Origin: Gammaproteobacteria bacterium
Lineage (GTDB): Bacteria > Pseudomonadota > Gammaproteobacteria > SZUA-229
Length of the DNA stretch: 44,343 bases
Reading direction: 5' to 3'
Assembly: GCA_041589615.1 (NCBI GenBank)
Contig: JBFHVK010000002.1
Span: 1-44,343, forward strand
Of this stretch, positions 1-44,343 are shown piece by piece. Under the pieces are notes generated by a model. The model did no database searches. It saw only the letters and a list, made by a program, of their open reading frames with translations, and had not been told where the DNA came from. How positions within the stretch are numbered: the stretch's first letter is position 1; each line of letters starts with the position of its first letter. Both the position numbers and the translations under genes were made by a program.

Positions 1-111
1 GACCGTAAAGACTTCACTGCTAAAGAGTGGGCAAATCACGCGCATGAGGAAGCAATGGATTTCGTGCTTTACATGCAGCGGCTGATAGATGAGATGCCGG
101 ATGCAGAATGA
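1..111 (+). CDS. Duplicate 3' fragment of the 138-aa gene at 43897..44313.
   Basis: In-frame translation DRKDFTAKEWANHAHEEAMDFVLYMQRLIDEMPDAE* equals the C-terminus of the 43897..44313 product. Confidence 0.9.
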   Translation, partial: DRKDFTAKEWANHAHEEAMDFVLYMQRLIDEMPDAE

Positions 112-141
112 ATGGGTAATCCTGTCAGTAAATGCTGATTA
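1..141. repeat. Terminal overlap copy 1. It is identical to 44203-44343, indicating circular closure or terminal redundancy.
   Basis: Both ends read gaccgtaaagacttcactgctaaagagtgg...cctgtcagtaaatgctgatta base for base. Confidence 0.95.
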
Positions 142-210
142 CAACGTTGTAAGATGCGTTCTGACAGGGCAATATAAGCGAGACTATACGAAGACGTTAG
201 GGGTGGGGAA

Positions 211-405
211 ATGAACGACATAGATTGGGAAAAGTTTGCAAATGACAATGGCCTAAGTATCGAAGATTTCAAGGAAGAAATAACAACTGCGTTCTTCGCA
301 TTTTGCGCCATTGATATTGATTCAAATGACTCTGATGCGTTGACGATTGGTCGGCAAGACTCAAAGGGAGAGATAAAAGCGGTAATTACGAGGGTTTCAC
401 AATGA
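211..405 (+). CDS. Hypothetical small acidic protein.
   Basis: A purine-rich ggggtgggg precedes the ATG. The stop overlaps the next start as ATGA (402-405), implying translational coupling. Confidence 0.6.
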   Translation: MNDIDWEKFANDNGLSIEDFKEEITTAFFAFCAIDIDSNDSDALTIGRQDSKGEIKAVITRVSQ

Positions 406-950
406 GCAGAACAAGCAAAGAGTTTCAGGCAATTGTAAATGCTGGTAAAACGCCAGAGCAAATCGTTGATCAGTACATGGATTTCATCGCAGAGGAAATG
501 AAGGAGTTGCACGATGCGGTAAAGGCTGGGCATTTGCCTTCAATTGTTAAAGAAGCGTGTGACGTTATGATTGTGTGTGAGCCGGTGATTGATAATAGTG
601 ATGGTTCCGTTACTCATATATATGCGCTTGGTGCTTACGATATGGCTACTGTCATAGTGCTTGACTGGATAGGAATATCTGGATGCTCCGCAGCCATGCA
701 AGCCGTAGTAAACTCAAACTTCAGCAAATTCATTCTTGAGTCAGAGCTTGATGAGGCGTTTGAGCATTTTGAAAAGCTGGGCATTGCTGTTTTGTTTGTG
801 CAGCTGGAAGACGGGTTATTTAAGGCTATTTCAGCGCATGATCAACACTCAACCATAACCGGCGAGCTGAAGTTTTACAAAGGCGGAAAAACACTCAAAG
901 GGCCGAAGTACAAGCCGGTTGATGAGTCTGTTAATTTTTGGGAGGTGTGA
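402..950 (+). CDS. MazG-like all-alpha NTP pyrophosphohydrolase domain protein.
   Basis: The N-terminal region carries an EExxE ... ExxD pattern (AEEMKEL ... KEACDVM), typical of MazG/HisE-type pyrophosphohydrolases. It is coupled to the upstream ORF. Confidence 0.45.
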   Translation: MSRTSKEFQAIVNAGKTPEQIVDQYMDFIAEEMKELHDAVKAGHLPSIVKEACDVMIVCEPVIDNSDGSVTHIYALGAYDMATVIVLDWIGISGCSAAMQAVVNSNFSKFILESELDEAFEHFEKLGIAVLFVQLEDGLFKAISAHDQHSTITGELKFYKGGKTLKGPKYKPVDESVNFWEV

Positions 951-952
951 TC

Positions 953-1288
953 ATGGCTGACATTATAGGTATTATCCCAGACTTCGTTTATGGAATGATA
1001 GGGATTACATTGGTGTGGGGAATAATTATTTCTCTGTTGCTAGGCTTGATTGCAATTGTCGCTTACGTTGCATGGCATCAAATTGCAATAACAACAGCTA
1101 TGGTTTACGGAGCATGGAAGCATAAGTCTCTAAAGCCTGAATATAGTGATAGCAAACTTATATACATTAAGATATGGTTTAAGTTGATAATTAAAGAAAA
1201 CTGGACGAGTCACGGCGGCGAAATACACCATCATGGTGATAAGTTCTACGTTATTAATTGTCGTGGCTGGTTGCCGAAGGTTTATTAA
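953..1288 (+). CDS. Membrane protein, about 2 predicted TM segments.
   Basis: GGAGG at 941-945 lies 7 nt before ATG 953. The N-terminus is hydrophobic (IGITLVWGIIISLLLGLIAIVAYVAW). I prefer this start to the track start at 938. Confidence 0.6.
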   Translation: MADIIGIIPDFVYGMIGITLVWGIIISLLLGLIAIVAYVAWHQIAITTAMVYGAWKHKSLKPEYSDSKLIYIKIWFKLIIKENWTSHGGEIHHHGDKFYVINCRGWLPKVY

Positions 1289-1306
1289 TTTTTTAGGAGG
1301 CGTGAT

Positions 1307-1513
1307 ATGTACGATGCAAAAGATATTGCAGTTATATTTTTATTAGTATTAATGATTGTTTTTCTTATTGGGTTTGCTGTGTGGGTAGACTACGCAAAAT
1401 GTGAAACTCAATCCAAATCTTTCGGTGAAAGCGACTGGGGATTAATTAAAGGGTGCATGGTGGATTTCAATGGAGAGACGGTGCCACTTGAAAACATAGT
1501 TGTGAGTAAGTGA
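1307..1513 (+). CDS. Small single-pass membrane protein.
   Basis: RBS aggagg lies upstream of the ATG. A TM helix (IAVIFLLVLMIVFLIGFAVWV) is present. This is the last gene before the terminator. Confidence 0.6.
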   Translation: MYDAKDIAVIFLLVLMIVFLIGFAVWVDYAKCETQSKSFGESDWGLIKGCMVDFNGETVPLENIVVSK

Positions 1514-1519
1514 GGAATA

Positions 1520-1540
1520 GGCGGGTCATCCCGCCTTTTT
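1520..1540 (+). terminator. Rho-independent terminator ending the rightward arm.
   Basis: Stem ggcggg/cccgcc with loop tcat, followed by ttttt. It overlaps the stop codon of the convergent holin gene. Confidence 0.75.
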
Positions 1541-1993
1541 AGTGTCTGTGCCTTTCATCTTATCAAAGCTTCGCATTGAGCCCATGCCAAGCATACCAAG
1601 CAGAACAGGCCATAACTCTGCCATATCCATTCGAGGCGGCACTGGAATGGTGACAATGCTATCAGCGCCACTACCGACAGATAGAAAGCCCGCTACGTTA
1701 GTCACATATTCCAGCAGCCAAACGCCGATGTAATTAAAGGCAAGGATAGATACGCACACCCAGCCAACAGCAGGCCGCCAGCCAGCCACGAACATCGACT
1801 TGCTTTCTGCTTCCTTCAGGTTGATTTTTAGCTGGCCTTCCATAAGCGTGACGTAAGCCTGAAGCCTAGCAAGGTCTCCATTCTGTTTCAGCTCTTCCAA
1901 CTTGCGCATCTCTTCGGCGCGTTTTATTTTGTCAGGAAATAGCCTATCTATAAGGGCTTCACCAAGAGAAAATAGTTCGTCAAAGCCGGTCAT
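1526..1993 (-). CDS. Holin (3-TM holin family-like).
   Basis: It has an amphipathic coiled N-terminus followed by C-terminal TM segments. It resembles the 'holin of 3TMs' family. It overlaps the endolysin stop by 4 nt. Confidence 0.7.
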   Translation of the reverse strand: MTGFDELFSLGEALIDRLFPDKIKRAEEMRKLEELKQNGDLARLQAYVTLMEGQLKINLKEAESKSMFVAGWRPAVGWVCVSILAFNYIGVWLLEYVTNVAGFLSVGSGADSIVTIPVPPRMDMAELWPVLLGMLGMGSMRSFDKMKGTDTKKAG

Positions 1994-2529
1994 ACTTCCA
2001 CCCTGTTTTTAATCCAGCCATAAACAAACGCCTCATCTTTTTCACGGCGCTCAGCCAACTCAATATAGAATGCACCCTGCAGGCAGTTCATAGCCCGAAC
2101 TAAGATTAATTCCTCTCGGTGCTCAAGGTAGTGAGTCAGCGCATTGATTGTTGCTGGCCCTATACTGCCATCTAAGACTAAATCACCATAGAGCGAACCA
2201 CTTCTATTCATGGCATTCAGCGAACGCTGCAGGAACTCGCCAGCGCGCTTTACGCCGGTATTTACTGCAGTATCAACAACCTCATAGGCAATAAGCTCTG
2301 ACAGGTCATTAAGTCGGTCTGCGTTAACCTTATCCCAGTATTTATCTGAATAGATATCGAATGCAACGTGCCGTGGCAAATCTCGCATGCTGCCGGTGTA
2401 GCCATTGTCGCGGGCCACTGATTCGGTAATGCCGTACTTCGTAGCGCCGCCTGAGTCGCCAGGGTCGTCAACATAACCACCCTCAACGTCAATGATTCGA
2501 TTGATCATTTCGCTTTTTAAATCAGCCAT
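1990..2529 (-). CDS. Endolysin: GH108 lysozyme domain plus a PG_binding_3-like C-terminal domain.
   Basis: The N-terminal motif VEGGYVDDPGDSGGATKYGIT is the GH108 signature. The gene is adjacent to the holin. Confidence 0.85.
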   Translation of the reverse strand: MADLKSEMINRIIDVEGGYVDDPGDSGGATKYGITESVARDNGYTGSMRDLPRHVAFDIYSDKYWDKVNADRLNDLSELIAYEVVDTAVNTGVKRAGEFLQRSLNAMNRSGSLYGDLVLDGSIGPATINALTHYLEHREELILVRAMNCLQGAFYIELAERREKDEAFVYGWIKNRVEV

Positions 2530-2532
2530 ATA

Positions 2533-2901
2533 TCACCCCGCAACACCAATGATTCGGCATGCGTCTGTAGCTGTCTTTTCACGCATAACCTTTAGTAAAT
2601 GTGAACGGCCAGGCTCTCGGCATAGGGTATCCATTGCGCCTAATTTGCCGCCTTTGTTGTCGGCCTTCCAGTAGGTTATATCTGTAATGATTTCCTCGTG
2701 GGTCGCGCTGTCTGCAAGCTCATACAGTACTTCCTTGTACTCAGTATTGTAACTGTTTTCCTGCAGCTCCATGACCGCCAAGGATAGGTTTTCAAGTGCT
2801 AGCTTCGCCTGCCATATGGTGCCGGCAACCGTTAACAGACCTGATATAATCATCCCTGTTACAATCTTTGCCGCGTGATCTGTTAATGGTTTAAAGTTCA
2901 T
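2533..2901 (-). CDS. N-terminally membrane-anchored protein in the lysis region. It may be an i-spanin or antiholin, but this is unproven.
   Basis: ATG at 2901 gives MNFKPL..., with one TM (IVTGMIISGLLTVAGTIW) followed by a helical region. I found no embedded lipobox ORF. Confidence 0.5.
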   Translation of the reverse strand: MNFKPLTDHAAKIVTGMIISGLLTVAGTIWQAKLALENLSLAVMELQENSYNTEYKEVLYELADSATHEEIITDITYWKADNKGGKLGAMDTLCREPGRSHLLKVMREKTATDACRIIGVAG

Positions 2902-2926
2902 TTTACTGTTCTCTCGGTTGGTTGAG

Positions 2927-3322
2927 TTAATCTTCAATCGCTGGTATAGAGTGAGGCTTCCCGCCCTCAAGTACCCAGCTTAAAACGAATTCAATCATGC
3001 GCCATTCTAGGCCATTGTTAGCAAGTAGGTTGCGGCCAATAACACTGGATGCAGTTTCGTCTTCATCGCCAAATTTATGGCTAATGTTTGGCGCAGTATT
3101 AAGCAAGAATTTATACATAACTTGCCACCGCTGATCTTCAGAAGTGAGGTAGTGGACAGCCCATTTAGTTACCTCTGTTTTAACGCCAAACACGTAACGA
3201 GCAATCATTAGTCCGGAGCATACTAAAAACATCAGAACGATAATCGGTGATGACAAGATTACCTGCAACACAATCAGCATAAAGAACATAACTACATACA
3301 GAATTGATTTTACTGTGCTCAT
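2927..3322 (-). CDS. Membrane protein with 2 N-terminal TM segments.
   Basis: The N-terminus is hydrophobic (ILYVVMFFMLIVLQVIL, IIVLMFLVCSGLMIA). It overlaps the upstream gene stop. Confidence 0.55.
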   Translation of the reverse strand: MSTVKSILYVVMFFMLIVLQVILSSPIIVLMFLVCSGLMIARYVFGVKTEVTKWAVHYLTSEDQRWQVMYKFLLNTAPNISHKFGDEDETASSVIGRNLLANNGLEWRMIEFVLSWVLEGGKPHSIPAIED

Positions 3323-3777
3323 TCGCCAGCCTCGAAAAATTGAGAACGAAAAGCTGAAAACTGAGTTACGAAATCAGTAATATTCTCTGCTGTTAATTTT
3401 AGTATGTTGCCATTATCAAACGTCATGTTATGAGTTGATTCTGGAACATTCATAATCATCAGCGCAATTGCTGTGACTCCATTTTGGTCGTCTTTAGTGC
3501 CGGAACACATAACGCCATCGTATTCAAATCCAGTGAGTTTTAGCTCATCTAAAGCGGCTTCAGCTTCTTCTGCGGCAATCGCAGCTGCAATGATTCCGTC
3601 TTCGTCATATGGTTTTATCGAAATAGAATCGTCACCTACTAATTCAGTGAATTCATCTGAGTCAGATAGGATTAGCGTCTTAGTAACAACGTCTCTCTCT
3701 ACTCCTAGAATCACACGAGTTCCGGCAATAGATTTTTCTATATGACCTTCTGATGTGTATTTGTATGTAGCAGCCAT
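3319..3777 (-). CDS. DUF4376-like protein associated with the tail fibre (possible fibre accessory or assembly protein).
   Basis: It lies directly after the fibre gene with overlapping start and stop. The C-terminal half resembles DUF4376 as seen next to phage fibres. Confidence 0.4.
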   Translation of the reverse strand: MAATYKYTSEGHIEKSIAGTRVILGVERDVVTKTLILSDSDEFTELVGDDSISIKPYDEDGIIAAAIAAEEAEAALDELKLTGFEYDGVMCSGTKDDQNGVTAIALMIMNVPESTHNMTFDNGNILKLTAENITDFVTQFSAFRSQFFEAGE

Positions 3778-4541
3778 TATTCTACTCCCTCAATTATAAA
3801 ACCATCTCCAGCCGCATCACCTCTGACCTGGTAGAAGTTGCCCTCAGTTAAGCCGGTTGTAGTGTATTGCAGAACCATCGTCCTTGGCGTAGCCATTAGA
3901 ACAGTTACTAACGATAGATCAACTGATGTTAAGTTGAGTCCTCCAGACACATTGTAAAAAGTAGCAGACCCGACTGCAGTTACCGTTGTATCGTTAGAGT
4001 ACCTATTTCTATCTAGCTCAATATGCAACCGAGTAGAGTCAAATGCATATGCTCTTACGCCTATCGACTGGCCATTTGCCTGACACAAAAACTCATCAAA
4101 ATTAACATTGCCAGAGTGGTAGACTGTTTCACCTGTAACGCCTAAATCGTCATTAGTAGGAACATCAGAACCGCCAGTGCCAGTATCCGCGTAAGCAGCA
4201 CTCCCCAGCAAATCACCATTAATAGTCTTCCCTAAATGCCTGTTCATAATAGCCGCAGGATTCACGTCACCGTTATTTAACCGTGGAGCGCCATTGGCAA
4301 GAAAGTCAACCTGAATAACATATTCAACATCTGTTGCAGTATCGCCAGCGTAACTGCCTGTTAGTGTGATTTGAGTATTTGAATCAACAGAACCAACTTC
4401 GTAAGCTGAATATGTAACCGAAGATGAACCACGGCGAACAATCCAGTTCCCAGCAGAAACTGATGATAACCATGACGTTCCGGTTCCTGTAACGACCTGA
4501 GATCCGTTGGTGAATGTTGCTGTGCCTGTTCTATATTGCAT
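3777..4541 (-). CDS. Tail fibre protein.
   Basis: The N-terminus GTATFTNGSQVVTGTGTSWLSSVSAGNWIV...YEVGSVDSNTQITLTGSYAG matches the conserved fibre N-terminal motif (G-T-x-x-V-T-G-x-G-T-x-W ... Y-x-I-x-S-V) seen in many phage fibres. Confidence 0.6.
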   Translation of the reverse strand: MQYRTGTATFTNGSQVVTGTGTSWLSSVSAGNWIVRRGSSSVTYSAYEVGSVDSNTQITLTGSYAGDTATDVEYVIQVDFLANGAPRLNNGDVNPAAIMNRHLGKTINGDLLGSAAYADTGTGGSDVPTNDDLGVTGETVYHSGNVNFDEFLCQANGQSIGVRAYAFDSTRLHIELDRNRYSNDTTVTAVGSATFYNVSGGLNLTSVDLSLVTVLMATPRTMVLQYTTTGLTEGNFYQVRGDAAGDGFIIEGVE

Positions 4542-4578
4542 GCGTTAGAATCCTGTGTAATTTTGGTATTTTAACATA

Positions 4579-7500
4579 TTAAACAACCAACCCGATATGT
4601 TCAGTCGAGTTTGATCGGATTTCCCAGCGGTCAAGTGTTAGTGTGTCACCACTGAAAGTATTGCTGCGCAGGTAGATAACATCACCAGCGGTGACAGAGA
4701 ATGAAGTTGAATATGAAGAACCCACAATTGATGACCATGTCGCCATTGTCGTTCCGTTCCGTCGAACATAGCATTGAGGGTCGCTTGTGCCGCCGCTAAA
4801 GTCTGCCCAAACGGTTATTGTTCCAGACGCTTTGCATATTGCTGTACGCGTTGTGAAGTTGTCACCATTCTCAGAATAGTAAAGCGCATCGGTAGAGTTG
4901 TATCCATCGCACCAGATTCGAACAGACCCAGATACTAGCGTGTCTCTATCTATAGAACCGGATGATTGAGTTCCAAGTAATACTCCATCACCATCGATGT
5001 AAATATCACTTCCACCGGAAGAAACTGCATCTGCGCCATTAATAACCACCGTTCCATATGCGACATATATGCAATAGTTAGTACACCCAGAAAGATCAGA
5101 GTTGTACGCATTAACTGTTGATCCAAGTGTTGACGTTATACCTGTAGGCGGATATGGAGAAACAAGGGATGTCCCAACGATAGATATGTTGGCGGAATCT
5201 GATGCCCATGCCAACTGAAGGTTGCAGTCCTCGACTGTTGATGATGATGCGTCTACGCTACCATCGTTTGAGCGAGCATAGTAGCCAACTCTAACTGCCG
5301 AAGCTCTATTCCCGATTATTTCACCACCATCGTCAGCCCAAAAAACAGAGCCAAAATCCTCAATATTTTGAGCTATGGCCATTATTCTCCCGTAACTATC
5401 AGCTCTGCAAAAGACTCCGTTGTTTTGACTATACCCTGAAAATGTATAGTTACTAGATGCTGTCAAGCTGTTTGTTGTTATTTTTGCACTTCCGTTATCG
5501 TGAGCATAGATTATTCCAGATATATCTGTTGTTAAATCGACACCACAGCTAAGTATTGGGGCCACACCACCATTATAAACCTCAATCCAATAATTGAGCC
5601 CAGATGGGGAAATTGTTAGCTGCCCAGACGTTTCAGTTGTCGTTATTGTGATCCAACCTAAATTTATACCGTCTATTGAATGGAAGTCGGTATCAACATA
5701 CCCACTCTGGCACTCAATAGTCGCAGTAAAGCCGCCGTTTTGATATGCAGGAACAACCCTACTTAATGCTTCTAATGCCTCATCAAGGGTTTCATAGTCG
5801 TAACCAGAACCAACTGTAACTGTTCGGCTTGTGTTATCGCCAATGGTAACTTCTGATCCAATAGTAATGACACTGCCGTCAAACGAAATAGAGTTATCAC
5901 CAGACCCGAAACTAAAGTTACCATTACTGTCTATATAGGTTTCAAACTGAGTGCCATTATAGTAACCCATGTAAGTTGAGGTTAGATTAAGGCCGGTGGT
6001 AGCTGAATCAGTAATCCTGTCTGGAATATTGGATAGAGTGCTGTTCCAGTCAGCGCCGACTGTTGCGCCTGATTCAATGCCGCTTAACTTAGTCCCTTCA
6101 GTCGAGTTCACGTCACTTAGTGATGTAGGCTCATTGGATATGTTTGAGCCCCAAGTAGCTCCAACAGTCGATACTTCATCCCATGTTGATCCGTTATACC
6201 TGCTTAAACTATCACTGCCGTCAGTATTAAACCAAAGATCACCCGCGCTTGCCGTTGTTGGAGCGGTTGTCTGATAATAAACCACAGCTTTACCGTCCGC
6301 CGTGGTTTGTGCTGTTTGCGCTGCATTAATTGCAGATGCAATATCACTATCTTGCGCACTAACCCACGAGGAGCCATTGTATCTATATACAGTGTTTCCA
6401 TCGTCAGTATCGAACCAAATATCACCATCGTCCATACCTGATGTAGGCTCAGAATCTTGATAGAATGACGTTATTTTCCCGTCAGCCGTAGACTGGGCTG
6501 TTTGAGCAGCAGCTAAAGCATCAGCTGCTTCTTGACTGACAATCAGAACCTGCGCGTCAACATAATCAGATACATCTTGTAAAGATGGAGACCAAGCTGT
6601 TGCTTTGTTACCACTTTCAAACTTAACGCCACAAATTGATGCTGTTTCGCCAACTTCAGAATCAAAAATACGACCAACAATTATATTTTTTATTGCCGAA
6701 TCACCAATTACCCATGTAATCCAGTATCTAGCCCAATCAGTTGTTAGCGTTGTAATGATGTTCCCATCAACCGATGATGACGTGTTCCCTTGAGAGTTGG
6801 AGGCTGAAACCGTACTTGAATCTCCACCATAAAGATATGACCTTATTGCGGTTCCGTCTGTATCTGATTTAGCATAAAAAGAAACTGTGAACGTAGTGTT
6901 TGATGACGTGTCAATATTGGTCTTACTGACAAAATCTGTGAACCCTGACGCTGGCCCTGTGGCCGCAGATATAGCAAATCCGTTGTAGTAATCTCCAGTC
7001 AAGTAAGTGGCGCTCCACGCTCCACCATCCTGAGTTCCATCTATTATGTTTATGCTGCCAACTTCGATATTATCCGCTGTATACTGAGCTGCCGCTGCAT
7101 CAGCTAATGCCTGTGATGCCTCAGATGATGCGGTTGTTAATGTAGAGTATTCTGTTGAATTGATGTCGTCTAGTGATGTTGGTGTTCCGCTGATATCAGA
7201 GTAATCATCAGCTGTGGCCAAGGCACCAGCATCAGAGAAGTTACTAACGCCTGAACCGCCAGTAATAGTCACAGAGCCTGTGAATTTAGCGTTACCAGCA
7301 GCATCAACCCAGAATGGGTAATTGCCAGCACCTTCTGCATATAAGATTAATGGGTTTGCACTTTCCGTGGGAACATCAACAGCACCCATAGTGACAACAT
7401 AACCACTATTAGTTGTATAAACATAGCCATCACCATCAATCTTAACGCCAGAATCTACGCCGTCACCTACCTGAACGTATTCAGTTGCAGCTATTGTTCC

Positions 7501-10500
7501 GGCAGTAATTTTGCCAGCGGAAACATCACCTATTTTCGCGTCAGTTACAGCTAGGTTACTGATAGCAGCAGTGCCAACAGCCAAATCTTCTATCTTTGCG
7601 CTAGTTATAGCTGCATCTGATATTTGAGCTGTATCTACAGCCAAGTCACCAATCTTTGCATTGGTTATTGCTGCATTAGCTATAGCGGCGGTACCAACAG
7701 CCAAGCTTGCTATCTTTGTTGATGTAACTGAGCTATCTGCCAGCTTAGCAGCTTCAACAGAAAGGTCAGCAAGCTTGCTTGTATCAACAGAGGCATCAGC
7801 CAAATTAACCGACTGCAACTCGCCAGTTATAGCACTACCTTCAAGATCAATACTTCCATCAGCTAGATTGTTTGCAGTTACAGCAAGGTCTGCCAGCTTT
7901 GAATTGGTGACACTATCATCAGCAAGTAGTGATTCGACTATTGACCCTGTTTCAACATACGTGCTGATGAATGCAGCATCAGCTTCATCGATAGTCGCCC
8001 AAGCACCGAGGCCATCAACATCAGCTGCATCAATACTCAGTAGTGTAAATTCAATGGTTGAACTTTGCTCGCCAGTGCCGAACTGATCTACAGACTCCAG
8101 ACCGACAACGTATGTTGTACCTTGTACAAGGTTGTCCCAAGTTACATTGTTTCCAGATACTGTTTTATAGCTTCCCTCTGTGTAAGGGTTATTGCCTGAG
8201 CCTTCTACGATGTAAGCATTAACGCCAACAAAATCAACATCAGTTGGAAGTGTGTAGTTCACTGTAAGGCTTGTGTAGCCAACCTCGCTAGATATGCCAC
8301 TAACTGCGCTAGGCTCTGGATTCTCTACGCTGATGCTTACATAGTCAGATGCGTAGCCAGTAGTTGCTACAGCCTGAACAGCAATAGTGAACTCACGAAT
8401 CGGAGTGCCATTATCTGTCTTATTCTTGTCGTAAGTGTAGGTATATTCTGGCTCAGTAAGTAGCGAAGATTCCCTCAGTAAATTGCCGTCACTATCCGAT
8501 ATAATAACTTTGTATCCAGATAAGAACACATCAGTAGAGCCACTTAATGAAACGATAGAGCCGCTGTCCGATGTTGACAATTCATTCCATTGGAATTCAG
8601 CATTGCCAGACTTAAACTGATTCCATCCTTCGTCATCATCAATTCGGTTTACCAGCTCCAAAGCTGTTGGCGTGGGTATAGTTAATGCTTCGTCTACGTC
8701 TGCCGTATTTTCACCTGCACTGACCTCTGTATCGTTCTCTACGATAGTTGTAGTGAATGTTGATGTGGTTACGCCGCCAGCAGCTCTAGCTACGTTGTAC
8801 GCAGTTACACGGATGTCGTATGTAGTGCCATCTGATGCCACTTCGAACGTGGTTGAAGTCGATGTGTCATAGCTTACCGATGTCCAAGTTGATTGCGTTG
8901 GCAGCTTGTATTCAACCAGCGCGTAATAGAAGTTATCGTCAGTTGAAGTTACATCAACTTGAATTGTCGATATGTTGCCAGCAGCGGATACTGGAGTATT
9001 GAGTAGCTCAGTGACTGTGAATGTAGGCGCTAACGCAGACTCGATTGTATCCTTGGTTGTGTCTGGAGTGTAGTCTTCAGCGGCAAGGAATCGCATCTTA
9101 TGGATTGCTGATTGATTGGTTGAAGATGAGTAGGATGTACCAGCATAAACTTCACCTGCTTGATATTGCGCGCCATAAGTATCTGATCCGGCAGTGCCAC
9201 GATAAACCTTCTTCCAGCTATCAAGATAGTTTTCTACATTGCTATCCCACGATCCAGAATCAGCTGTAACCAAGTCGTAAAGTATAGGTTCGGCAGCGTC
9301 ATTATTCTTTTGTGCAACGATACAGATTCCAGGGTAGCCAAATCCTGACATACCGCCAGCTGCATTAATAGTGACTGAGCGATCATCCCCATTGGCTCTA
9401 TAGTCGAACGTTACGCTTCCTTCAGTGCCTTGATTTGCGTCATCACCAGATAAGTCGATCGATGAGCTAGACTGATAGTAAAGGCCATCACAAATAAAGC
9501 ATATGCCAGCACCGCCAGATACAGCAGAGCCACCAGAAAGAACTTCAGTGCCATTATCGTATGTTGACTGACCACCAGCCCCGCCGCCCATGCCATTTAA
9601 TGAGCTTGGCAGTATTGCCGTTACATCATCGCCATCAGATATTGAAACTGTATACGACAGATCAATAGAAGTTGCCACATATGACGTTGTGCTTCTGTTC
9701 GAGTACAGGTTGATTAGATTGGATGTATTATTTGAATCCATATCTAGGCCATTCATTGACGCGTTACCGCCGCCAAAATAGCCATCATGCCCTACTGCTC
9801 CGCCCCTTCCTTTACCATCAATCTTTGCATTATCTTCAAGTGTAAAATCATCACAGTCAAAATAAACTGAGCCATTGATGTAAATGGTTGAGTCAGTATC
9901 TACAACGATATCACCGTCATAATAGTATTTGCCATCTGGAATGTTCGCGCCATCAGTAAATGTGAATGTGCTGCCGTCATGAGTGCCGTATGTTCCGGCA
10001 GACAGGTCAGTCCATCCAGTATGATCAATACTGTTAATAGCATCGCCGTTATCTGCTGTGAACGATGTTGGAACACCTTCAGATGCGAACAGGTTTAAGG
10101 TCACTTGGCCAGCAAAGAAATCAGTTGTTACCGATTGAACCTCAAATGACTCAAAGTAAGTGTCGAGTGTTTTATAGTCCGGCTCCTGCTCAAGCGTTAA
10201 GCCGACAATATCGCCAACCTCAATCTCTACAGCGTGACGGATTGGCACAGAAACAGTTCGCTCGATTGCGGTATTAGCAAGTCGCTTGACTTGAGACTGA
10301 GCAACGAAATCAAGGCTGGTTGATGAGCTTGAGTCTCTATTTCTCAGGCCCAGCAACTCAATTTCTTTAACCTCTGACTTAGTGCCGTATTTGGCCGCGC
10401 TATTTGCATCAAGGTAATAATCGAAGCGGTTATATTCTTCCTCAATCGGGTCATAAGACCAACTTATCTTGAAGTAATTCGTAATATCAGAAACGTCACG

Positions 10501-11640
10501 ACTATTCTCTGAAACGTCATATATTTCATCGTAGCTAAGCGTTACGTCTGCAGGTTGCTGCATTGAAACGTAATCATAACGATTCAGGACAAAGCGGCCA
10601 TACTGGTCGATCTTCAAGTAAGTGCCATACGGCATCAGGCAATAGTTGCCTAAGAATGTCTTTGCGTCTTCTTCGTCAGGGTTGCGGAACTCAATATGGT
10701 TAGCCCAAAGGTCACCGCCGATATTCTCGAAAGAGCTTAAATCAACCTCTGATGTGTCTACGCCAGCGTGCCAGTGGCTTGGGAGGTCATTGGTGATGAT
10801 CCCATATCTTTTACCAGTCAGAAGAGAATAAACCATTTCAGGCTGCGGCAAATCCAGATAAATGAATTCAGTTAGCGTTACTTCCTGGTAGTCGCCGTCA
10901 TCATCAGTATAGGAAAGGTTAATTCGAGTAGTGCCAAACTTCCCACGCTCTACGCCATAGAATGTTGTGCCGTCTGTTGATGAATAGCCGATATACTCAG
11001 TTGCCGAATCGCCATTCTTATCAGTGCCTTCAGCTATTAAGTATCCGCGAGTTTCGCCAGCATCGATAGCCCAATCATCGTCGTGCTCTACTGCCTCAAA
11101 GCCAGTAGTTGAATCGACAATGATCTCATCGGTGTCATCATATCCATAATTCCCGGCCAGCGTGCATTCGTACGGGTCGGCAAACAATTCATCTTTAGTG
11201 ATTCGCTGAATATCAGAAACTGTAATTGTGTAGCTGATCTCATCGTTAGATGGATTTTCGATTAATCCAACGCTATGTCGAACGAAGTCATCAAAATCCA
11301 TACCCTCATAGCCAAAGTAAAAGTATGTGTATTTATTGTATAGCTCATCTCCATCACCATAGATGGTATTCCATGTTGTTGTGAATGCTAATGCTTTGTC
11401 TAGTATCTGGAATGAGCCGCCGCCAATCTCGCTAATGGCTTCCTCTGGCTCAATAGTCTGCGATCCTACAGAGCAGCTTATCAGCAATCCTTGGTGGAAA
11501 ATTCCGTTAGCGTCAGTAATGTCGATGTCTTTAGATGTCACATAGATATTGTAAGAGTCTGTGACAATCTTAACGACAACAATAGGCTCTGCGCCTTTGG
11601 ATGCATTGTATGTACTGAACGATTCACTTAAAACGCGCAT
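4579..11640 (-). CDS. Giant (2353 aa) multidomain tail-tip / host-recognition protein (central fibre).
   Basis: It follows the tape measure and a small distal tail protein. It contains FN3-like modules, Gly-rich beta-helix-like segments, decapeptide repeats and duplicated GD(I/L)WF..YRYNGS.W modules. The start overlaps the upstream stop as TAATG. Confidence 0.8.
   Translation of the reverse strand: [2353 protein letters not shown]
6178..6510 (-). repeat. Duplicated ~50-aa module inside the giant tail gene.
   Basis: [47 protein letters not shown] is followed by [46 protein letters not shown]. Confidence 0.8.
7495..7935 (-). repeat. Internal tandem repeat tract inside the giant tail gene. It has a 10-aa periodicity, with about three 60-nt DNA units at its core.
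   Basis: Protein: ...[61 protein letters not shown]... DNA units share acagccaa.tc..c.atctttgc..t.gttat.gctgc. Confidence 0.8.
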
Positions 11641-12077
11641 TAAATGGCCTCTCGAATAGTGAAGCTGTATTGAAACGAATCTATAAAGGTTGGGTCACGC
11701 CTAGTTATTGTTGGCGTCGAATTGGCAACTAATTGCACTGATACCTCGGCATCATCTTCGTCTATGTTGGTGATGGTGAATTCCTCAGACGCACGAACCG
11801 AATTAAAGAACATATTCATATAGGATCCTGAAAGGTCAGCCGTTGTAGCATCGTTAATGGTCACAGTGCCTTCCTCTGCAATAGTTACCGACCAGTTCAT
11901 GTTGGCGTAAAAATCACGAGAATCCTGAATGCCGCTTTTGGTTAGCTTATCTGTTTTGCTCCACTCGTATGATGGCGTGAACTCAGTAACATCAACTGAC
12001 ATTTCTATTTGGTCGCCAGATGATACGCCAGTTACCAGCTCCCTAAGCGCGGTGTAAGTGATTACTACATTACTCAT
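11640..12077 (-). CDS. Minor/distal tail protein.
   Basis: This 145-aa ORF sits between the tape measure and the tail-tip protein. It has TAATG overlaps on both sides. Confidence 0.5.
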   Translation of the reverse strand: MSNVVITYTALRELVTGVSSGDQIEMSVDVTEFTPSYEWSKTDKLTKSGIQDSRDFYANMNWSVTIAEEGTVTINDATTADLSGSYMNMFFNSVRASEEFTITNIDEDDAEVSVQLVANSTPTITRRDPTFIDSFQYSFTIREAI

Positions 12078-13585
12078 TAGTTAAACCTCTTGAATTGCGC
12101 TGATGTTGACTTAATCGGTACTGCATCAGAATCGAACACGCTAGCCAGTATCTGGGCCCATTCAGACGTTGAAATATTGTTCCCGCCAGTGATATTTACA
12201 TTGGTTATGCTGTTGTCCGTACTGGTTGAGCTTGAACTGCTAGTTGATGAGCTGATAGATGTGCTCGAACTTGTGCCTGATGTGTCGCCGTAGTCAGTTG
12301 ATAGGATAGAGCTAACGTTCGCAGCAGCAGCAGCCCATACCGCAGCAGCACTTACAGCGCCGTAGATGCCGCCCTGTTCCCAAGCCTTAGCAGCAGCGCC
12401 ATAAGCGTTAATTAAGGCCATAGAAGCAGCGCCAGCCTTACCTATATTGAATATCTCCTCGTTCTCTACAGCCATAAACGCAGTGAATGCAGATGTCAGA
12501 TTCTGCATTGCCTCGTTCTTTTGCTGCTCCAGTTCAATTGCAGCATTGGCCGCATCTTCATCAGCCTGAATGCGGGCGTTTGCGTATTCTTGGTATATGC
12601 CAAGCTGAGTTTCGAACGAGTCGCGCTCATCGGCAATGCGCTGGGTTTCCATGTCCTGCATTGCATATCTGAACTCGTTATAGATGCTTAGCTGTCGGTC
12701 TAGGTATTCACCTTCAAGATAGTCATTAATCGCATCAAGCTCAGACTGGAGCGAGAAGCGGCGTTGATTCATTTCATCCTGAGTCGGCCAAGTCATTGTC
12801 ACGGCTAAGTCTTCATCCGAGATGCCAGCCATGATTTCTTTAATGTCTTCTATGCCGGTTTTATATGCGTCAATGTCCTGATTCAGCGTGTCATATTCGG
12901 CGCTCATTGAGGCGATAGATTTCTGAGTCTCTGCATATGTTCCGTTTAGAGTTTCCTGCGCTGCTTTTGCTGTTCGTCCATAGCCTGAGGCCTTCTCTTC
13001 TAGCAGCTCAATTTCAGACTGCTGCTCTGCGATGGCTTCAGTCAGCTCTTCCTGCCGGTCTTTTGCTTCTTCGATTTTCGAGGCGTAATCAAGCAAAAGG
13101 AAATTGGCTTGCGCTTCGGTTAGGTTCTCGAAGTCGTTAGTCATCTCCTTGATTCGATCAACTAAGTCGGATGCTTCTTCCTCAGTGGTCATGAATGCAG
13201 CGGCAAGTGTGCCAACCAGTACAGCACCAAGTGACACGGCAACGCCAATAAGAGGGGCGCCCAATACGATACCTAAGTCAGCAGCCTGCTGAGATAGCGC
13301 AACCATTGGTGATACGCCGCCCTGTATCTGGCCGACCATTTGTTGAATCTGAATACCCGCCTGACCTGCACTTCGGCCCATTCCGCTTGTGGCAGTTGAT
13401 GCCTTGGTTGCGTTTGCGGTATGAGTCTTAAGTGTTGTTCCGGCAGTTTTAGACTTACTGGTTAAATCCTGAACTTCATCGGCAGCCCGTGAGGCACTTG
13501 AGGCCATATCAAGAAGGGCATCATCGGCTTTAATTACGTCAGTGGAATCAACCTCGATTCCTAGCGTTGTAATCTCTGTTGTCAT
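12077..13585 (-). CDS. Tape measure protein (short, 502 aa).
   Basis: It lies after the chaperone pair. It has a central hydrophobic Gly/Ala-rich segment, long coiled-coil stretches and a Ser/Thr-rich tail. Confidence 0.75.
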   Translation of the reverse strand: MTTEITTLGIEVDSTDVIKADDALLDMASSASRAADEVQDLTSKSKTAGTTLKTHTANATKASTATSGMGRSAGQAGIQIQQMVGQIQGGVSPMVALSQQAADLGIVLGAPLIGVAVSLGAVLVGTLAAAFMTTEEEASDLVDRIKEMTNDFENLTEAQANFLLLDYASKIEEAKDRQEELTEAIAEQQSEIELLEEKASGYGRTAKAAQETLNGTYAETQKSIASMSAEYDTLNQDIDAYKTGIEDIKEIMAGISDEDLAVTMTWPTQDEMNQRRFSLQSELDAINDYLEGEYLDRQLSIYNEFRYAMQDMETQRIADERDSFETQLGIYQEYANARIQADEDAANAAIELEQQKNEAMQNLTSAFTAFMAVENEEIFNIGKAGAASMALINAYGAAAKAWEQGGIYGAVSAAAVWAAAAANVSSILSTDYGDTSGTSSSTSISSSTSSSSSTSTDNSITNVNITGGNNISTSEWAQILASVFDSDAVPIKSTSAQFKRFN

Positions 13586-13586
13586 G

Positions 13587-13937
13587 TCAGCCTCTTATGC
13601 CGAAGAATCTGCGCAAGTTCTTATCAGTCGCAGAAATGAATTTTTCACCAGTGCCAATATAAGGCGGTTGGCCGTTGTACTCTTTCGCCCTGAACTTAAC
13701 CTCTGATGATGCATAAGTCCGGCTCATGAATATCAGCAATTCAACCTCTTTCGGGTTTGGCCGCCAGCCTGACAACTCAACCCATGCCTGCACGTCCTTG
13801 TGCTCAAATCTAAGGCCAAGTTCATTAAACCACTGGCCTATATACTCAAAAGGGCTAATGTCAGGTAGTGTAAATTCCTGAGCACTAGCCCTCGATTGTT
13901 TCTCGCCTTCTGGTACTGCTTGAAGCCAGCCAAGCAT
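13587..13937 (-). CDS. Tail assembly chaperone extension (T-like part), probably made as a G-T fusion by -1 frameshifting.
   Basis: It lies in the -1 frame relative to 13952..14341. That frame is open upstream to about 13995, overlapping the end of the G-like ORF. Confidence 0.6.
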   Translation of the reverse strand: MLGWLQAVPEGEKQSRASAQEFTLPDISPFEYIGQWFNELGLRFEHKDVQAWVELSGWRPNPKEVELLIFMSRTYASSEVKFRAKEYNGQPPYIGTGEKFISATDKNLRRFFGIRG

Positions 13938-13951
13938 TTCGGCGTAAAGCT

Positions 13952-14341
13952 TTAGTTGCTTTTTGGCTTCTTCGTAAAATTTGAGCGTTTTTCAACCGCT
14001 ACAGATACTTGGTCAATAATCCAGCCGAATTGCGTTAGGAGCTTGACCGCATTGTCTTTACTGTACTCAAACGATTCGCCGCCCCAAGTGAAACCAGACC
14101 AACCAGTTACGCAAGGCGCATACAGCTTCACAGACTCGACATCGTTGTCGATTTCCTTGCCGTCCTTGATAGCCTTTGACATCCGGCGAAGTGAGTCATT
14201 TTTAGCCTTGCGATAGACCTTAGAGTCAGAGCCGATAACCTCAATAGTTACACCAGCCTTTTTACCTGTCTTCGGGTCGATAAGCTCTAGCGAGAATCCA
14301 TTCTCTGCATCTGCGGCTAGGTCGTAATTGGTTAATTCCAT
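13952..14341 (-). CDS. Tail assembly chaperone (G-like).
   Basis: It sits between the tail tube and tape measure genes. A slippery heptamer lies near its 3' end. Confidence 0.65.
   Translation of the reverse strand: MELTNYDLAADAENGFSLELIDPKTGKKAGVTIEVIGSDSKVYRKAKNDSLRRMSKAIKDGKEIDNDVESVKLYAPCVTGWSGFTWGGESFEYSKDNAVKLLTQFGWIIDQVSVAVEKRSNFTKKPKSN
13976..13982 (-). promoter_or_regulatory. Candidate -1 programmed frameshift slippery heptamer A_AAT_TTT.
   Basis: The minus strand reads tca AAT TTT acg in the zero frame, which fits the X_XXY_YYZ pattern. The -1 frame is open from here into 13587..13937. Confidence 0.5.
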
Positions 14342-14793
14342 TATGCGGATACCACGACAGGAACGTTATCAAAAATAACCTTGCCAGTAACAGTAACCAT
14401 ATCATCAGCAGTGCCTACAGTTACCGGAGCCTCGAAGATTTGGCCAGTGTTGTAAATGACAGTGCCGTCCTGCAGAGTGAACTCATGCGAAAACACAGTG
14501 TCTTGCTCAGCACCATCTACGCCAGAAATGAACAATGCTTGGCCTGCGTCATCAGGATCATAATCGGCAGTTGGTGTAATCTCACCATAAGACTTTGAGC
14601 CTTTGCGCGTTTTGGTAATGCCTGTTTTCAGCGGTGTGGTAGTCACTGATGTGAACGTTGCACCCATGACCGTACCTAAGTTGGTAACGCCTTCGTATTC
14701 AGTAAATGTCAGCGCCTCAAAGCCTGCTTGATCGTGTGATGCTGGCTCACCTGCATAAAGCCGGTAAGTAACGCCAATGCCTGTTTGTGACAT
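14341..14793 (-). CDS. Major tail tube protein.
   Basis: This 150-aa ORF lies directly upstream of the chaperone pair. Position and size fit a siphovirus tube protein. Confidence 0.65.
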   Translation of the reverse strand: MSQTGIGVTYRLYAGEPASHDQAGFEALTFTEYEGVTNLGTVMGATFTSVTTTPLKTGITKTRKGSKSYGEITPTADYDPDDAGQALFISGVDGAEQDTVFSHEFTLQDGTVIYNTGQIFEAPVTVGTADDMVTVTGKVIFDNVPVVVSA

Positions 14794-14820
14794 AATAAAA
14801 CCCTCTTTTAGATCGTTTAA

Positions 14821-15270
14821 TTATAACGCAGCTATAGCGTCCGTTAAAGCCTTGTTAAAGTTGATAACATTAGTTCGAACCATCCCTGTTGGTGCTTGGC
14901 TTGACCATCCTTGATATTCAAGCCGTCCGATATATGGTGTCGAGTTGATTAGGTAGAACACTGAGCCAGCCGCATAGCTACTAATATCTTCCACGTCTTC
15001 GATAACGCCAACCTCTGTCTTTGCATATGCGCCATCGTCAAATACTGGCGTGTAGCTGCCAACGCTCGGAATCCAGTTACCACGGGCAGTGCCGCCAACG
15101 TAGCCTTTCGGCGGCGGAGATTGCCATAACGCAGGATTGCCAACTGGCGTATCTTTGATAATCATCGTTGATAGTTGAAGGCAGGCGGCATTGATCACTT
15201 TTCGAGTATCTAAGCTGGTCTTTTCGGCCCATTCTTTAATCTTTACAGCAAATAAATCAGGCGTACTCAT
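14821..15270 (-). CDS. HK97 gp10-like head-tail joining / tail completion protein.
   Basis: ATG at 15270 overlaps the upstream TGA as ATGA. The motif PKGYVGGTARGNW is typical of the gp10 family. Confidence 0.6.
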   Translation of the reverse strand: MSTPDLFAVKIKEWAEKTSLDTRKVINAACLQLSTMIIKDTPVGNPALWQSPPPKGYVGGTARGNWIPSVGSYTPVFDDGAYAKTEVGVIEDVEDISSYAAGSVFYLINSTPYIGRLEYQGWSSQAPTGMVRTNVINFNKALTDAIAAL

Positions 15271-15659
15271 AAGAACGCCCTGTAACGGATTGAAACAGGA
15301 ATAGCCGCCCATGATTCACGGTCTTCAAAGGCAGTGCCTGCCCATGACATTTCAACGAATACATCGCCCTGCTTTGAGCCTTTACTAAACTCGGCCAGAA
15401 CCTCATCAACGATGGCCCTTGCCGTCACAATGCCCTGCCCTTTAGGTTGCAGCACATCAACTTGAAAGATGCCTCTATAGTCATTCAATGAGCTTGTTGG
15501 CAGTCCGCGAGTGGTTGTTTGTGATGGCAACATAAAACAGCGCAGGTAAGGTTGATCAGTTGGCGTATAGCTAACACCAAGATAAGCAACGTCATAACCA
15601 TTAGTTACAGCGAAATTCTTTAGCTTTGTTTCGAGTGCCGCAGTAATGGTATTTAACAT
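15267..15659 (-). CDS. DUF4128-like tail terminator / neck protein.
   Basis: Size (130 aa), position, and a sequence pattern resembling DUF4128 family members. Confidence 0.5.
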   Translation of the reverse strand: MLNTITAALETKLKNFAVTNGYDVAYLGVSYTPTDQPYLRCFMLPSQTTTRGLPTSSLNDYRGIFQVDVLQPKGQGIVTARAIVDEVLAEFSKGSKQGDVFVEMSWAGTAFEDRESWAAIPVSIRYRAFL

Positions 15660-15660
15660 G

Positions 15661-15996
15661 CTATTTCCTCAACTGTAATGTGTAGATAATCGCGCAGGTC
15701 TCATCTGGGTCTAATGGGCTAACGCTTACAATTCGGTAAAATCCGTACTTGTCACCTTGTGTCGGCTCTTCGCCTGAGTAAATCATCTTTTTATCGCTGG
15801 CCAGAATTGCGGTTCCGTCTATCTCTGTGTTCGAGTAATTCAGCAGCACGCCATAACCTGAAATTGTGGTTGTGGTCGTAGTTACGCCTGAAGATGGGTC
15901 GTATTCACCTTCCTCAATATGCGTAATAGTCACAGCCTTGCCATTGGATTTGATTAGGCGCTCAGCAGTGGTTCTTAGTTTTGCGTAATCAGCCAC
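15661..15996 (-). CDS. Head-tail adaptor/closure protein.
   Basis: GTG start at 15996 overlaps the upstream stop. This 111-aa ORF lies in the connector block. Confidence 0.45.
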   Translation of the reverse strand: MADYAKLRTTAERLIKSNGKAVTITHIEEGEYDPSSGVTTTTTTISGYGVLLNYSNTEIDGTAILASDKKMIYSGEEPTQGDKYGFYRIVSVSPLDPDETCAIIYTLQLRK

Positions 15997-16468
15997 GGTA
16001 CACCTTCGGATTGAATGCAGATGAAGCTGCAGTTAGCTTCTTGAGTAGATTGTTAATCTTTGGATCAATGCTATTGGTAATGGCGTTATCCTGATATTCA
16101 ATCTCAATAACGTCAACCTTCTCCATCTTGATTCCTGATGTAATTACCGCATCAGGTGAATTCCCCTCATCGATAGCTACAGCAACGGCCATTTGCGCCT
16201 TCTTGAGGTCTTTCGGTATTTCATCAGTGCCAATGCTAAAGCCGTCAATCTTAACGCCTGAGCGCGGCCACTGCAGCTCCTGATCCTGAGTGTACTTAGC
16301 ACCCTTGAACGACTGCGCTTCGATGTAGTCCATTGCCTGAATCAAAAGCTGCTCAGTGTCACCAGATAGCGTAACTCCGCGAGCAGTAGCGTAATCAGAT
16401 AGCTCTGTCTCTGTAGCATAGCTATTGGCATCTTCTACGATAGAGCCGTCTTCAACTGTAATCGTCAT
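15989..16468 (-). CDS. gp6-like head-tail connector protein.
   Basis: ATG at 16468 (MTITVEDGS...) overlaps the upstream stop as TAATG. The N-terminal region resembles the phage gp6-like / DnaT-like connector family. Confidence 0.5.
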   Translation of the reverse strand: MTITVEDGSIVEDANSYATETELSDYATARGVTLSGDTEQLLIQAMDYIEAQSFKGAKYTQDQELQWPRSGVKIDGFSIGTDEIPKDLKKAQMAVAVAIDEGNSPDAVITSGIKMEKVDVIEIEYQDNAITNSIDPKINNLLKKLTAASSAFNPKVYRG

Positions 16469-17070
16469 TAAAACCTCTCTTCCCACGACAATTCATATTC
16501 GCCGTAAGTGTCGTTATTGCCGCTACCAATGCCGTCAAGTACAACCCACACAATAGAGCCAGCAGCAATGCCAGAACGCAAACCTTCTGGAGCGTAGGTT
16601 GATGATGCACGGTTATTATTGCCATCAGTCAATACGCTTTGCCCAGTGTATGGAGTGTTTGTGCCTGGTGTGAATATTCCAGAACCAACAGCGCGCTGGA
16701 TGGTTACGCCAGTCTCTGGATGAGTATCAAATGTTTCATGCAGGATTCGATTTAGCGCAGTTATCGAGCCTGAGTCAGACAGTGTGCCGGTGAATGTTTC
16801 GCCATTATCAAACACATAAACCCGATACTTTCGACCGCCAGACCATAGGCTTAACACTCCCTCTTGAACTATAACCGCATAAGTTGTGGCAATTTTATAA
16901 ACTATCTGGTTTGCATTGCTAATGCCGTCAAACTCATCGAAATAGCGGAACTGGGCATTGCCTTCAAACGATGACTGCTGTGAGTCTACAGCAATGCGCC
17001 TAATTCCTTCTCGGTCATCTGTCAGCAGGTCTGACATAATGCCGCCATTACCACCAACAGGATAGGCCAT
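16468..17070 (-). CDS. Virion structural protein of unknown role (possible capsid accessory protein).
   Basis: This 200-aa ORF lies between the capsid and connector genes. It has coupled starts and stops. Confidence 0.4.
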   Translation of the reverse strand: MAYPVGGNGGIMSDLLTDDREGIRRIAVDSQQSSFEGNAQFRYFDEFDGISNANQIVYKIATTYAVIVQEGVLSLWSGGRKYRVYVFDNGETFTGTLSDSGSITALNRILHETFDTHPETGVTIQRAVGSGIFTPGTNTPYTGQSVLTDGNNNRASSTYAPEGLRSGIAAGSIVWVVLDGIGSGNNDTYGEYELSWEERF

Positions 17071-17285
17071 TATTTAGCGCCTTTAATTTTGTCAGCCTTG
17101 GCCTTAACTGCTGCGTTAATGCCCTTGCGAACATCTTCAGGGTCAACCACAGACCATGATTTTACTGGCTTATCTGATGTTGTTACTTCATCAATCTTTT
17201 CTTGCAGAGTCTCTTCTGACCATCGGCCATCTACGTCAATGCCCAACGCTTCAGCTTTGGTTACCAATTCTTCTTTCTGTGACAT
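17070..17285 (-). CDS. Small HeH/SAP-like domain protein.
   Basis: The motif KAEALGIDVDGRWSEETLQEKIDE resembles a HeH / Rho-N-like motif. Confidence 0.4.
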   Translation of the reverse strand: MSQKEELVTKAEALGIDVDGRWSEETLQEKIDEVTTSDKPVKSWSVVDPEDVRKGINAAVKAKADKIKGAK

Positions 17286-17292
17286 ATAAACC

Positions 17293-17319
17293 TCGAAAGG
17301 AAAAGCCCCCGAAGGGGCT
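17293..17319 (-). terminator. Hairpin/attenuator downstream of the capsid gene.
   Basis: The minus strand reads agcccc-ttcg-ggggct (UUCG loop), followed by tttcctttc. Confidence 0.5.
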
Positions 17320-17326
17320 GTATTGA

Positions 17327-18337
17327 TCAGTTGGTGATCAGGAATGCCAATGGGCAGTTCTTACGATCAAACACGCGAGTCCAGTTGCCAGCGGTTGCCA
17401 GCTCTGCCTGAGTAGGAGATACGCCAGCCAGTGAAGCGCCTTCCCATTTGAAGCCTGCAGGGTGGGTAAGCCATGTTTTACGCTCAACGATGTATTCAAC
17501 GCCTGCGCCGTCACCTTGCAGCTCTTCACGCTTAACGGCAACAGGAACTTTCGGAGTGCCTTCACCGTAGCCAAACGCGCCTTCACCGAACAGTACAGTA
17601 ACGTACTTGTAACCATCTGTAGAGCCAGCAAGTACAGTGTTCTGGTCATCCAGAATTACACGGTGGCCCATGTAGGTTGGAATGGTCAGCATACCCTGAG
17701 AGTCTGGAATGAAGTCGATATCATCGTTTTCCAGCATCTGCTTATAGATGGCAGAGTGAACACCGATAGCGCCAGTGTTATCAAACGCATCGCCCAAAGT
17801 GAAGGCGGCAGTCAGGAAGTTAGAGCGGCTGAACTTAGTTGCAGTGGTCTGAGACGCAATTGCTTCGGCAGCGATGTCGTAAACCATATCACTGTCATCA
17901 TTGGCAACGTTAGACAGCAGAATGCCATAAGAGGTTTTCAGTAGTCGGCGCTGGAATTGCTTCATCCAGTAGGTGCCGAAACGGTTGCGGATGCGCTGCA
18001 TTGGGTCGGATCCTGCAATTTCACCGGCCAGGTCAGTTGCAGAGTAAACTTGGTTCAGGTATGAAACAATACCAACCTGCTTGCTTGCGCCCAGTTTCAG
18101 CGCAGTAGCTTCGGAGGTCGGATCATCAGAGGAAATGTTCGCCTCGTCATCGCCATCCAGGTCAGCCCAAAACGGAATATTTACCTCATTGCCACCGGAG
18201 CTTGCCTTCTCATCGAGAATAGGGTTGCGAGTGATAATGCCGGATTCGGCCATTGCGGTTTTTTCTGGTGAATTCTCAGCTTGGTAAGTTGTATATACCT
18301 CTGGAATCACCACATCAGTTAATTGAGTAGATGCCAT
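17327..18337 (-). CDS. Major capsid protein.
   Basis: This 336-aa ORF follows the scaffold gene and is followed by a hairpin. Its composition is typical of HK97-fold capsid proteins. Confidence 0.75.
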   Translation of the reverse strand: MASTQLTDVVIPEVYTTYQAENSPEKTAMAESGIITRNPILDEKASSGGNEVNIPFWADLDGDDEANISSDDPTSEATALKLGASKQVGIVSYLNQVYSATDLAGEIAGSDPMQRIRNRFGTYWMKQFQRRLLKTSYGILLSNVANDDSDMVYDIAAEAIASQTTATKFSRSNFLTAAFTLGDAFDNTGAIGVHSAIYKQMLENDDIDFIPDSQGMLTIPTYMGHRVILDDQNTVLAGSTDGYKYVTVLFGEGAFGYGEGTPKVPVAVKREELQGDGAGVEYIVERKTWLTHPAGFKWEGASLAGVSPTQAELATAGNWTRVFDRKNCPLAFLITN

Positions 18338-18350
18338 AATCTAGTTACCT

Positions 18351-18977
18351 TTAATTAAAAATCTCTTTAAATTTCTGAGGGTCTTCTCGATAGAGTGCGA
18401 CGCGCTCAGCTTCTGTGTAATCACTTGGTTTCTTCGTTACGGCCCCACCGTTTCCACCCTTGGCCCCGCCGCCGGATGAGTCCACACCATCAAACAGGAA
18501 TGGATAATCTGCCTTGTACGTGTCTAATAGCTTCTTAGCATCGACAGGTACGCCGCCTAATTCATAGAAAACACCTTCATCACCATATTTGGCATGGTCA
18601 GAAAGCAGTTTCTTAAGTGCCTTTGCTCGGCTGTTATCCTTGGTGGCAGTGCTTACGACTTCACCCAAGGCTAACTCAATGTCTTTCTTTTCTACCTGTG
18701 AGCGGTATGTTTCATATTTCTCAGCCAGTTCCCGCTTGGCTTCCTGCTCACGCTCAAACAGGGTTTTGAATTCCTGCTTTTCTTTCAGTCGATCTTCTTC
18801 GGCCTTTGCCTGCAACTCTGCAAGCTCCCGCGCTTTGTCTTTCGCTGATTTACTTTCGCCTAAAAGCTCATCGACCTTTGATTTCAAACCTGACACTTGT
18901 TCATTCACTTTCGCCTCAACTTCTTCAGCAGTAAACGCCTCTACTTCAGTGCCATCTTCTAACTTAAATTTTGCCAT
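18351..18977 (-). CDS. Scaffolding protein.
   Basis: A highly charged coiled-coil protein (KAEEDRLKEKQEFKTLFEREQEAKRELAEKYE) lying directly upstream of the capsid gene. Confidence 0.7.
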   Translation of the reverse strand: MAKFKLEDGTEVEAFTAEEVEAKVNEQVSGLKSKVDELLGESKSAKDKARELAELQAKAEEDRLKEKQEFKTLFEREQEAKRELAEKYETYRSQVEKKDIELALGEVVSTATKDNSRAKALKKLLSDHAKYGDEGVFYELGGVPVDAKKLLDTYKADYPFLFDGVDSSGGGAKGGNGGAVTKKPSDYTEAERVALYREDPQKFKEIFN

Positions 18978-19062
18978 TATTAGCCCCGCTAATTTGTGGT
19001 TGCCAGCTCAGCCAGCGTTATAACGAATTATAACACTTGACAAGGCAGAAACAAACATCTAG

Positions 19063-20148
19063 TTATAAGCCTGCAGATTCAAACGCCATAGGCTCAAGGG
19101 CGCGCAATTCAGCTAATGTGTATTCTCGTCCTGAGTCATCCACGAACTGATCTAGCTTTAGCCCGCCTTTCCTGTACAGCTTGCCACGAGCAACGCCTAA
19201 GAACTCATCCTGAAATGATGCCGTTTGCCTGCTTAGCCATCCTGAATATGTGGTCTGTGCACTGACCGGGCCGCCAACACTCGCCCTAGTTCCGCCAGTG
19301 ACGTTAATCCGATATTCATCGGCTATGCGCGGGGTTAATAGTGAGCGGCAATTCCAGTGTCTAGGAGTAACCGGAAACCATGTGATAGCCTGCTTCCTGC
19401 CATCCGGCCATGTGCGTATCGTTCGGGTGCCTTCCTTGGTGAATATACTGCCATCACGCAAAGCGCACTCTGTAGTAGTTCGCGAATCAAGCACTGAGAC
19501 CCATTCTAAGCCCGCTATCACGTCTGAGTTTGCATCGTAAACACTTTGCCTTGCTGCTGATGTAAAAGCGTTTGTAGCGGTTCTCACGAGCGCGTAAGCA
19601 TTAGCCTGAGTCCTTTTCTCTGCTAGCCGCTTGATAGCAGCAACAATAGATTGCGATGAGTCGTTATTTGCTACGCCGATTCGCAGGGCATTAGATATCG
19701 CTGTTTTATTGGCTGAGCTAAAGGCGTTGATTGCCTCGTTAATCGTTAGTGTTTGCGTTCTGCCGGTGCTGGATACCAGATTCATGGTTAGGTTTTGAGT
19801 CAGGGCGCTTACGAATCCTGGCTGCGGCGCGGCAATGGCTGCTGACGTATTAGTTTCAAGCAGGCGCTCAATGAATCCCGCTTCATAATCTGTCAGCTCC
19901 TCTAACTTCTCAATCAGACCAGTACTATACCCATCAAGACTTGAATCAATAATGTCGTTAATATCGCTAATCATGCCAGTGACTCGGCCAGCGTTCAGGC
20001 TTCCAGTGTGCGACTCTAGATAATCCACCAGCTCATCACGCATATTTTCCAAATACTCAATCAGCTCGTTATTTATGCCAGAACCGCGTCTAAGCAGAAA
20101 TATCTGATGCTTTACGAGTGAATCTAGTGTGTTCGTATCTGATGACAT
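19063..20148 (-). CDS. Head morphogenesis protein (Mu F / SPP1 gp7 family).
   Basis: The motif WVSVLDSRTTTECALRDGSIF matches the Phage_Mu_F signature (LDxRTxxxCxxLDG-like). It lies after the portal gene. Confidence 0.7.
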   Translation of the reverse strand: MSSDTNTLDSLVKHQIFLLRRGSGINNELIEYLENMRDELVDYLESHTGSLNAGRVTGMISDINDIIDSSLDGYSTGLIEKLEELTDYEAGFIERLLETNTSAAIAAPQPGFVSALTQNLTMNLVSSTGRTQTLTINEAINAFSSANKTAISNALRIGVANNDSSQSIVAAIKRLAEKRTQANAYALVRTATNAFTSAARQSVYDANSDVIAGLEWVSVLDSRTTTECALRDGSIFTKEGTRTIRTWPDGRKQAITWFPVTPRHWNCRSLLTPRIADEYRINVTGGTRASVGGPVSAQTTYSGWLSRQTASFQDEFLGVARGKLYRKGGLKLDQFVDDSGREYTLAELRALEPMAFESAGL

Positions 20149-20233
20149 TACATGGCCCCTTATAACTAAACGGTATTATACAGCAAAAGGGATATGAACT
20201 ATATTTAAGGCAAATAAATAAGGAGTTGCCGAA

Positions 20234-20704
20234 ATGACCATCATCGAAAAAGCCACATATGTTTTACTCTCAGTCATTATGATGACCTACATGCAGTGCG
20301 CACAAGCTGCTGATGTGTCTGTCTATCACGACATAGGCACAGTACACATGAATGAGTTCAACAGCATTCTAAATAACGATAATGACGTAACCATTATCAA
20401 GGTCAATGGCTTCCTGTTCGGCACCATGACCAATAGCTTCAACGATGACGGCTACTTTGCAGGCTATCAACGCAACCTGTACCGCAATGGCAGCTTTTAC
20501 CTTGATGGTGGCATTACTGCGCTATTCGGATATAAAGACCACTACTACACAGACGGTCAGCGCATCATCGATGATCCAGAATCAAAGGACGTTACTTATT
20601 TTGCGCCTATATTCTCTGCTGGATTTGAGATTGTTGACGGACTGTCATTTCAAATAAACAGTATGGCCGACGTTATTAACTACGGCTTTAAATTTGACTT
20701 CTGA
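20234..20704 (+). CDS. Secreted small outer-membrane beta-barrel-like protein (a moron in reverse orientation).
   Basis: A signal peptide ends in AQA|AD. Alternating hydrophobic strands are present, and the C-terminus YGFKFDF ends in an aromatic residue. The gene has its own RBS (aaggag). Confidence 0.5.
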   Translation: MTIIEKATYVLLSVIMMTYMQCAQAADVSVYHDIGTVHMNEFNSILNNDNDVTIIKVNGFLFGTMTNSFNDDGYFAGYQRNLYRNGSFYLDGGITALFGYKDHYYTDGQRIIDDPESKDVTYFAPIFSAGFEIVDGLSFQINSMADVINYGFKFDF

Positions 20705-20713
20705 GGAAAGCAT

Positions 20714-20923
20714 ATGATCAATTTACCAATCGGACACGGCTTAGTAGGCACTGCCATATACAAAGGAAAGGCCGTAATCATCACTGAAGACGAAGACGGC
20801 CAGATGTTTGTTTTTGATAATGATTCGCCTGAGCTTGAAGGTTGCCATAAAGCCAAAGTAATTGATGAGATAATAGATAACCTCTTTGATAGATCAACTA
20901 GTCGACATCAACCATACCACTAG
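20714..20923 (+). CDS. Hypothetical small protein, second gene of the moron.
   Basis: RBS gaggaaag is present. The 3' end overlaps the convergent portal gene by 26 nt. Confidence 0.4.
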   Translation: MINLPIGHGLVGTAIYKGKAVIITEDEDGQMFVFDNDSPELEGCHKAKVIDEIIDNLFDRSTSRHQPYH

Positions 20924-22280
20924 GCTCCTTCTCCATCTCATTAAGCAGGTCTTGATTGTCCATATCTGTGTCAATCAGGCCTGCCTTCCTAAGCGTGTTC
21001 AATGCTTGGTCAGATGTCATTAGATTGGAGTCCTTAAGTAATACCATCATCTGAGCGTCTTTATAATCAAACGTAAACTCGAAGAACTCACGGTTTAGTT
21101 CAATCTCAATACCTTCATCGGATACGCCCATGAAACGGGCACAGTCTTTACAGGCCATGGTCAGTGCTTCTGATATATTGCCGACAATCGTATTCAGTAC
21201 CGATGTTTCAGAGCTGGCGTTAATTCTGGCAGTTTCAGCAGTCTGGTTTACCGTATTGCCATTAATGAGCTTAGCGCCAATAGATACGGCTTGGGCTTCC
21301 TTATCTGCAATGGCTTCCTTAAGTGCTCCGCCAGATTGGGGCTCAAGCAGGTCAGCAGATCCGTTCTGAGTCACAATTGCCCTAGCTGATCCGATGACAA
21401 TGCCATCAGGGTTTGCTGTTGTCCACTGGTCAGTGCTCATGTCGCCAATGTTAATATGCGCCATCTTCTGGCCACATAGGAATAGCTCTTGCTCGTGGTC
21501 TGCTGTGTTTCGATAGTGCGCAAGGTTTACGATGGCAAGGTCTAACAGTGCAGGTTTATCGTAGCCAGGCTTATTGTCAACTGATCCGGCCCAGTAGAAC
21601 GGTATATGCCGCATTGGTTTTCCATTCTGCTTTGGTAGATATTCTTCAAGTACTGCGCCACCTTCAGAATACAGAACCTGATTGTAGATATTGTCATCGT
21701 CCAGAAACAGAGCTCGGTATTCACTCTCGTACGTCCATGTGAACCGATCCGAATAAACCTTGCTCTCTTCCTTCAGAACCACCAATGAAAGCACGTCTTT
21801 ACCGTTAATCTCTTTGGTATCGTAGCTTATGATTGACTCTACCTTGTACGGCAGAATGCTGGCTGATACACCCATAGTCTGCTCTAGGCTTGGGTTGTCT
21901 GCAACCTGTGGATAATCAACTAGAAAGCCGTAATTGCCACCTTCTAGCAACTCACTAATTCCGCGCTTAGCTAACTGCTCAATACCAGCGCCAGCGCCGT
22001 CAGCATTATCGACCAAGTATTCGACTTGGCCTAGCTCCTTCTTAGCCATATCCTTACGGAATACAGCGCCAATCATGCCGTCCTTAGTCCTGCCGGTGAA
22101 GTTGGTGTAGTAAGCTCGTGTCTTATAGCGAGCATACTCTTCATCATCCATAACGCTTGGCTGCGGCAAATACTCACGGCCACGATGCTTAACATGCTCT
22201 TCACCTTGGCATGCGTCACGAGTAATCATTGCCGCCTTAATGGCGTGCTCATACTGCGGAATTGGTACGTTTACTGGCAT
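20898..22280 (-). CDS. Portal protein.
   Basis: This 460-aa ORF lies immediately after the large terminase. Size and position fit a portal. Confidence 0.75.
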   Translation of the reverse strand: MPVNVPIPQYEHAIKAAMITRDACQGEEHVKHRGREYLPQPSVMDDEEYARYKTRAYYTNFTGRTKDGMIGAVFRKDMAKKELGQVEYLVDNADGAGAGIEQLAKRGISELLEGGNYGFLVDYPQVADNPSLEQTMGVSASILPYKVESIISYDTKEINGKDVLSLVVLKEESKVYSDRFTWTYESEYRALFLDDDNIYNQVLYSEGGAVLEEYLPKQNGKPMRHIPFYWAGSVDNKPGYDKPALLDLAIVNLAHYRNTADHEQELFLCGQKMAHINIGDMSTDQWTTANPDGIVIGSARAIVTQNGSADLLEPQSGGALKEAIADKEAQAVSIGAKLINGNTVNQTAETARINASSETSVLNTIVGNISEALTMACKDCARFMGVSDEGIEIELNREFFEFTFDYKDAQMMVLLKDSNLMTSDQALNTLRKAGLIDTDMDNQDLLNEMEKEPSGMVDVD

Positions 22281-22314
22281 AATCTAGCCCTTATAACTTA
22301 ATGGCATAAGTATA

Positions 22315-23568
22315 TCACCTTGCCATGCTTACGTTAATGTTTGCAATCGGCTTAACTATAGGCATCTCGTAAGCTATCGGATACGTTGATGCGTCATTCT
22401 GGTGGTCTTTGCCGCCCTTCTTATCAGGCTCGCCGTTGTCATCGTAGGTTTGCTGTTCAAAGCATGCTGCAACGTCTGGACACAGCGAGTCATTCACGAA
22501 TAGCCGGCCCTGCTCAAATGCTGCATTAGTGGCGTTAACCCTATCTCGCACTGGTGGGTTGCTGGCCTTATAGCGACACTCGAACTTAAACTCATTGCGC
22601 AATATAGCTATATCTGACTCACTCACGCCGCCCATTCTGGTTCTGTTCTTGCCTGAGCTATCTGGATATATGATTATCTCATGGCCTTCATATTTGCTCT
22701 TCAGGGTTTTAGCAACGGATGGTGTATTGTAGCCTTTCGATATCTGGTCAACGGCATGCATAGACCTACCACGCATGACATAAACAGTCGCTGCCATATT
22801 ATCAATGTTAAAGTCCATACCAACAAATAGCGGCTCACCTGGCCTAGCAACCTCTTTGCTCCTATGTTTCACTCGGTCATATGACCTATACACAGTGCCT
22901 GCAGTAAGGTTCACGAACTCGCCGTTGATGTATGCGCTAATGAGCTGGGCAGGATATGTTTCAAACAGTGATGAGATATAATCAGGCGGCAGGAATGGCT
23001 CATTCTCGTAGGTACTGGCCTGAACCATCGAATAGGACTTGGTTGGGTTCTCGGCAAACTTAGAATAAACAAACTTAAACCCTTCAGGCGTAGTAGTCAC
23101 GCCAATGCCATTAACCACCCCAGGAATAACTAATCGCATACGAGCTACAATCTTATTCCATGCGTTTTCGGCCTTCTTAGCGTCCAGTACATCGATCTCA
23201 TCGACCAAGGCACGGGCAATCTTAAAACCAACGATGGAATCAGGCCTATCCATAGAGCGGCAGATAATAGTGCCGTAATAAGCTGAACCACGATACAGCG
23301 CAACCTCTTTGTCGGTGGTCTTAATGACGCACCTTACGCCCATCATCTCTGCAGCTTCTTCAAGCGTAGGATAGAAGATATCCCTAATTGCTGGATAGGA
23401 AGGCCCGAAATAGCCCTGCACGATGCCAGGATTTTGCAATGCGAATATCAGCAGATCACAGCACCCAACGAACGTCTTACCAGAGCCGAACCCACCAACA
23501 TAGCCTCGGTACTTAGTATTCAGCCCATTAAGAAAAGCATTCTGCGATGCGCTAAAGCTAATCGGCAT
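22315..23568 (-). CDS. terL: Terminase large subunit.
   Basis: It has a Walker A motif (GGFGSGKT) and a C-terminal nuclease-like region. It overlaps the small subunit gene. Confidence 0.85.
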   Translation of the reverse strand: MPISFSASQNAFLNGLNTKYRGYVGGFGSGKTFVGCCDLLIFALQNPGIVQGYFGPSYPAIRDIFYPTLEEAAEMMGVRCVIKTTDKEVALYRGSAYYGTIICRSMDRPDSIVGFKIARALVDEIDVLDAKKAENAWNKIVARMRLVIPGVVNGIGVTTTPEGFKFVYSKFAENPTKSYSMVQASTYENEPFLPPDYISSLFETYPAQLISAYINGEFVNLTAGTVYRSYDRVKHRSKEVARPGEPLFVGMDFNIDNMAATVYVMRGRSMHAVDQISKGYNTPSVAKTLKSKYEGHEIIIYPDSSGKNRTRMGGVSESDIAILRNEFKFECRYKASNPPVRDRVNATNAAFEQGRLFVNDSLCPDVAACFEQQTYDDNGEPDKKGGKDHQNDASTYPIAYEMPIVKPIANINVSMAR

Positions 23569-24031
23569 CAGAGCCGCCTTTAGTAACCCTTATGTCTCTA
23601 GCAGCCTCTCGAACCTCGAATGTAATATTAACGCTTGGCGCATCCTCATCTTCGGAGCCAGTGCCTAACATCTCGTTCATCGTCTTAATTGCAGCATTAG
23701 CAGCGTTTAGATTCTCTCTCTGCTCTATAGCAGCCTCGCCAACATATCTAATCTTGGTCTCTAGACCAGCCTCAACTATCTCATTAAGCCATCTAAGACG
23801 CTGTTCTACGCTTATAGAGAACGCCTTTTCTGCTACCGCACTGGCGACCTCCTGCAATTCCTTGATTCTTAGGCTTATCTTAGGATGATGGTATAGTTTA
23901 TCGGCCTGAACGGATATGGCAGCGGATGACATATTCATGCTATATCCAGCCGCCTTATACGCTGCAACCTTATCACCGCCATTCTCAACAACGGCAACTG
24001 CAAATGCTTCCTGACTTGCATTTAATGCCAT
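23558..24031 (-). CDS. terS: Terminase small subunit.
   Basis: The N-terminus SQEAFAVAVVENGGDKVAAYKAAGYS is typical of the Terminase_2-type small subunit HTH. Confidence 0.7.
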   Translation of the reverse strand: MALNASQEAFAVAVVENGGDKVAAYKAAGYSMNMSSAAISVQADKLYHHPKISLRIKELQEVASAVAEKAFSISVEQRLRWLNEIVEAGLETKIRYVGEAAIEQRENLNAANAAIKTMNEMLGTGSEDEDAPSVNITFEVREAARDIRVTKGGSDAD

Positions 24032-24032
24032 A

Positions 24033-24467
24033 TTAGTTAGCCCGCTTAAATTCCTTACCGTAATAGAAGAAGTTCCTAATCATTCGTTTCTTTCTCTTCC
24101 TGCCAGTATCTTCTACAACCTCAGAATACGCAACATAGACAGTCATCTCGCCAGATGTGCCAATGTCATTTGTCGCCGTCACAATTACATTCTCTGTCTC
24201 TTCTGTATCATTCTGAGACAGCCTTGAAAGCACTCCTGAATCAGATACAGAATAGCTCGCACTGTCATCGCCTCCAGATATTGCCCACGAAGTTGGAGCC
24301 CCGCCAGAATAAGCAAGGACAACAGAAAAATCAGAGCCTATATATCCGGCATACCATGATGACCCGTCTAGCTCAGGTGCTGATTCAGTTGATTCTGCCT
24401 CATAAGATCCATCACCCCACAGCGTTGAGCCATCATCCAGAGAACCATCCCCATATAATGTCGTCAT
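24033..24467 (-). CDS. Hypothetical protein with an Ig-like middle region and a basic C-terminal tail.
   Basis: The ORF is coupled to terS by a 1-nt gap. It contains the RKRKKRMIRNFF tail. Confidence 0.5.
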   Translation of the reverse strand: MTTLYGDGSLDDGSTLWGDGSYEAESTESAPELDGSSWYAGYIGSDFSVVLAYSGGAPTSWAISGGDDSASYSVSDSGVLSRLSQNDTEETENVIVTATNDIGTSGEMTVYVAYSEVVEDTGRKRKKRMIRNFFYYGKEFKRAN

Positions 24468-24477
24468 AATTCATACC

Positions 24478-26118
24478 TCATGATGCCACCACCTTCCGTA
24501 AGCTGAACTCGCCGTTAGTGTCATACATTAACACATAGTAGGTGCTTCCAGATGTTAGCTCTTCCTGATCCCATGCCACATCATAACCAGCAGACGCGCT
24601 AAATGTTCCAGTTGCCACTAATGATGTTAGTGCAATATCAGAATAAATCTTGTACACCCCAGATGCTGATACATTCGAACCTAACTTGTTTTTTAGTTTA
24701 GGTATCGTAACTTTTGCAACTGCCACCACCTCAGCCTCAACCGTCACAAATGCCGATGCAGTGCCAGTTAAACCGCCGCTGTCTGCGCTTGTGGTTACTG
24801 TGATTTCATAGGTTCCGGCTGTATTGGCGACATATGCCGAGCTATCAACAGTATAGGTAACCGTGTCGCTATCGTCTGATGTTGTGATAGTGCCTAATAA
24901 TGAGTCACTCCATACAGTGCCATAGGGTACGCTAAGCGATGTGTTTTGGATGGTTACTGTTGGGGCTGTGTTAGCACCGTTGGTCTCGGATAATGTGAGA
25001 ACATACTGCGTCAACGTAGTTCCGTCGGTGCTTCTCACATAAAATTCCTGAGTGCCGCCGGTAAATACTTCATAATCTATCAGATTAAGTCCGTTGTTTA
25101 CTGGCGTAACGCCGTCTGGTGATGAAATGTAGGCTGTCTGACCAACCTCTAAATTTAACCCATAACCCCAATCCATAACGTCTAACATGCTGGACTGCTC
25201 AACAGCAGTTAGCTCAACCCACCCAGTAAATTCGAGAGTTATGGTGTCTTCTTGTGTTAACTCGGCGGATGAGTTTGACGCAACAGCAGTTAGCTCTCCG
25301 TCTAATAGCGTCATATTGGCAAATGATGGTAACGGCTCAGCTTCATATGTGCCATCGCCATTATTTGTCAGAGTTAGAGTTAGTGTTGTATCTGCGCTAT
25401 CAGTCAACACCAGAGTGGTTGCATCTAGCATTTCAGACGTAAGTGTTATCACTCCTTCAGGGCTAACAACGCTCTGATCAATTATCAGTGTAGGGAGCGA
25501 ATCGTCTGCCGTTGAAATGAACGCAGTTCCGTCTGTTGGGAATCCAACGCCTGTTGCATAGTTGTTTGCTATTGACTCAGGTATTACTGGCTGAGAGCCT
25601 GTGTCGCTTGAATCTGCCGTGTTGGCATCCCAGTTGTATACTAATGCGCTAGTGTCTAACGATTCATAAGCCCTGACGTACTCAAGATAACCGGGCATTT
25701 CTCCTGCTATATTCCCGCCGTCACCTAAAATATCAAAAAGACTGATTGTTTCAGAACAGGCTTTTGTGCCGAATGCATCTCCATCTAATAGGGCGGTTAG
25801 TGTAGTTCCGTCACATGTCAATACCCAGTCGTGAATATCTCCGTCTGCTAATACGGTTACGCCATTAGCACTGTCAATATCGTAGGTTGTGTTATTCAAC
25901 CTAACCTCTAGCTCGTCTCGGCCAAAATACGAAGACACCGCCCTAAATTGTATTTTGGTTAGAAATTCGTCTGATGAATAACCTACGACCTGTGTCCATG
26001 TGTTACTGACAGCAGGAACCGCAGCTCCTATCTCAATGCGCCAATTTGAGCTGCTGCTACTTACAGGAGATTGAATCTGTAGATAATCACCTAATGATAA
26101 ATCAATGTATTTACTCAC
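24478..26118 (-). CDS. LamG/ConA-like lectin-fold N-terminal domain plus Ig-like repeats. It may be a virion-associated carbohydrate-binding protein.
   Basis: The N-terminal ~170 aa resemble a concanavalin-like jelly roll. Thr/Ser-rich beta-sandwich-like repeats follow. Confidence 0.4.
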   Translation of the reverse strand: MSKYIDLSLGDYLQIQSPVSSSSSNWRIEIGAAVPAVSNTWTQVVGYSSDEFLTKIQFRAVSSYFGRDELEVRLNNTTYDIDSANGVTVLADGDIHDWVLTCDGTTLTALLDGDAFGTKACSETISLFDILGDGGNIAGEMPGYLEYVRAYESLDTSALVYNWDANTADSSDTGSQPVIPESIANNYATGVGFPTDGTAFISTADDSLPTLIIDQSVVSPEGVITLTSEMLDATTLVLTDSADTTLTLTLTNNGDGTYEAEPLPSFANMTLLDGELTAVASNSSAELTQEDTITLEFTGWVELTAVEQSSMLDVMDWGYGLNLEVGQTAYISSPDGVTPVNNGLNLIDYEVFTGGTQEFYVRSTDGTTLTQYVLTLSETNGANTAPTVTIQNTSLSVPYGTVWSDSLLGTITTSDDSDTVTYTVDSSAYVANTAGTYEITVTTSADSGGLTGTASAFVTVEAEVVAVAKVTIPKLKNKLGSNVSASGVYKIYSDIALTSLVATGTFSASAGYDVAWDQEELTSGSTYYVLMYDTNGEFSLRKVVAS

Positions 26119-26121
26119 CTA

Positions 26122-27540
26122 TTAAACCCCCGTATACGTGCCAACTGGAACATCATAAACCTGAACCAAATTAACGCCAGAATCTTGCCCATAACTCAGG
26201 ATTACATATAGCTCATTAGTCGATGGAACGAACGTTGATGACAGCACTCGACCCTTCATAACCCAATCACTCTCATCGAATTCCTTGTACTCTTCAGCGA
26301 ATGAATCAAAATGATAATAGTTCGGGTCATATAGATTGGTTGCATTCTTTATGTCATCAAGATTTACTGCCCATATGCAATTGTGCCAATCTTTGTTGCT
26401 AATAGGCTCAGGAGATGACGAATCGGTTCCAGATGACCCATCTTCCTCTAGCATATGCCCGTGGTACGTCCTGCCGAACTCACAGCCATAGGCCCTACCT
26501 ACAAATACCAGAGATTTTGAATTATTCGGGATAAAAGCACCTAAAGCACCCATAACATAACCGGTATGAGTGTTGAAGACAGAAGGGTCAGGGCGAGGAA
26601 GCATTTGCATCTGCTCGTACGTCATTTTGTTTCCCTCTACCTGATTTAGGTAATCTTCCATTGACGTAATGTTTGATGAGGTTACCCAGCTAAGATAGTG
26701 AGATAGGACGCCATCTACATACCAGTCATCAACTCCAGATATGGGCGATCCATTAGGGAAATTCATATACTCATCAGCTGAACCAGTATCGCCTGTTATA
26801 GATGATGGGTTCCACCCGTAGAATGCTGGGCCATACGGCCAGCGACCTTGAATTGATGCGTGACAGCATGACCCGCAACCATGTGTATTGCCATCAAAAT
26901 CAGATTGATGCTCTGTTGGTATGGTAAAAGCATACGCTGTTGTTTTGTCGCCCTCCCCCATATCAACTGTTTGCCATGTCGCATTCTCAAAGTCCGTGAC
27001 ATCACTACACACCACTAAATTATCTTTACTAGGAGTTGACCCAGCTTGGGAATCATATGCTCGATAACGCCCCATATACAGCTTTCCACTTTCAACTAAC
27101 ATGAATCCGACATCCTGTGACTGCAAGCTATCTTCTTCCGTTGTATAGCTGTAGGATATTTTATCGTCGAATCGAGTAAACCCATCAACTAGGGTTGCAT
27201 CCGGTAAATTGCTGATATCGCTATCAGTTGATAGTGTTGGGATCGAGAATCTAGCTATAACCGCGTTCCGGTTTGCGGTCTGCTTCGCTAGAATAACCAT
27301 ATTATTCACTGGGTCTATGCAACCGCGCTGCATGTATGCTGTCGAGTACCAGCTATCTGAATCCGTGTCTGTCGATGTGCTAGTGTTTGGGATTTTAAAC
27401 GCGCCCTTAAATGTTATCCCAGTAATGTCCCATGTAGAATCATCAGTTCCGTCTATCCCGTTTTGAAACTTAGATATAGAAAACTCTTCAACGTTGTCAC
27501 GCTGCCAATCAGCATAATCAACCGTTCGTGTAATAGCCAT
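26122..27540 (-). CDS. Large hypothetical protein (472 aa) with a Cys cluster. It may be a glycan-active enzyme.
   Basis: ATG at 27540 (MAITRTV) overlaps the upstream stop as TAATG. The motif HGCGSCCHASIQGRWPYGP is present. I recognise no family. Confidence 0.55.
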   Translation of the reverse strand: MAITRTVDYADWQRDNVEEFSISKFQNGIDGTDDSTWDITGITFKGAFKIPNTSTSTDTDSDSWYSTAYMQRGCIDPVNNMVILAKQTANRNAVIARFSIPTLSTDSDISNLPDATLVDGFTRFDDKISYSYTTEEDSLQSQDVGFMLVESGKLYMGRYRAYDSQAGSTPSKDNLVVCSDVTDFENATWQTVDMGEGDKTTAYAFTIPTEHQSDFDGNTHGCGSCCHASIQGRWPYGPAFYGWNPSSITGDTGSADEYMNFPNGSPISGVDDWYVDGVLSHYLSWVTSSNITSMEDYLNQVEGNKMTYEQMQMLPRPDPSVFNTHTGYVMGALGAFIPNNSKSLVFVGRAYGCEFGRTYHGHMLEEDGSSGTDSSSPEPISNKDWHNCIWAVNLDDIKNATNLYDPNYYHFDSFAEEYKEFDESDWVMKGRVLSSTFVPSTNELYVILSYGQDSGVNLVQVYDVPVGTYTGV

Positions 27541-27710
27541 TAACCAACCTCGCTTATAATTTGCCCGCACCTAACGCACTCAGGCCCGTCATCAGTCAGG
27601 GCGAACAACTGGCAACCGCATTCAGGGCAGCAATAGTCAGTGTCAACCGTGGCTGATACAGTCTCTATTGCTCGCTCTAGTTTAGCCGTTTCAAAGTCGA
27701 TTAATGACAT
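27540..27710 (-). CDS. Small 4-Cys zinc-ribbon protein (56 aa), the first gene of the late arm.
   Basis: MSLIDFETAKLERAIETVSATVDTDYCCPECGCQLFALTDDGPECVRCGQIISEVG. It is below the ORF-track cutoff and is translationally coupled to the next gene. Confidence 0.55.
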   Translation of the reverse strand: MSLIDFETAKLERAIETVSATVDTDYCCPECGCQLFALTDDGPECVRCGQIISEVG

Positions 27711-27736
27711 CTTCGCCCCGCCATTAAATAACGCCT

Positions 27737-27745
27737 ATTGTATCA
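27737..27745 (-). promoter_or_regulatory. Candidate extended -10 promoter (TGaTACAAT) for the late arm.
   Basis: The minus strand reads tatGATACAATagg. It lies between the terminator and the first late ORF. Confidence 0.4.
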
Positions 27746-27770
27746 TAGGTTGAGCGATAATTAAGCAGGC

Positions 27771-27794
27771 AATAAAAAAGCCCAGTTAAGGGCT
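27771..27794 (-). terminator. Rho-independent terminator ending the leftward early arm.
   Basis: The minus strand reads agccc-ttaact-gggct, followed by tttttatt. Confidence 0.75.
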
Positions 27795-27884
27795 ATGGAA
27801 TCAACATGGCAATCTTGAATATCGAACTCATTGCAGAATCCATTGCCAGAATGCAAGGTATAACGATAATAATTATATATAACC

Positions 27885-29492
27885 TCAAAACCGCCATCTC
27901 CCGTCAATGATGAATAGATGCGAACGCTTTCCGTTTGCGTATTGTATGGTGTTGCAGTGCTGCCAGCTTGATGGGCCTTTGTTATAGCCTAGTCGAAGCA
28001 GGCTTAGCGTTCCGTGCTGGTACTGGTCATCTTCTATTCCTGGTGAATGGCTATGACCCCACTGAGCAGGCGACCCAAGCCGCGTAAACTGGATTAGACC
28101 GCCTCTTGAGCCATTAGCGCCCATATCACCGTGGCCATCATGCGACACACCATCAACAGTATACGATTCATCACGCTTCAAGAATCTAACTGAATCATAG
28201 TTCCGCATCCATTTGCTGGCGAAATACTCGTAAGGGTCGCGACCGTCAACCATGACCGGAAATGCCTCACACCAGAGAAGACCGTTAATCACATCCTTGC
28301 GCGGGTCAGTCTCCTTTACCCATCGGTCAAAATGCTCATCGTGGTTAGAACGCTTTATTACCACCTCTGCAGCCGTCTCTTCAGCTATCCTATCGATCAG
28401 CTCATATGTAGCCTTTAGTTCGCGCTCTACCGAGTCAAGTCCTTTAGATGACAATCGGTGCATCACTACTGGGTCGCGCCTGTTGTGGTGCGATGCAGAC
28501 TGAAAATCTAATGAGTCATCAATGGTTATGGCTTTTGGCCTAAAAAACTTAGCCATGGAGTTGTGAGCGAAGAATGTGGCATTAACCGCAGCAGGGTCAT
28601 GCTGTACGCCATGAAGGTCTCCAGTAGCCAGCAATGAAGGCCGTGGTGCTTGGTACGCAACGCCCATACAATACTCTGTATCCAAATCTATGAAGTCGCC
28701 ACGGGCATCTGCCACTAACTGCCGAAGAAAGAACTTATCTCCGTCAACTTCAATCAGTGCTGCACCTAATGTGTGCCGCGCCTCACCCTTATAGCCTGCT
28801 TTACTGTCTGTGTAGTTCTCAATGGTACAAGCGCCAGTTGTGACCATTGTCTTAGGTAGCCGGTTATTCTGAGTAGCGATTGAACGCAATTGAATCTTTG
28901 CATGCCCAATGATTGCCGAGCTATCGCCTGATGCTGTTTCCAATCCTGATAGCGGCCTGACTGCAGTCGGCTGAGTCTTTAGCCTGCCGAGTATCATCAG
29001 ATTGGCATTAACTTCAAAGTCATCTTCACATAGATACGGTCTTACCTTCTCGTCCCAGTAATCATGCGGGCGCTCTACGAAAGTCGATGTAGGGTTTTTG
29101 TATCTGAATGGTATAGCAAGGAGCTTTGCGCCCATAGTCTCGCAGGCGCATAGCAGGTTATTGAAGAATCGTTCGTGAACTGGTGTGTCGTTTTGTGCTG
29201 ATGTGACTATCATCGTGAACCGCCTTTGCTTTAGGAATCGCTGATAGTCTCTAGAAAGGTCTGTTATTTTGTCCTGGATGCTTGCGCTTTCTGGCTTGGC
29301 CTGAGCTTTACTTTCCGAACCTATATTGGCCTTCTTTCGAATGTACTTAACATGGTCTGTAATCGTTCCGAATGACTTGCCAAGCTCCTCAGCTATACCC
29401 TTCTGTGACTTACCTTCCCGCAGCATCTCCAACACTTCGCGCTGCTTATCAGTAAGGTCTAGCGAGTCCAGTGCATTGTCGTTCCAGTTCAT
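27885..29492 (-). CDS. Fusion protein: LuxR/sigma70-region-4-type HTH, an unknown middle domain, and a calcineurin-like metallophosphoesterase.
   Basis: The HTH reads LTDKQREVLEMLREGKSQKGIAEELGKSFGTITDHVKYIRKKA. The phosphoesterase motifs are GDLHG, SNHDEH, DGHGD and GHSHSPG. Confidence 0.7.
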   Translation of the reverse strand: MNWNDNALDSLDLTDKQREVLEMLREGKSQKGIAEELGKSFGTITDHVKYIRKKANIGSESKAQAKPESASIQDKITDLSRDYQRFLKQRRFTMIVTSAQNDTPVHERFFNNLLCACETMGAKLLAIPFRYKNPTSTFVERPHDYWDEKVRPYLCEDDFEVNANLMILGRLKTQPTAVRPLSGLETASGDSSAIIGHAKIQLRSIATQNNRLPKTMVTTGACTIENYTDSKAGYKGEARHTLGAALIEVDGDKFFLRQLVADARGDFIDLDTEYCMGVAYQAPRPSLLATGDLHGVQHDPAAVNATFFAHNSMAKFFRPKAITIDDSLDFQSASHHNRRDPVVMHRLSSKGLDSVERELKATYELIDRIAEETAAEVVIKRSNHDEHFDRWVKETDPRKDVINGLLWCEAFPVMVDGRDPYEYFASKWMRNYDSVRFLKRDESYTVDGVSHDGHGDMGANGSRGGLIQFTRLGSPAQWGHSHSPGIEDDQYQHGTLSLLRLGYNKGPSSWQHCNTIQYANGKRSHLFIIDGRWRF

Positions 29493-29875
29493 TTGCGTTT
29501 CTCCAGCAATTCTGGGTTTTGGTAGATGTTGCCGGTAACCACAAGGCTGTACGAATCAACATAATCTTGACTAATTACAGGGCCATCAGGAATATCGATA
29601 ACGAAAGCGGAAATAGTGTTGCTCCACACAACCTGTGCGCCATGCTCTGTCTTAGCGCCCCTTGCCGTCAACCAATCACCTTCATAAACTTCAACGCCAT
29701 AGCTGTCACTAACGTAAGTGTATTGTCGGCGATGCTTCAGAACAAACTTCTTAAGCATAGGCATGTCTGCTAAATCTTCAAAGTGCTCGCCATTCTCCAT
29801 CTGATCAAGCGTGTAGCGTAATTCCATCCATCTTTTGCCATCAGACCACATACAGCCAAACTTAATCTCTCTCAT
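29489..29875 (-). CDS. YopX family protein.
   Basis: The C-terminal signature VTGNIYQNPELLE is present. Confidence 0.7.
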   Translation of the reverse strand: MREIKFGCMWSDGKRWMELRYTLDQMENGEHFEDLADMPMLKKFVLKHRRQYTYVSDSYGVEVYEGDWLTARGAKTEHGAQVVWSNTISAFVIDIPDGPVISQDYVDSYSLVVTGNIYQNPELLEKRK

Positions 29876-29886
29876 TTAAGTTACTC

Positions 29887-30267
29887 CTACTCTAATTCAA
29901 GGTGCCATGGTTTGTAATATCCAATTATTTTACCGTCATTCTCAACCGTATACTTGTTTGACTCCTCATCATGACCGGTGATGATGCCGACCTTTCCAAT
30001 GTATGGGCTATCACATTTGGTAATTGCTACCTTAACGCCATTTAATTTGCATTCAGATTTGGTCATCTGAACAATCCGAGTCTGAGCAGAGCAGATAACA
30101 TAGTCGCCATTGGCAAGCTCTAAAACTTCTCGGTCGTGATTGTTAATCATGTTGCTCGTCTGCGCTGCCGATACTCCGGCATCATCGTAATTGGCGTCTA
30201 CGATGGCAGAGGCAAGCTCTATGTTGCTATTTTTGAAAAAGCGTTCTCTGAGTTGCTTTAGTTTCAT
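29887..30267 (-). CDS. Hypothetical protein.
   Basis: The ORF has a coupled stop/start with its neighbour. I recognise no family. Confidence 0.5.
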   Translation of the reverse strand: MKLKQLRERFFKNSNIELASAIVDANYDDAGVSAAQTSNMINNHDREVLELANGDYVICSAQTRIVQMTKSECKLNGVKVAITKCDSPYIGKVGIITGHDEESNKYTVENDGKIIGYYKPWHLELE

Positions 30268-30524
30268 TCTTGCACCTCATTCCTTTTGTTTATTAGGCTC
30301 TTAATGTACACGCTGTTTATGTTATATCTCTTACTGCTTCCACCTATCATGCATAAGCCTGTGGAAGGCCAGTAATTAACAGTCTTTCCATCCGCTCTCA
30401 TTCGCCAATGATATTTCGTTACCTTCTCCCAGCCATCAGGGTTTGCGCTATCTAACCGATCCTTTTTAACAGCCTTTTTGTGCTCAGTCATTGCCCTGAA
30501 TATTTCACTCATGTCACCCATCAT
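30264..30524 (-). CDS. Hypothetical protein (86 aa).
   Basis: The start is moved to ATG 30524 (MMGDMSEIF), preceded by GGAG and overlapping the upstream TGA as ATGA. The Arg-rich track extension looks non-coding. Confidence 0.5.
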   Translation of the reverse strand: MMGDMSEIFRAMTEHKKAVKKDRLDSANPDGWEKVTKYHWRMRADGKTVNYWPSTGLCMIGGSSKRYNINSVYIKSLINKRNEVQE

Positions 30525-31120
30525 TCTATCTCCACTGCTTGTGCGTCTGCCTTGGCTTGGGCGTGTTCTCGTTTTAGGAAGACGTTGCCTGCTTTTAGGC
30601 GCATAAAGTCGAATTCTGTTCCGCGCCATATTGTTGGAATAAGTTCACCATCAATGTTTGCGAATGTATATTCATCACCATTCTCCGGCGCTTTCGTCTC
30701 TGGCATCGGGTATGTGGCTGTTTTGGTGCGGAGTGGTACGCGGCGGTAAACAATCTCGTAGCTAATATATGAGTCATCAGAGCAAATACTTAAGCTGTTG
30801 TCAGTGTCATTAAGATACACATGGCAGCCGTCAGCGTCATAAAGTTTGGCACCGTCTAATAATTCTTTTATAGGCTGTTCTACTGATGTGAACCCGCAAT
30901 TCACCAACTCATACTCCGGCTCAGGATCTTTGTTCAGGCAGGCGGCGTAGACTACAAATGTTGCTTTAGCAGTCGTGGTTTCGTGATCTATATTATTCAG
31001 AAAGTCATAAACGTCACCAACTACCTGAACTTTCCCATCAGGCCCAATAACAACATCGCTAGAAATTAGCAGATGCCCCGCTTCCAAAAACTCTTTAACT
31101 GTTCCGTGATATTTGTTCAT
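30521..31120 (-). CDS. Hypothetical protein (199 aa).
   Basis: A long ORF in the operon frame. I recognise no family. Confidence 0.55.
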   Translation of the reverse strand: MNKYHGTVKEFLEAGHLLISSDVVIGPDGKVQVVGDVYDFLNNIDHETTTAKATFVVYAACLNKDPEPEYELVNCGFTSVEQPIKELLDGAKLYDADGCHVYLNDTDNSLSICSDDSYISYEIVYRRVPLRTKTATYPMPETKAPENGDEYTFANIDGELIPTIWRGTEFDFMRLKAGNVFLKREHAQAKADAQAVEIE

Positions 31121-31131
31121 CTTTTGCTCTC

Positions 31132-31293
31132 CTATTCAACACAAACCGTGCGCTTACCATTCAATGACTCAACCGATACCAGCATGGTTTTATCGGTGCC
31201 AACTCGCCGTACTACTGCTGCCGCGTATCCGATTGTAACTACCTCTACAACGTACATCGGTCTTAGCTCAATCCAGTCGCCTATGTTTTTCAT
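31132..31293 (-). CDS. Hypothetical small protein (53 aa).
   Basis: AGGAG lies 8 nt before ATG 31293 (MKNIGDW). Confidence 0.45.
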   Translation of the reverse strand: MKNIGDWIELRPMYVVEVVTIGYAAAVVRRVGTDKTMLVSVESLNGKRTVCVE

Positions 31294-31432
31294 TTTGTGC
31301 ACTCCTCTTGAAAACCTGAATAAAGTCAGAAACATTAGTTCCGCATTTACACATCAACCAAGGCTTGTTCATTTTTGCCATGTGGTATGCCAAGTGCGAG
31401 ATTTTCTTACCGCATACTTGGCATTCATACAT
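31268..31432 (-). CDS. Small zinc-finger protein.
   Basis: ATG at 31432 gives MYECQVCGKK...CKCG, with a CxxC...CxC pattern. Confidence 0.45.
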   Translation of the reverse strand: MYECQVCGKKISHLAYHMAKMNKPWLMCKCGTNVSDFIQVFKRSAQNEKHRRLD

Positions 31433-31436
31433 TGAA

Positions 31437-31592
31437 TTAATAACCAAATTTAGCAATCCACTTCTCAGCTGATTTGATTGTCTTAAAGTCTTTTGATGCT
31501 GAGAATGTCATTGCGCAATAAGAACCATCTTCACGCTGAAAAATACCTACTGTACGATTGCCTTCTTGCTCAAAAACTTTGATTGCTTTCAT
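31437..31592 (-). CDS. Hypothetical small protein (51 aa).
   Basis: GGAG lies 8 nt before the ATG. The product reads MKAIKVFEQEGNRTVGIFQREDGSYCAMTF... It is below the ORF-track cutoff. Confidence 0.45.
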   Translation of the reverse strand: MKAIKVFEQEGNRTVGIFQREDGSYCAMTFSASKDFKTIKSAEKWIAKFGY

Positions 31593-31625
31593 TTCGTTTG
31601 CTCCGTTTCCTTAGTTGATGTAATC

Positions 31626-31653
31626 ATTATAATCATTCTATTTAGGCTTGCAA
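31626..31653 (-). promoter_or_regulatory. Sigma70-like internal promoter: TTGCAA, 16-nt spacer, TATAAT.
   Basis: The minus strand reads cacTTGCAAgcctaaatagaatgatTATAATgatt, downstream of the primase gene. Confidence 0.55.
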
Positions 31654-31671
31654 GTGTTTTGTTTAAATTAA

Positions 31672-32601
31672 TTAATTATTTTTCAGCTCCCATTCGTAGA
31701 CCTTGCACCCGTTCTGCAGCATGTCGTTAAAGTCTGGAAATTCAGGCCATCTAATCAGCACCCGCTGCACATCGTTATTACTAAGCAGGTTTGCGCGGCC
31801 GCATGCGAATGCTGCAGCTAGGCCAGTCCCGTTGCTATCGTTATCAGCGAATATCAGCAGTGTATCAACTCCGGCAGGCGCTCGAAACTTCTTCATTATG
31901 GTCGCGTTAAGTGTTGACCATACTGGCGCTTTGTACATCTGGTGGGCGCTTAGTGCTGTCTCAATACCCTCTGCGATGCCTAGCGTTGATTTCTGCTCGA
32001 ACAATTTAACCGCGACCGAGCCTTGATAATCCTGCAGGCTAAGCATTTTTTTAGGCTGAGGCACGCCTGCCTTCCTATCGCCGTCAAGGTACGTTAAATG
32101 CCTTTGTATGGCCTCGTGGTAGTCGTTCGATGCTATGGCGAACATTGCGGCACGGCTGCCTTCGATGTCGCTGTTGTACTCCTTAGGGCTGTATTTAACG
32201 CCGCCAGTTGGCATAACGAATATACCGCGACTGTTCAGGTACTCTTCGGCTGGTGTTCCTTCAATCCGGCCAATACTTCGGAACCTTGATACGGCCTGCG
32301 CTAGTCGGTCGTTTACTACTGGCTCCGTTTGCTGGTGGTGGTACTCGTTGCCGAATGCCTGGTCTATCTCTTTGGCCAGCGTTTTAAAATCCTTGCCGGT
32401 AACCTCAGTTAATAGCTTCCAGCCTGTTCCCGCACCGCAACGACAAATCCAGTCACCGTTATTGGTCTTGTTGTCTATGCGGAATTTCTTCTTTCCGCCG
32501 CATATCGGGCAATCTATATGCTTCAATCCTGTATGGCCAGGCAGGCCGTAGTATTCGTAAATCTGATTCCACTTGCCCAATACGAAATCCGTAGTCTTCA
32601 T
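31672..32601 (-). CDS. DNA primase (P4-alpha-type Zn-ribbon plus Toprim domain).
   Basis: CPICGGKKKFRIDNKTNNGDWICRCG forms the zinc ribbon. The C-terminal Toprim-like acidic motifs are GIAEGIETALS and IFADNDSNG. Confidence 0.75.
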   Translation of the reverse strand: MKTTDFVLGKWNQIYEYYGLPGHTGLKHIDCPICGGKKKFRIDNKTNNGDWICRCGAGTGWKLLTEVTGKDFKTLAKEIDQAFGNEYHHQQTEPVVNDRLAQAVSRFRSIGRIEGTPAEEYLNSRGIFVMPTGGVKYSPKEYNSDIEGSRAAMFAIASNDYHEAIQRHLTYLDGDRKAGVPQPKKMLSLQDYQGSVAVKLFEQKSTLGIAEGIETALSAHQMYKAPVWSTLNATIMKKFRAPAGVDTLLIFADNDSNGTGLAAAFACGRANLLSNNDVQRVLIRWPEFPDFNDMLQNGCKVYEWELKNN

Positions 32602-34160
32602 TTCAGCATCTCCCGCAAGTCTTTAATTGTTTTTATGTTCGCCTCTCTATCAGCCGGCTTAGATCGGCGCTTAGCATTGCGAATGCTCTGCGATTTAATC
32701 CAGTTTTTGAACTCCATGGATGGCGGCATTGGTGATGGGTGCAGGCCGTTTGGCCATTCCCCGAACTTGGCTTTGAATTTGTGGTTATAGAACCCGTCCT
32801 TATACGCCTTTCCTTTCGCCGCATTCTCTCGCTTCAGGCCCATAAGCATGCTGTAAAACTGCTGTTTGTCTTCTCGTGTCGGCCCTTCTAGTTCGCTAAT
32901 CTTCTTGCTTAGCTTCTCAATCTGTCGCGTTTCATCTGTTTCAACGTCTTCACCGCCCAGTGGCTTGAACCCGCATTTAGGGCACACCGGCTCGCCATGC
33001 TGTTTCATGTGCTTGCACTTAGGGCATTCCTTCGGCAGTTTTTCAAGTCGCTCAACCTCTTTCTTTAGGCGCTCAACTTGGTCTAATCCGTCATTCTCAT
33101 TAAGCAACTCATCGTATTCAATTTCATCTGGAAAGCCCAATCGGTGAACCGTTCCTGAATGATCGAATATTAAGCAGCTTTCTTTCCCATCTGCAGAACG
33201 TAGACCGCGGCCCAAGCACTGTATCCAGCGCATCTCTGATTTGGTTGGTCGTGCGTAAATAATGCAGCGCACATCAGCATCGAACCCAGCCACCAGCGTT
33301 CCCACATTACACAAAATCTTTGTCACGCCCATACTGAACCGACTGAATATAGCCTGCCGCTCTTCAAATGGAGTCTTAGCCGTGATTACTTCGCAGCTTA
33401 CGCCAGCATTATTGAATCCGTTTGTCGTGTGGTTTGCATGTGCCACATTGACACAAAAACAGATGGTTGGCAGGTCGCGCCCGTTAGCAAGCCAGTTTTC
33501 AACGATATTACCGACAATCTTAGCGCCCTGCATTATCTCGGCGACTTCTTCCTCTTTGTAATCAACGCCCCATGCGCTTGACCTGCTGGTTTTTACGTTG
33601 CTTAGGTCGGGCTTCATAGGTGCATAAAACTCATAGTCGGACAAATAGCCTTGGTCAATCAGTTCGCGCATAGTCACCGGCTTAATAAACGATTCGTAAT
33701 ATTTGCCCATCCATGGCGAAAAAGGCGTACCGCTCAAGCCAATGACAGGAAAGTCTGAGTTCTCGATAATCTCAAGCAGCTTAACCCTGCGAATGTGACT
33801 CTCGTCAATAATCATCAATCCGATATTATCTGGAAGGTCGCGCCGGATAAGTGTGTCTGCGCTGGCAATCTGAATGGCCGCTGATGGGTCGTAGTCAGGA
33901 TGGTCGCGCCAGATGATGCCTGCTTTGGGTAGCCCGTATTTCTGGAACCGCTCAGCCGTCTGAGAAACAAGTACGGTATAAGGTACAACGAACACAACCT
34001 TATTATCTGGCCTTGCCATGGCTGCAGCCAAATAGGTTGCTATCTCTGTTTTGCCCATTCCAACTGGGCCTTGTATCTGGTGGGTTCGGTTCTGCCTCCA
34101 TAATTCACGAAGCATGGTAACGGCTTTCTGCTGGTGCGGTCGTAACTGTTCAAATTCCAT
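32598..34160 (-). CDS. SF2 (DEAH-type) DNA helicase with a C-terminal zinc ribbon.
   Basis: Walker A GPVGMGKTE, DEAH box IIDESH, helicase-C region, and CPKCKHMKQHGEPVCPKCG. Confidence 0.8.
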   Translation of the reverse strand: MEFEQLRPHQQKAVTMLRELWRQNRTHQIQGPVGMGKTEIATYLAAAMARPDNKVVFVVPYTVLVSQTAERFQKYGLPKAGIIWRDHPDYDPSAAIQIASADTLIRRDLPDNIGLMIIDESHIRRVKLLEIIENSDFPVIGLSGTPFSPWMGKYYESFIKPVTMRELIDQGYLSDYEFYAPMKPDLSNVKTSRSSAWGVDYKEEEVAEIMQGAKIVGNIVENWLANGRDLPTICFCVNVAHANHTTNGFNNAGVSCEVITAKTPFEERQAIFSRFSMGVTKILCNVGTLVAGFDADVRCIIYARPTKSEMRWIQCLGRGLRSADGKESCLIFDHSGTVHRLGFPDEIEYDELLNENDGLDQVERLKKEVERLEKLPKECPKCKHMKQHGEPVCPKCGFKPLGGEDVETDETRQIEKLSKKISELEGPTREDKQQFYSMLMGLKRENAAKGKAYKDGFYNHKFKAKFGEWPNGLHPSPMPPSMEFKNWIKSQSIRNAKRRSKPADREANIKTIKDLREMLK

Positions 34161-34198
34161 ATTACCCCCTTTGCATGATGCAACTTTGTGGAGTTAGT

Positions 34199-34450
34199 TT
34201 AGATTGTAGGTGGTGCCGAAAACTTGTTCTGTAGGTTTCTAATCGCAGCTCTAAGGCGTTTATTGCATTCTGCCCGTGCTACCCCGTCCCGTTTGTGCGG
34301 CGGCTCTGTAGCGTGCCAGATTTCGCTGTACGTTGTCGAGTATTTCACTGCTAATGAAGAGGCGTAATTGAACCCGCCTAGCCGCTGCAGTGTGTCGAAT
34401 TGCTCCGTTAGCCAGCGGGTGTCGCCTTTGTGGTGTAATTCTGGTGTCAT
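34199..34450 (-). CDS. Hypothetical protein (83 aa).
   Basis: It abuts the stop of the upstream gene (34451), which suggests coupling. Confidence 0.45.
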   Translation of the reverse strand: MTPELHHKGDTRWLTEQFDTLQRLGGFNYASSLAVKYSTTYSEIWHATEPPHKRDGVARAECNKRLRAAIRNLQNKFSAPPTI

Positions 34451-35314
34451 CTACTGCGCCTCGCACGACTGGCCGCAATCAAACTCAATGTCTAACGGGT
34501 CAATCTCGTTGATAAAGCTATATTGCTGCTCAGGCGGGTGCGGTATAAATTCATTGAATGGCTCTGATGACCTGGCAATTATATCAGCGGCGCTTTGGTA
34601 CCGCATAAAGAAAACGCGCTCCTGATCACCGGCACCACAATTCGGATATAACCGCTCCATTCTATCGAAAAACTCGAACCTCTCGGGCTCGTGCTTTGCG
34701 ATGGTCATGAGTTTGCGATCTGATTTTTTCCAGCATGTCACGCAGTTACCCATGTGCTCAGGTATTTCTAGCTTGAATGGCTGACTCTGCCACCAGTAGT
34801 AAATATCGCCTTTAGTTGTTGGATGCCATGATATTAGCGGATAGACGCATTTCGGATCAGAAGTCATCCTATCTATCTCATCAGACCGAATACCAATGCA
34901 GCGCGGGTGCTTTCGCTTAAACCCTATGCTGTGCATGTAGTGCTCCATTGTCGCAATCTTTAGCTCTCGGTTACAGTGCGGATAGTCAACGTTAGGTATG
35001 CCATAAACCTTAATCATTTCTTCAAACGGCTCGCCATTCCTTGATGCTGTTTCGAAGCTGACAACTTTGTGGCCCGTTCCCTTGCCTCGCTCTGGATTTA
35101 TTACGGCCTCAAGCCAAACCAAGTCAAGCCCAAAAGCGCTATCGCACTGATCAACGAACTCGAGTGTCTTTTCATGCTCCTGACCAGTGTTAGCAAATAG
35201 AAACTTAAGGTCGTACTTGCCTGATACGTTATCGATTAGCCATTTGCACATGTAGCCACTTGTTGCTCCGCCAGAGAACGAAACAAACAAAACCGGCTTG
35301 CCCTTTTTGCTCAT
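34451..35314 (-). CDS. PP-loop ATPase / PAPS-reductase-family protein.
   Basis: PP-loop motif FVSFSGGATSGYM at the N-terminus and a CxxC (CVTCWKK) in the C-terminal part. It is the first gene after the promoter. Confidence 0.7.
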   Translation of the reverse strand: MSKKGKPVLFVSFSGGATSGYMCKWLIDNVSGKYDLKFLFANTGQEHEKTLEFVDQCDSAFGLDLVWLEAVINPERGKGTGHKVVSFETASRNGEPFEEMIKVYGIPNVDYPHCNRELKIATMEHYMHSIGFKRKHPRCIGIRSDEIDRMTSDPKCVYPLISWHPTTKGDIYYWWQSQPFKLEIPEHMGNCVTCWKKSDRKLMTIAKHEPERFEFFDRMERLYPNCGAGDQERVFFMRYQSAADIIARSSEPFNEFIPHPPEQQYSFINEIDPLDIEFDCGQSCEAQ

Positions 35315-35363
35315 GCGTATTACTCCTAAGTTGTATTAATTACTAAGTTATATTTATTACTTA

Positions 35364-35391
35364 ACTATAACCATCTTACTGGTTAAGTGAA
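35364..35391 (-). promoter_or_regulatory. Candidate promoter of the helicase/primase operon: TTCACT, 16-nt spacer, TATAGT.
   Basis: The minus strand reads gTTCACTtaaccagtaagatggtTATAGTtaag. The core GGTTATAGTTAA is nearly repeated at 36743-36754. Confidence 0.5.
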
Positions 35392-35399
35392 CTTTTCCA

Positions 35400-35856
35400 G
35401 GTAAAGTACCCCAAGGGGCCATTGCTAGAAGCAAATCGAACTTTACCCGCGCCTTGTTCAGTCGGCGGTAAGGTCTTGACCATCATCACAATTAAGCCAA
35501 GTTGCAATCATTCCTCGTTGTGACGAGTCCAGCCCCTTTAATTGCTTTCGTACTCAGTTGACGCGTGGGCGTATCTTCTACGTCTCTCAATACAGACCGG
35601 TGAGTGAGGCCGCCTCCGGCCCGACATATCTCTTCTGTATCCAGCTGCATAACCTGTTCGGAGAAGGTTATTTAAGGCGCTCTGACTTTGCCAGCTAGCA
35701 GTGGCGGGATTTAGCACGTAGATTTGAAATGAAATTTGATGCCTCGTCCCAGTATGTCCCAAGTAAGTTGCGGCAGGCCAAATTCAGGAGTGAAATCAAG
35801 AATCGGGACAAGGTGGCTTTTCGAAGGTCGGGGAGCTAACCCAGTTATCTAGCCGC
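35400..35856. ncRNA. Candidate structured RNA / regulatory region A. It is ORF-free and hairpin-dense, and its strand is undetermined.
   Basis: There is no credible ORF. Helices: 35400-35407/35440-35447 (8 bp, enclosing two small hairpins), 35590-35596/35634-35640 (7 bp, enclosing the GC hairpin 35608-35612/35617-35621), 35649-35655/35665-35671 (7 bp), and long-range 35770-35774/35852-35856. Confidence 0.35.
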
Positions 35857-35857
35857 T

Positions 35858-35910
35858 TAAGTAATAGTGTACCAACGTTGGCAGCAAAATCAATAGCTAT
35901 CTATTACTTA
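35858..35910. promoter_or_regulatory. Operator-like perfect 10-bp inverted repeat TAAGTAATAG ... CTATTACTTA, flanking the palindrome CCAACGTTGG.
   Basis: 35858-35867 is the reverse complement of 35901-35910. The palindrome lies at 35872-35881. The right arm ends 6 nt upstream of the TATAAT -10 hexamer (35917-35922) of the HTH gene promoter. Confidence 0.5.
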
Positions 35911-35914
35911 TTTC

Positions 35915-35922
35915 TGTATAAT
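35915..35922 (+). promoter_or_regulatory. Extended -10 promoter (TGtATAAT) of the HTH gene.
   Basis: The sequence reads tttcTGTATAATtgtaac, about 30 nt upstream of the start codon. Confidence 0.5.
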
Positions 35923-35952
35923 TGTAACAAACAAACAAACATGGAGAATATT

Positions 35953-36249
35953 ATGAGTAACTTAAGCATATTAAAATCAATTGTTGAATCTGACCAAGAG
36001 GCGGCAGATTTGGAGTTCAGAGCTACCATGCTGATTTGCATTAACCAGATGATAAAGGAAGCTGGCCTGACACCTAAGCAGGTGGCGAAAATATTAGAGG
36101 TTCCAGCGCCACGGGTTAGCGAACTATTGGCTGGCAAAGTATCATTGATGTCTGCAAACAAGCTGATCAAATACTTAGGCGCGTTCGGGTTTAAGATTGA
36201 CATGTCATTTAAAGACGGAAAGCTATCGGCTGAAGTGGTTAGCGTTTAG
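35953..36249 (+). CDS. XRE-family HTH protein resembling HigA-2-type (COG5606) antitoxins. It may be a repressor.
   Basis: LTPKQVAKILEVPAPRVSELLAGKVSLMSANKLIKYLGAFGFKIDMSF. GGAG lies 7 nt before ATG 35953, with an alternative in-frame ATG at 35941. It is the only + strand gene inside a minus-strand region. Confidence 0.65.
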   Translation: MSNLSILKSIVESDQEAADLEFRATMLICINQMIKEAGLTPKQVAKILEVPAPRVSELLAGKVSLMSANKLIKYLGAFGFKIDMSFKDGKLSAEVVSV

Positions 36250-36279
36250 CCTTGCATTTATGCCATTTTCTGGCAGAGC

Positions 36280-36288
36280 TGGTATAAT
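36280..36288 (+). promoter_or_regulatory. Extended -10 promoter (TGgTATAAT) directly after the HTH stop codon.
   Basis: The sequence reads gagcTGGTATAATgtgc. It points into the ORF-free region B. Confidence 0.5.
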
Positions 36289-36294
36289 GTGCTG

Positions 36295-36830
36295 GAGCAA
36301 CGCATCAATGTTTCCTGTGCGTTGTGATAGGCGTGAGAACCTAATGCTGAGCTAGGCAGCGTGGCAGTCCGAAATGACCGCGCCGTAAGCGATAAACTAC
36401 CTAGCAACTATCCGGAAAAACCAGTGAGTTGCCGGCAATGAACCGTGGTGGCGGCCGCCCTCCTCGTAGAATGAATAAGCGGCCTTTGAATGAATCGAGT
36501 GTATGAACAGGTGGCATACGCCAGCACTCATCCGGCCAATGGCTGTCAGCCCAAGAGCGACTATAAAGCGAGCCTAGTTAGCAACATCCAGAGGAATGAT
36601 TCCGTTGCACGAGCCGAAAGGCCCTGCCAGTCAGGTTAAATCGTATCTGCTGAGGTTATTGTTTGTAGCTTAACCGATTAGACAAGGAAGTCTATCTTTG
36701 AGGTTTGCCTCGCCCTATCTCACGACAGTGCTTAGCGTCTGGTTAACTATACCAGCACGAGATGCGGAATCACCTTCCTTATCTAATTGCGATGAGTGAC
36801 TGCAAAATACCAACAGTCATGGTTATTATA
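36295..36830 (+). ncRNA. Candidate large (~0.5 kb) structured RNA B. The + strand is favoured, and an antisense transcript is also possible.
   Basis: No ORF of 60 aa or more occurs in any frame across about 590 bp. Many local helices are present, including the GAAA tetraloop hairpin 36613-36622, 36298-36304/36318-36324, 36351-36356/36400-36405 enclosing 36359-36364/36378-36383, 36453-36458/36479-36484 and 36634-36639/36670-36675. A terminal hairpin lies at 36797-36802/36814-36819. Confidence 0.4.
36746..36754 (-). promoter_or_regulatory. Extended -10 promoter-like element (TGgTATAGT) on the minus strand, convergent with the one at 36280.
   Basis: The minus strand reads cgtgcTGGTATAGTtaacc. 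It shares GCTGGTATA with 36278-36286 as an inverted repeat. Confidence 0.4.
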
Positions 36831-36843
36831 AACTAATTGTTGG

Positions 36844-37026
36844 TTATACCACAATCAGAAACCCTATCCACCCAATAGCGCCCCAGCAAAACATTGCAAT
36901 CATTGCTTTCGTTGAGCATTCATTCTCAGACCTTCGCCCTGAAAAGTACCCCTTGCAAAACCACATTGACTCAGCTGTTTTACACTCATCAAGTACCAAT
37001 TTTTCTACATCATCAAGATAGGCCAT
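36844..37026 (-). CDS. Small membrane protein (60 aa).
   Basis: The C-terminal TM reads AMIAMFCWGAIGWIGFLIVV. A 3-nt gap separates it from the upstream gene. Confidence 0.5.
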   Translation of the reverse strand: MAYLDDVEKLVLDECKTAESMWFCKGYFSGRRSENECSTKAMIAMFCWGAIGWIGFLIVV

Positions 37027-37029
37027 ATC

Positions 37030-37353
37030 TTATACCTCAATTAGTGATTCTTTCCACCAGTCGGTATTTGGAGCGCATGCCATCTTTCCGACCAATACCG
37101 TAGTGTCGCCATCTGTATTCATCCATAAATCACCAGCCTCTGTAGGCGTAGAGTCAAACGCGAATATACGTAGGTCACTATCTGTTGCGATGGCCTTTAC
37201 GTTCTTATGGACCACCAGCTTAACACCAAAATAATCAACCACTTTCTGAGGCTCTTCCAGCTCGAATTTAAACGCCTGCTCGGCCTCTTTGTACGCCTTC
37301 TGCGCCGTCTTAGCTGTGTAGGTTATTGGGTGCACTCCGTTATTGTCTAGCAT
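37030..37353 (-). CDS. Hypothetical protein (107 aa).
   Basis: The ORF is tightly packed in the operon. Confidence 0.55.
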   Translation of the reverse strand: MLDNNGVHPITYTAKTAQKAYKEAEQAFKFELEEPQKVVDYFGVKLVVHKNVKAIATDSDLRIFAFDSTPTEAGDLWMNTDGDTTVLVGKMACAPNTDWWKESLIEV

Positions 37354-37354
37354 G

Positions 37355-37525
37355 TTAGTTCTCCTGCTTGTTCATAGTGTTAATTGCAGCCTGCCACGAC
37401 TCCCACGCCAGCTGAATGCTCATATACTGGTATTTATCAGTGTCAAGCTCGTGTCGCTTTAGCATTGCTCGTGATGCTATATCTGGTCTGCTTAGCAGGT
37501 ATGCTTCAAAATCTTCTCTTGCCAT
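37355..37525 (-). CDS. Hypothetical small protein (56 aa).
   Basis: AGGAG lies 6 nt before ATG 37525. The product reads MAREDFEAYLLSRPDIASRAMLKRHELDTDKYQYMSIQLAWESWQAAINTMNKQEN. It fills the gap exactly and is below the ORF-track cutoff. Confidence 0.55.
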   Translation of the reverse strand: MAREDFEAYLLSRPDIASRAMLKRHELDTDKYQYMSIQLAWESWQAAINTMNKQEN

Positions 37526-37526
37526 T

Positions 37527-37736
37527 TCAATCTCCTATCAATCTATATAAAAAATCATCAACCACGATGACAGTGGTGACTTTAACCGGATCAGTTGGCG
37601 GGTACTGGTCATCACCGTTAATGCTAAACCATGCCTCCAAGCCGGTGCTCATTGGTATCATATCGGCCTCTACCTCGTGGCCTGCTACGAATATTCCAGG
37701 CATCCATGTTGTGCGCTCTGATGGTTCCTGCTGCAT
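37527..37736 (-). CDS. Hypothetical protein (69 aa).
   Basis: GGAGGA lies before ATG 37736 (MQQEPSER), just after the upstream stop. Confidence 0.5.
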   Translation of the reverse strand: MQQEPSERTTWMPGIFVAGHEVEADMIPMSTGLEAWFSINGDDQYPPTDPVKVTTVIVVDDFLYRLIGD

Positions 37737-37737
37737 G

Positions 37738-38067
37738 TTAGTCCTCCAATAAATGCGCAAATTGAGCCATGCGGTTGATTATCAGTTCAATAAGCTCAGG
37801 CTGCATATTGTAATACTCGTCTTCTATATCCAGCGTAATTGCTAATTTCGTATCCAAAGCATCGGGAAACCTTTTTCTCAGTTTTATCCGGTGTTCGCGC
37901 TCCATGCAAAAGAATATATCTGCCCACTCCACCAGCTCTTCAGTTAGCGGCACTAGGGCATCGCTTGCAGTGCCTGCGCATTTTGCCGTATAGCCATTGT
38001 CATTAAGTATCTTAGCTGCTGTATCTGAGCGTAATGCGGCCATAGTGCAAATGAAAAGAATGTTCAT
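37738..38067 (-). CDS. Low-molecular-weight phosphotyrosine-phosphatase-like protein (COG4551-like).
   Basis: The N-terminal P-loop ILFICTMAALRS fits C-X5-R-S. The size is about 109 aa. It is the first gene of the leftward early operon. Confidence 0.55.
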   Translation of the reverse strand: MNILFICTMAALRSDTAAKILNDNGYTAKCAGTASDALVPLTEELVEWADIFFCMEREHRIKLRKRFPDALDTKLAITLDIEDEYYNMQPELIELIINRMAQFAHLLED

Positions 38068-38088
38068 CTCATCCCCTTAAATTCATTG

Positions 38089-38128
38089 TTGACACCACAA
38101 TAGTAGGCGTATATCATGACCGCGTCAA
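38089..38128. promoter_or_regulatory. Overlapping divergent early promoters.
   Basis: Rightward: TTGACA (38089-38094), 17-nt spacer, TATCAT (38112-38117). Leftward on the minus strand: TTGACG (38123-38128), 17-nt spacer, TACTAT (38100-38105). Confidence 0.6.
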
Positions 38129-38150
38129 GTGCAAAAAACAGGGGATTAAA

Positions 38151-38324
38151 TTGAAAAATTATTTAACAATGCAAGAAATTAGTGATAGGCTGCAAGTGAT
38201 GAATGTCAGCAAGGTTGCGCAGGTTACTGGCGTATGCCGCAACGTGGTATCGAATGCCAAGAAAGGCAAGTTGATTAACTACGAGGCAGGGCGCAAGATT
38301 GCTGAGTTTTTGATTAATCAATAA
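38151..38324 (+). CDS. Cro-like small HTH protein (57 aa).
   Basis: RBS agggga lies before TTG 38151, with an in-frame ATG at 38169. The HTH reads MNVSKVAQVTGVCRNVVSNAKKGK. It is the first rightward gene and is below the ORF-track cutoff. Confidence 0.55.
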   Translation: MKNYLTMQEISDRLQVMNVSKVAQVTGVCRNVVSNAKKGKLINYEAGRKIAEFLINQ

Positions 38325-38334
38325 GGGGTTGAAG

Positions 38335-39102
38335 ATGAGCATAAAAAACATGACGCTCTGGGATAAGGTTCAAAAGACCAACCCAGCGTTCACCAAGGAG
38401 AATAAGCACGGTGCAGGCGGCGGAACAAGCATTAACACCACCTACGCATTCAAGTGCGCAACTGAAGCCTTTGGGCCAATCGGTATTGGCTGGGGCTATG
38501 AAGTATTGGCTGATGAAATTATTGAAGGAGCTACCGTATCTTTTGGCGCTAAAGAGTCTCAGCAGTTCATTACTGAAAAGATTCATACGCTCAAGATTAA
38601 ATTTTGGTATAAGCTGAACGGCGAGCGTGGAGAGTTTGAGCAGTACGGGCACACAGACTATGTGGGCAAGAATAAGTATGGCCCATACACTGAATCAGAA
38701 CCGCAGAAGAAAAGCCTTTCAGACGCTATTAAAAAGGCTCTGTCGATGCTTGGCTTCAGTGCTGACATCTACCTTGGCATGTATGATGATATGAATTATG
38801 TTAATTCAGTCATTGCAGAAACATCAGCAGAGACAGCCGAGGAGATTATAGACCGTGAAGAAGCCAAGGCTCAGGAATTCAGAGACTGGGTAGAAGAACG
38901 GAAATCAATATACGACGCTGCCCAGTCGGTCAATACCGTTAAGACTGCGCACAATAAGTCACTACGAGTATTGAACGAAAGGTTCAGTCGTGGATTGATA
39001 AGTCAAAAACAACATGACGGCGCTGTTATAGCGCTTGAAAAACACTCAAAATCAGTAATTGAAAAAGGAGAATCAGGTGAAGCAACTATACAAGATAAGT
39101 GA
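38335..39102 (+). CDS. Rad52/Sak-like single-strand annealing protein.
   Basis: KKSLSDAIKKALSMLGFSADIYLG resembles the conserved Rad52/DUF1071 helix-hairpin region. A Gp157-like gene and SSB follow it. Confidence 0.55.
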   Translation: MSIKNMTLWDKVQKTNPAFTKENKHGAGGGTSINTTYAFKCATEAFGPIGIGWGYEVLADEIIEGATVSFGAKESQQFITEKIHTLKIKFWYKLNGERGEFEQYGHTDYVGKNKYGPYTESEPQKKSLSDAIKKALSMLGFSADIYLGMYDDMNYVNSVIAETSAETAEEIIDREEAKAQEFRDWVEERKSIYDAAQSVNTVKTAHNKSLRVLNERFSRGLISQKQHDGAVIALEKHSKSVIEKGESGEATIQDK

Positions 39103-39571
39103 TGATTTCAAAGGCCTTCAGGAGCTTGTTGATAACGGCGAAGTAACGCCTGACATGATTGCAGACACGCTAGAAGGCGTTGAGCTAATGTTTAACGAAA
39201 AGGCTGCAGCCGTTGTTACGGTTGCGAATCAGTTTAAACTTGATGCTGAGCTAATCGACACTGAAATTAAGCGACTTCAGGATATGAAGAAAAGTATGCT
39301 TGGTCAGCGCGATAGCTTGATTGAATATCTTCGCACCAATATGGAGAAGAGCGGGATTAAGAAAATCGAATGTCCATTATTCAAGATAACATTGCGTGAT
39401 GGCAGTAAAATGGTAAGCATCACAGACGAGTCGGCATTGCCAGATGACTATGTGTCGGTTAAAACGACCATCGCACCGGATAAGCGTAAAATTCTGTCAG
39501 ATTTAAAAGCGGGCGTTGAGATTGAAGGCGCAGAAATTGAAATCGGTAAATCATCAGTATTGATTAAGTAA
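39077..39571 (+). CDS. Siphovirus Gp157-like protein.
   Basis: AAGGAG lies 6 nt before GTG 39077. The N-terminus LYKISDDFKGLQELVDNGEVTPDMIADTLEG and the ~165-aa length fit the Gp157 family. Confidence 0.6.
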   Translation: MKQLYKISDDFKGLQELVDNGEVTPDMIADTLEGVELMFNEKAAAVVTVANQFKLDAELIDTEIKRLQDMKKSMLGQRDSLIEYLRTNMEKSGIKKIECPLFKITLRDGSKMVSITDESALPDDYVSVKTTIAPDKRKILSDLKAGVEIEGAEIEIGKSSVLIK

Positions 39572-39580
39572 GGAGCTACA

Positions 39581-40030
39581 ATGAACGTATTAACAATATC
39601 AGGAAACTTAGGCCGAGATTGCCGACTAAACCACACACAATCAGGAACGGCAGTGGCTGGATTTGCAGTGGCTGCCAAGGCTGGCTTTGGTGACAATGAA
39701 CAGACTATCTGGGTTGACTGCTCGCTGTTCGGTAAACGCGCTGAAAGCATTGCTCCTCATTTGGTGAAGGGCCAACAGGTGGTAGTATCCGGTGAGATGG
39801 GAACGCGCGAGCATGAAGGCAAAACGTATGTCACGTTACGCGCCAATGATGTAACGTTGGTTGGTTGTCGTCCGGCACAGCAACAAGCGCCAGCGCCGCA
39901 GCAGTACCAGCAGCCACAGCAACCAGCACAACAGCCACAACCGCTCACACAGCCACCGGCTCAGGGGTTTGGTCAGCCGCAGCAGTCGCCAGCAATGGAC
40001 GACTACCTAGATCAGGATATACCTTTCTGA
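39581..40030 (+). CDS. ssb: Single-stranded DNA-binding protein.
   Basis: It has an OB-fold N-terminus, a PQ-rich linker and the acidic tip DDYLDQDIPF. Confidence 0.9.
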   Translation: MNVLTISGNLGRDCRLNHTQSGTAVAGFAVAAKAGFGDNEQTIWVDCSLFGKRAESIAPHLVKGQQVVVSGEMGTREHEGKTYVTLRANDVTLVGCRPAQQQAPAPQQYQQPQQPAQQPQPLTQPPAQGFGQPQQSPAMDDYLDQDIPF

Positions 40031-40054
40031 TCAAAATGACAACCTAACAACAAA

Positions 40055-40068
40055 GCCCCTTCGGGGGC
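40055..40068 (+). other. Stable UUCG hairpin after ssb with no U-tract. It may be a stabiliser or attenuator.
   Basis: gcccc-ttcg-ggggc. Confidence 0.4.
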
Positions 40069-40081
40069 GCAGGAGACGAAA

Positions 40082-40294
40082 GTGGAAGCAATAGACCAAG
40101 CCACATCAGATAGAATCGAACAGCTGCGCATGAAGACGCTACTGTACAAAGCAGAGTCGAAAATGAATAACGCGCAACTAGCCGAAGATTTCGATATATC
40201 TAAAAACGTGGTTGATAAATTTTTGAATAAATCGCAGGTACCAGGCGGGTTCAATCTAGTTAAGATTGCTGTCAGCTTGGGCGTTAAAATATAG
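40082..40294 (+). CDS. Small putative HTH protein.
   Basis: AGGAG lies before GTG 40082. The motif NNAQLAEDFDISKNVVDKFLNKS is present. Confidence 0.5.
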   Translation: MEAIDQATSDRIEQLRMKTLLYKAESKMNNAQLAEDFDISKNVVDKFLNKSQVPGGFNLVKIAVSLGVKI

Positions 40295-40305
40295 GAGAAG
40301 TGAGA

Positions 40306-40665
40306 ATGAAGGTTAGTATTTTGCACGGAATTATCGCTTCTTTTACAGTTGTACTTATAGCTTTGTTTGGTGGTGCTGACTTAACCGAAAGGGGTTTTGA
40401 TCTCGGCATGACTATCTTTGCCTCATTGTTTGCTGGGCTTGTGTTCCCTCAAATACAAAAATCACTCAAGGAGTTAAAAATGAAGATTAGTATTTTACTT
40501 GGCGTCATAGTTTCAGCACTAACATTTCTTGTGCCTTGGTGCTGGGGCGCAGACCTTTCAACGAGGGGCGAAGACTTAGGACTGACTGTGTTTTTGGCAT
40601 CAGTTTTTGGTCCGTTAGCTACATTTGTGGTTCTGTCATTTTTTGAGGAGAGACAGAATGACTAA
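40306..40665 (+). CDS. Membrane protein made of two tandem ~58-aa paralogous units.
   Basis: Unit 1 reads MKVSILHGIIASF...GADLTERGFDLGMTIFASLFAG. Unit 2 reads MKISILLGVIVSA...GADLSTRGEDLGLTVFLASVFG. An internal AAGGAG+ATG lies at 40468-40482. Confidence 0.6.
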   Translation: MKVSILHGIIASFTVVLIALFGGADLTERGFDLGMTIFASLFAGLVFPQIQKSLKELKMKISILLGVIVSALTFLVPWCWGADLSTRGEDLGLTVFLASVFGPLATFVVLSFFEERQND

Positions 40666-40777
40666 ATACTACCCCGCACAAATCCAGTCAGCAGACGAAC
40701 GCTCAGAGATTCAGCGCCGCAAACGAGTGCTAGTTGATCAGTTGCGCAAGGAGACTAAGGAGGCGCAGAAACGATGA
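40658..40777 (+). CDS. Hypothetical small basic protein (39 aa).
   Basis: GAGGAG lies 7 nt before ATG 40658. The ORF overlaps its neighbours on both sides, with ATGA at 40774. Confidence 0.45.
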   Translation: MTKYYPAQIQSADERSEIQRRKRVLVDQLRKETKEAQKR

Positions 40778-41316
40778 AGCAAATAAGCCGTGAAGAAGTT
40801 GAGTCGCTGATGAGTCAATGCCAGATCGGCTTTGGCGGGCACAATGCGCTGGACAATGCGCATGCCTGCCTGGCAGAGTGCCATTCAGTTTTAGGCTTAC
40901 TACTTCAAGAACGCGAAGACTTGCTAAAGAAAATCCCAAAGGCCAGTACAGGCAAATGGACAATGACCAGGCTTTGGCGCTCATGGATGGCAAGCACAGC
41001 CGAATACATGGCCGGGCAAGGCGCCATAATGCCGCTGGTGGTGTCGAAAGACGGAGCCTATAAGAAGACAAGGCCATTCAATCAAGAAGACGCTCACGAG
41101 CTGTTTACGGCGCACTGGCTAGGCCATGATTCAGATGGCAATAGATTTAGCTGGTCAAAGTCTAAAAAGGACGGGCCAGTTGCAGATAAGGGCCAGAGAT
41201 TTCACGCGATGCAAAAACATGAGCAATGGATGATTGAGAGAGGAATTAAGCACATCAACCCGAGAGAGTCAGAGTTTGCGCAGTTGCTTGCTATGGCTGA
41301 TGGAATGAATGTATAA
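40774..41316 (+). CDS. NinB/Orf-like recombination mediator (tentative).
   Basis: The C-terminal two-thirds loosely resemble lambda NinB. Segments TRLWRSWMASTAEYM and GQRFHAMQKHEQWMIERGIKH occupy positions equivalent to conserved NinB segments. Confidence 0.3.
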   Translation: MKQISREEVESLMSQCQIGFGGHNALDNAHACLAECHSVLGLLLQEREDLLKKIPKASTGKWTMTRLWRSWMASTAEYMAGQGAIMPLVVSKDGAYKKTRPFNQEDAHELFTAHWLGHDSDGNRFSWSKSKKDGPVADKGQRFHAMQKHEQWMIERGIKHINPRESEFAQLLAMADGMNV

Positions 41317-41369
41317 TTGATTTCGAGGGTGACTCCTTCCCTCAGCTTCGTTTCAACTCCTAGTGATTT

Positions 41370-41397
41370 AGCCCCTATGCGTTAGGGGCTTTTTTTT
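41370..41397 (+). terminator. Rho-independent terminator.
   Basis: agcccct-atgcgtt-aggggct, followed by ttttttt. Confidence 0.85.
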
Positions 41398-41400
41398 GCC

Positions 41401-41478
41401 TCAAATAGAATAAAACACGCCGCATGCTATAGCGGCCATTAGTGTGCAGGTTGTTATTGCGCATAGTAGTTGTTTCAT
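41401..41478 (-). CDS. Possible 25-aa hydrophobic peptide with a lipobox-like AIAC motif.
   Basis: MKQLLCAITTCTLMAAIACGVFYSI. Its ATG overlaps the stop of the upstream gene as ATGA. Confidence 0.25.
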   Translation of the reverse strand: MKQLLCAITTCTLMAAIACGVFYSI

Positions 41479-41693
41479 GCTAATCCCTCCGGCCATTCAG
41501 GCGCTGGTTCCCAGTAGATAATATCCTCTACCGATGTTGAATATGTGTCTGAGTCTATATCAATAGCCGCATCACCCGCGTAGGTTCCGAGAGCCATGGT
41601 TAACCCTCCGAGTCCTGAAATCTCACCGTACCAGAAACCGACTGCAATTATAGATTGACCAACAACTGGACGTTCTTCACTAAACTTTTTCAT
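41475..41693 (-). CDS. DUF551-like small protein.
   Basis: The C-terminal IIYWEPAPEWPE resembles the DUF551 W-x-P-x-P motif. RBS aggagg is present. Confidence 0.45.
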   Translation of the reverse strand: MKKFSEERPVVGQSIIAVGFWYGEISGLGGLTMALGTYAGDAAIDIDSDTYSTSVEDIIYWEPAPEWPEGLA

Positions 41694-41756
41694 ATTACCT
41701 CCTATTTCGAGTGCTCAGCATAGCAACAAAATAACATAAAAACAAATAAAAAATTG

Positions 41757-41785
41757 TTGACGGATAATGTTTGTGGGGCTAGTAT
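41757..41785 (+). promoter_or_regulatory. Sigma70-like promoter: TTGACG, 17-nt spacer, TAGTAT.
   Basis: attgTTGACGgataatgtttgtggggcTAGTATgcagg. Confidence 0.6.
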
Positions 41786-41818
41786 GCAGGTGCGAAATAA
41801 ATAAACAGGAGTTAGCAA

Positions 41819-42058
41819 ATGGCTAAATTATTCTCAAACGTCAAATACGTTCTAATCAATAAAGAGTTCAACACCTACGCGCTTGACTGCACAGCTGACC
41901 GAGTTTCTCCGCATGTTGGTGAAGCATACCGAACCAGCAAGCCAGCAGCTGTTGCCGCGCAAAAGCATATCTCTCAAATATGGGGAGAAGATTTCTCTAT
42001 CGTTAAGGTTATTGAAACTTATAACGATGATCACACAATAACAACAGCCTTGGCATAG
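41819..42058 (+). CDS. Hypothetical protein.
   Basis: RBS aggag is present. Confidence 0.5.
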   Translation: MAKLFSNVKYVLINKEFNTYALDCTADRVSPHVGEAYRTSKPAAVAAQKHISQIWGEDFSIVKVIETYNDDHTITTALA

Positions 42059-42067
42059 GTGGCAAGA

Positions 42068-42385
42068 ATGGAACTACCACAAGAAGCGCACTACTGGGAT
42101 GAACTGGAAGAAGGCGAGAAAGCCGCAGAATGGATTGAAGGCAAAAAGGCGGATCTGCTTGAAGAGTTCGCAGAATTGAGCACAAGCTTTTTAGCTAACA
42201 TATTCGAGGATGAATATGACATCTCGTTTCGTGACTGGCTGGCTGACAACGTTCACAGCGATGGCGTAGTTGAGTATTTTGTATTCGGGTGGAATTCATC
42301 TTACCGGGTCGCTATGGGCCAGCTGATTGAGGCTATCGACTGGGATGAACAATTGAAGAAATATAAAGAGGAGTGTGAAGAATGA
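42068..42385 (+). CDS. Hypothetical acidic protein.
   Basis: ATG at 42068 (the track start is GTG 42059). It is coupled to the next gene as ATGA. Confidence 0.5.
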   Translation: MELPQEAHYWDELEEGEKAAEWIEGKKADLLEEFAELSTSFLANIFEDEYDISFRDWLADNVHSDGVVEYFVFGWNSSYRVAMGQLIEAIDWDEQLKKYKEECEE

Positions 42386-42618
42386 AAGAAAAAACTCACT
42401 TAAGATACTGCATGCATGGCGCATACATTGCAGGAGAGAAAGATCACCCGCAAAAGGTAATGAAAGCGATTGGGATTGAATACGAAAGAGCAATTCCTCA
42501 ATCTATTGGTGACCAATGGTGGTTCTTGCATTGTAGTAATCTTCCTGTAGAGCTACCTGAATTCCTTACTATGATGGAACTTTCAGACGAAACAAAAAAG
42601 AATTATGGCATAAAGTAA
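42382..42618 (+). CDS. Hypothetical protein.
   Basis: It has a coupled start. Confidence 0.5.
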   Translation: MKEKTHLRYCMHGAYIAGEKDHPQKVMKAIGIEYERAIPQSIGDQWWFLHCSNLPVELPEFLTMMELSDETKKNYGIK

Positions 42619-42644
42619 AATAAACGAACCAAGGAGCTATAAAA

Positions 42645-42917
42645 ATGAAACTACCAAAAAGCATGGTCTTCTCGTACGATTCAGAGCGAGACCTTTACAC
42701 CGTGACAACACATTGGGTTCACCGTGGCGAGCCAGTTATGCAGGGCGAGTCTAAGCAGGTTGAGGTAGAAGAGCTTCCGTGCGGCAAAGACAAGTGGCTA
42801 GCCAAACGCTGGGCATTGCGCGAATGGGAAAACATGAAGGAAGAATATCAGACTGAGTTCTCGTTCATTGATTTGGTTGATTTGCAGAGCCATGTGCCTG
42901 CTGGGGTTGAGGTATGA
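42645..42917 (+). CDS. Hypothetical protein.
   Basis: RBS aaggag is present. Confidence 0.5.
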   Translation: MKLPKSMVFSYDSERDLYTVTTHWVHRGEPVMQGESKQVEVEELPCGKDKWLAKRWALREWENMKEEYQTEFSFIDLVDLQSHVPAGVEV

Positions 42918-43111
42918 AAAACTACGAACTCCAAACGCAAATTGAGGCGAACGTTATTTTCAAATCACGGGCTCAGAACATGGCAGAGCATGGCAACGTA
43001 CCGGATGAAGATAAGCCTGACCATGATAAGGCAGAGAAGCGGCGCAGGGCTGAGGAACGACTAGAAGCTAAGGCGCTGGCTAAAGAGCTTGGGTTGCCGT
43101 TCGATGATTGA
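42914..43111 (+). CDS. Hypothetical charged protein.
   Basis: It has a coupled start (ATGA). Confidence 0.5.
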   Translation: MKNYELQTQIEANVIFKSRAQNMAEHGNVPDEDKPDHDKAEKRRRAEERLEAKALAKELGLPFDD

Positions 43112-43151
43112 TTTACTAACTAAGCGGCCGCACCTGGTTGACTACTAGGAT

Positions 43152-43355
43152 ATGTCAATCATCATGGGCACAAGCCGCACCGGAACCGAGAAGTTCATAG
43201 CGCGGCACAAAGACGAATTAAAGCCTGTTGAAGTGGTGAATAAGCGCAAATACTTCAGCTATGATGAATTTGCAGCGGCGCTTAAACGCTACAGGTCAGG
43301 CAGGAATAGGGAGGCGAGAAGTGGCAAGAAAATGCAAGCAGTGCAAAGAGGTTGA
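43152..43355 (+). CDS. Hypothetical basic protein.
   Basis: The ORF overlaps the start of the next gene. Coding status is uncertain. Confidence 0.35.
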   Translation: MSIIMGTSRTGTEKFIARHKDELKPVEVVNKRKYFSYDEFAAALKRYRSGRNREARSGKKMQAVQRG

Positions 43356-43881
43356 GCTGCCACCAGCGGCAAAGTGTACAGAGTACATACAGAAAGAAGG
43401 CTTCTGCTCATCAGAGTGCAAGCGTGAATTCAACAAGGCTAAGAAGGAGAAGGCTGCAGCCAAGCCTAAGCCAGCAAAGAAATCAAGCAGGAAGTCGGTA
43501 AAAATCAGTAAGGCCGATGAGTATTTCAGTAAGTGCGTTAGATTCGCAGCAGACAATACATGCGCAGTATGCGGCGAAAAGTTCGACAGAACTGAGTGCA
43601 GCCACATATTTAGCAGGAGGCATAGGACAATACGCTGGGCCAAGGATAATGCGCTATGCAAGTGTCACACATGCCATAGGTGGTGGCACGAAAACCCAAC
43701 AGAGTCAGGCAACTGGTTCAGGAGCATGGTTGGCGAAGGATTCTATCATCTGCTTCTTGAAAGGAAGAATTCGAAAGTAAGGGTTACTAATCTTGAAGAA
43801 GACGAGATAGCAAAGCATTATCAAGATCAGTTAAAATTAATGGAATCAGGCCAGCAGGATGACTTTGAAAGCTGGCAATAA
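43321..43881 (+). CDS. NinG/Rap-like structure-specific endonuclease.
   Basis: GGGAGG lies 6 nt before GTG 43321. The N-terminus (M)ARKCKQCK...CSSEC parallels lambda NinG RRRCKNDEC...CSPEC. A Cys/His cluster CAVCG...CSHIF...CHTCH is present. Confidence 0.6.
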   Translation: MARKCKQCKEVELPPAAKCTEYIQKEGFCSSECKREFNKAKKEKAAAKPKPAKKSSRKSVKISKADEYFSKCVRFAADNTCAVCGEKFDRTECSHIFSRRHRTIRWAKDNALCKCHTCHRWWHENPTESGNWFRSMVGEGFYHLLLERKNSKVRVTNLEEDEIAKHYQDQLKLMESGQQDDFESWQ

Positions 43882-43896
43882 ATTGGAGAATCAGAA

Positions 43897-44313
43897 ATGA
43901 AAGAACTTCCGGTTAATGTTTGGATTGAGAATGATGGTAAGACTCGGCCAAATGACGATGCAATAGTTGAAGTTGAGTATATTGATGGTGATATTGAATC
44001 ACCCTTTCATGCGTACATGTATGATTTCTCGTACAGAGGCGACGCAGGCGAAATAAAACGCTTCAAAATACTAGACCCTCAGCAAGCCATCGTAGAAGAA
44101 AGCGAAAAGCTGGGCCTGTACGACTCAGCCACACTAACAACAGTCATCAATAAGATGCGCAAACGTGAGCAGGTAGGTCGAGGCAAATACGGCACCGATG
44201 TAGACCGTAAAGACTTCACTGCTAAAGAGTGGGCAAATCACGCGCATGAGGAAGCAATGGATTTCGTGCTTTACATGCAGCGGCTGATAGATGAGATGCC
44301 GGATGCAGAATGA
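43897..44313 (+). CDS. Hypothetical protein with a possible MazG-like C-terminal helix pair.
   Basis: RBS ggagaa is present. The C-terminus GRGKYGTDVDRKDFTAKEWANHAHEEAMDFVLYMQRL resembles small phage NTP-pyrophosphohydrolase-like proteins. It runs into the terminal overlap. Confidence 0.5.
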   Translation: MKELPVNVWIENDGKTRPNDDAIVEVEYIDGDIESPFHAYMYDFSYRGDAGEIKRFKILDPQQAIVEESEKLGLYDSATLTTVINKMRKREQVGRGKYGTDVDRKDFTAKEWANHAHEEAMDFVLYMQRLIDEMPDAE

Positions 44314-44343
44314 ATGGGTAATCCTGTCAGTAAATGCTGATTA
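44203..44343. repeat. Terminal overlap copy 2, identical to 1-141.
   Basis: Direct comparison of the two window ends. Confidence 0.95.

Follow-up and report, generated by a model that had tools for sequence, protein, structure and literature searches.

A conserved, covarying RNA-like element in a gene-poor gap upstream of a phage PAPS-reductase, helicase and primase operon

What occupies a long and nearly gene-free gap in a tightly packed phage genome? In the window, i.e. the whole 44,343-nt stretch of DNA analysed here, most adjacent genes abut or overlap, as was determined by greedy ORF tiling and as the original prediction had stated. A gap of 1529 bp is left between the start codon of a PAPS-reductase-like gene and the stop codon of a 60-aa ORF (Table 1). 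About 1.4 kb of it had been described as an ORF-poor segment with a single HTH gene, bounded by a direct repeat and composed of two structured regions, A and B, on either side of the gene. The described gene content was correct: positions 35315-36843 contain one credible ORF of 98 aa on the + strand. To our knowledge, few RNA elements control whole phage operons, and each of the known ones has taught something about the control of RNA polymerase or replication. The "empty" gaps of 0.5-0.9 kb in these phage genomes are unannotated, yet they hold a conserved function.

Table 1. Positions of the features of the gap and its edges in the window.
Feature	Position	Strand	Basis or remark
PAPS-reductase-like gene	34451-35314	minus	left edge of gap
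Tandem 17-nt AT-rich repeats TAATAAATATAACTTAG, TAATTAATACAACTTAG	35326-35359	minus	PAPS-reductase 5' untranslated region
Left repeat copy, minus reading TGGTTATAGTTAAG	35360-35391	minus	promoter scan
Multi-helix RNA-like element, ~264 nt	35379-35642	minus	covariance model, covariation
Helix H7	35379-35400	minus	
Helix H6	35400-48	minus	
Helix H5	35450-67	minus	
Helix H4	35475-35501	minus	
Helix H3	35514-27	minus	
Helix H2	35539-45 pairs with 35504-10	minus	
Invariant strand AAGGGGCUGGA	35528-38	minus	
Invariant strand ACUGAGU	35552-58	minus	
Helix H1, loop AGAAGAUACGCCCAC	35560-84	minus	
Helix Ha	35606-22	minus	
Helix H0	35634-42 pairs with 35589-96	minus	
Right part of region A, lineage-specific, 5' of element	35643-35856	minus	without homologue or protein remnant
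Divergent control region	35857-35911		inverted TTAAGTAATAG pair, 35857-67 and 35901-11
Candidate minus promoter	TTGATT 35888-93, 16 nt, TGGTACACT 35866-74	minus	weak
98-aa XRE-type HTH regulator, Pfam HTH_37 (PF13744)	35953-36249	+	profile search
Promoter-like ATGCCA-17-TATAAT, extended -10 TGGTATAAT	36260-36288	+	10/12 matches, TG present
Region B, G+C-rich, non-coding	36290-36742		between convergent promoter-like sites
Right repeat copy, minus reading TGGTATAGTTAA	36743-36754	minus	extended -10 TGnTATAGT, leftward into region B
Hairpin CCAACA...UGUUGG and UAUUUUG	36800-36843 (hairpin 36810-36843)	minus	read from sequence
60-aa ORF	36844-37026	minus	right edge of gap

The leftward order in the window was structured element, PAPS reductase, 83-aa ORF, helicase and primase, and the leftward gene train beyond the element is about 34 kb long. 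The sole clear minus-strand terminator found downstream of the element was an intrinsic one inside this train, at 27779-27794, where an antiterminator would have a site to act on. No tRNA or tmRNA was found in the window. No close relatives of the phage were detected in the collections searched: a megablast search of the phage collection with 24 kb resulted only in a 41-nt terminase match, and the 107-aa neighbour protein had no relatives in IMG/VR. The nearest homologues of the PAPS reductase were located at 11 loci with 43-65% identity and in differing contexts, where ordinary ORFs abut the gene and the element is absent; the PAPS reductase was therefore rejected as the partner gene of the element.

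The gap is not made of decayed genes. At E ≤ 1e-3, six-frame translations of region B and of the right part of region A matched none of 5.8 billion proteins, the homologous gaps of the Vibrio, marine and freshwater loci described below are also ORF-free, and no conserved ORF spans the element; in the marine lineage only 21 codons are open across the core, without a start codon. Pseudogenes were rejected on these grounds, in agreement with the non-coding nature proposed originally.

The left part of region A forms a multi-helix element. Its core was represented by the covariance model R1, which consists of helices H1-H4, the invariant strands AUUAAAGGGGCUGGAC, GGAAUGAU and ACUGAGU, and the loop GCCCA. 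In the window, R1 had one match only, at 35472-35595 on the minus strand, over the full model length and with 123.1 bits (E 3e-25); the window sequence being among those used to build R1, the independent support comes from the blastn and nhmmer matches to Vibrio phages. An unfiltered search at E ≤ 10 placed the next-best match in the window at 38661, with 12.9 bits. RNAalifold predicted 27 pairs, with compensatory changes in 16. In the covariance-model alignment of 10 sequences, which was fitted to the structure of R1 and represents four independent lineages only, pairing was retained in 90.8% of the helix cells compared with 28-49% with slid partners, and compensatory two-sided changes were detected in 15 of the 23 pairs. 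The observed covariation score was reached by none of 500 shuffles, a control which ignores relatedness. Helices H0, H5 and H6 were found at equivalent positions in every lineage, formed by unrelated sequences. The GCCC of the H1 loop may in addition form a pseudoknot with GGGC at the junction of H2 and H3. The minus-strand reading resulted in 24 G.U and 0 A.C cells, which indicates that the functional strand is the minus strand, as for the flanking genes. The covariation fits a structure of single-stranded DNA equally well.

The whole window had no match at the gathering threshold to the 4227 models of Rfam 15, among them C4/CI, ROOL, GOLLD, HEARO, riboswitches, ribozymes and group I/II introns. 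At E ≤ 10, searches of 35250-36950, the Vibrio locus and four other family members gave only scattered eukaryotic miRNA and snoRNA noise, with no family recurrent across lineages. The RNA family is undescribed and absent from Rfam 15. A hammerhead-like reading of CUGAGU...GAAA was rejected by eye, as stem II is missing and core position 8 is wrong. The single-sequence folding z of the element was +0.3 to +1.0. Such z-scores are uninformative here, the proven element having values of about 0 to +1 and the unproven region B of -2.0 to -3.75. Of the two structured regions proposed, the left part of A was borne out by covariation; for region B, folding energy is the one line of evidence.

The element occurs in four distant phage lineages: the window, Vibrio breoganii phages, marine contigs and freshwater viral contigs. 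In the V. breoganii phages, a 99-nt core with about 80% identity lies in unannotated gaps. The element of the window is closest to that of Vibrio (71% core identity); outside the element no DNA is common to the two phages, and the helicase-primase module is missing from the Vibrio phage. The marine and freshwater members were found by pattern scans using a relaxed two-block pattern, stricter patterns having returned nothing, and chance matches (L018, L020, L027, L028, L030, L031) were discarded on inspection. At most loci with readable flanks, the element lies in a non-coding gap of 0.5-0.9 kb and is co-oriented with the following operon; its orientation relative to the neighbour genes was constant wherever those genes could be read. 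The window and the complete Vibrio phage record contain one copy each.

In three of the four lineages the element adjoins a shared SF2 helicase and primase module. The marine and freshwater helicases are 44% and 32% identical to that of the window, respectively, and the fold of about 264 nt, which is compact and covaries strongly, is kept despite this helicase identity of 32-44%. As judged from these sequences, the association of the element with the helicase-primase operon is old. The marine order is promoter, 45-aa ribbon-helix-helix gene, element, small ORFs, helicase and primase. In Vibrio, a 65-aa ORF comes after the element, then the gene of the terminase small subunit, the operon being a terminase/structural one. 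In the freshwater contigs, the element is located downstream of the helicase, immediately so in locus L025, with no obvious operon head. The downstream genes are unrelated between the lineages, and the element is therefore not a leader of one gene family. A cos/pac packaging site, suggested by the terminase context in Vibrio, was rejected since the terminase of the window is 12 kb away. A long hairpin with a U-run precedes the element directly in three lineages, and a promoter-like TATAGT/TATTAA/TATAAA-GTTAA sequence lies between the element and the downstream genes in three of the four.

The near-perfect direct repeat was present as predicted, TTAACTATAACCA at 35361-35373 and TTAACTATACCA at 36743-36754. 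With mismatches allowed, the 13-mer was not rarer than chance (6 matches, 4.1 expected). Its 9-mer core TATAGTTAA had 4 exact copies compared with 0.34 expected, a number reached in 0 of 100 shuffles. Three of the copies are on the minus strand and one, at 8677, on the plus strand; the third minus-strand copy, at 22352, is located 63 nt upstream of the ATG of the portal gene. The proposed -10-type promoter core was accordingly retained, the copies being better read as a recurrent promoter-like motif. The left copy corresponds to the -10 of a sigma-70-like site, TTCACT-16-TATAGT, with its -35 inside helix H7. Its promoter-like score and its distance of about 50 nt from the ATG agree with the suggestion that the promoter of the PAPS-reductase operon is expected here. 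The tandem 17-nt repeats between this site and the gene end in the Shine-Dalgarno sequence AGGAG.

The repeat is unlikely to be an insertion scar: the core recurs at 22352 and 8677, and in the Vibrio and marine lineages similar sequences (TA..AGTTAA) come after the element, at the position of the left copy. Nor does the 1.4 kb read as one cassette, because its left third is old and tied to the replication operon. The view of a single inserted or duplicated module was thus not supported. No relatives were found for the HTH gene, the right part of A or region B. The left two thirds, with the structured element and the HTH gene, can fairly be called a regulatory module of RNA plus repressor.

The HTH protein matched HTH_37 with 62.5 bits (27-bit cutoff) over residues 13-85, and its nearest solved structure was 2a6c (E 1.4e-10). 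No homologue other than the protein itself was found, its 13 contigs being identical. A HigA antitoxin was rejected, the TIGR02607 score being 16.5 bits against the cutoff of 47.7 bits; no toxin-sized ORF adjoins the gene, and the six-frame translation of its flanks had no protein homologue. In the marine phages a different small regulator, the ribbon-helix-helix protein of CopG/Arc size, is encoded beside the element. The inverted TTAAGTAATAG pair brackets the candidate minus promoter and TGTATAAT upstream of the HTH gene. This candidate promoter of the element (35866-35893) scored 8/12, below the scan threshold. A third TTAAGTAATAG copy, at 35354-64, overlaps the left promoter-like site. The motif had 4 matches in the window compared with 0.95 expected, and 3 of the 4 are at the three candidate promoters; the copies are candidate operators for the HTH protein. 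All the promoters and operators considered here are predictions from sequence.

The gap is best explained as a composite regulatory region, in which the element would be an operon-leader RNA under the control of the HTH protein and would act most likely through antitermination. This reading is tentative, with a probability of about 40%. The element would be transcribed ahead of middle/late genes and would act on their expression. The likeliest route is that its RNA acts on the transcribing polymerase and leads to read-through of terminators, as put of HK022 and conAn2 do; an effect on the promoter directly 3' of the element is less likely. The HTH_37 protein would bind the TTAAGTAATAG motifs and repress its own promoter, that of the element and that of PAPS reductase, helicase and primase. 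The two repeat copies would be the -10/start regions of two similar leftward promoters. Both the transcription of the element and any antitermination or other regulatory activity are what we infer from these features. Region B falls outside this composite model.

The positional evidence for an operon leader is mixed. The element has a co-oriented operon-5' position in the window, marine and Vibrio lineages and usually has a promoter-like site between itself and the genes, so that the downstream genes could be transcribed without it. The hairpin and U-run 5' of the element argue against antitermination in cis, as the element cannot act on a terminator that precedes it. The freshwater position downstream of the helicase and the weakness of the candidate element promoter in the window also speak against a leader.

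Among the known systems, conAn2 offers a close parallel in layout. This structured RNA of about 283-315 nt has a small protein gene just before it and an internal promoter after it, lies towards the beginning of a long operon, and is part of the bipartite conAn processive antitermination system of pLS20 and other Gram-positive conjugative plasmids (PMC8191782). Both conAn2 and the element (about 264 nt) are structured, non-coding, closed by a long-range helix and located close to where a very long co-directional operon begins. The element follows a small protein gene as well, that of the ribbon-helix-helix protein, in the marine lineage, and is directly followed by a promoter-like site. However, conAn2 has no similarity to the element in sequence or fold, and the element is hosted by tailed phages of marine and freshwater Gram-negative communities instead of Gram-positive plasmids. 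The neighbours of the element are DNA-binding regulators (HTH_37, ribbon-helix-helix), which need not be homologues of ConAn1.

The put elements of HK022 are about 70 nt long, consist of two stem-loops and lie directly downstream of the PL and PR promoters. Their nascent RNA alone modifies RNA polymerase and suppresses pausing and termination (PMC9378689). Like put, the element is a phage RNA element ahead of long operons, tied to one orientation but not to particular downstream genes. In contrast to put, it has at least seven helices, and in three lineages it has a terminator-like hairpin before it and a promoter-like site after it. The architecture of put was rejected for the element on size and helix count, and no sequence or architectural similarity of the element to put, conAn2, EAR or any Rfam family was found.

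In phage P4, the untranslated structured immunity leader with CI RNA lies upstream of the primase-helicase operon (P4 alpha) and controls the replication genes. The immI region of P22 (arc/mnt/sar) combines small repressors with RNA regulators, Arc being a ribbon-helix-helix protein. The window resembles these systems in having a structured leader by a primase-helicase operon together with a small repressor. It differs from them in that no Rfam C4/CI match was found, no internal complementary repeats of the seqA/seqB type are conserved across the lineages, and the phage has no sign of lysogeny. Uncharacterised candidate structured RNAs of phages have also been reported (PMC10690425). The element shares with ROOL, GOLLD and HEARO the properties of a phage-borne, multi-helix, conserved non-coding RNA in intergenic gaps; it is smaller, does not lie beside tRNAs and had no covariance-model match to them.

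It is unlikely that the element belongs to a new class of phage RNA which itself times middle/late expression, either as a large antiterminator (protein-independent or regulator-assisted) or as an RNA switch. In the switch version, the invariant AUUAAAGGGGCUGG would pair with the 3' arm of the preceding hairpin, giving positive feedback on read-through into the replication/structural operon. In the freshwater lineage, this strand and the 3' arm of the preceding terminator-like hairpin match as complements over 13 nt with 1 mismatch; the two are also complementary in the marine lineage when G.U pairs are allowed. If the element were an antiterminator, a replication primer or a trans effector, phage biology would gain a new RNA class and, with it, a portable regulatory part. 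Its presence in cultured Vibrio phages of the Nahant collection makes it directly testable, phage 1.082.O growing on V. breoganii being one such system.

Somewhat less probable than the operon leader is a free-standing gene of a trans-acting non-coding RNA, carried as "moron" cargo with its own promoter and a target in the host or phage. It could titrate a host protein or defence system as a decoy or sponge, or have a biochemical role of its own as an ornate RNA like ROOL, GOLLD and OLE, and its position at operon heads would merely reflect the sites tolerating insertion in phages. Independence of the neighbour gene identity is expected of such a gene, and the contexts are varied, including, in lambdoid-like Vibrio phages, the classic moron site after a late-promoter/terminator-like module. 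The closeness of the window and Vibrio elements without other shared DNA suggests horizontal movement. In the Vibrio phage, an extended -10, TGATAGAAT, lies directly 5' of H0; in the marine loci, a U-rich tail follows the long 3' hairpin; and the invariant unpaired AAGGGGCUGGA, GCCCA and ACUGAGU resemble a binding or catalytic core. These features are opposed by the orientation, which always matches the downstream operon where the flanks are readable, and by the freshwater copies, in which the upstream U-run is too close to H0 for a promoter to fit in between. Across the lineages, neither a consistent 3' terminator nor a conserved candidate target or partner protein beside the element was found.

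Replication could also account for part of these data, if the element marked or primed the origin of the phage as a single-stranded DNA site for primase-helicase loading or as an R-loop pre-primer like RNA II of ColE1, with the adjacent small regulator controlling initiation like CopG in pMV158. The element adjoins helicase and primase in three of the four lineages and is immediately upstream of them in the window and marine loci, where in the latter the 45-aa gene precedes it; AT-rich tandem 17-mers adjoin it in the window, and strand-specific pairing would suit single-stranded DNA too. An origin is nevertheless improbable. The Vibrio element is about 5 kb from the replication genes and beside terminase genes, the G+C content of the element is high (about 0.47-0.53), the lineages have neither iterons nor an AT-rich unwinding element in common, and no second, lagging-strand copy was found in the window or the Vibrio genome. 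Little more probability than a tenth part of belief would be assigned to the whole 1.4 kb, HTH gene included, being a recently acquired immunity or anti-defence cassette with region B as the main cargo, where convergent transcription would produce RNAs from both strands which, together with the HTH repressor, act as a switch, as with the face-to-face promoters of coliphage 186/P2 or in P22 immI. The convergent promoter-like sites with extended -10 around region B fit such a cassette, as do the uniqueness of the HTH gene and region B to this phage and the lack of such a gap in the PAPS-reductase relatives. The minus strand of region B is also unusually stable (z = -3.75, 0 of 100 shuffles folding as well; z = -2.0 on the plus strand), but folding z is unreliable when the proven element has values near 0 to +1. 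The demonstrably old left third, the absence of an integrase or other lysogeny gene among the ORFs scanned and the lack of a region B homologue all count against it.

Region A read on its minus strand and region B read on its plus strand share short collinear matches, which prompted the idea that region B is an inverted paralogue of the element. This was rejected: 8 of 200 shuffles scored as high, and R1, run unfiltered at E ≤ 10, had no match in 36250-36843 on either strand. No match to region B or to the whole cassette was found in plasmids and E. coli genomes, and region B gave only noise with phages. The + strand promoter-like site at 36260-36288 is directly after the HTH stop codon and points into region B. 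At the other end of the gap, the 36810-36843 hairpin was not called by the terminator scan; it lies directly 3' of the stop codon of the 60-aa ORF and is a weak candidate for the terminator of the upstream early leftward operon.

In a greedy ORF tiling, nearly all genes of the window abutted or overlapped their neighbours, and 1529 bp separated the ATG of the PAPS-reductase-like gene from the stop of the 60-aa ORF. As a single convincing ORF was detected there, the original prediction of an ORF-poor gap in a tightly packed phage genome was confirmed. Decayed genes were ruled out as the source of the gap, since all six frames of region B and the right part of region A (the gap left of the HTH gene), translated and concatenated, had no match at E ≤ 1e-3 in a search of 5.8 billion protein sequences. 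The cassette DNA had no match in plasmids or E. coli genomes, and region B gave only noise-level matches to phages. The window's other ORF-poor stretch, 41317-41818, was ordinary in content. The features are collected in the table.

Features of the window and gene orders around the folded element (orders in the direction of transcription)
Feature	Position	Strand	Remarks
Folded element	35379-35642	minus	helices H0-H7
PAPS-reductase-like gene	34451-35314	minus	Pfam PF01507
60-aa ORF	36844-37026	minus
HTH_37 gene, 98 aa	35953-36249	plus	Pfam match 62.5 bits; sole convincing ORF in gap
Region A, right part	35643-35856
Region B	36290-36742
Repeat, left copy	35361-35373
Repeat, right copy	36743-36754
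PagP-like gene	20234-20704	plus	lipid A acylation
546-aa ORF	24478-26118	minus
482-aa ORF	26122-27570	minus
Gene of 535-aa protein	27885-29492	minus
Strong intrinsic terminator	27779-27794	minus	AGCCCTTAACTGGGCT then TTTTTATT; only strong one on minus strand of the gene train
Intrinsic terminator	about 41371-41398		in stretch 41317-41818
72-aa ORF	41475-41693	opposite	good ribosome-binding site; in stretch 41317-41818
Promoter TTGACG-17-TAGTAT	within 41317-41818		serves next rightward genes
Ribbon-helix-helix gene	L029 (marine contig, oriented) about 5380-5420; equivalent in L026		consensus TTGACA-17-TAATAT promoter
Order, window			element, promoter-like site, PAPS reductase, 83-aa ORF, SF2 helicase (520 aa), primase (309 aa)
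Order, marine			TTGACA-17-TAATAT promoter, 45-aa ribbon-helix-helix gene, hairpin with U-run, element, AT-rich stretch, small ORFs, helicase, primase
Order, freshwater			helicase, TTGCAC-17-TATAAT promoter, ~190-nt 5' domain (ends with 18-bp helix and U6), element, further genes
Order, Vibrio (lambdoid-like)			NinB/RusA-type region, winged-helix gene, element, 65-aa ORF, terminase small subunit

Sensitive blastn of a phage collection gave one kind of match only: window 35472-35570 was about 80% identical to sequence in seven Vibrio breoganii phages of the Nahant collection, where it lies in intergenic gaps of about 525 bp that carry no annotation, the similarity reaching weakly across about 210 nt. 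Further homologues were retrieved with a two-block pattern derived from the shared core, which also gave some chance matches that were dropped on inspection. These were marine (metagenome contigs L017 and L019, IMG/VR contig L026, and L029, binned with an Aliivibrio genome) and freshwater (L021-L025). The strands AUUAAAGGGGCUGGAC, GGAAUGAU, ACUGAGU and the loop GCCCA (window minus strand) are invariant among the lineages, and the helices between them differ in sequence. Rfam 15 gave no match for the window copy or five other members. No reading frame was conserved across the element, the marine copies having 21 open codons only and no start codon.

Using RNAalifold with seven sequences, 27 pairs were predicted, 16 of them with compensatory changes. 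After realignment of ten sequences to the covariance model R1 (124 positions, 23 pairs), standard pairs occupied 90.8% of cells vs 28–49% with the 3' partners slid by 1–3 columns, both-sided changes occurred in 15 of the 23 pairs, and the observed covariation score was reached by none of 500 shuffles; these statistics refer to four independent lineages only and to an alignment that had been fitted to R1. The helices contained 24 G.U and no A.C cells in the minus-strand reading, and the plus strand would make those 24 mismatches, which indicates that the functional strand is that of the flanking genes. Such pairing is as expected of RNA, though single-stranded DNA of the same polarity could in principle also show it. 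According to single-sequence folds, every lineage has more helices of unrelated sequence at equivalent positions: a closing H0 that encloses a hairpin, followed by H5 and the long hairpin H6. The R1 search with filters off detected a single copy in the window, at 123 bits; region B gave no match, and the next-best match anywhere in the window had 12.9 bits. The complete Vibrio phage record also carried one copy. The element is a conserved, strand-specific, non-coding fold with one copy per genome. Short collinear matches between region A (minus) and region B (plus) were tempting but not significant. Within the 60-aa ORF, TTGCAATCATTGCTTTCGT at 36894-36912 corresponds to both arms of helix H2 (35502-15, 35541-51) fused to each other with the invariant core missing, which may be chance or a trace of recombination.

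The orientation of the element relative to its neighbours was constant across all loci with readable neighbouring genes. It is co-oriented with a long operon, mostly lying just upstream, and stands beside small DNA-binding regulators twice, the regulators being unrelated. The gene immediately downstream is not the same across lineages; in the window, the leftward gene train continues after the primase to the structural genes. The marine helicase was 44% and the freshwater one 32% identical to the window's. The marine unit lies wholly in a divergent intergenic region of 820–880 bp and therefore must have its own promoter; its unannotated FitA-like/Arc regulator gene (Pfam E 6e-8) is directly 5' of the element. 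Among the eleven nearest PAPS-reductase relatives (43–65% identity), ordinary ORFs abut the gene and no element was found.

The freshwater 5' domain was seen in L023, L024 and L025. Apart from one mismatch, the 3' arm of its 18-bp helix, CCAGCCCAUUUAAAGGGG, complements the invariant AUUAAAGGGGCUGG of the element; the marine version is weaker and depends on G.U pairs. Either an alternative pairing or simply a duplicated motif could account for this. The Vibrio gap 5' of the element (positions 685-870 of L001, Vibrio phage 1.082.O; MG592457 about 34941-35126) resembles a separate small unit, in which TATAAT is followed by about 125 nt including a 20-bp hairpin and then by a U-run. It is common to many Vibrio phages of varied genome types at 70–76% identity, always in unannotated intergenic DNA, and could represent either a small RNA or a late-promoter/terminator module.

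The element is anciently associated with the helicase-primase module and has also entered another phage type. Region B, the HTH gene and the right part of region A occur in this phage alone. It follows that the 1.4 kb is a composite, and the single bounded mobile cassette of the original prediction was not supported; of the proposed RNA-plus-repressor module, an RNA-like element beside a regulator was retained.

The repeat was found where predicted. Its loose 13-mer was not rarer than chance; the exact core TATAGTTAA had 4 copies vs 0.34 expected, a count reached in none of 100 shuffles. The minus strand carries three of the four, including one at 22352, 63 nt upstream of the portal ATG. The left copy provides the -10 of TTCACT-16-TATAGT, a promoter-like site whose -35 falls within helix H7, and the right copy is TGGTATAGT, an extended -10. 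Since TA..AGTTAA-like sequences come after the element in Vibrio and marine loci as well, and given the copy at 22352, the repeat is read as a recurrent promoter motif and not as a duplication or boundary scar.

The HTH protein is XRE-type with 2a6c as the nearest solved structure; it failed the HigA profile cutoff, and no toxin partner gene was found. The window contains 4 copies of the motif TTAAGTAATAG (0.95 expected), three of them inside the gap. An inverted pair brackets a divergent region with the HTH gene on one side and, on the other, a weak candidate promoter pointing into the element; the third overlaps the candidate PAPS-reductase promoter. These sites are candidate operators of the HTH protein. 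All contigs matching this protein belonged to a single Logan study (SRR292574xx). The seven of them that were retrieved (L009-L015) showed 100% identity to the window throughout the retrieved stretches, and at least one of the assemblies was circularly permuted with its break inside the PAPS-reductase gene.

In the preferred reading (probability about 0.4), the element is a putative operon-leader RNA that, under regulation, would raise middle or late gene expression. The closest analogies are the plasmid conAn2 RNA, a structured region of 283–315 bp that immediately follows a small gene in the opening part of a long operon and has an internal promoter downstream (PMC8191782), and the put RNA of HK022 (PMC9378689). 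One clear intrinsic terminator lies inside the leftward gene train, just downstream of the 535-aa gene. A terminator-like hairpin 5' of the element in three lineages and a promoter-like site 3' of it speak against a leader. A free-standing RNA acting in trans is possible, if rather doubtful.

A replication origin or pre-primer is improbable, being weakened by the Vibrio context, where the element is far from O/P-type replication genes, and by the lack of conserved iterons. An immunity-type switch with region B at its centre is hardly to be expected either; region B has a stable predicted fold and lies between promoter-like sites that converge on it and carry extended -10 elements, and no homologues of it were found. 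The main value lies in an undescribed structured RNA family of phages, which is directly testable as cultured Vibrio phages carry it.

The 546-aa and 482-aa ORFs, located just upstream of the terminase genes, had no PHROG or NCBIfam matches. The 535-aa protein strongly matched the PHROG 'DNA transfer protein' family and begins with some 60 residues that look like the LuxR/sigma-70 region-4 helix-turn-helix; a role as a phage-encoded transcription factor for late genes is possible. The PagP-like gene, which is encoded on the other strand and separates the structural genes from the portal gene, looks like a moron.

Follow-up and report, generated by a model that had tools for sequence, protein, structure and literature searches.

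The locus raises the question of what occupies the DNA between two convergent genes of a tailed phage: no ORF of 60 aa or more was found in the 594 bp at 36250-36843, and a sequence-only reading had proposed that this gap of about 590 bp encodes a large structured RNA. The window, i.e. the whole stretch of DNA analysed, is the 44.3-kb genome of this phage, and at least 13 contigs of one sequencing-run series (SRR292574xx) represent independent assemblies of it. The 13 contigs carrying the gap were 100% identical to the window wherever they overlapped it, without any variation, and as these identical contigs come from different runs, the locus is real and an assembly artefact is excluded. Most genes of the phage are oriented leftward, including those coding for a PAPS-reductase-like protein, a helicase, a primase, a DNA-transfer protein, structural proteins and a holin; between 1526 and 38067, the only rightward genes are an HTH_37 regulator and a PagP-like moron. 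Of the divergent pair of near-consensus σ70 early promoters at 38089-38128, the rightward one (38089-38117, plus strand, 11/12) drives a Cro-like gene, an exonuclease gene, a Gp157-family gene and an SSB gene, and the leftward one (38128-38100, minus strand, 9/12) is the promoter of an early operon of five genes, which extends from 38067 down to 36844. The last gene of this early-left operon, a 60-aa ORF with a hydrophobic C-terminus (36844-37026, minus strand), was called as a gene on the contigs, showed a positive coding log-likelihood and forms the right flank of the gap. The left flank is a 98-aa XRE/HTH_37 regulator of the HigA-like fold family (35953-36249, plus strand; called as a gene on 13 contigs), which matched Pfam HTH_37 (E 3.2e-17), PDB entry 2a6c (E 1.4e-10) and HigA2 and is probably a repressor-type protein. 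The HTH gene has ORF-free DNA on both sides, namely gap 1 (35315-35952) and gap 2 (36250-36843), the latter being the gap considered here.

The gap was found to be non-coding by every test available. Its longest stop-free run is 58 codons, and since runs of this length or shorter were obtained in 6.5% of the shuffles, the lack of ORFs is only mildly unusual. A three-periodic Markov model trained on the long genes of the phage itself gave a negative coding log-likelihood in all six frames through both gap 1 and gap 2, and a positive one across the flanking genes, including the HTH and 60-aa genes, which were outside the training set. Stop codons number 9-15 per frame in gap 36250-36843, and stop-codon recoding was rejected because every frame holds all three kinds. 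The stop-free segments did not match Pfam or PHROGs at E values up to 1, and tblastn against 50,697 phage records, also at E values up to 1, gave no match. A decayed gene, or a decayed toxin gene next to the HigA-like HTH gene, was likewise rejected, as there was no protein remnant in either gap. At 0.47-0.53, with flanks at about 0.45, its GC content is the highest in the neighbourhood.

A good promoter is found at the left end of the gap. P_A (36260-36288, plus strand; 10/12 plus TG) consists of a -35 element ATGCCA, a 17-nt spacer, the TG dinucleotide and the -10 element TATAAT, and the extended -10 that had been noticed just after the HTH stop codon, TGGTATAAT at 36280-36288, was confirmed at 31 nt past that stop as part of this full promoter. 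Its transcription start would lie near 36295. Given that P_A is as good as the phage's own early promoters (11/12 and 9/12), transcription of the gap is plausible. The inverted copy of the 9-mer is present as well: GCTGGTATA recurs at 36748-36756, yielding the extended -10-like element TGGTATAGT at 36746-36754 on the minus strand, which is oriented towards the HTH gene. This element, P_B, has a poor -35 (3/6 by eye), was absent from the promoter-scan list and sits within a local hairpin (CUGGU/ACCAG); a transcript from it would start near 36739. A third minus-strand element, TGGTATAAC, was found at 36843-36851, one base off the position first given for it (about 36844-36852), where it overlaps the stop codon of the 60-aa gene; it is a weak -10-like sequence without the invariant T at -10 position 6. 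Of the proposed transcription from both ends, that from P_A is plausible, and promoters at the right-hand end are not supported, given the poor -35 of P_B and the missing final T of the third element. The motif TGGTATAVY, which was defined after the fact, has three of its five window sites in gap 36250-36843, an unusual concentration, with 1.7 expected in the whole window. We estimate that about 0.7 perfect 9-nt inverted repeats are expected by chance within 600 nt, and the promoter scan of a 2-kb region returned 3 sites compared to 3.6 in shuffles.

A strict scan of both strands from 35200 to 37200 found no canonical intrinsic terminator, and a relaxed scan detected weak hairpin-plus-U sites only; textbook terminators occur elsewhere in the phage, e.g. 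at 41370-41390. The weak sites include a hairpin that spans the HTH stop codon and has UUGCAUUU after it (36228-36251, plus strand, -8.0 kcal/mol, relaxed scan only), which is a weak terminator candidate for the HTH mRNA, and a GC-rich hairpin GGCCGC/GCGGCC followed by UUUGAAUG (36453-36484, plus strand, -11.4 kcal/mol, relaxed scan), which is weakly terminator-like. Of the local hairpins in the gap, the strongest is a minus-strand one at 36396-36439, which has 17 bp, internal loops and the tail UUAUCGCU (-19.6 kcal/mol, pair probabilities 0.97-1.00). Just past the stop codon of the 60-aa gene, the hairpin ACCAACA/TGTTGGT (36809-36844; -8.0 and -10.1 kcal/mol), with tails AUUUUG on the minus strand and UUAUACC on the plus strand, is a weak bidirectional terminator candidate, and 150-nt windows around it showed folding z-scores of -2.6 to -3.3 on the plus strand. 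With weak sites only and no canonical terminator between 35200 and 37200, read-through from both sides is likely.

Within the window, the 10-mer CTATTACTTA has just two perfect copies, inverted relative to each other (35858-35867 and 35901-35910), on either side of the HTH promoter region and of a leftward candidate promoter read by eye (TTGATT, 16 nt, TG-n-TACACT; -10 at 35871-35866, minus strand). A copy with one mismatch (35354-35363) adjoins a leftward promoter detected by the scan (35391-35364). From the operator-like repeats at 35858-35910, we infer that the HTH protein may be a small repressor of its own promoter and of the replication and late operon. No copy of the 10-mer is present in gap 36250-36843, suggesting that P_A would fire independently of the HTH protein.

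We tentatively favour, at somewhat less than even chances, the reading that the gap is an orphan non-coding junction of two convergent transcription units, in which its own promoter or promoters would give rise to antisense or non-coding transcripts acting by interference or pairing. In line with this, the flanking genes converge on the gap, the HTH gene from the left and the early-left operon from the right. In this reading, the gap would most likely act through RNA-level and transcription-level interference rather than through a specific large fold. The transcripts, their ends and the regulatory outcome are predicted as follows. P_A would fire rightward, producing a non-coding transcript that would either end at the weak hairpin at 36453-36484, after about 195 nt, or continue antisense into the 60-aa and 107-aa early-left genes. 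Leftward transcripts, arising by read-through from the early-left operon or from P_B, would be complementary to the P_A transcript and, unless stopped at the 36439-36396 hairpin, would cross the HTH gene in antisense orientation. Collisions between polymerases and antisense pairing would make each direction damp the other, and this mutual damping would determine how the HTH regulator and the early-left genes are balanced. Against such a junction counts its length, since 594 bp is long for a mere junction; idle DNA is rare in phage genomes. The minus-strand folding described below, which lies in the top ~1.5% of the genome, also counts against it and may point to a fold-dependent function. Further points against it are the poor -35 of P_B, a promoter-scan count no higher than that of the shuffles, and the lack of homologues in which selection on the region could be seen.

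The closest known counterpart of this arrangement is perhaps best sought among phage antisense RNAs such as lambda OOP RNA (PMC5869508; review PMC5415839), with which the gap would share a promoter just downstream of a small regulatory gene, a non-coding stretch, and an RNA complementary to a neighbouring message that acts by pairing or interference. OOP RNA is 77 nt long, ends at a defined terminator and covers the 3' end of cII, whereas the strong promoter of the gap is directed away from the regulator gene, the weak opposing one lies about 500 nt from the HTH stop codon, and the gap region has no good terminator. A terminator of the OOP type was looked for between 35200 and 37200, where there was no canonical one and where none of the weak sites is rightly placed inside the HTH gene. 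A similar phage cis-antisense RNA is sar of P22. In the coliphages 186 and P2, face-to-face promoters give overlapping transcripts and each direction damps the other; the opposed promoters of the gap, with transcripts that would overlap, resemble this arrangement. The promoters of 186 are 62 bp apart and each drives a protein-coding operon, whereas those of the gap, one of which is doubtful, are separated by about 460 bp of non-coding DNA.

The gap is an orphan. Searching it by blastn against 50,697 phage records at E 1e-5 and E 5 gave chance matches of 24-38 nt only, and a DNA search against E. coli genomes gave no homologue, so that the collection of homologous regions by BLASTN, which had been suggested as a check, came up empty in both phage and E. 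coli collections. Twelve degenerate 24-nt seeds derived from stop-free pseudo-translations of the gap were scanned over IMG/VR, the JGI metagenomes and the GTDB genomes; they retrieved nothing from IMG/VR, one spurious locus from the JGI metagenomes (L111, with only a 21-nt stretch in common) and one spurious locus from the GTDB genomes (L119), and blastn and nhmmer of the gap against all 2 Mb of fetched loci revealed no homologue. Among the neighbouring genes, the HTH protein had no relative in a set of 5.8 billion proteins or in IMG/VR, and the 107-aa early-left protein none in IMG/VR. The relatives of the PAPS-reductase showed at most 65% identity and were found in unrelated contexts, and the 73 relatives of the helicase (about 55% identity, mostly from enterobacterial prophages) had no similarity to the gap. 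At the equivalent position, the enterobacterial relatives carry ORF-free gaps beside a cI-like repressor gene, which are unrelated to gap 36250-36843 and have a 160-nt block in common with Stx phages.

This orphan status, i.e. the lack of homologues in INPHARED, E. coli genomes, IMG/VR, JGI metagenomes and GTDB genomes, is also what would be seen if the gap were functionless or decaying DNA, left over from lost genes or from a cassette (moron) that carried the HTH gene, with incidental promoter and hairpin features. We regard this possibility as doubtful, although several observations speak for it: the HTH protein is itself without relatives; the neighbouring PAPS-reductase and helicase genes have relatives set among other genes, which makes the HTH block look like an insertion; the GC content of the gap is unlike that of its flanks; and imperfect 19-nt inverted repeats (35356-35374 and 36819-36837) bracket the whole 1.5-kb block. 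However, there was no trace of a protein family in any of the six frames, 93% of the shuffles contain a longer stop-free run than the gap does, the near-consensus promoter P_A is located exactly at the start of the gap, and the sister gap across the HTH gene holds a conserved functional element (see below).

The second alternative concerns the fold. The four sets of helices named in the sequence-only reading were all found in the sequence, most of them also in the minimum free energy fold of the plus strand. The complementarity of AAGGAAG and CTTCCTT, for which a pseudoknot had been suggested, was confirmed and proved longer, with 13 of 14 nt matching in a 14-nt inverted repeat (36677-36690 and 36774-36787, repeat scan), but a long-range helix is a simpler reading of it than a pseudoknot; in the minus-strand fold, the two arms form a 14-bp helix with a mean pair probability of 0.53. 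A 7-bp hairpin CAACGCA/TGCGTTG (36298-36324), located at the 5' end of any P_A transcript on the plus strand, had a pair probability of 0.99 on the minus strand. Compared to shuffles, the z-score of the plus strand was -1.88 over 551 nt, -0.84 for 36295-36492 (198 nt, from the presumed P_A start to the first terminator-like hairpin), -1.98 for 36278-36756 (the segment closed by the 9-nt inverted repeat), and +0.07, -1.70, +1.17 and -1.33 in four non-overlapping 150-nt windows spanning 36201-36800. With plus-strand values between +0.4 and -2.0 in most tests, i.e. within the range of the shuffles, the claim of a large structured RNA on this strand is not supported.

The minus strand gave a stronger signal, with a z-score of -3.15 over 551 nt, of -2.3 to -3.7 in five overlapping 150-nt windows across 36201-36550 and of -3.2 in window 36651, and its 600-nt running mean ranked 9th of 584 genome-wide (top ~1.5%). 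A large RNA of 0.35-0.6 kb with a fold-dependent function, more likely on the minus than on the plus strand, is the reading that these values would support; it could be a 3' extension of the early-left operon or be driven from P_B, with the GGTATA/TATACC copies serving as closing helices rather than, or besides, as promoters. We consider it unlikely. In its favour, besides the z-scores and the raised GC content (0.53 versus about 0.45), many helices have pair probabilities above 0.9, including the 17-bp hairpin at 36396-36439, and GGUAUA (36850-36845) pairs with UAUACC (36286-36281) in the minus-strand fold. On the other hand, the plus strand behaved as the shuffles did over most of the gap, and a defined minus-strand candidate (36739-36388) reached a z-score of only -1.67. 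Moreover, protein-coding DNA at 38250-39450 outranked the gap in folding signal on both strands, showing that the folding statistic is not specific, and the covarying RNA motif of gap 1 (35464-35598) scored only about -1, showing that it is not sensitive either. The lack of relatives in the collections searched and the identity of all 13 contigs also weigh against a large RNA, leaving neither conservation nor covariation to examine. A narrower version, in which a lineage-restricted large minus-strand RNA (about 0.35-0.6 kb) would act as a fold-dependent switch or decoy, with the 5' GGUAUA at 36850-36845 or 36755-36750 pairing alternatively with the 3' UAUACC (36286-36281), appears to us a long shot.

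Known RNA families offered no support for a large RNA. Rfam 15 (4227 models) gave no match in the whole window at the gathering threshold, and at E values up to 10 three chance-level matches to eukaryotic models (two snoRNAs and one lncRNA region), none of which falls within the gap; one of these chance-level matches (36801-36898, minus strand) overlaps only its right-hand edge. ARAGORN detected no tRNA or tmRNA in the window. The earlier statement that no known RNA family is recognisable here therefore agrees with both Rfam and ARAGORN. The immunity RNAs of P1 (c4), P4 (CI) and N15 (CB) and the Rfam C4 family are comparable in being phage non-coding RNAs of the immunity or early region, and an analogy to phage immunity RNAs had been drawn in the sequence-only reading; unlike these RNAs, the gap had no Rfam match at E values up to 10, and neither an antirepressor operon nor repeated target sites were seen. 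GOLLD and ROOL RNAs are likewise phage-carried, non-coding and several hundred nucleotides long, but the gap matched neither family at the gathering score or at E values up to 10 (both families being taken to be in the library), and GOLLD and ROOL are defined by deep covariation, whereas the gap has no relatives in the collections searched.

It is very unlikely that the gap encodes one or more very small proteins, for example as part of a type I toxin-antitoxin-like pair. The candidate is a 33-codon ORF starting with TTG (36698-36799), in which the Shine-Dalgarno-like AAGGAAG (36684-36690) would be sequestered by the CTTCCTT inside the ORF and a P_B antisense RNA would run across the start. 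The AAGGAAG lies 7 nt before the TTG (duplex -6.0 kcal/mol) and is covered by the 13/14 complementarity, the predicted P_B start near 36739 falls within the ORF on the opposite strand, and the peptide, MRFASPYLTTVLSVWLTIPARDAESPSLSNCDE, has a hydrophobic N-terminal half and an acidic tail. However, the coding log-likelihood of 36690-36809 on the plus strand was -9.9, translation would have to start at a TTG, the peptide has only a weak and short hydrophobic segment (best 15-residue mean 1.24), a transcript from P_A would carry some 400 nt of 5' leader, the antisense RNA would have no terminator in either the strict or the relaxed scan, no homologues were found, and ORFs of this size with a matching Shine-Dalgarno sequence are common by chance. 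Least probable of all is a DNA-level site, such as a transcription-activated replication origin or another protein-binding region, instead of an RNA gene: the gap adjoins the replication module (PAPS-reductase-like, helicase and primase genes) and contains promoters and three TGGTATA copies, but it lacks iterons, tandem repeats, an AT-rich unwinding stretch and the operator-like motif of the HTH gene and is the GC-richest part of the neighbourhood. An iteron-type or AT-rich origin was rejected, as there is no repeat family inside the gap and its GC content is 0.47-0.53.

A separate observation was made in gap 1, about 700 bases away, where an RNA motif of about 135 nt with four covarying helices is located on the minus strand (35464-35598). 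By blastn, 35472-35570 matched unannotated gaps of seven Vibrio breoganii phages, and pattern scans of IMG/VR brought the total to at least 21 phage contigs or genomes besides the window. Read in the sense of the RNA (minus strand, from 35598 down to 35464), the motif contains UUUAAAG, a hairpin with the invariant loop GCCC, AACUGAGU followed by GAAAG, a helix enclosing AGGGGCUGGAC and a small hairpin, GGAAUGAU, and a last hairpin. The invariant GCCC and a GGGC, neither of which varies, could form a pseudoknot. Covariation was tested on a plain MAFFT alignment with 500 shuffles and slid controls: 93% of the alignment cells were able to pair, compared to 72% in the shuffles and 31-48% in the slid controls, and 18 of the 28 pairs had changed on both sides, values that none of the 500 shuffles reached. 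The strand was assigned from the 56 G-U pairs as against 4 A-C pairs. The window copy and four other members of the motif had no match in Rfam. A covariance model (R1) built from 22 phage sequences and run with filters off gave a single match in the window, at 35464-35598 on the minus strand (124.8 bits), and none in gap 36250-36843; paralogy of gap 1 and gap 2 was rejected, as R1 had no second match and the best local alignment of the two gaps was within the range of shuffles.

The motif was always found in an intergenic spacer between co-directional genes, with the first same-strand ORF of at least 45 codons starting about 50-240 nt downstream. The downstream operons vary and include helicase-primase genes, portal and Mu-F genes, and an HNH endonuclease gene beside packaging genes; in one contig, the motif follows a small ribbon-helix-helix-like ORF at the head of a replication operon. 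By analogy, its position is that of nutR or putR in lambdoid phages, i.e. of a nut/put-type leader. The put RNA of HK022 comprises two stem-loops in about 70 nt, and about 270 nt separate putR from the PR start upstream of it (PMC9378689). The motif resembles HK022 put in being a folded RNA of an early or replication operon, placed in its leader or between its cistrons, past a promoter and a small regulator gene; unlike put, it is about 135 nt long, with four covarying helices, a possible pseudoknot and no obvious sequence similarity. Our leading guess, drawn from this comparison, is that the motif is a cis-acting leader element that modifies transcription elongation. A literature search with its core sequence found nothing relevant, and the motif is apparently a widely distributed phage leader RNA that has gone undescribed. 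For follow-up work, the motif of gap 1 is a better target than gap 36250-36843.

With respect to gap 36250-36843, the analysis indicates that an ORF-free gap with hairpins is insufficient for calling a structured RNA. The convergent junction that we favour would, if true, be useful without introducing a new principle: if the predicted transcripts exist, the gap would add one more case of a phage that relies on convergent transcription and antisense RNA to keep early genes and a repressor-like regulator in balance.

Assemblies of the phage from three low-coverage samples break within or beside the ORF-free non-coding stretch at 36250-36843, which separates the 98-aa HTH regulator gene (35953-36249, +) from the convergent 60-aa gene (36844-37026, -), with contig ends at 36274/36308, 36646/36653 and 36868/36926. 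Because the sequence flanking these breaks is identical to the window on both sides, they are probably a coverage effect. Imperfect 19-nt inverted repeats (15/19; 35356-35374 and 36819-36837) enclose the entire block formed by this gap, the HTH gene and the ORF-free gap on its other side (35315-35952), an arrangement compatible with insertion of a cassette; the repeats could also be a chance occurrence in AT-rich sequence. The 60-aa gene and the neighbouring 107-aa gene have a 29-nt stretch of 76% identity in common at their 3' ends (36844-36872 and 37030-37058), beginning at the stop codon of each. Elsewhere in the window, the 2353-aa ORF at 4579-11640 contains a tandem repeat at 7562-7705, made up of 2.4 copies of a 60-nt unit with 70% matches.

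Enterobacterial prophages carrying a related helicase (approximately 55% identity) also contain ORF-free gaps, which are mosaic, 400-680 bp long and located directly downstream of a cI-like (S24) repressor (positions 4040-4717 of the fetched prophage locus L045, with equivalents in L043, L052, L055, L068, L083 and others). One 160-nt block of these gaps also occurs in Stx-converting phages, most of whose records leave it without annotation. In sequence, the prophage gaps are unrelated to 36250-36843. The strongest folding z-scores of the genome, calculated against shuffled sequence, were obtained on both strands at 38201-38350 (-4 to -4.9) and 38250-39450 (-4.55 at 38851 onwards), stretches that lie in the Cro-like and exonuclease genes and not in non-coding DNA.

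A PagP-like lipid A acylation gene (20234-20704, +), a typical moron, is opposite in strand to the surrounding leftward structural gene block, and its presence suggests that the host is Gram-negative.

Within the window, the perfect 10-mer CTATTACTTA occurs only at 35858-35867 and 35901-35910, as an inverted pair flanking the HTH promoter region, and a copy with one mismatch (35354-35363) adjoins a leftward promoter-like site (35391-35364) ahead of the PAPS-reductase-like gene. These three sites are likely to be operators bound by the HTH protein. The gap in which they lie, 35315-35952, also holds a conserved RNA motif of approximately 135 nt (35464-35598, minus strand). It has four helices supported by covariation, and a GCCC/GGGC pseudoknot is possible. 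The motif is common to at least 21 other phage sequences, which come from IMG/VR contigs and seven Vibrio breoganii phages; in the alignment 93% of cells pair, compensatory changes are present in 18 of the 28 pairs, and the excess of G-U over A-C pairs (56 versus 4) identifies the minus strand as the RNA strand. A search of Rfam with the motif matched no family. In every case the motif is intergenic and 5' of the next gene in a replication or late operon, a position comparable to that of nut/put, the leader RNA elements of lambdoid phages (nutR, HK022 putR).
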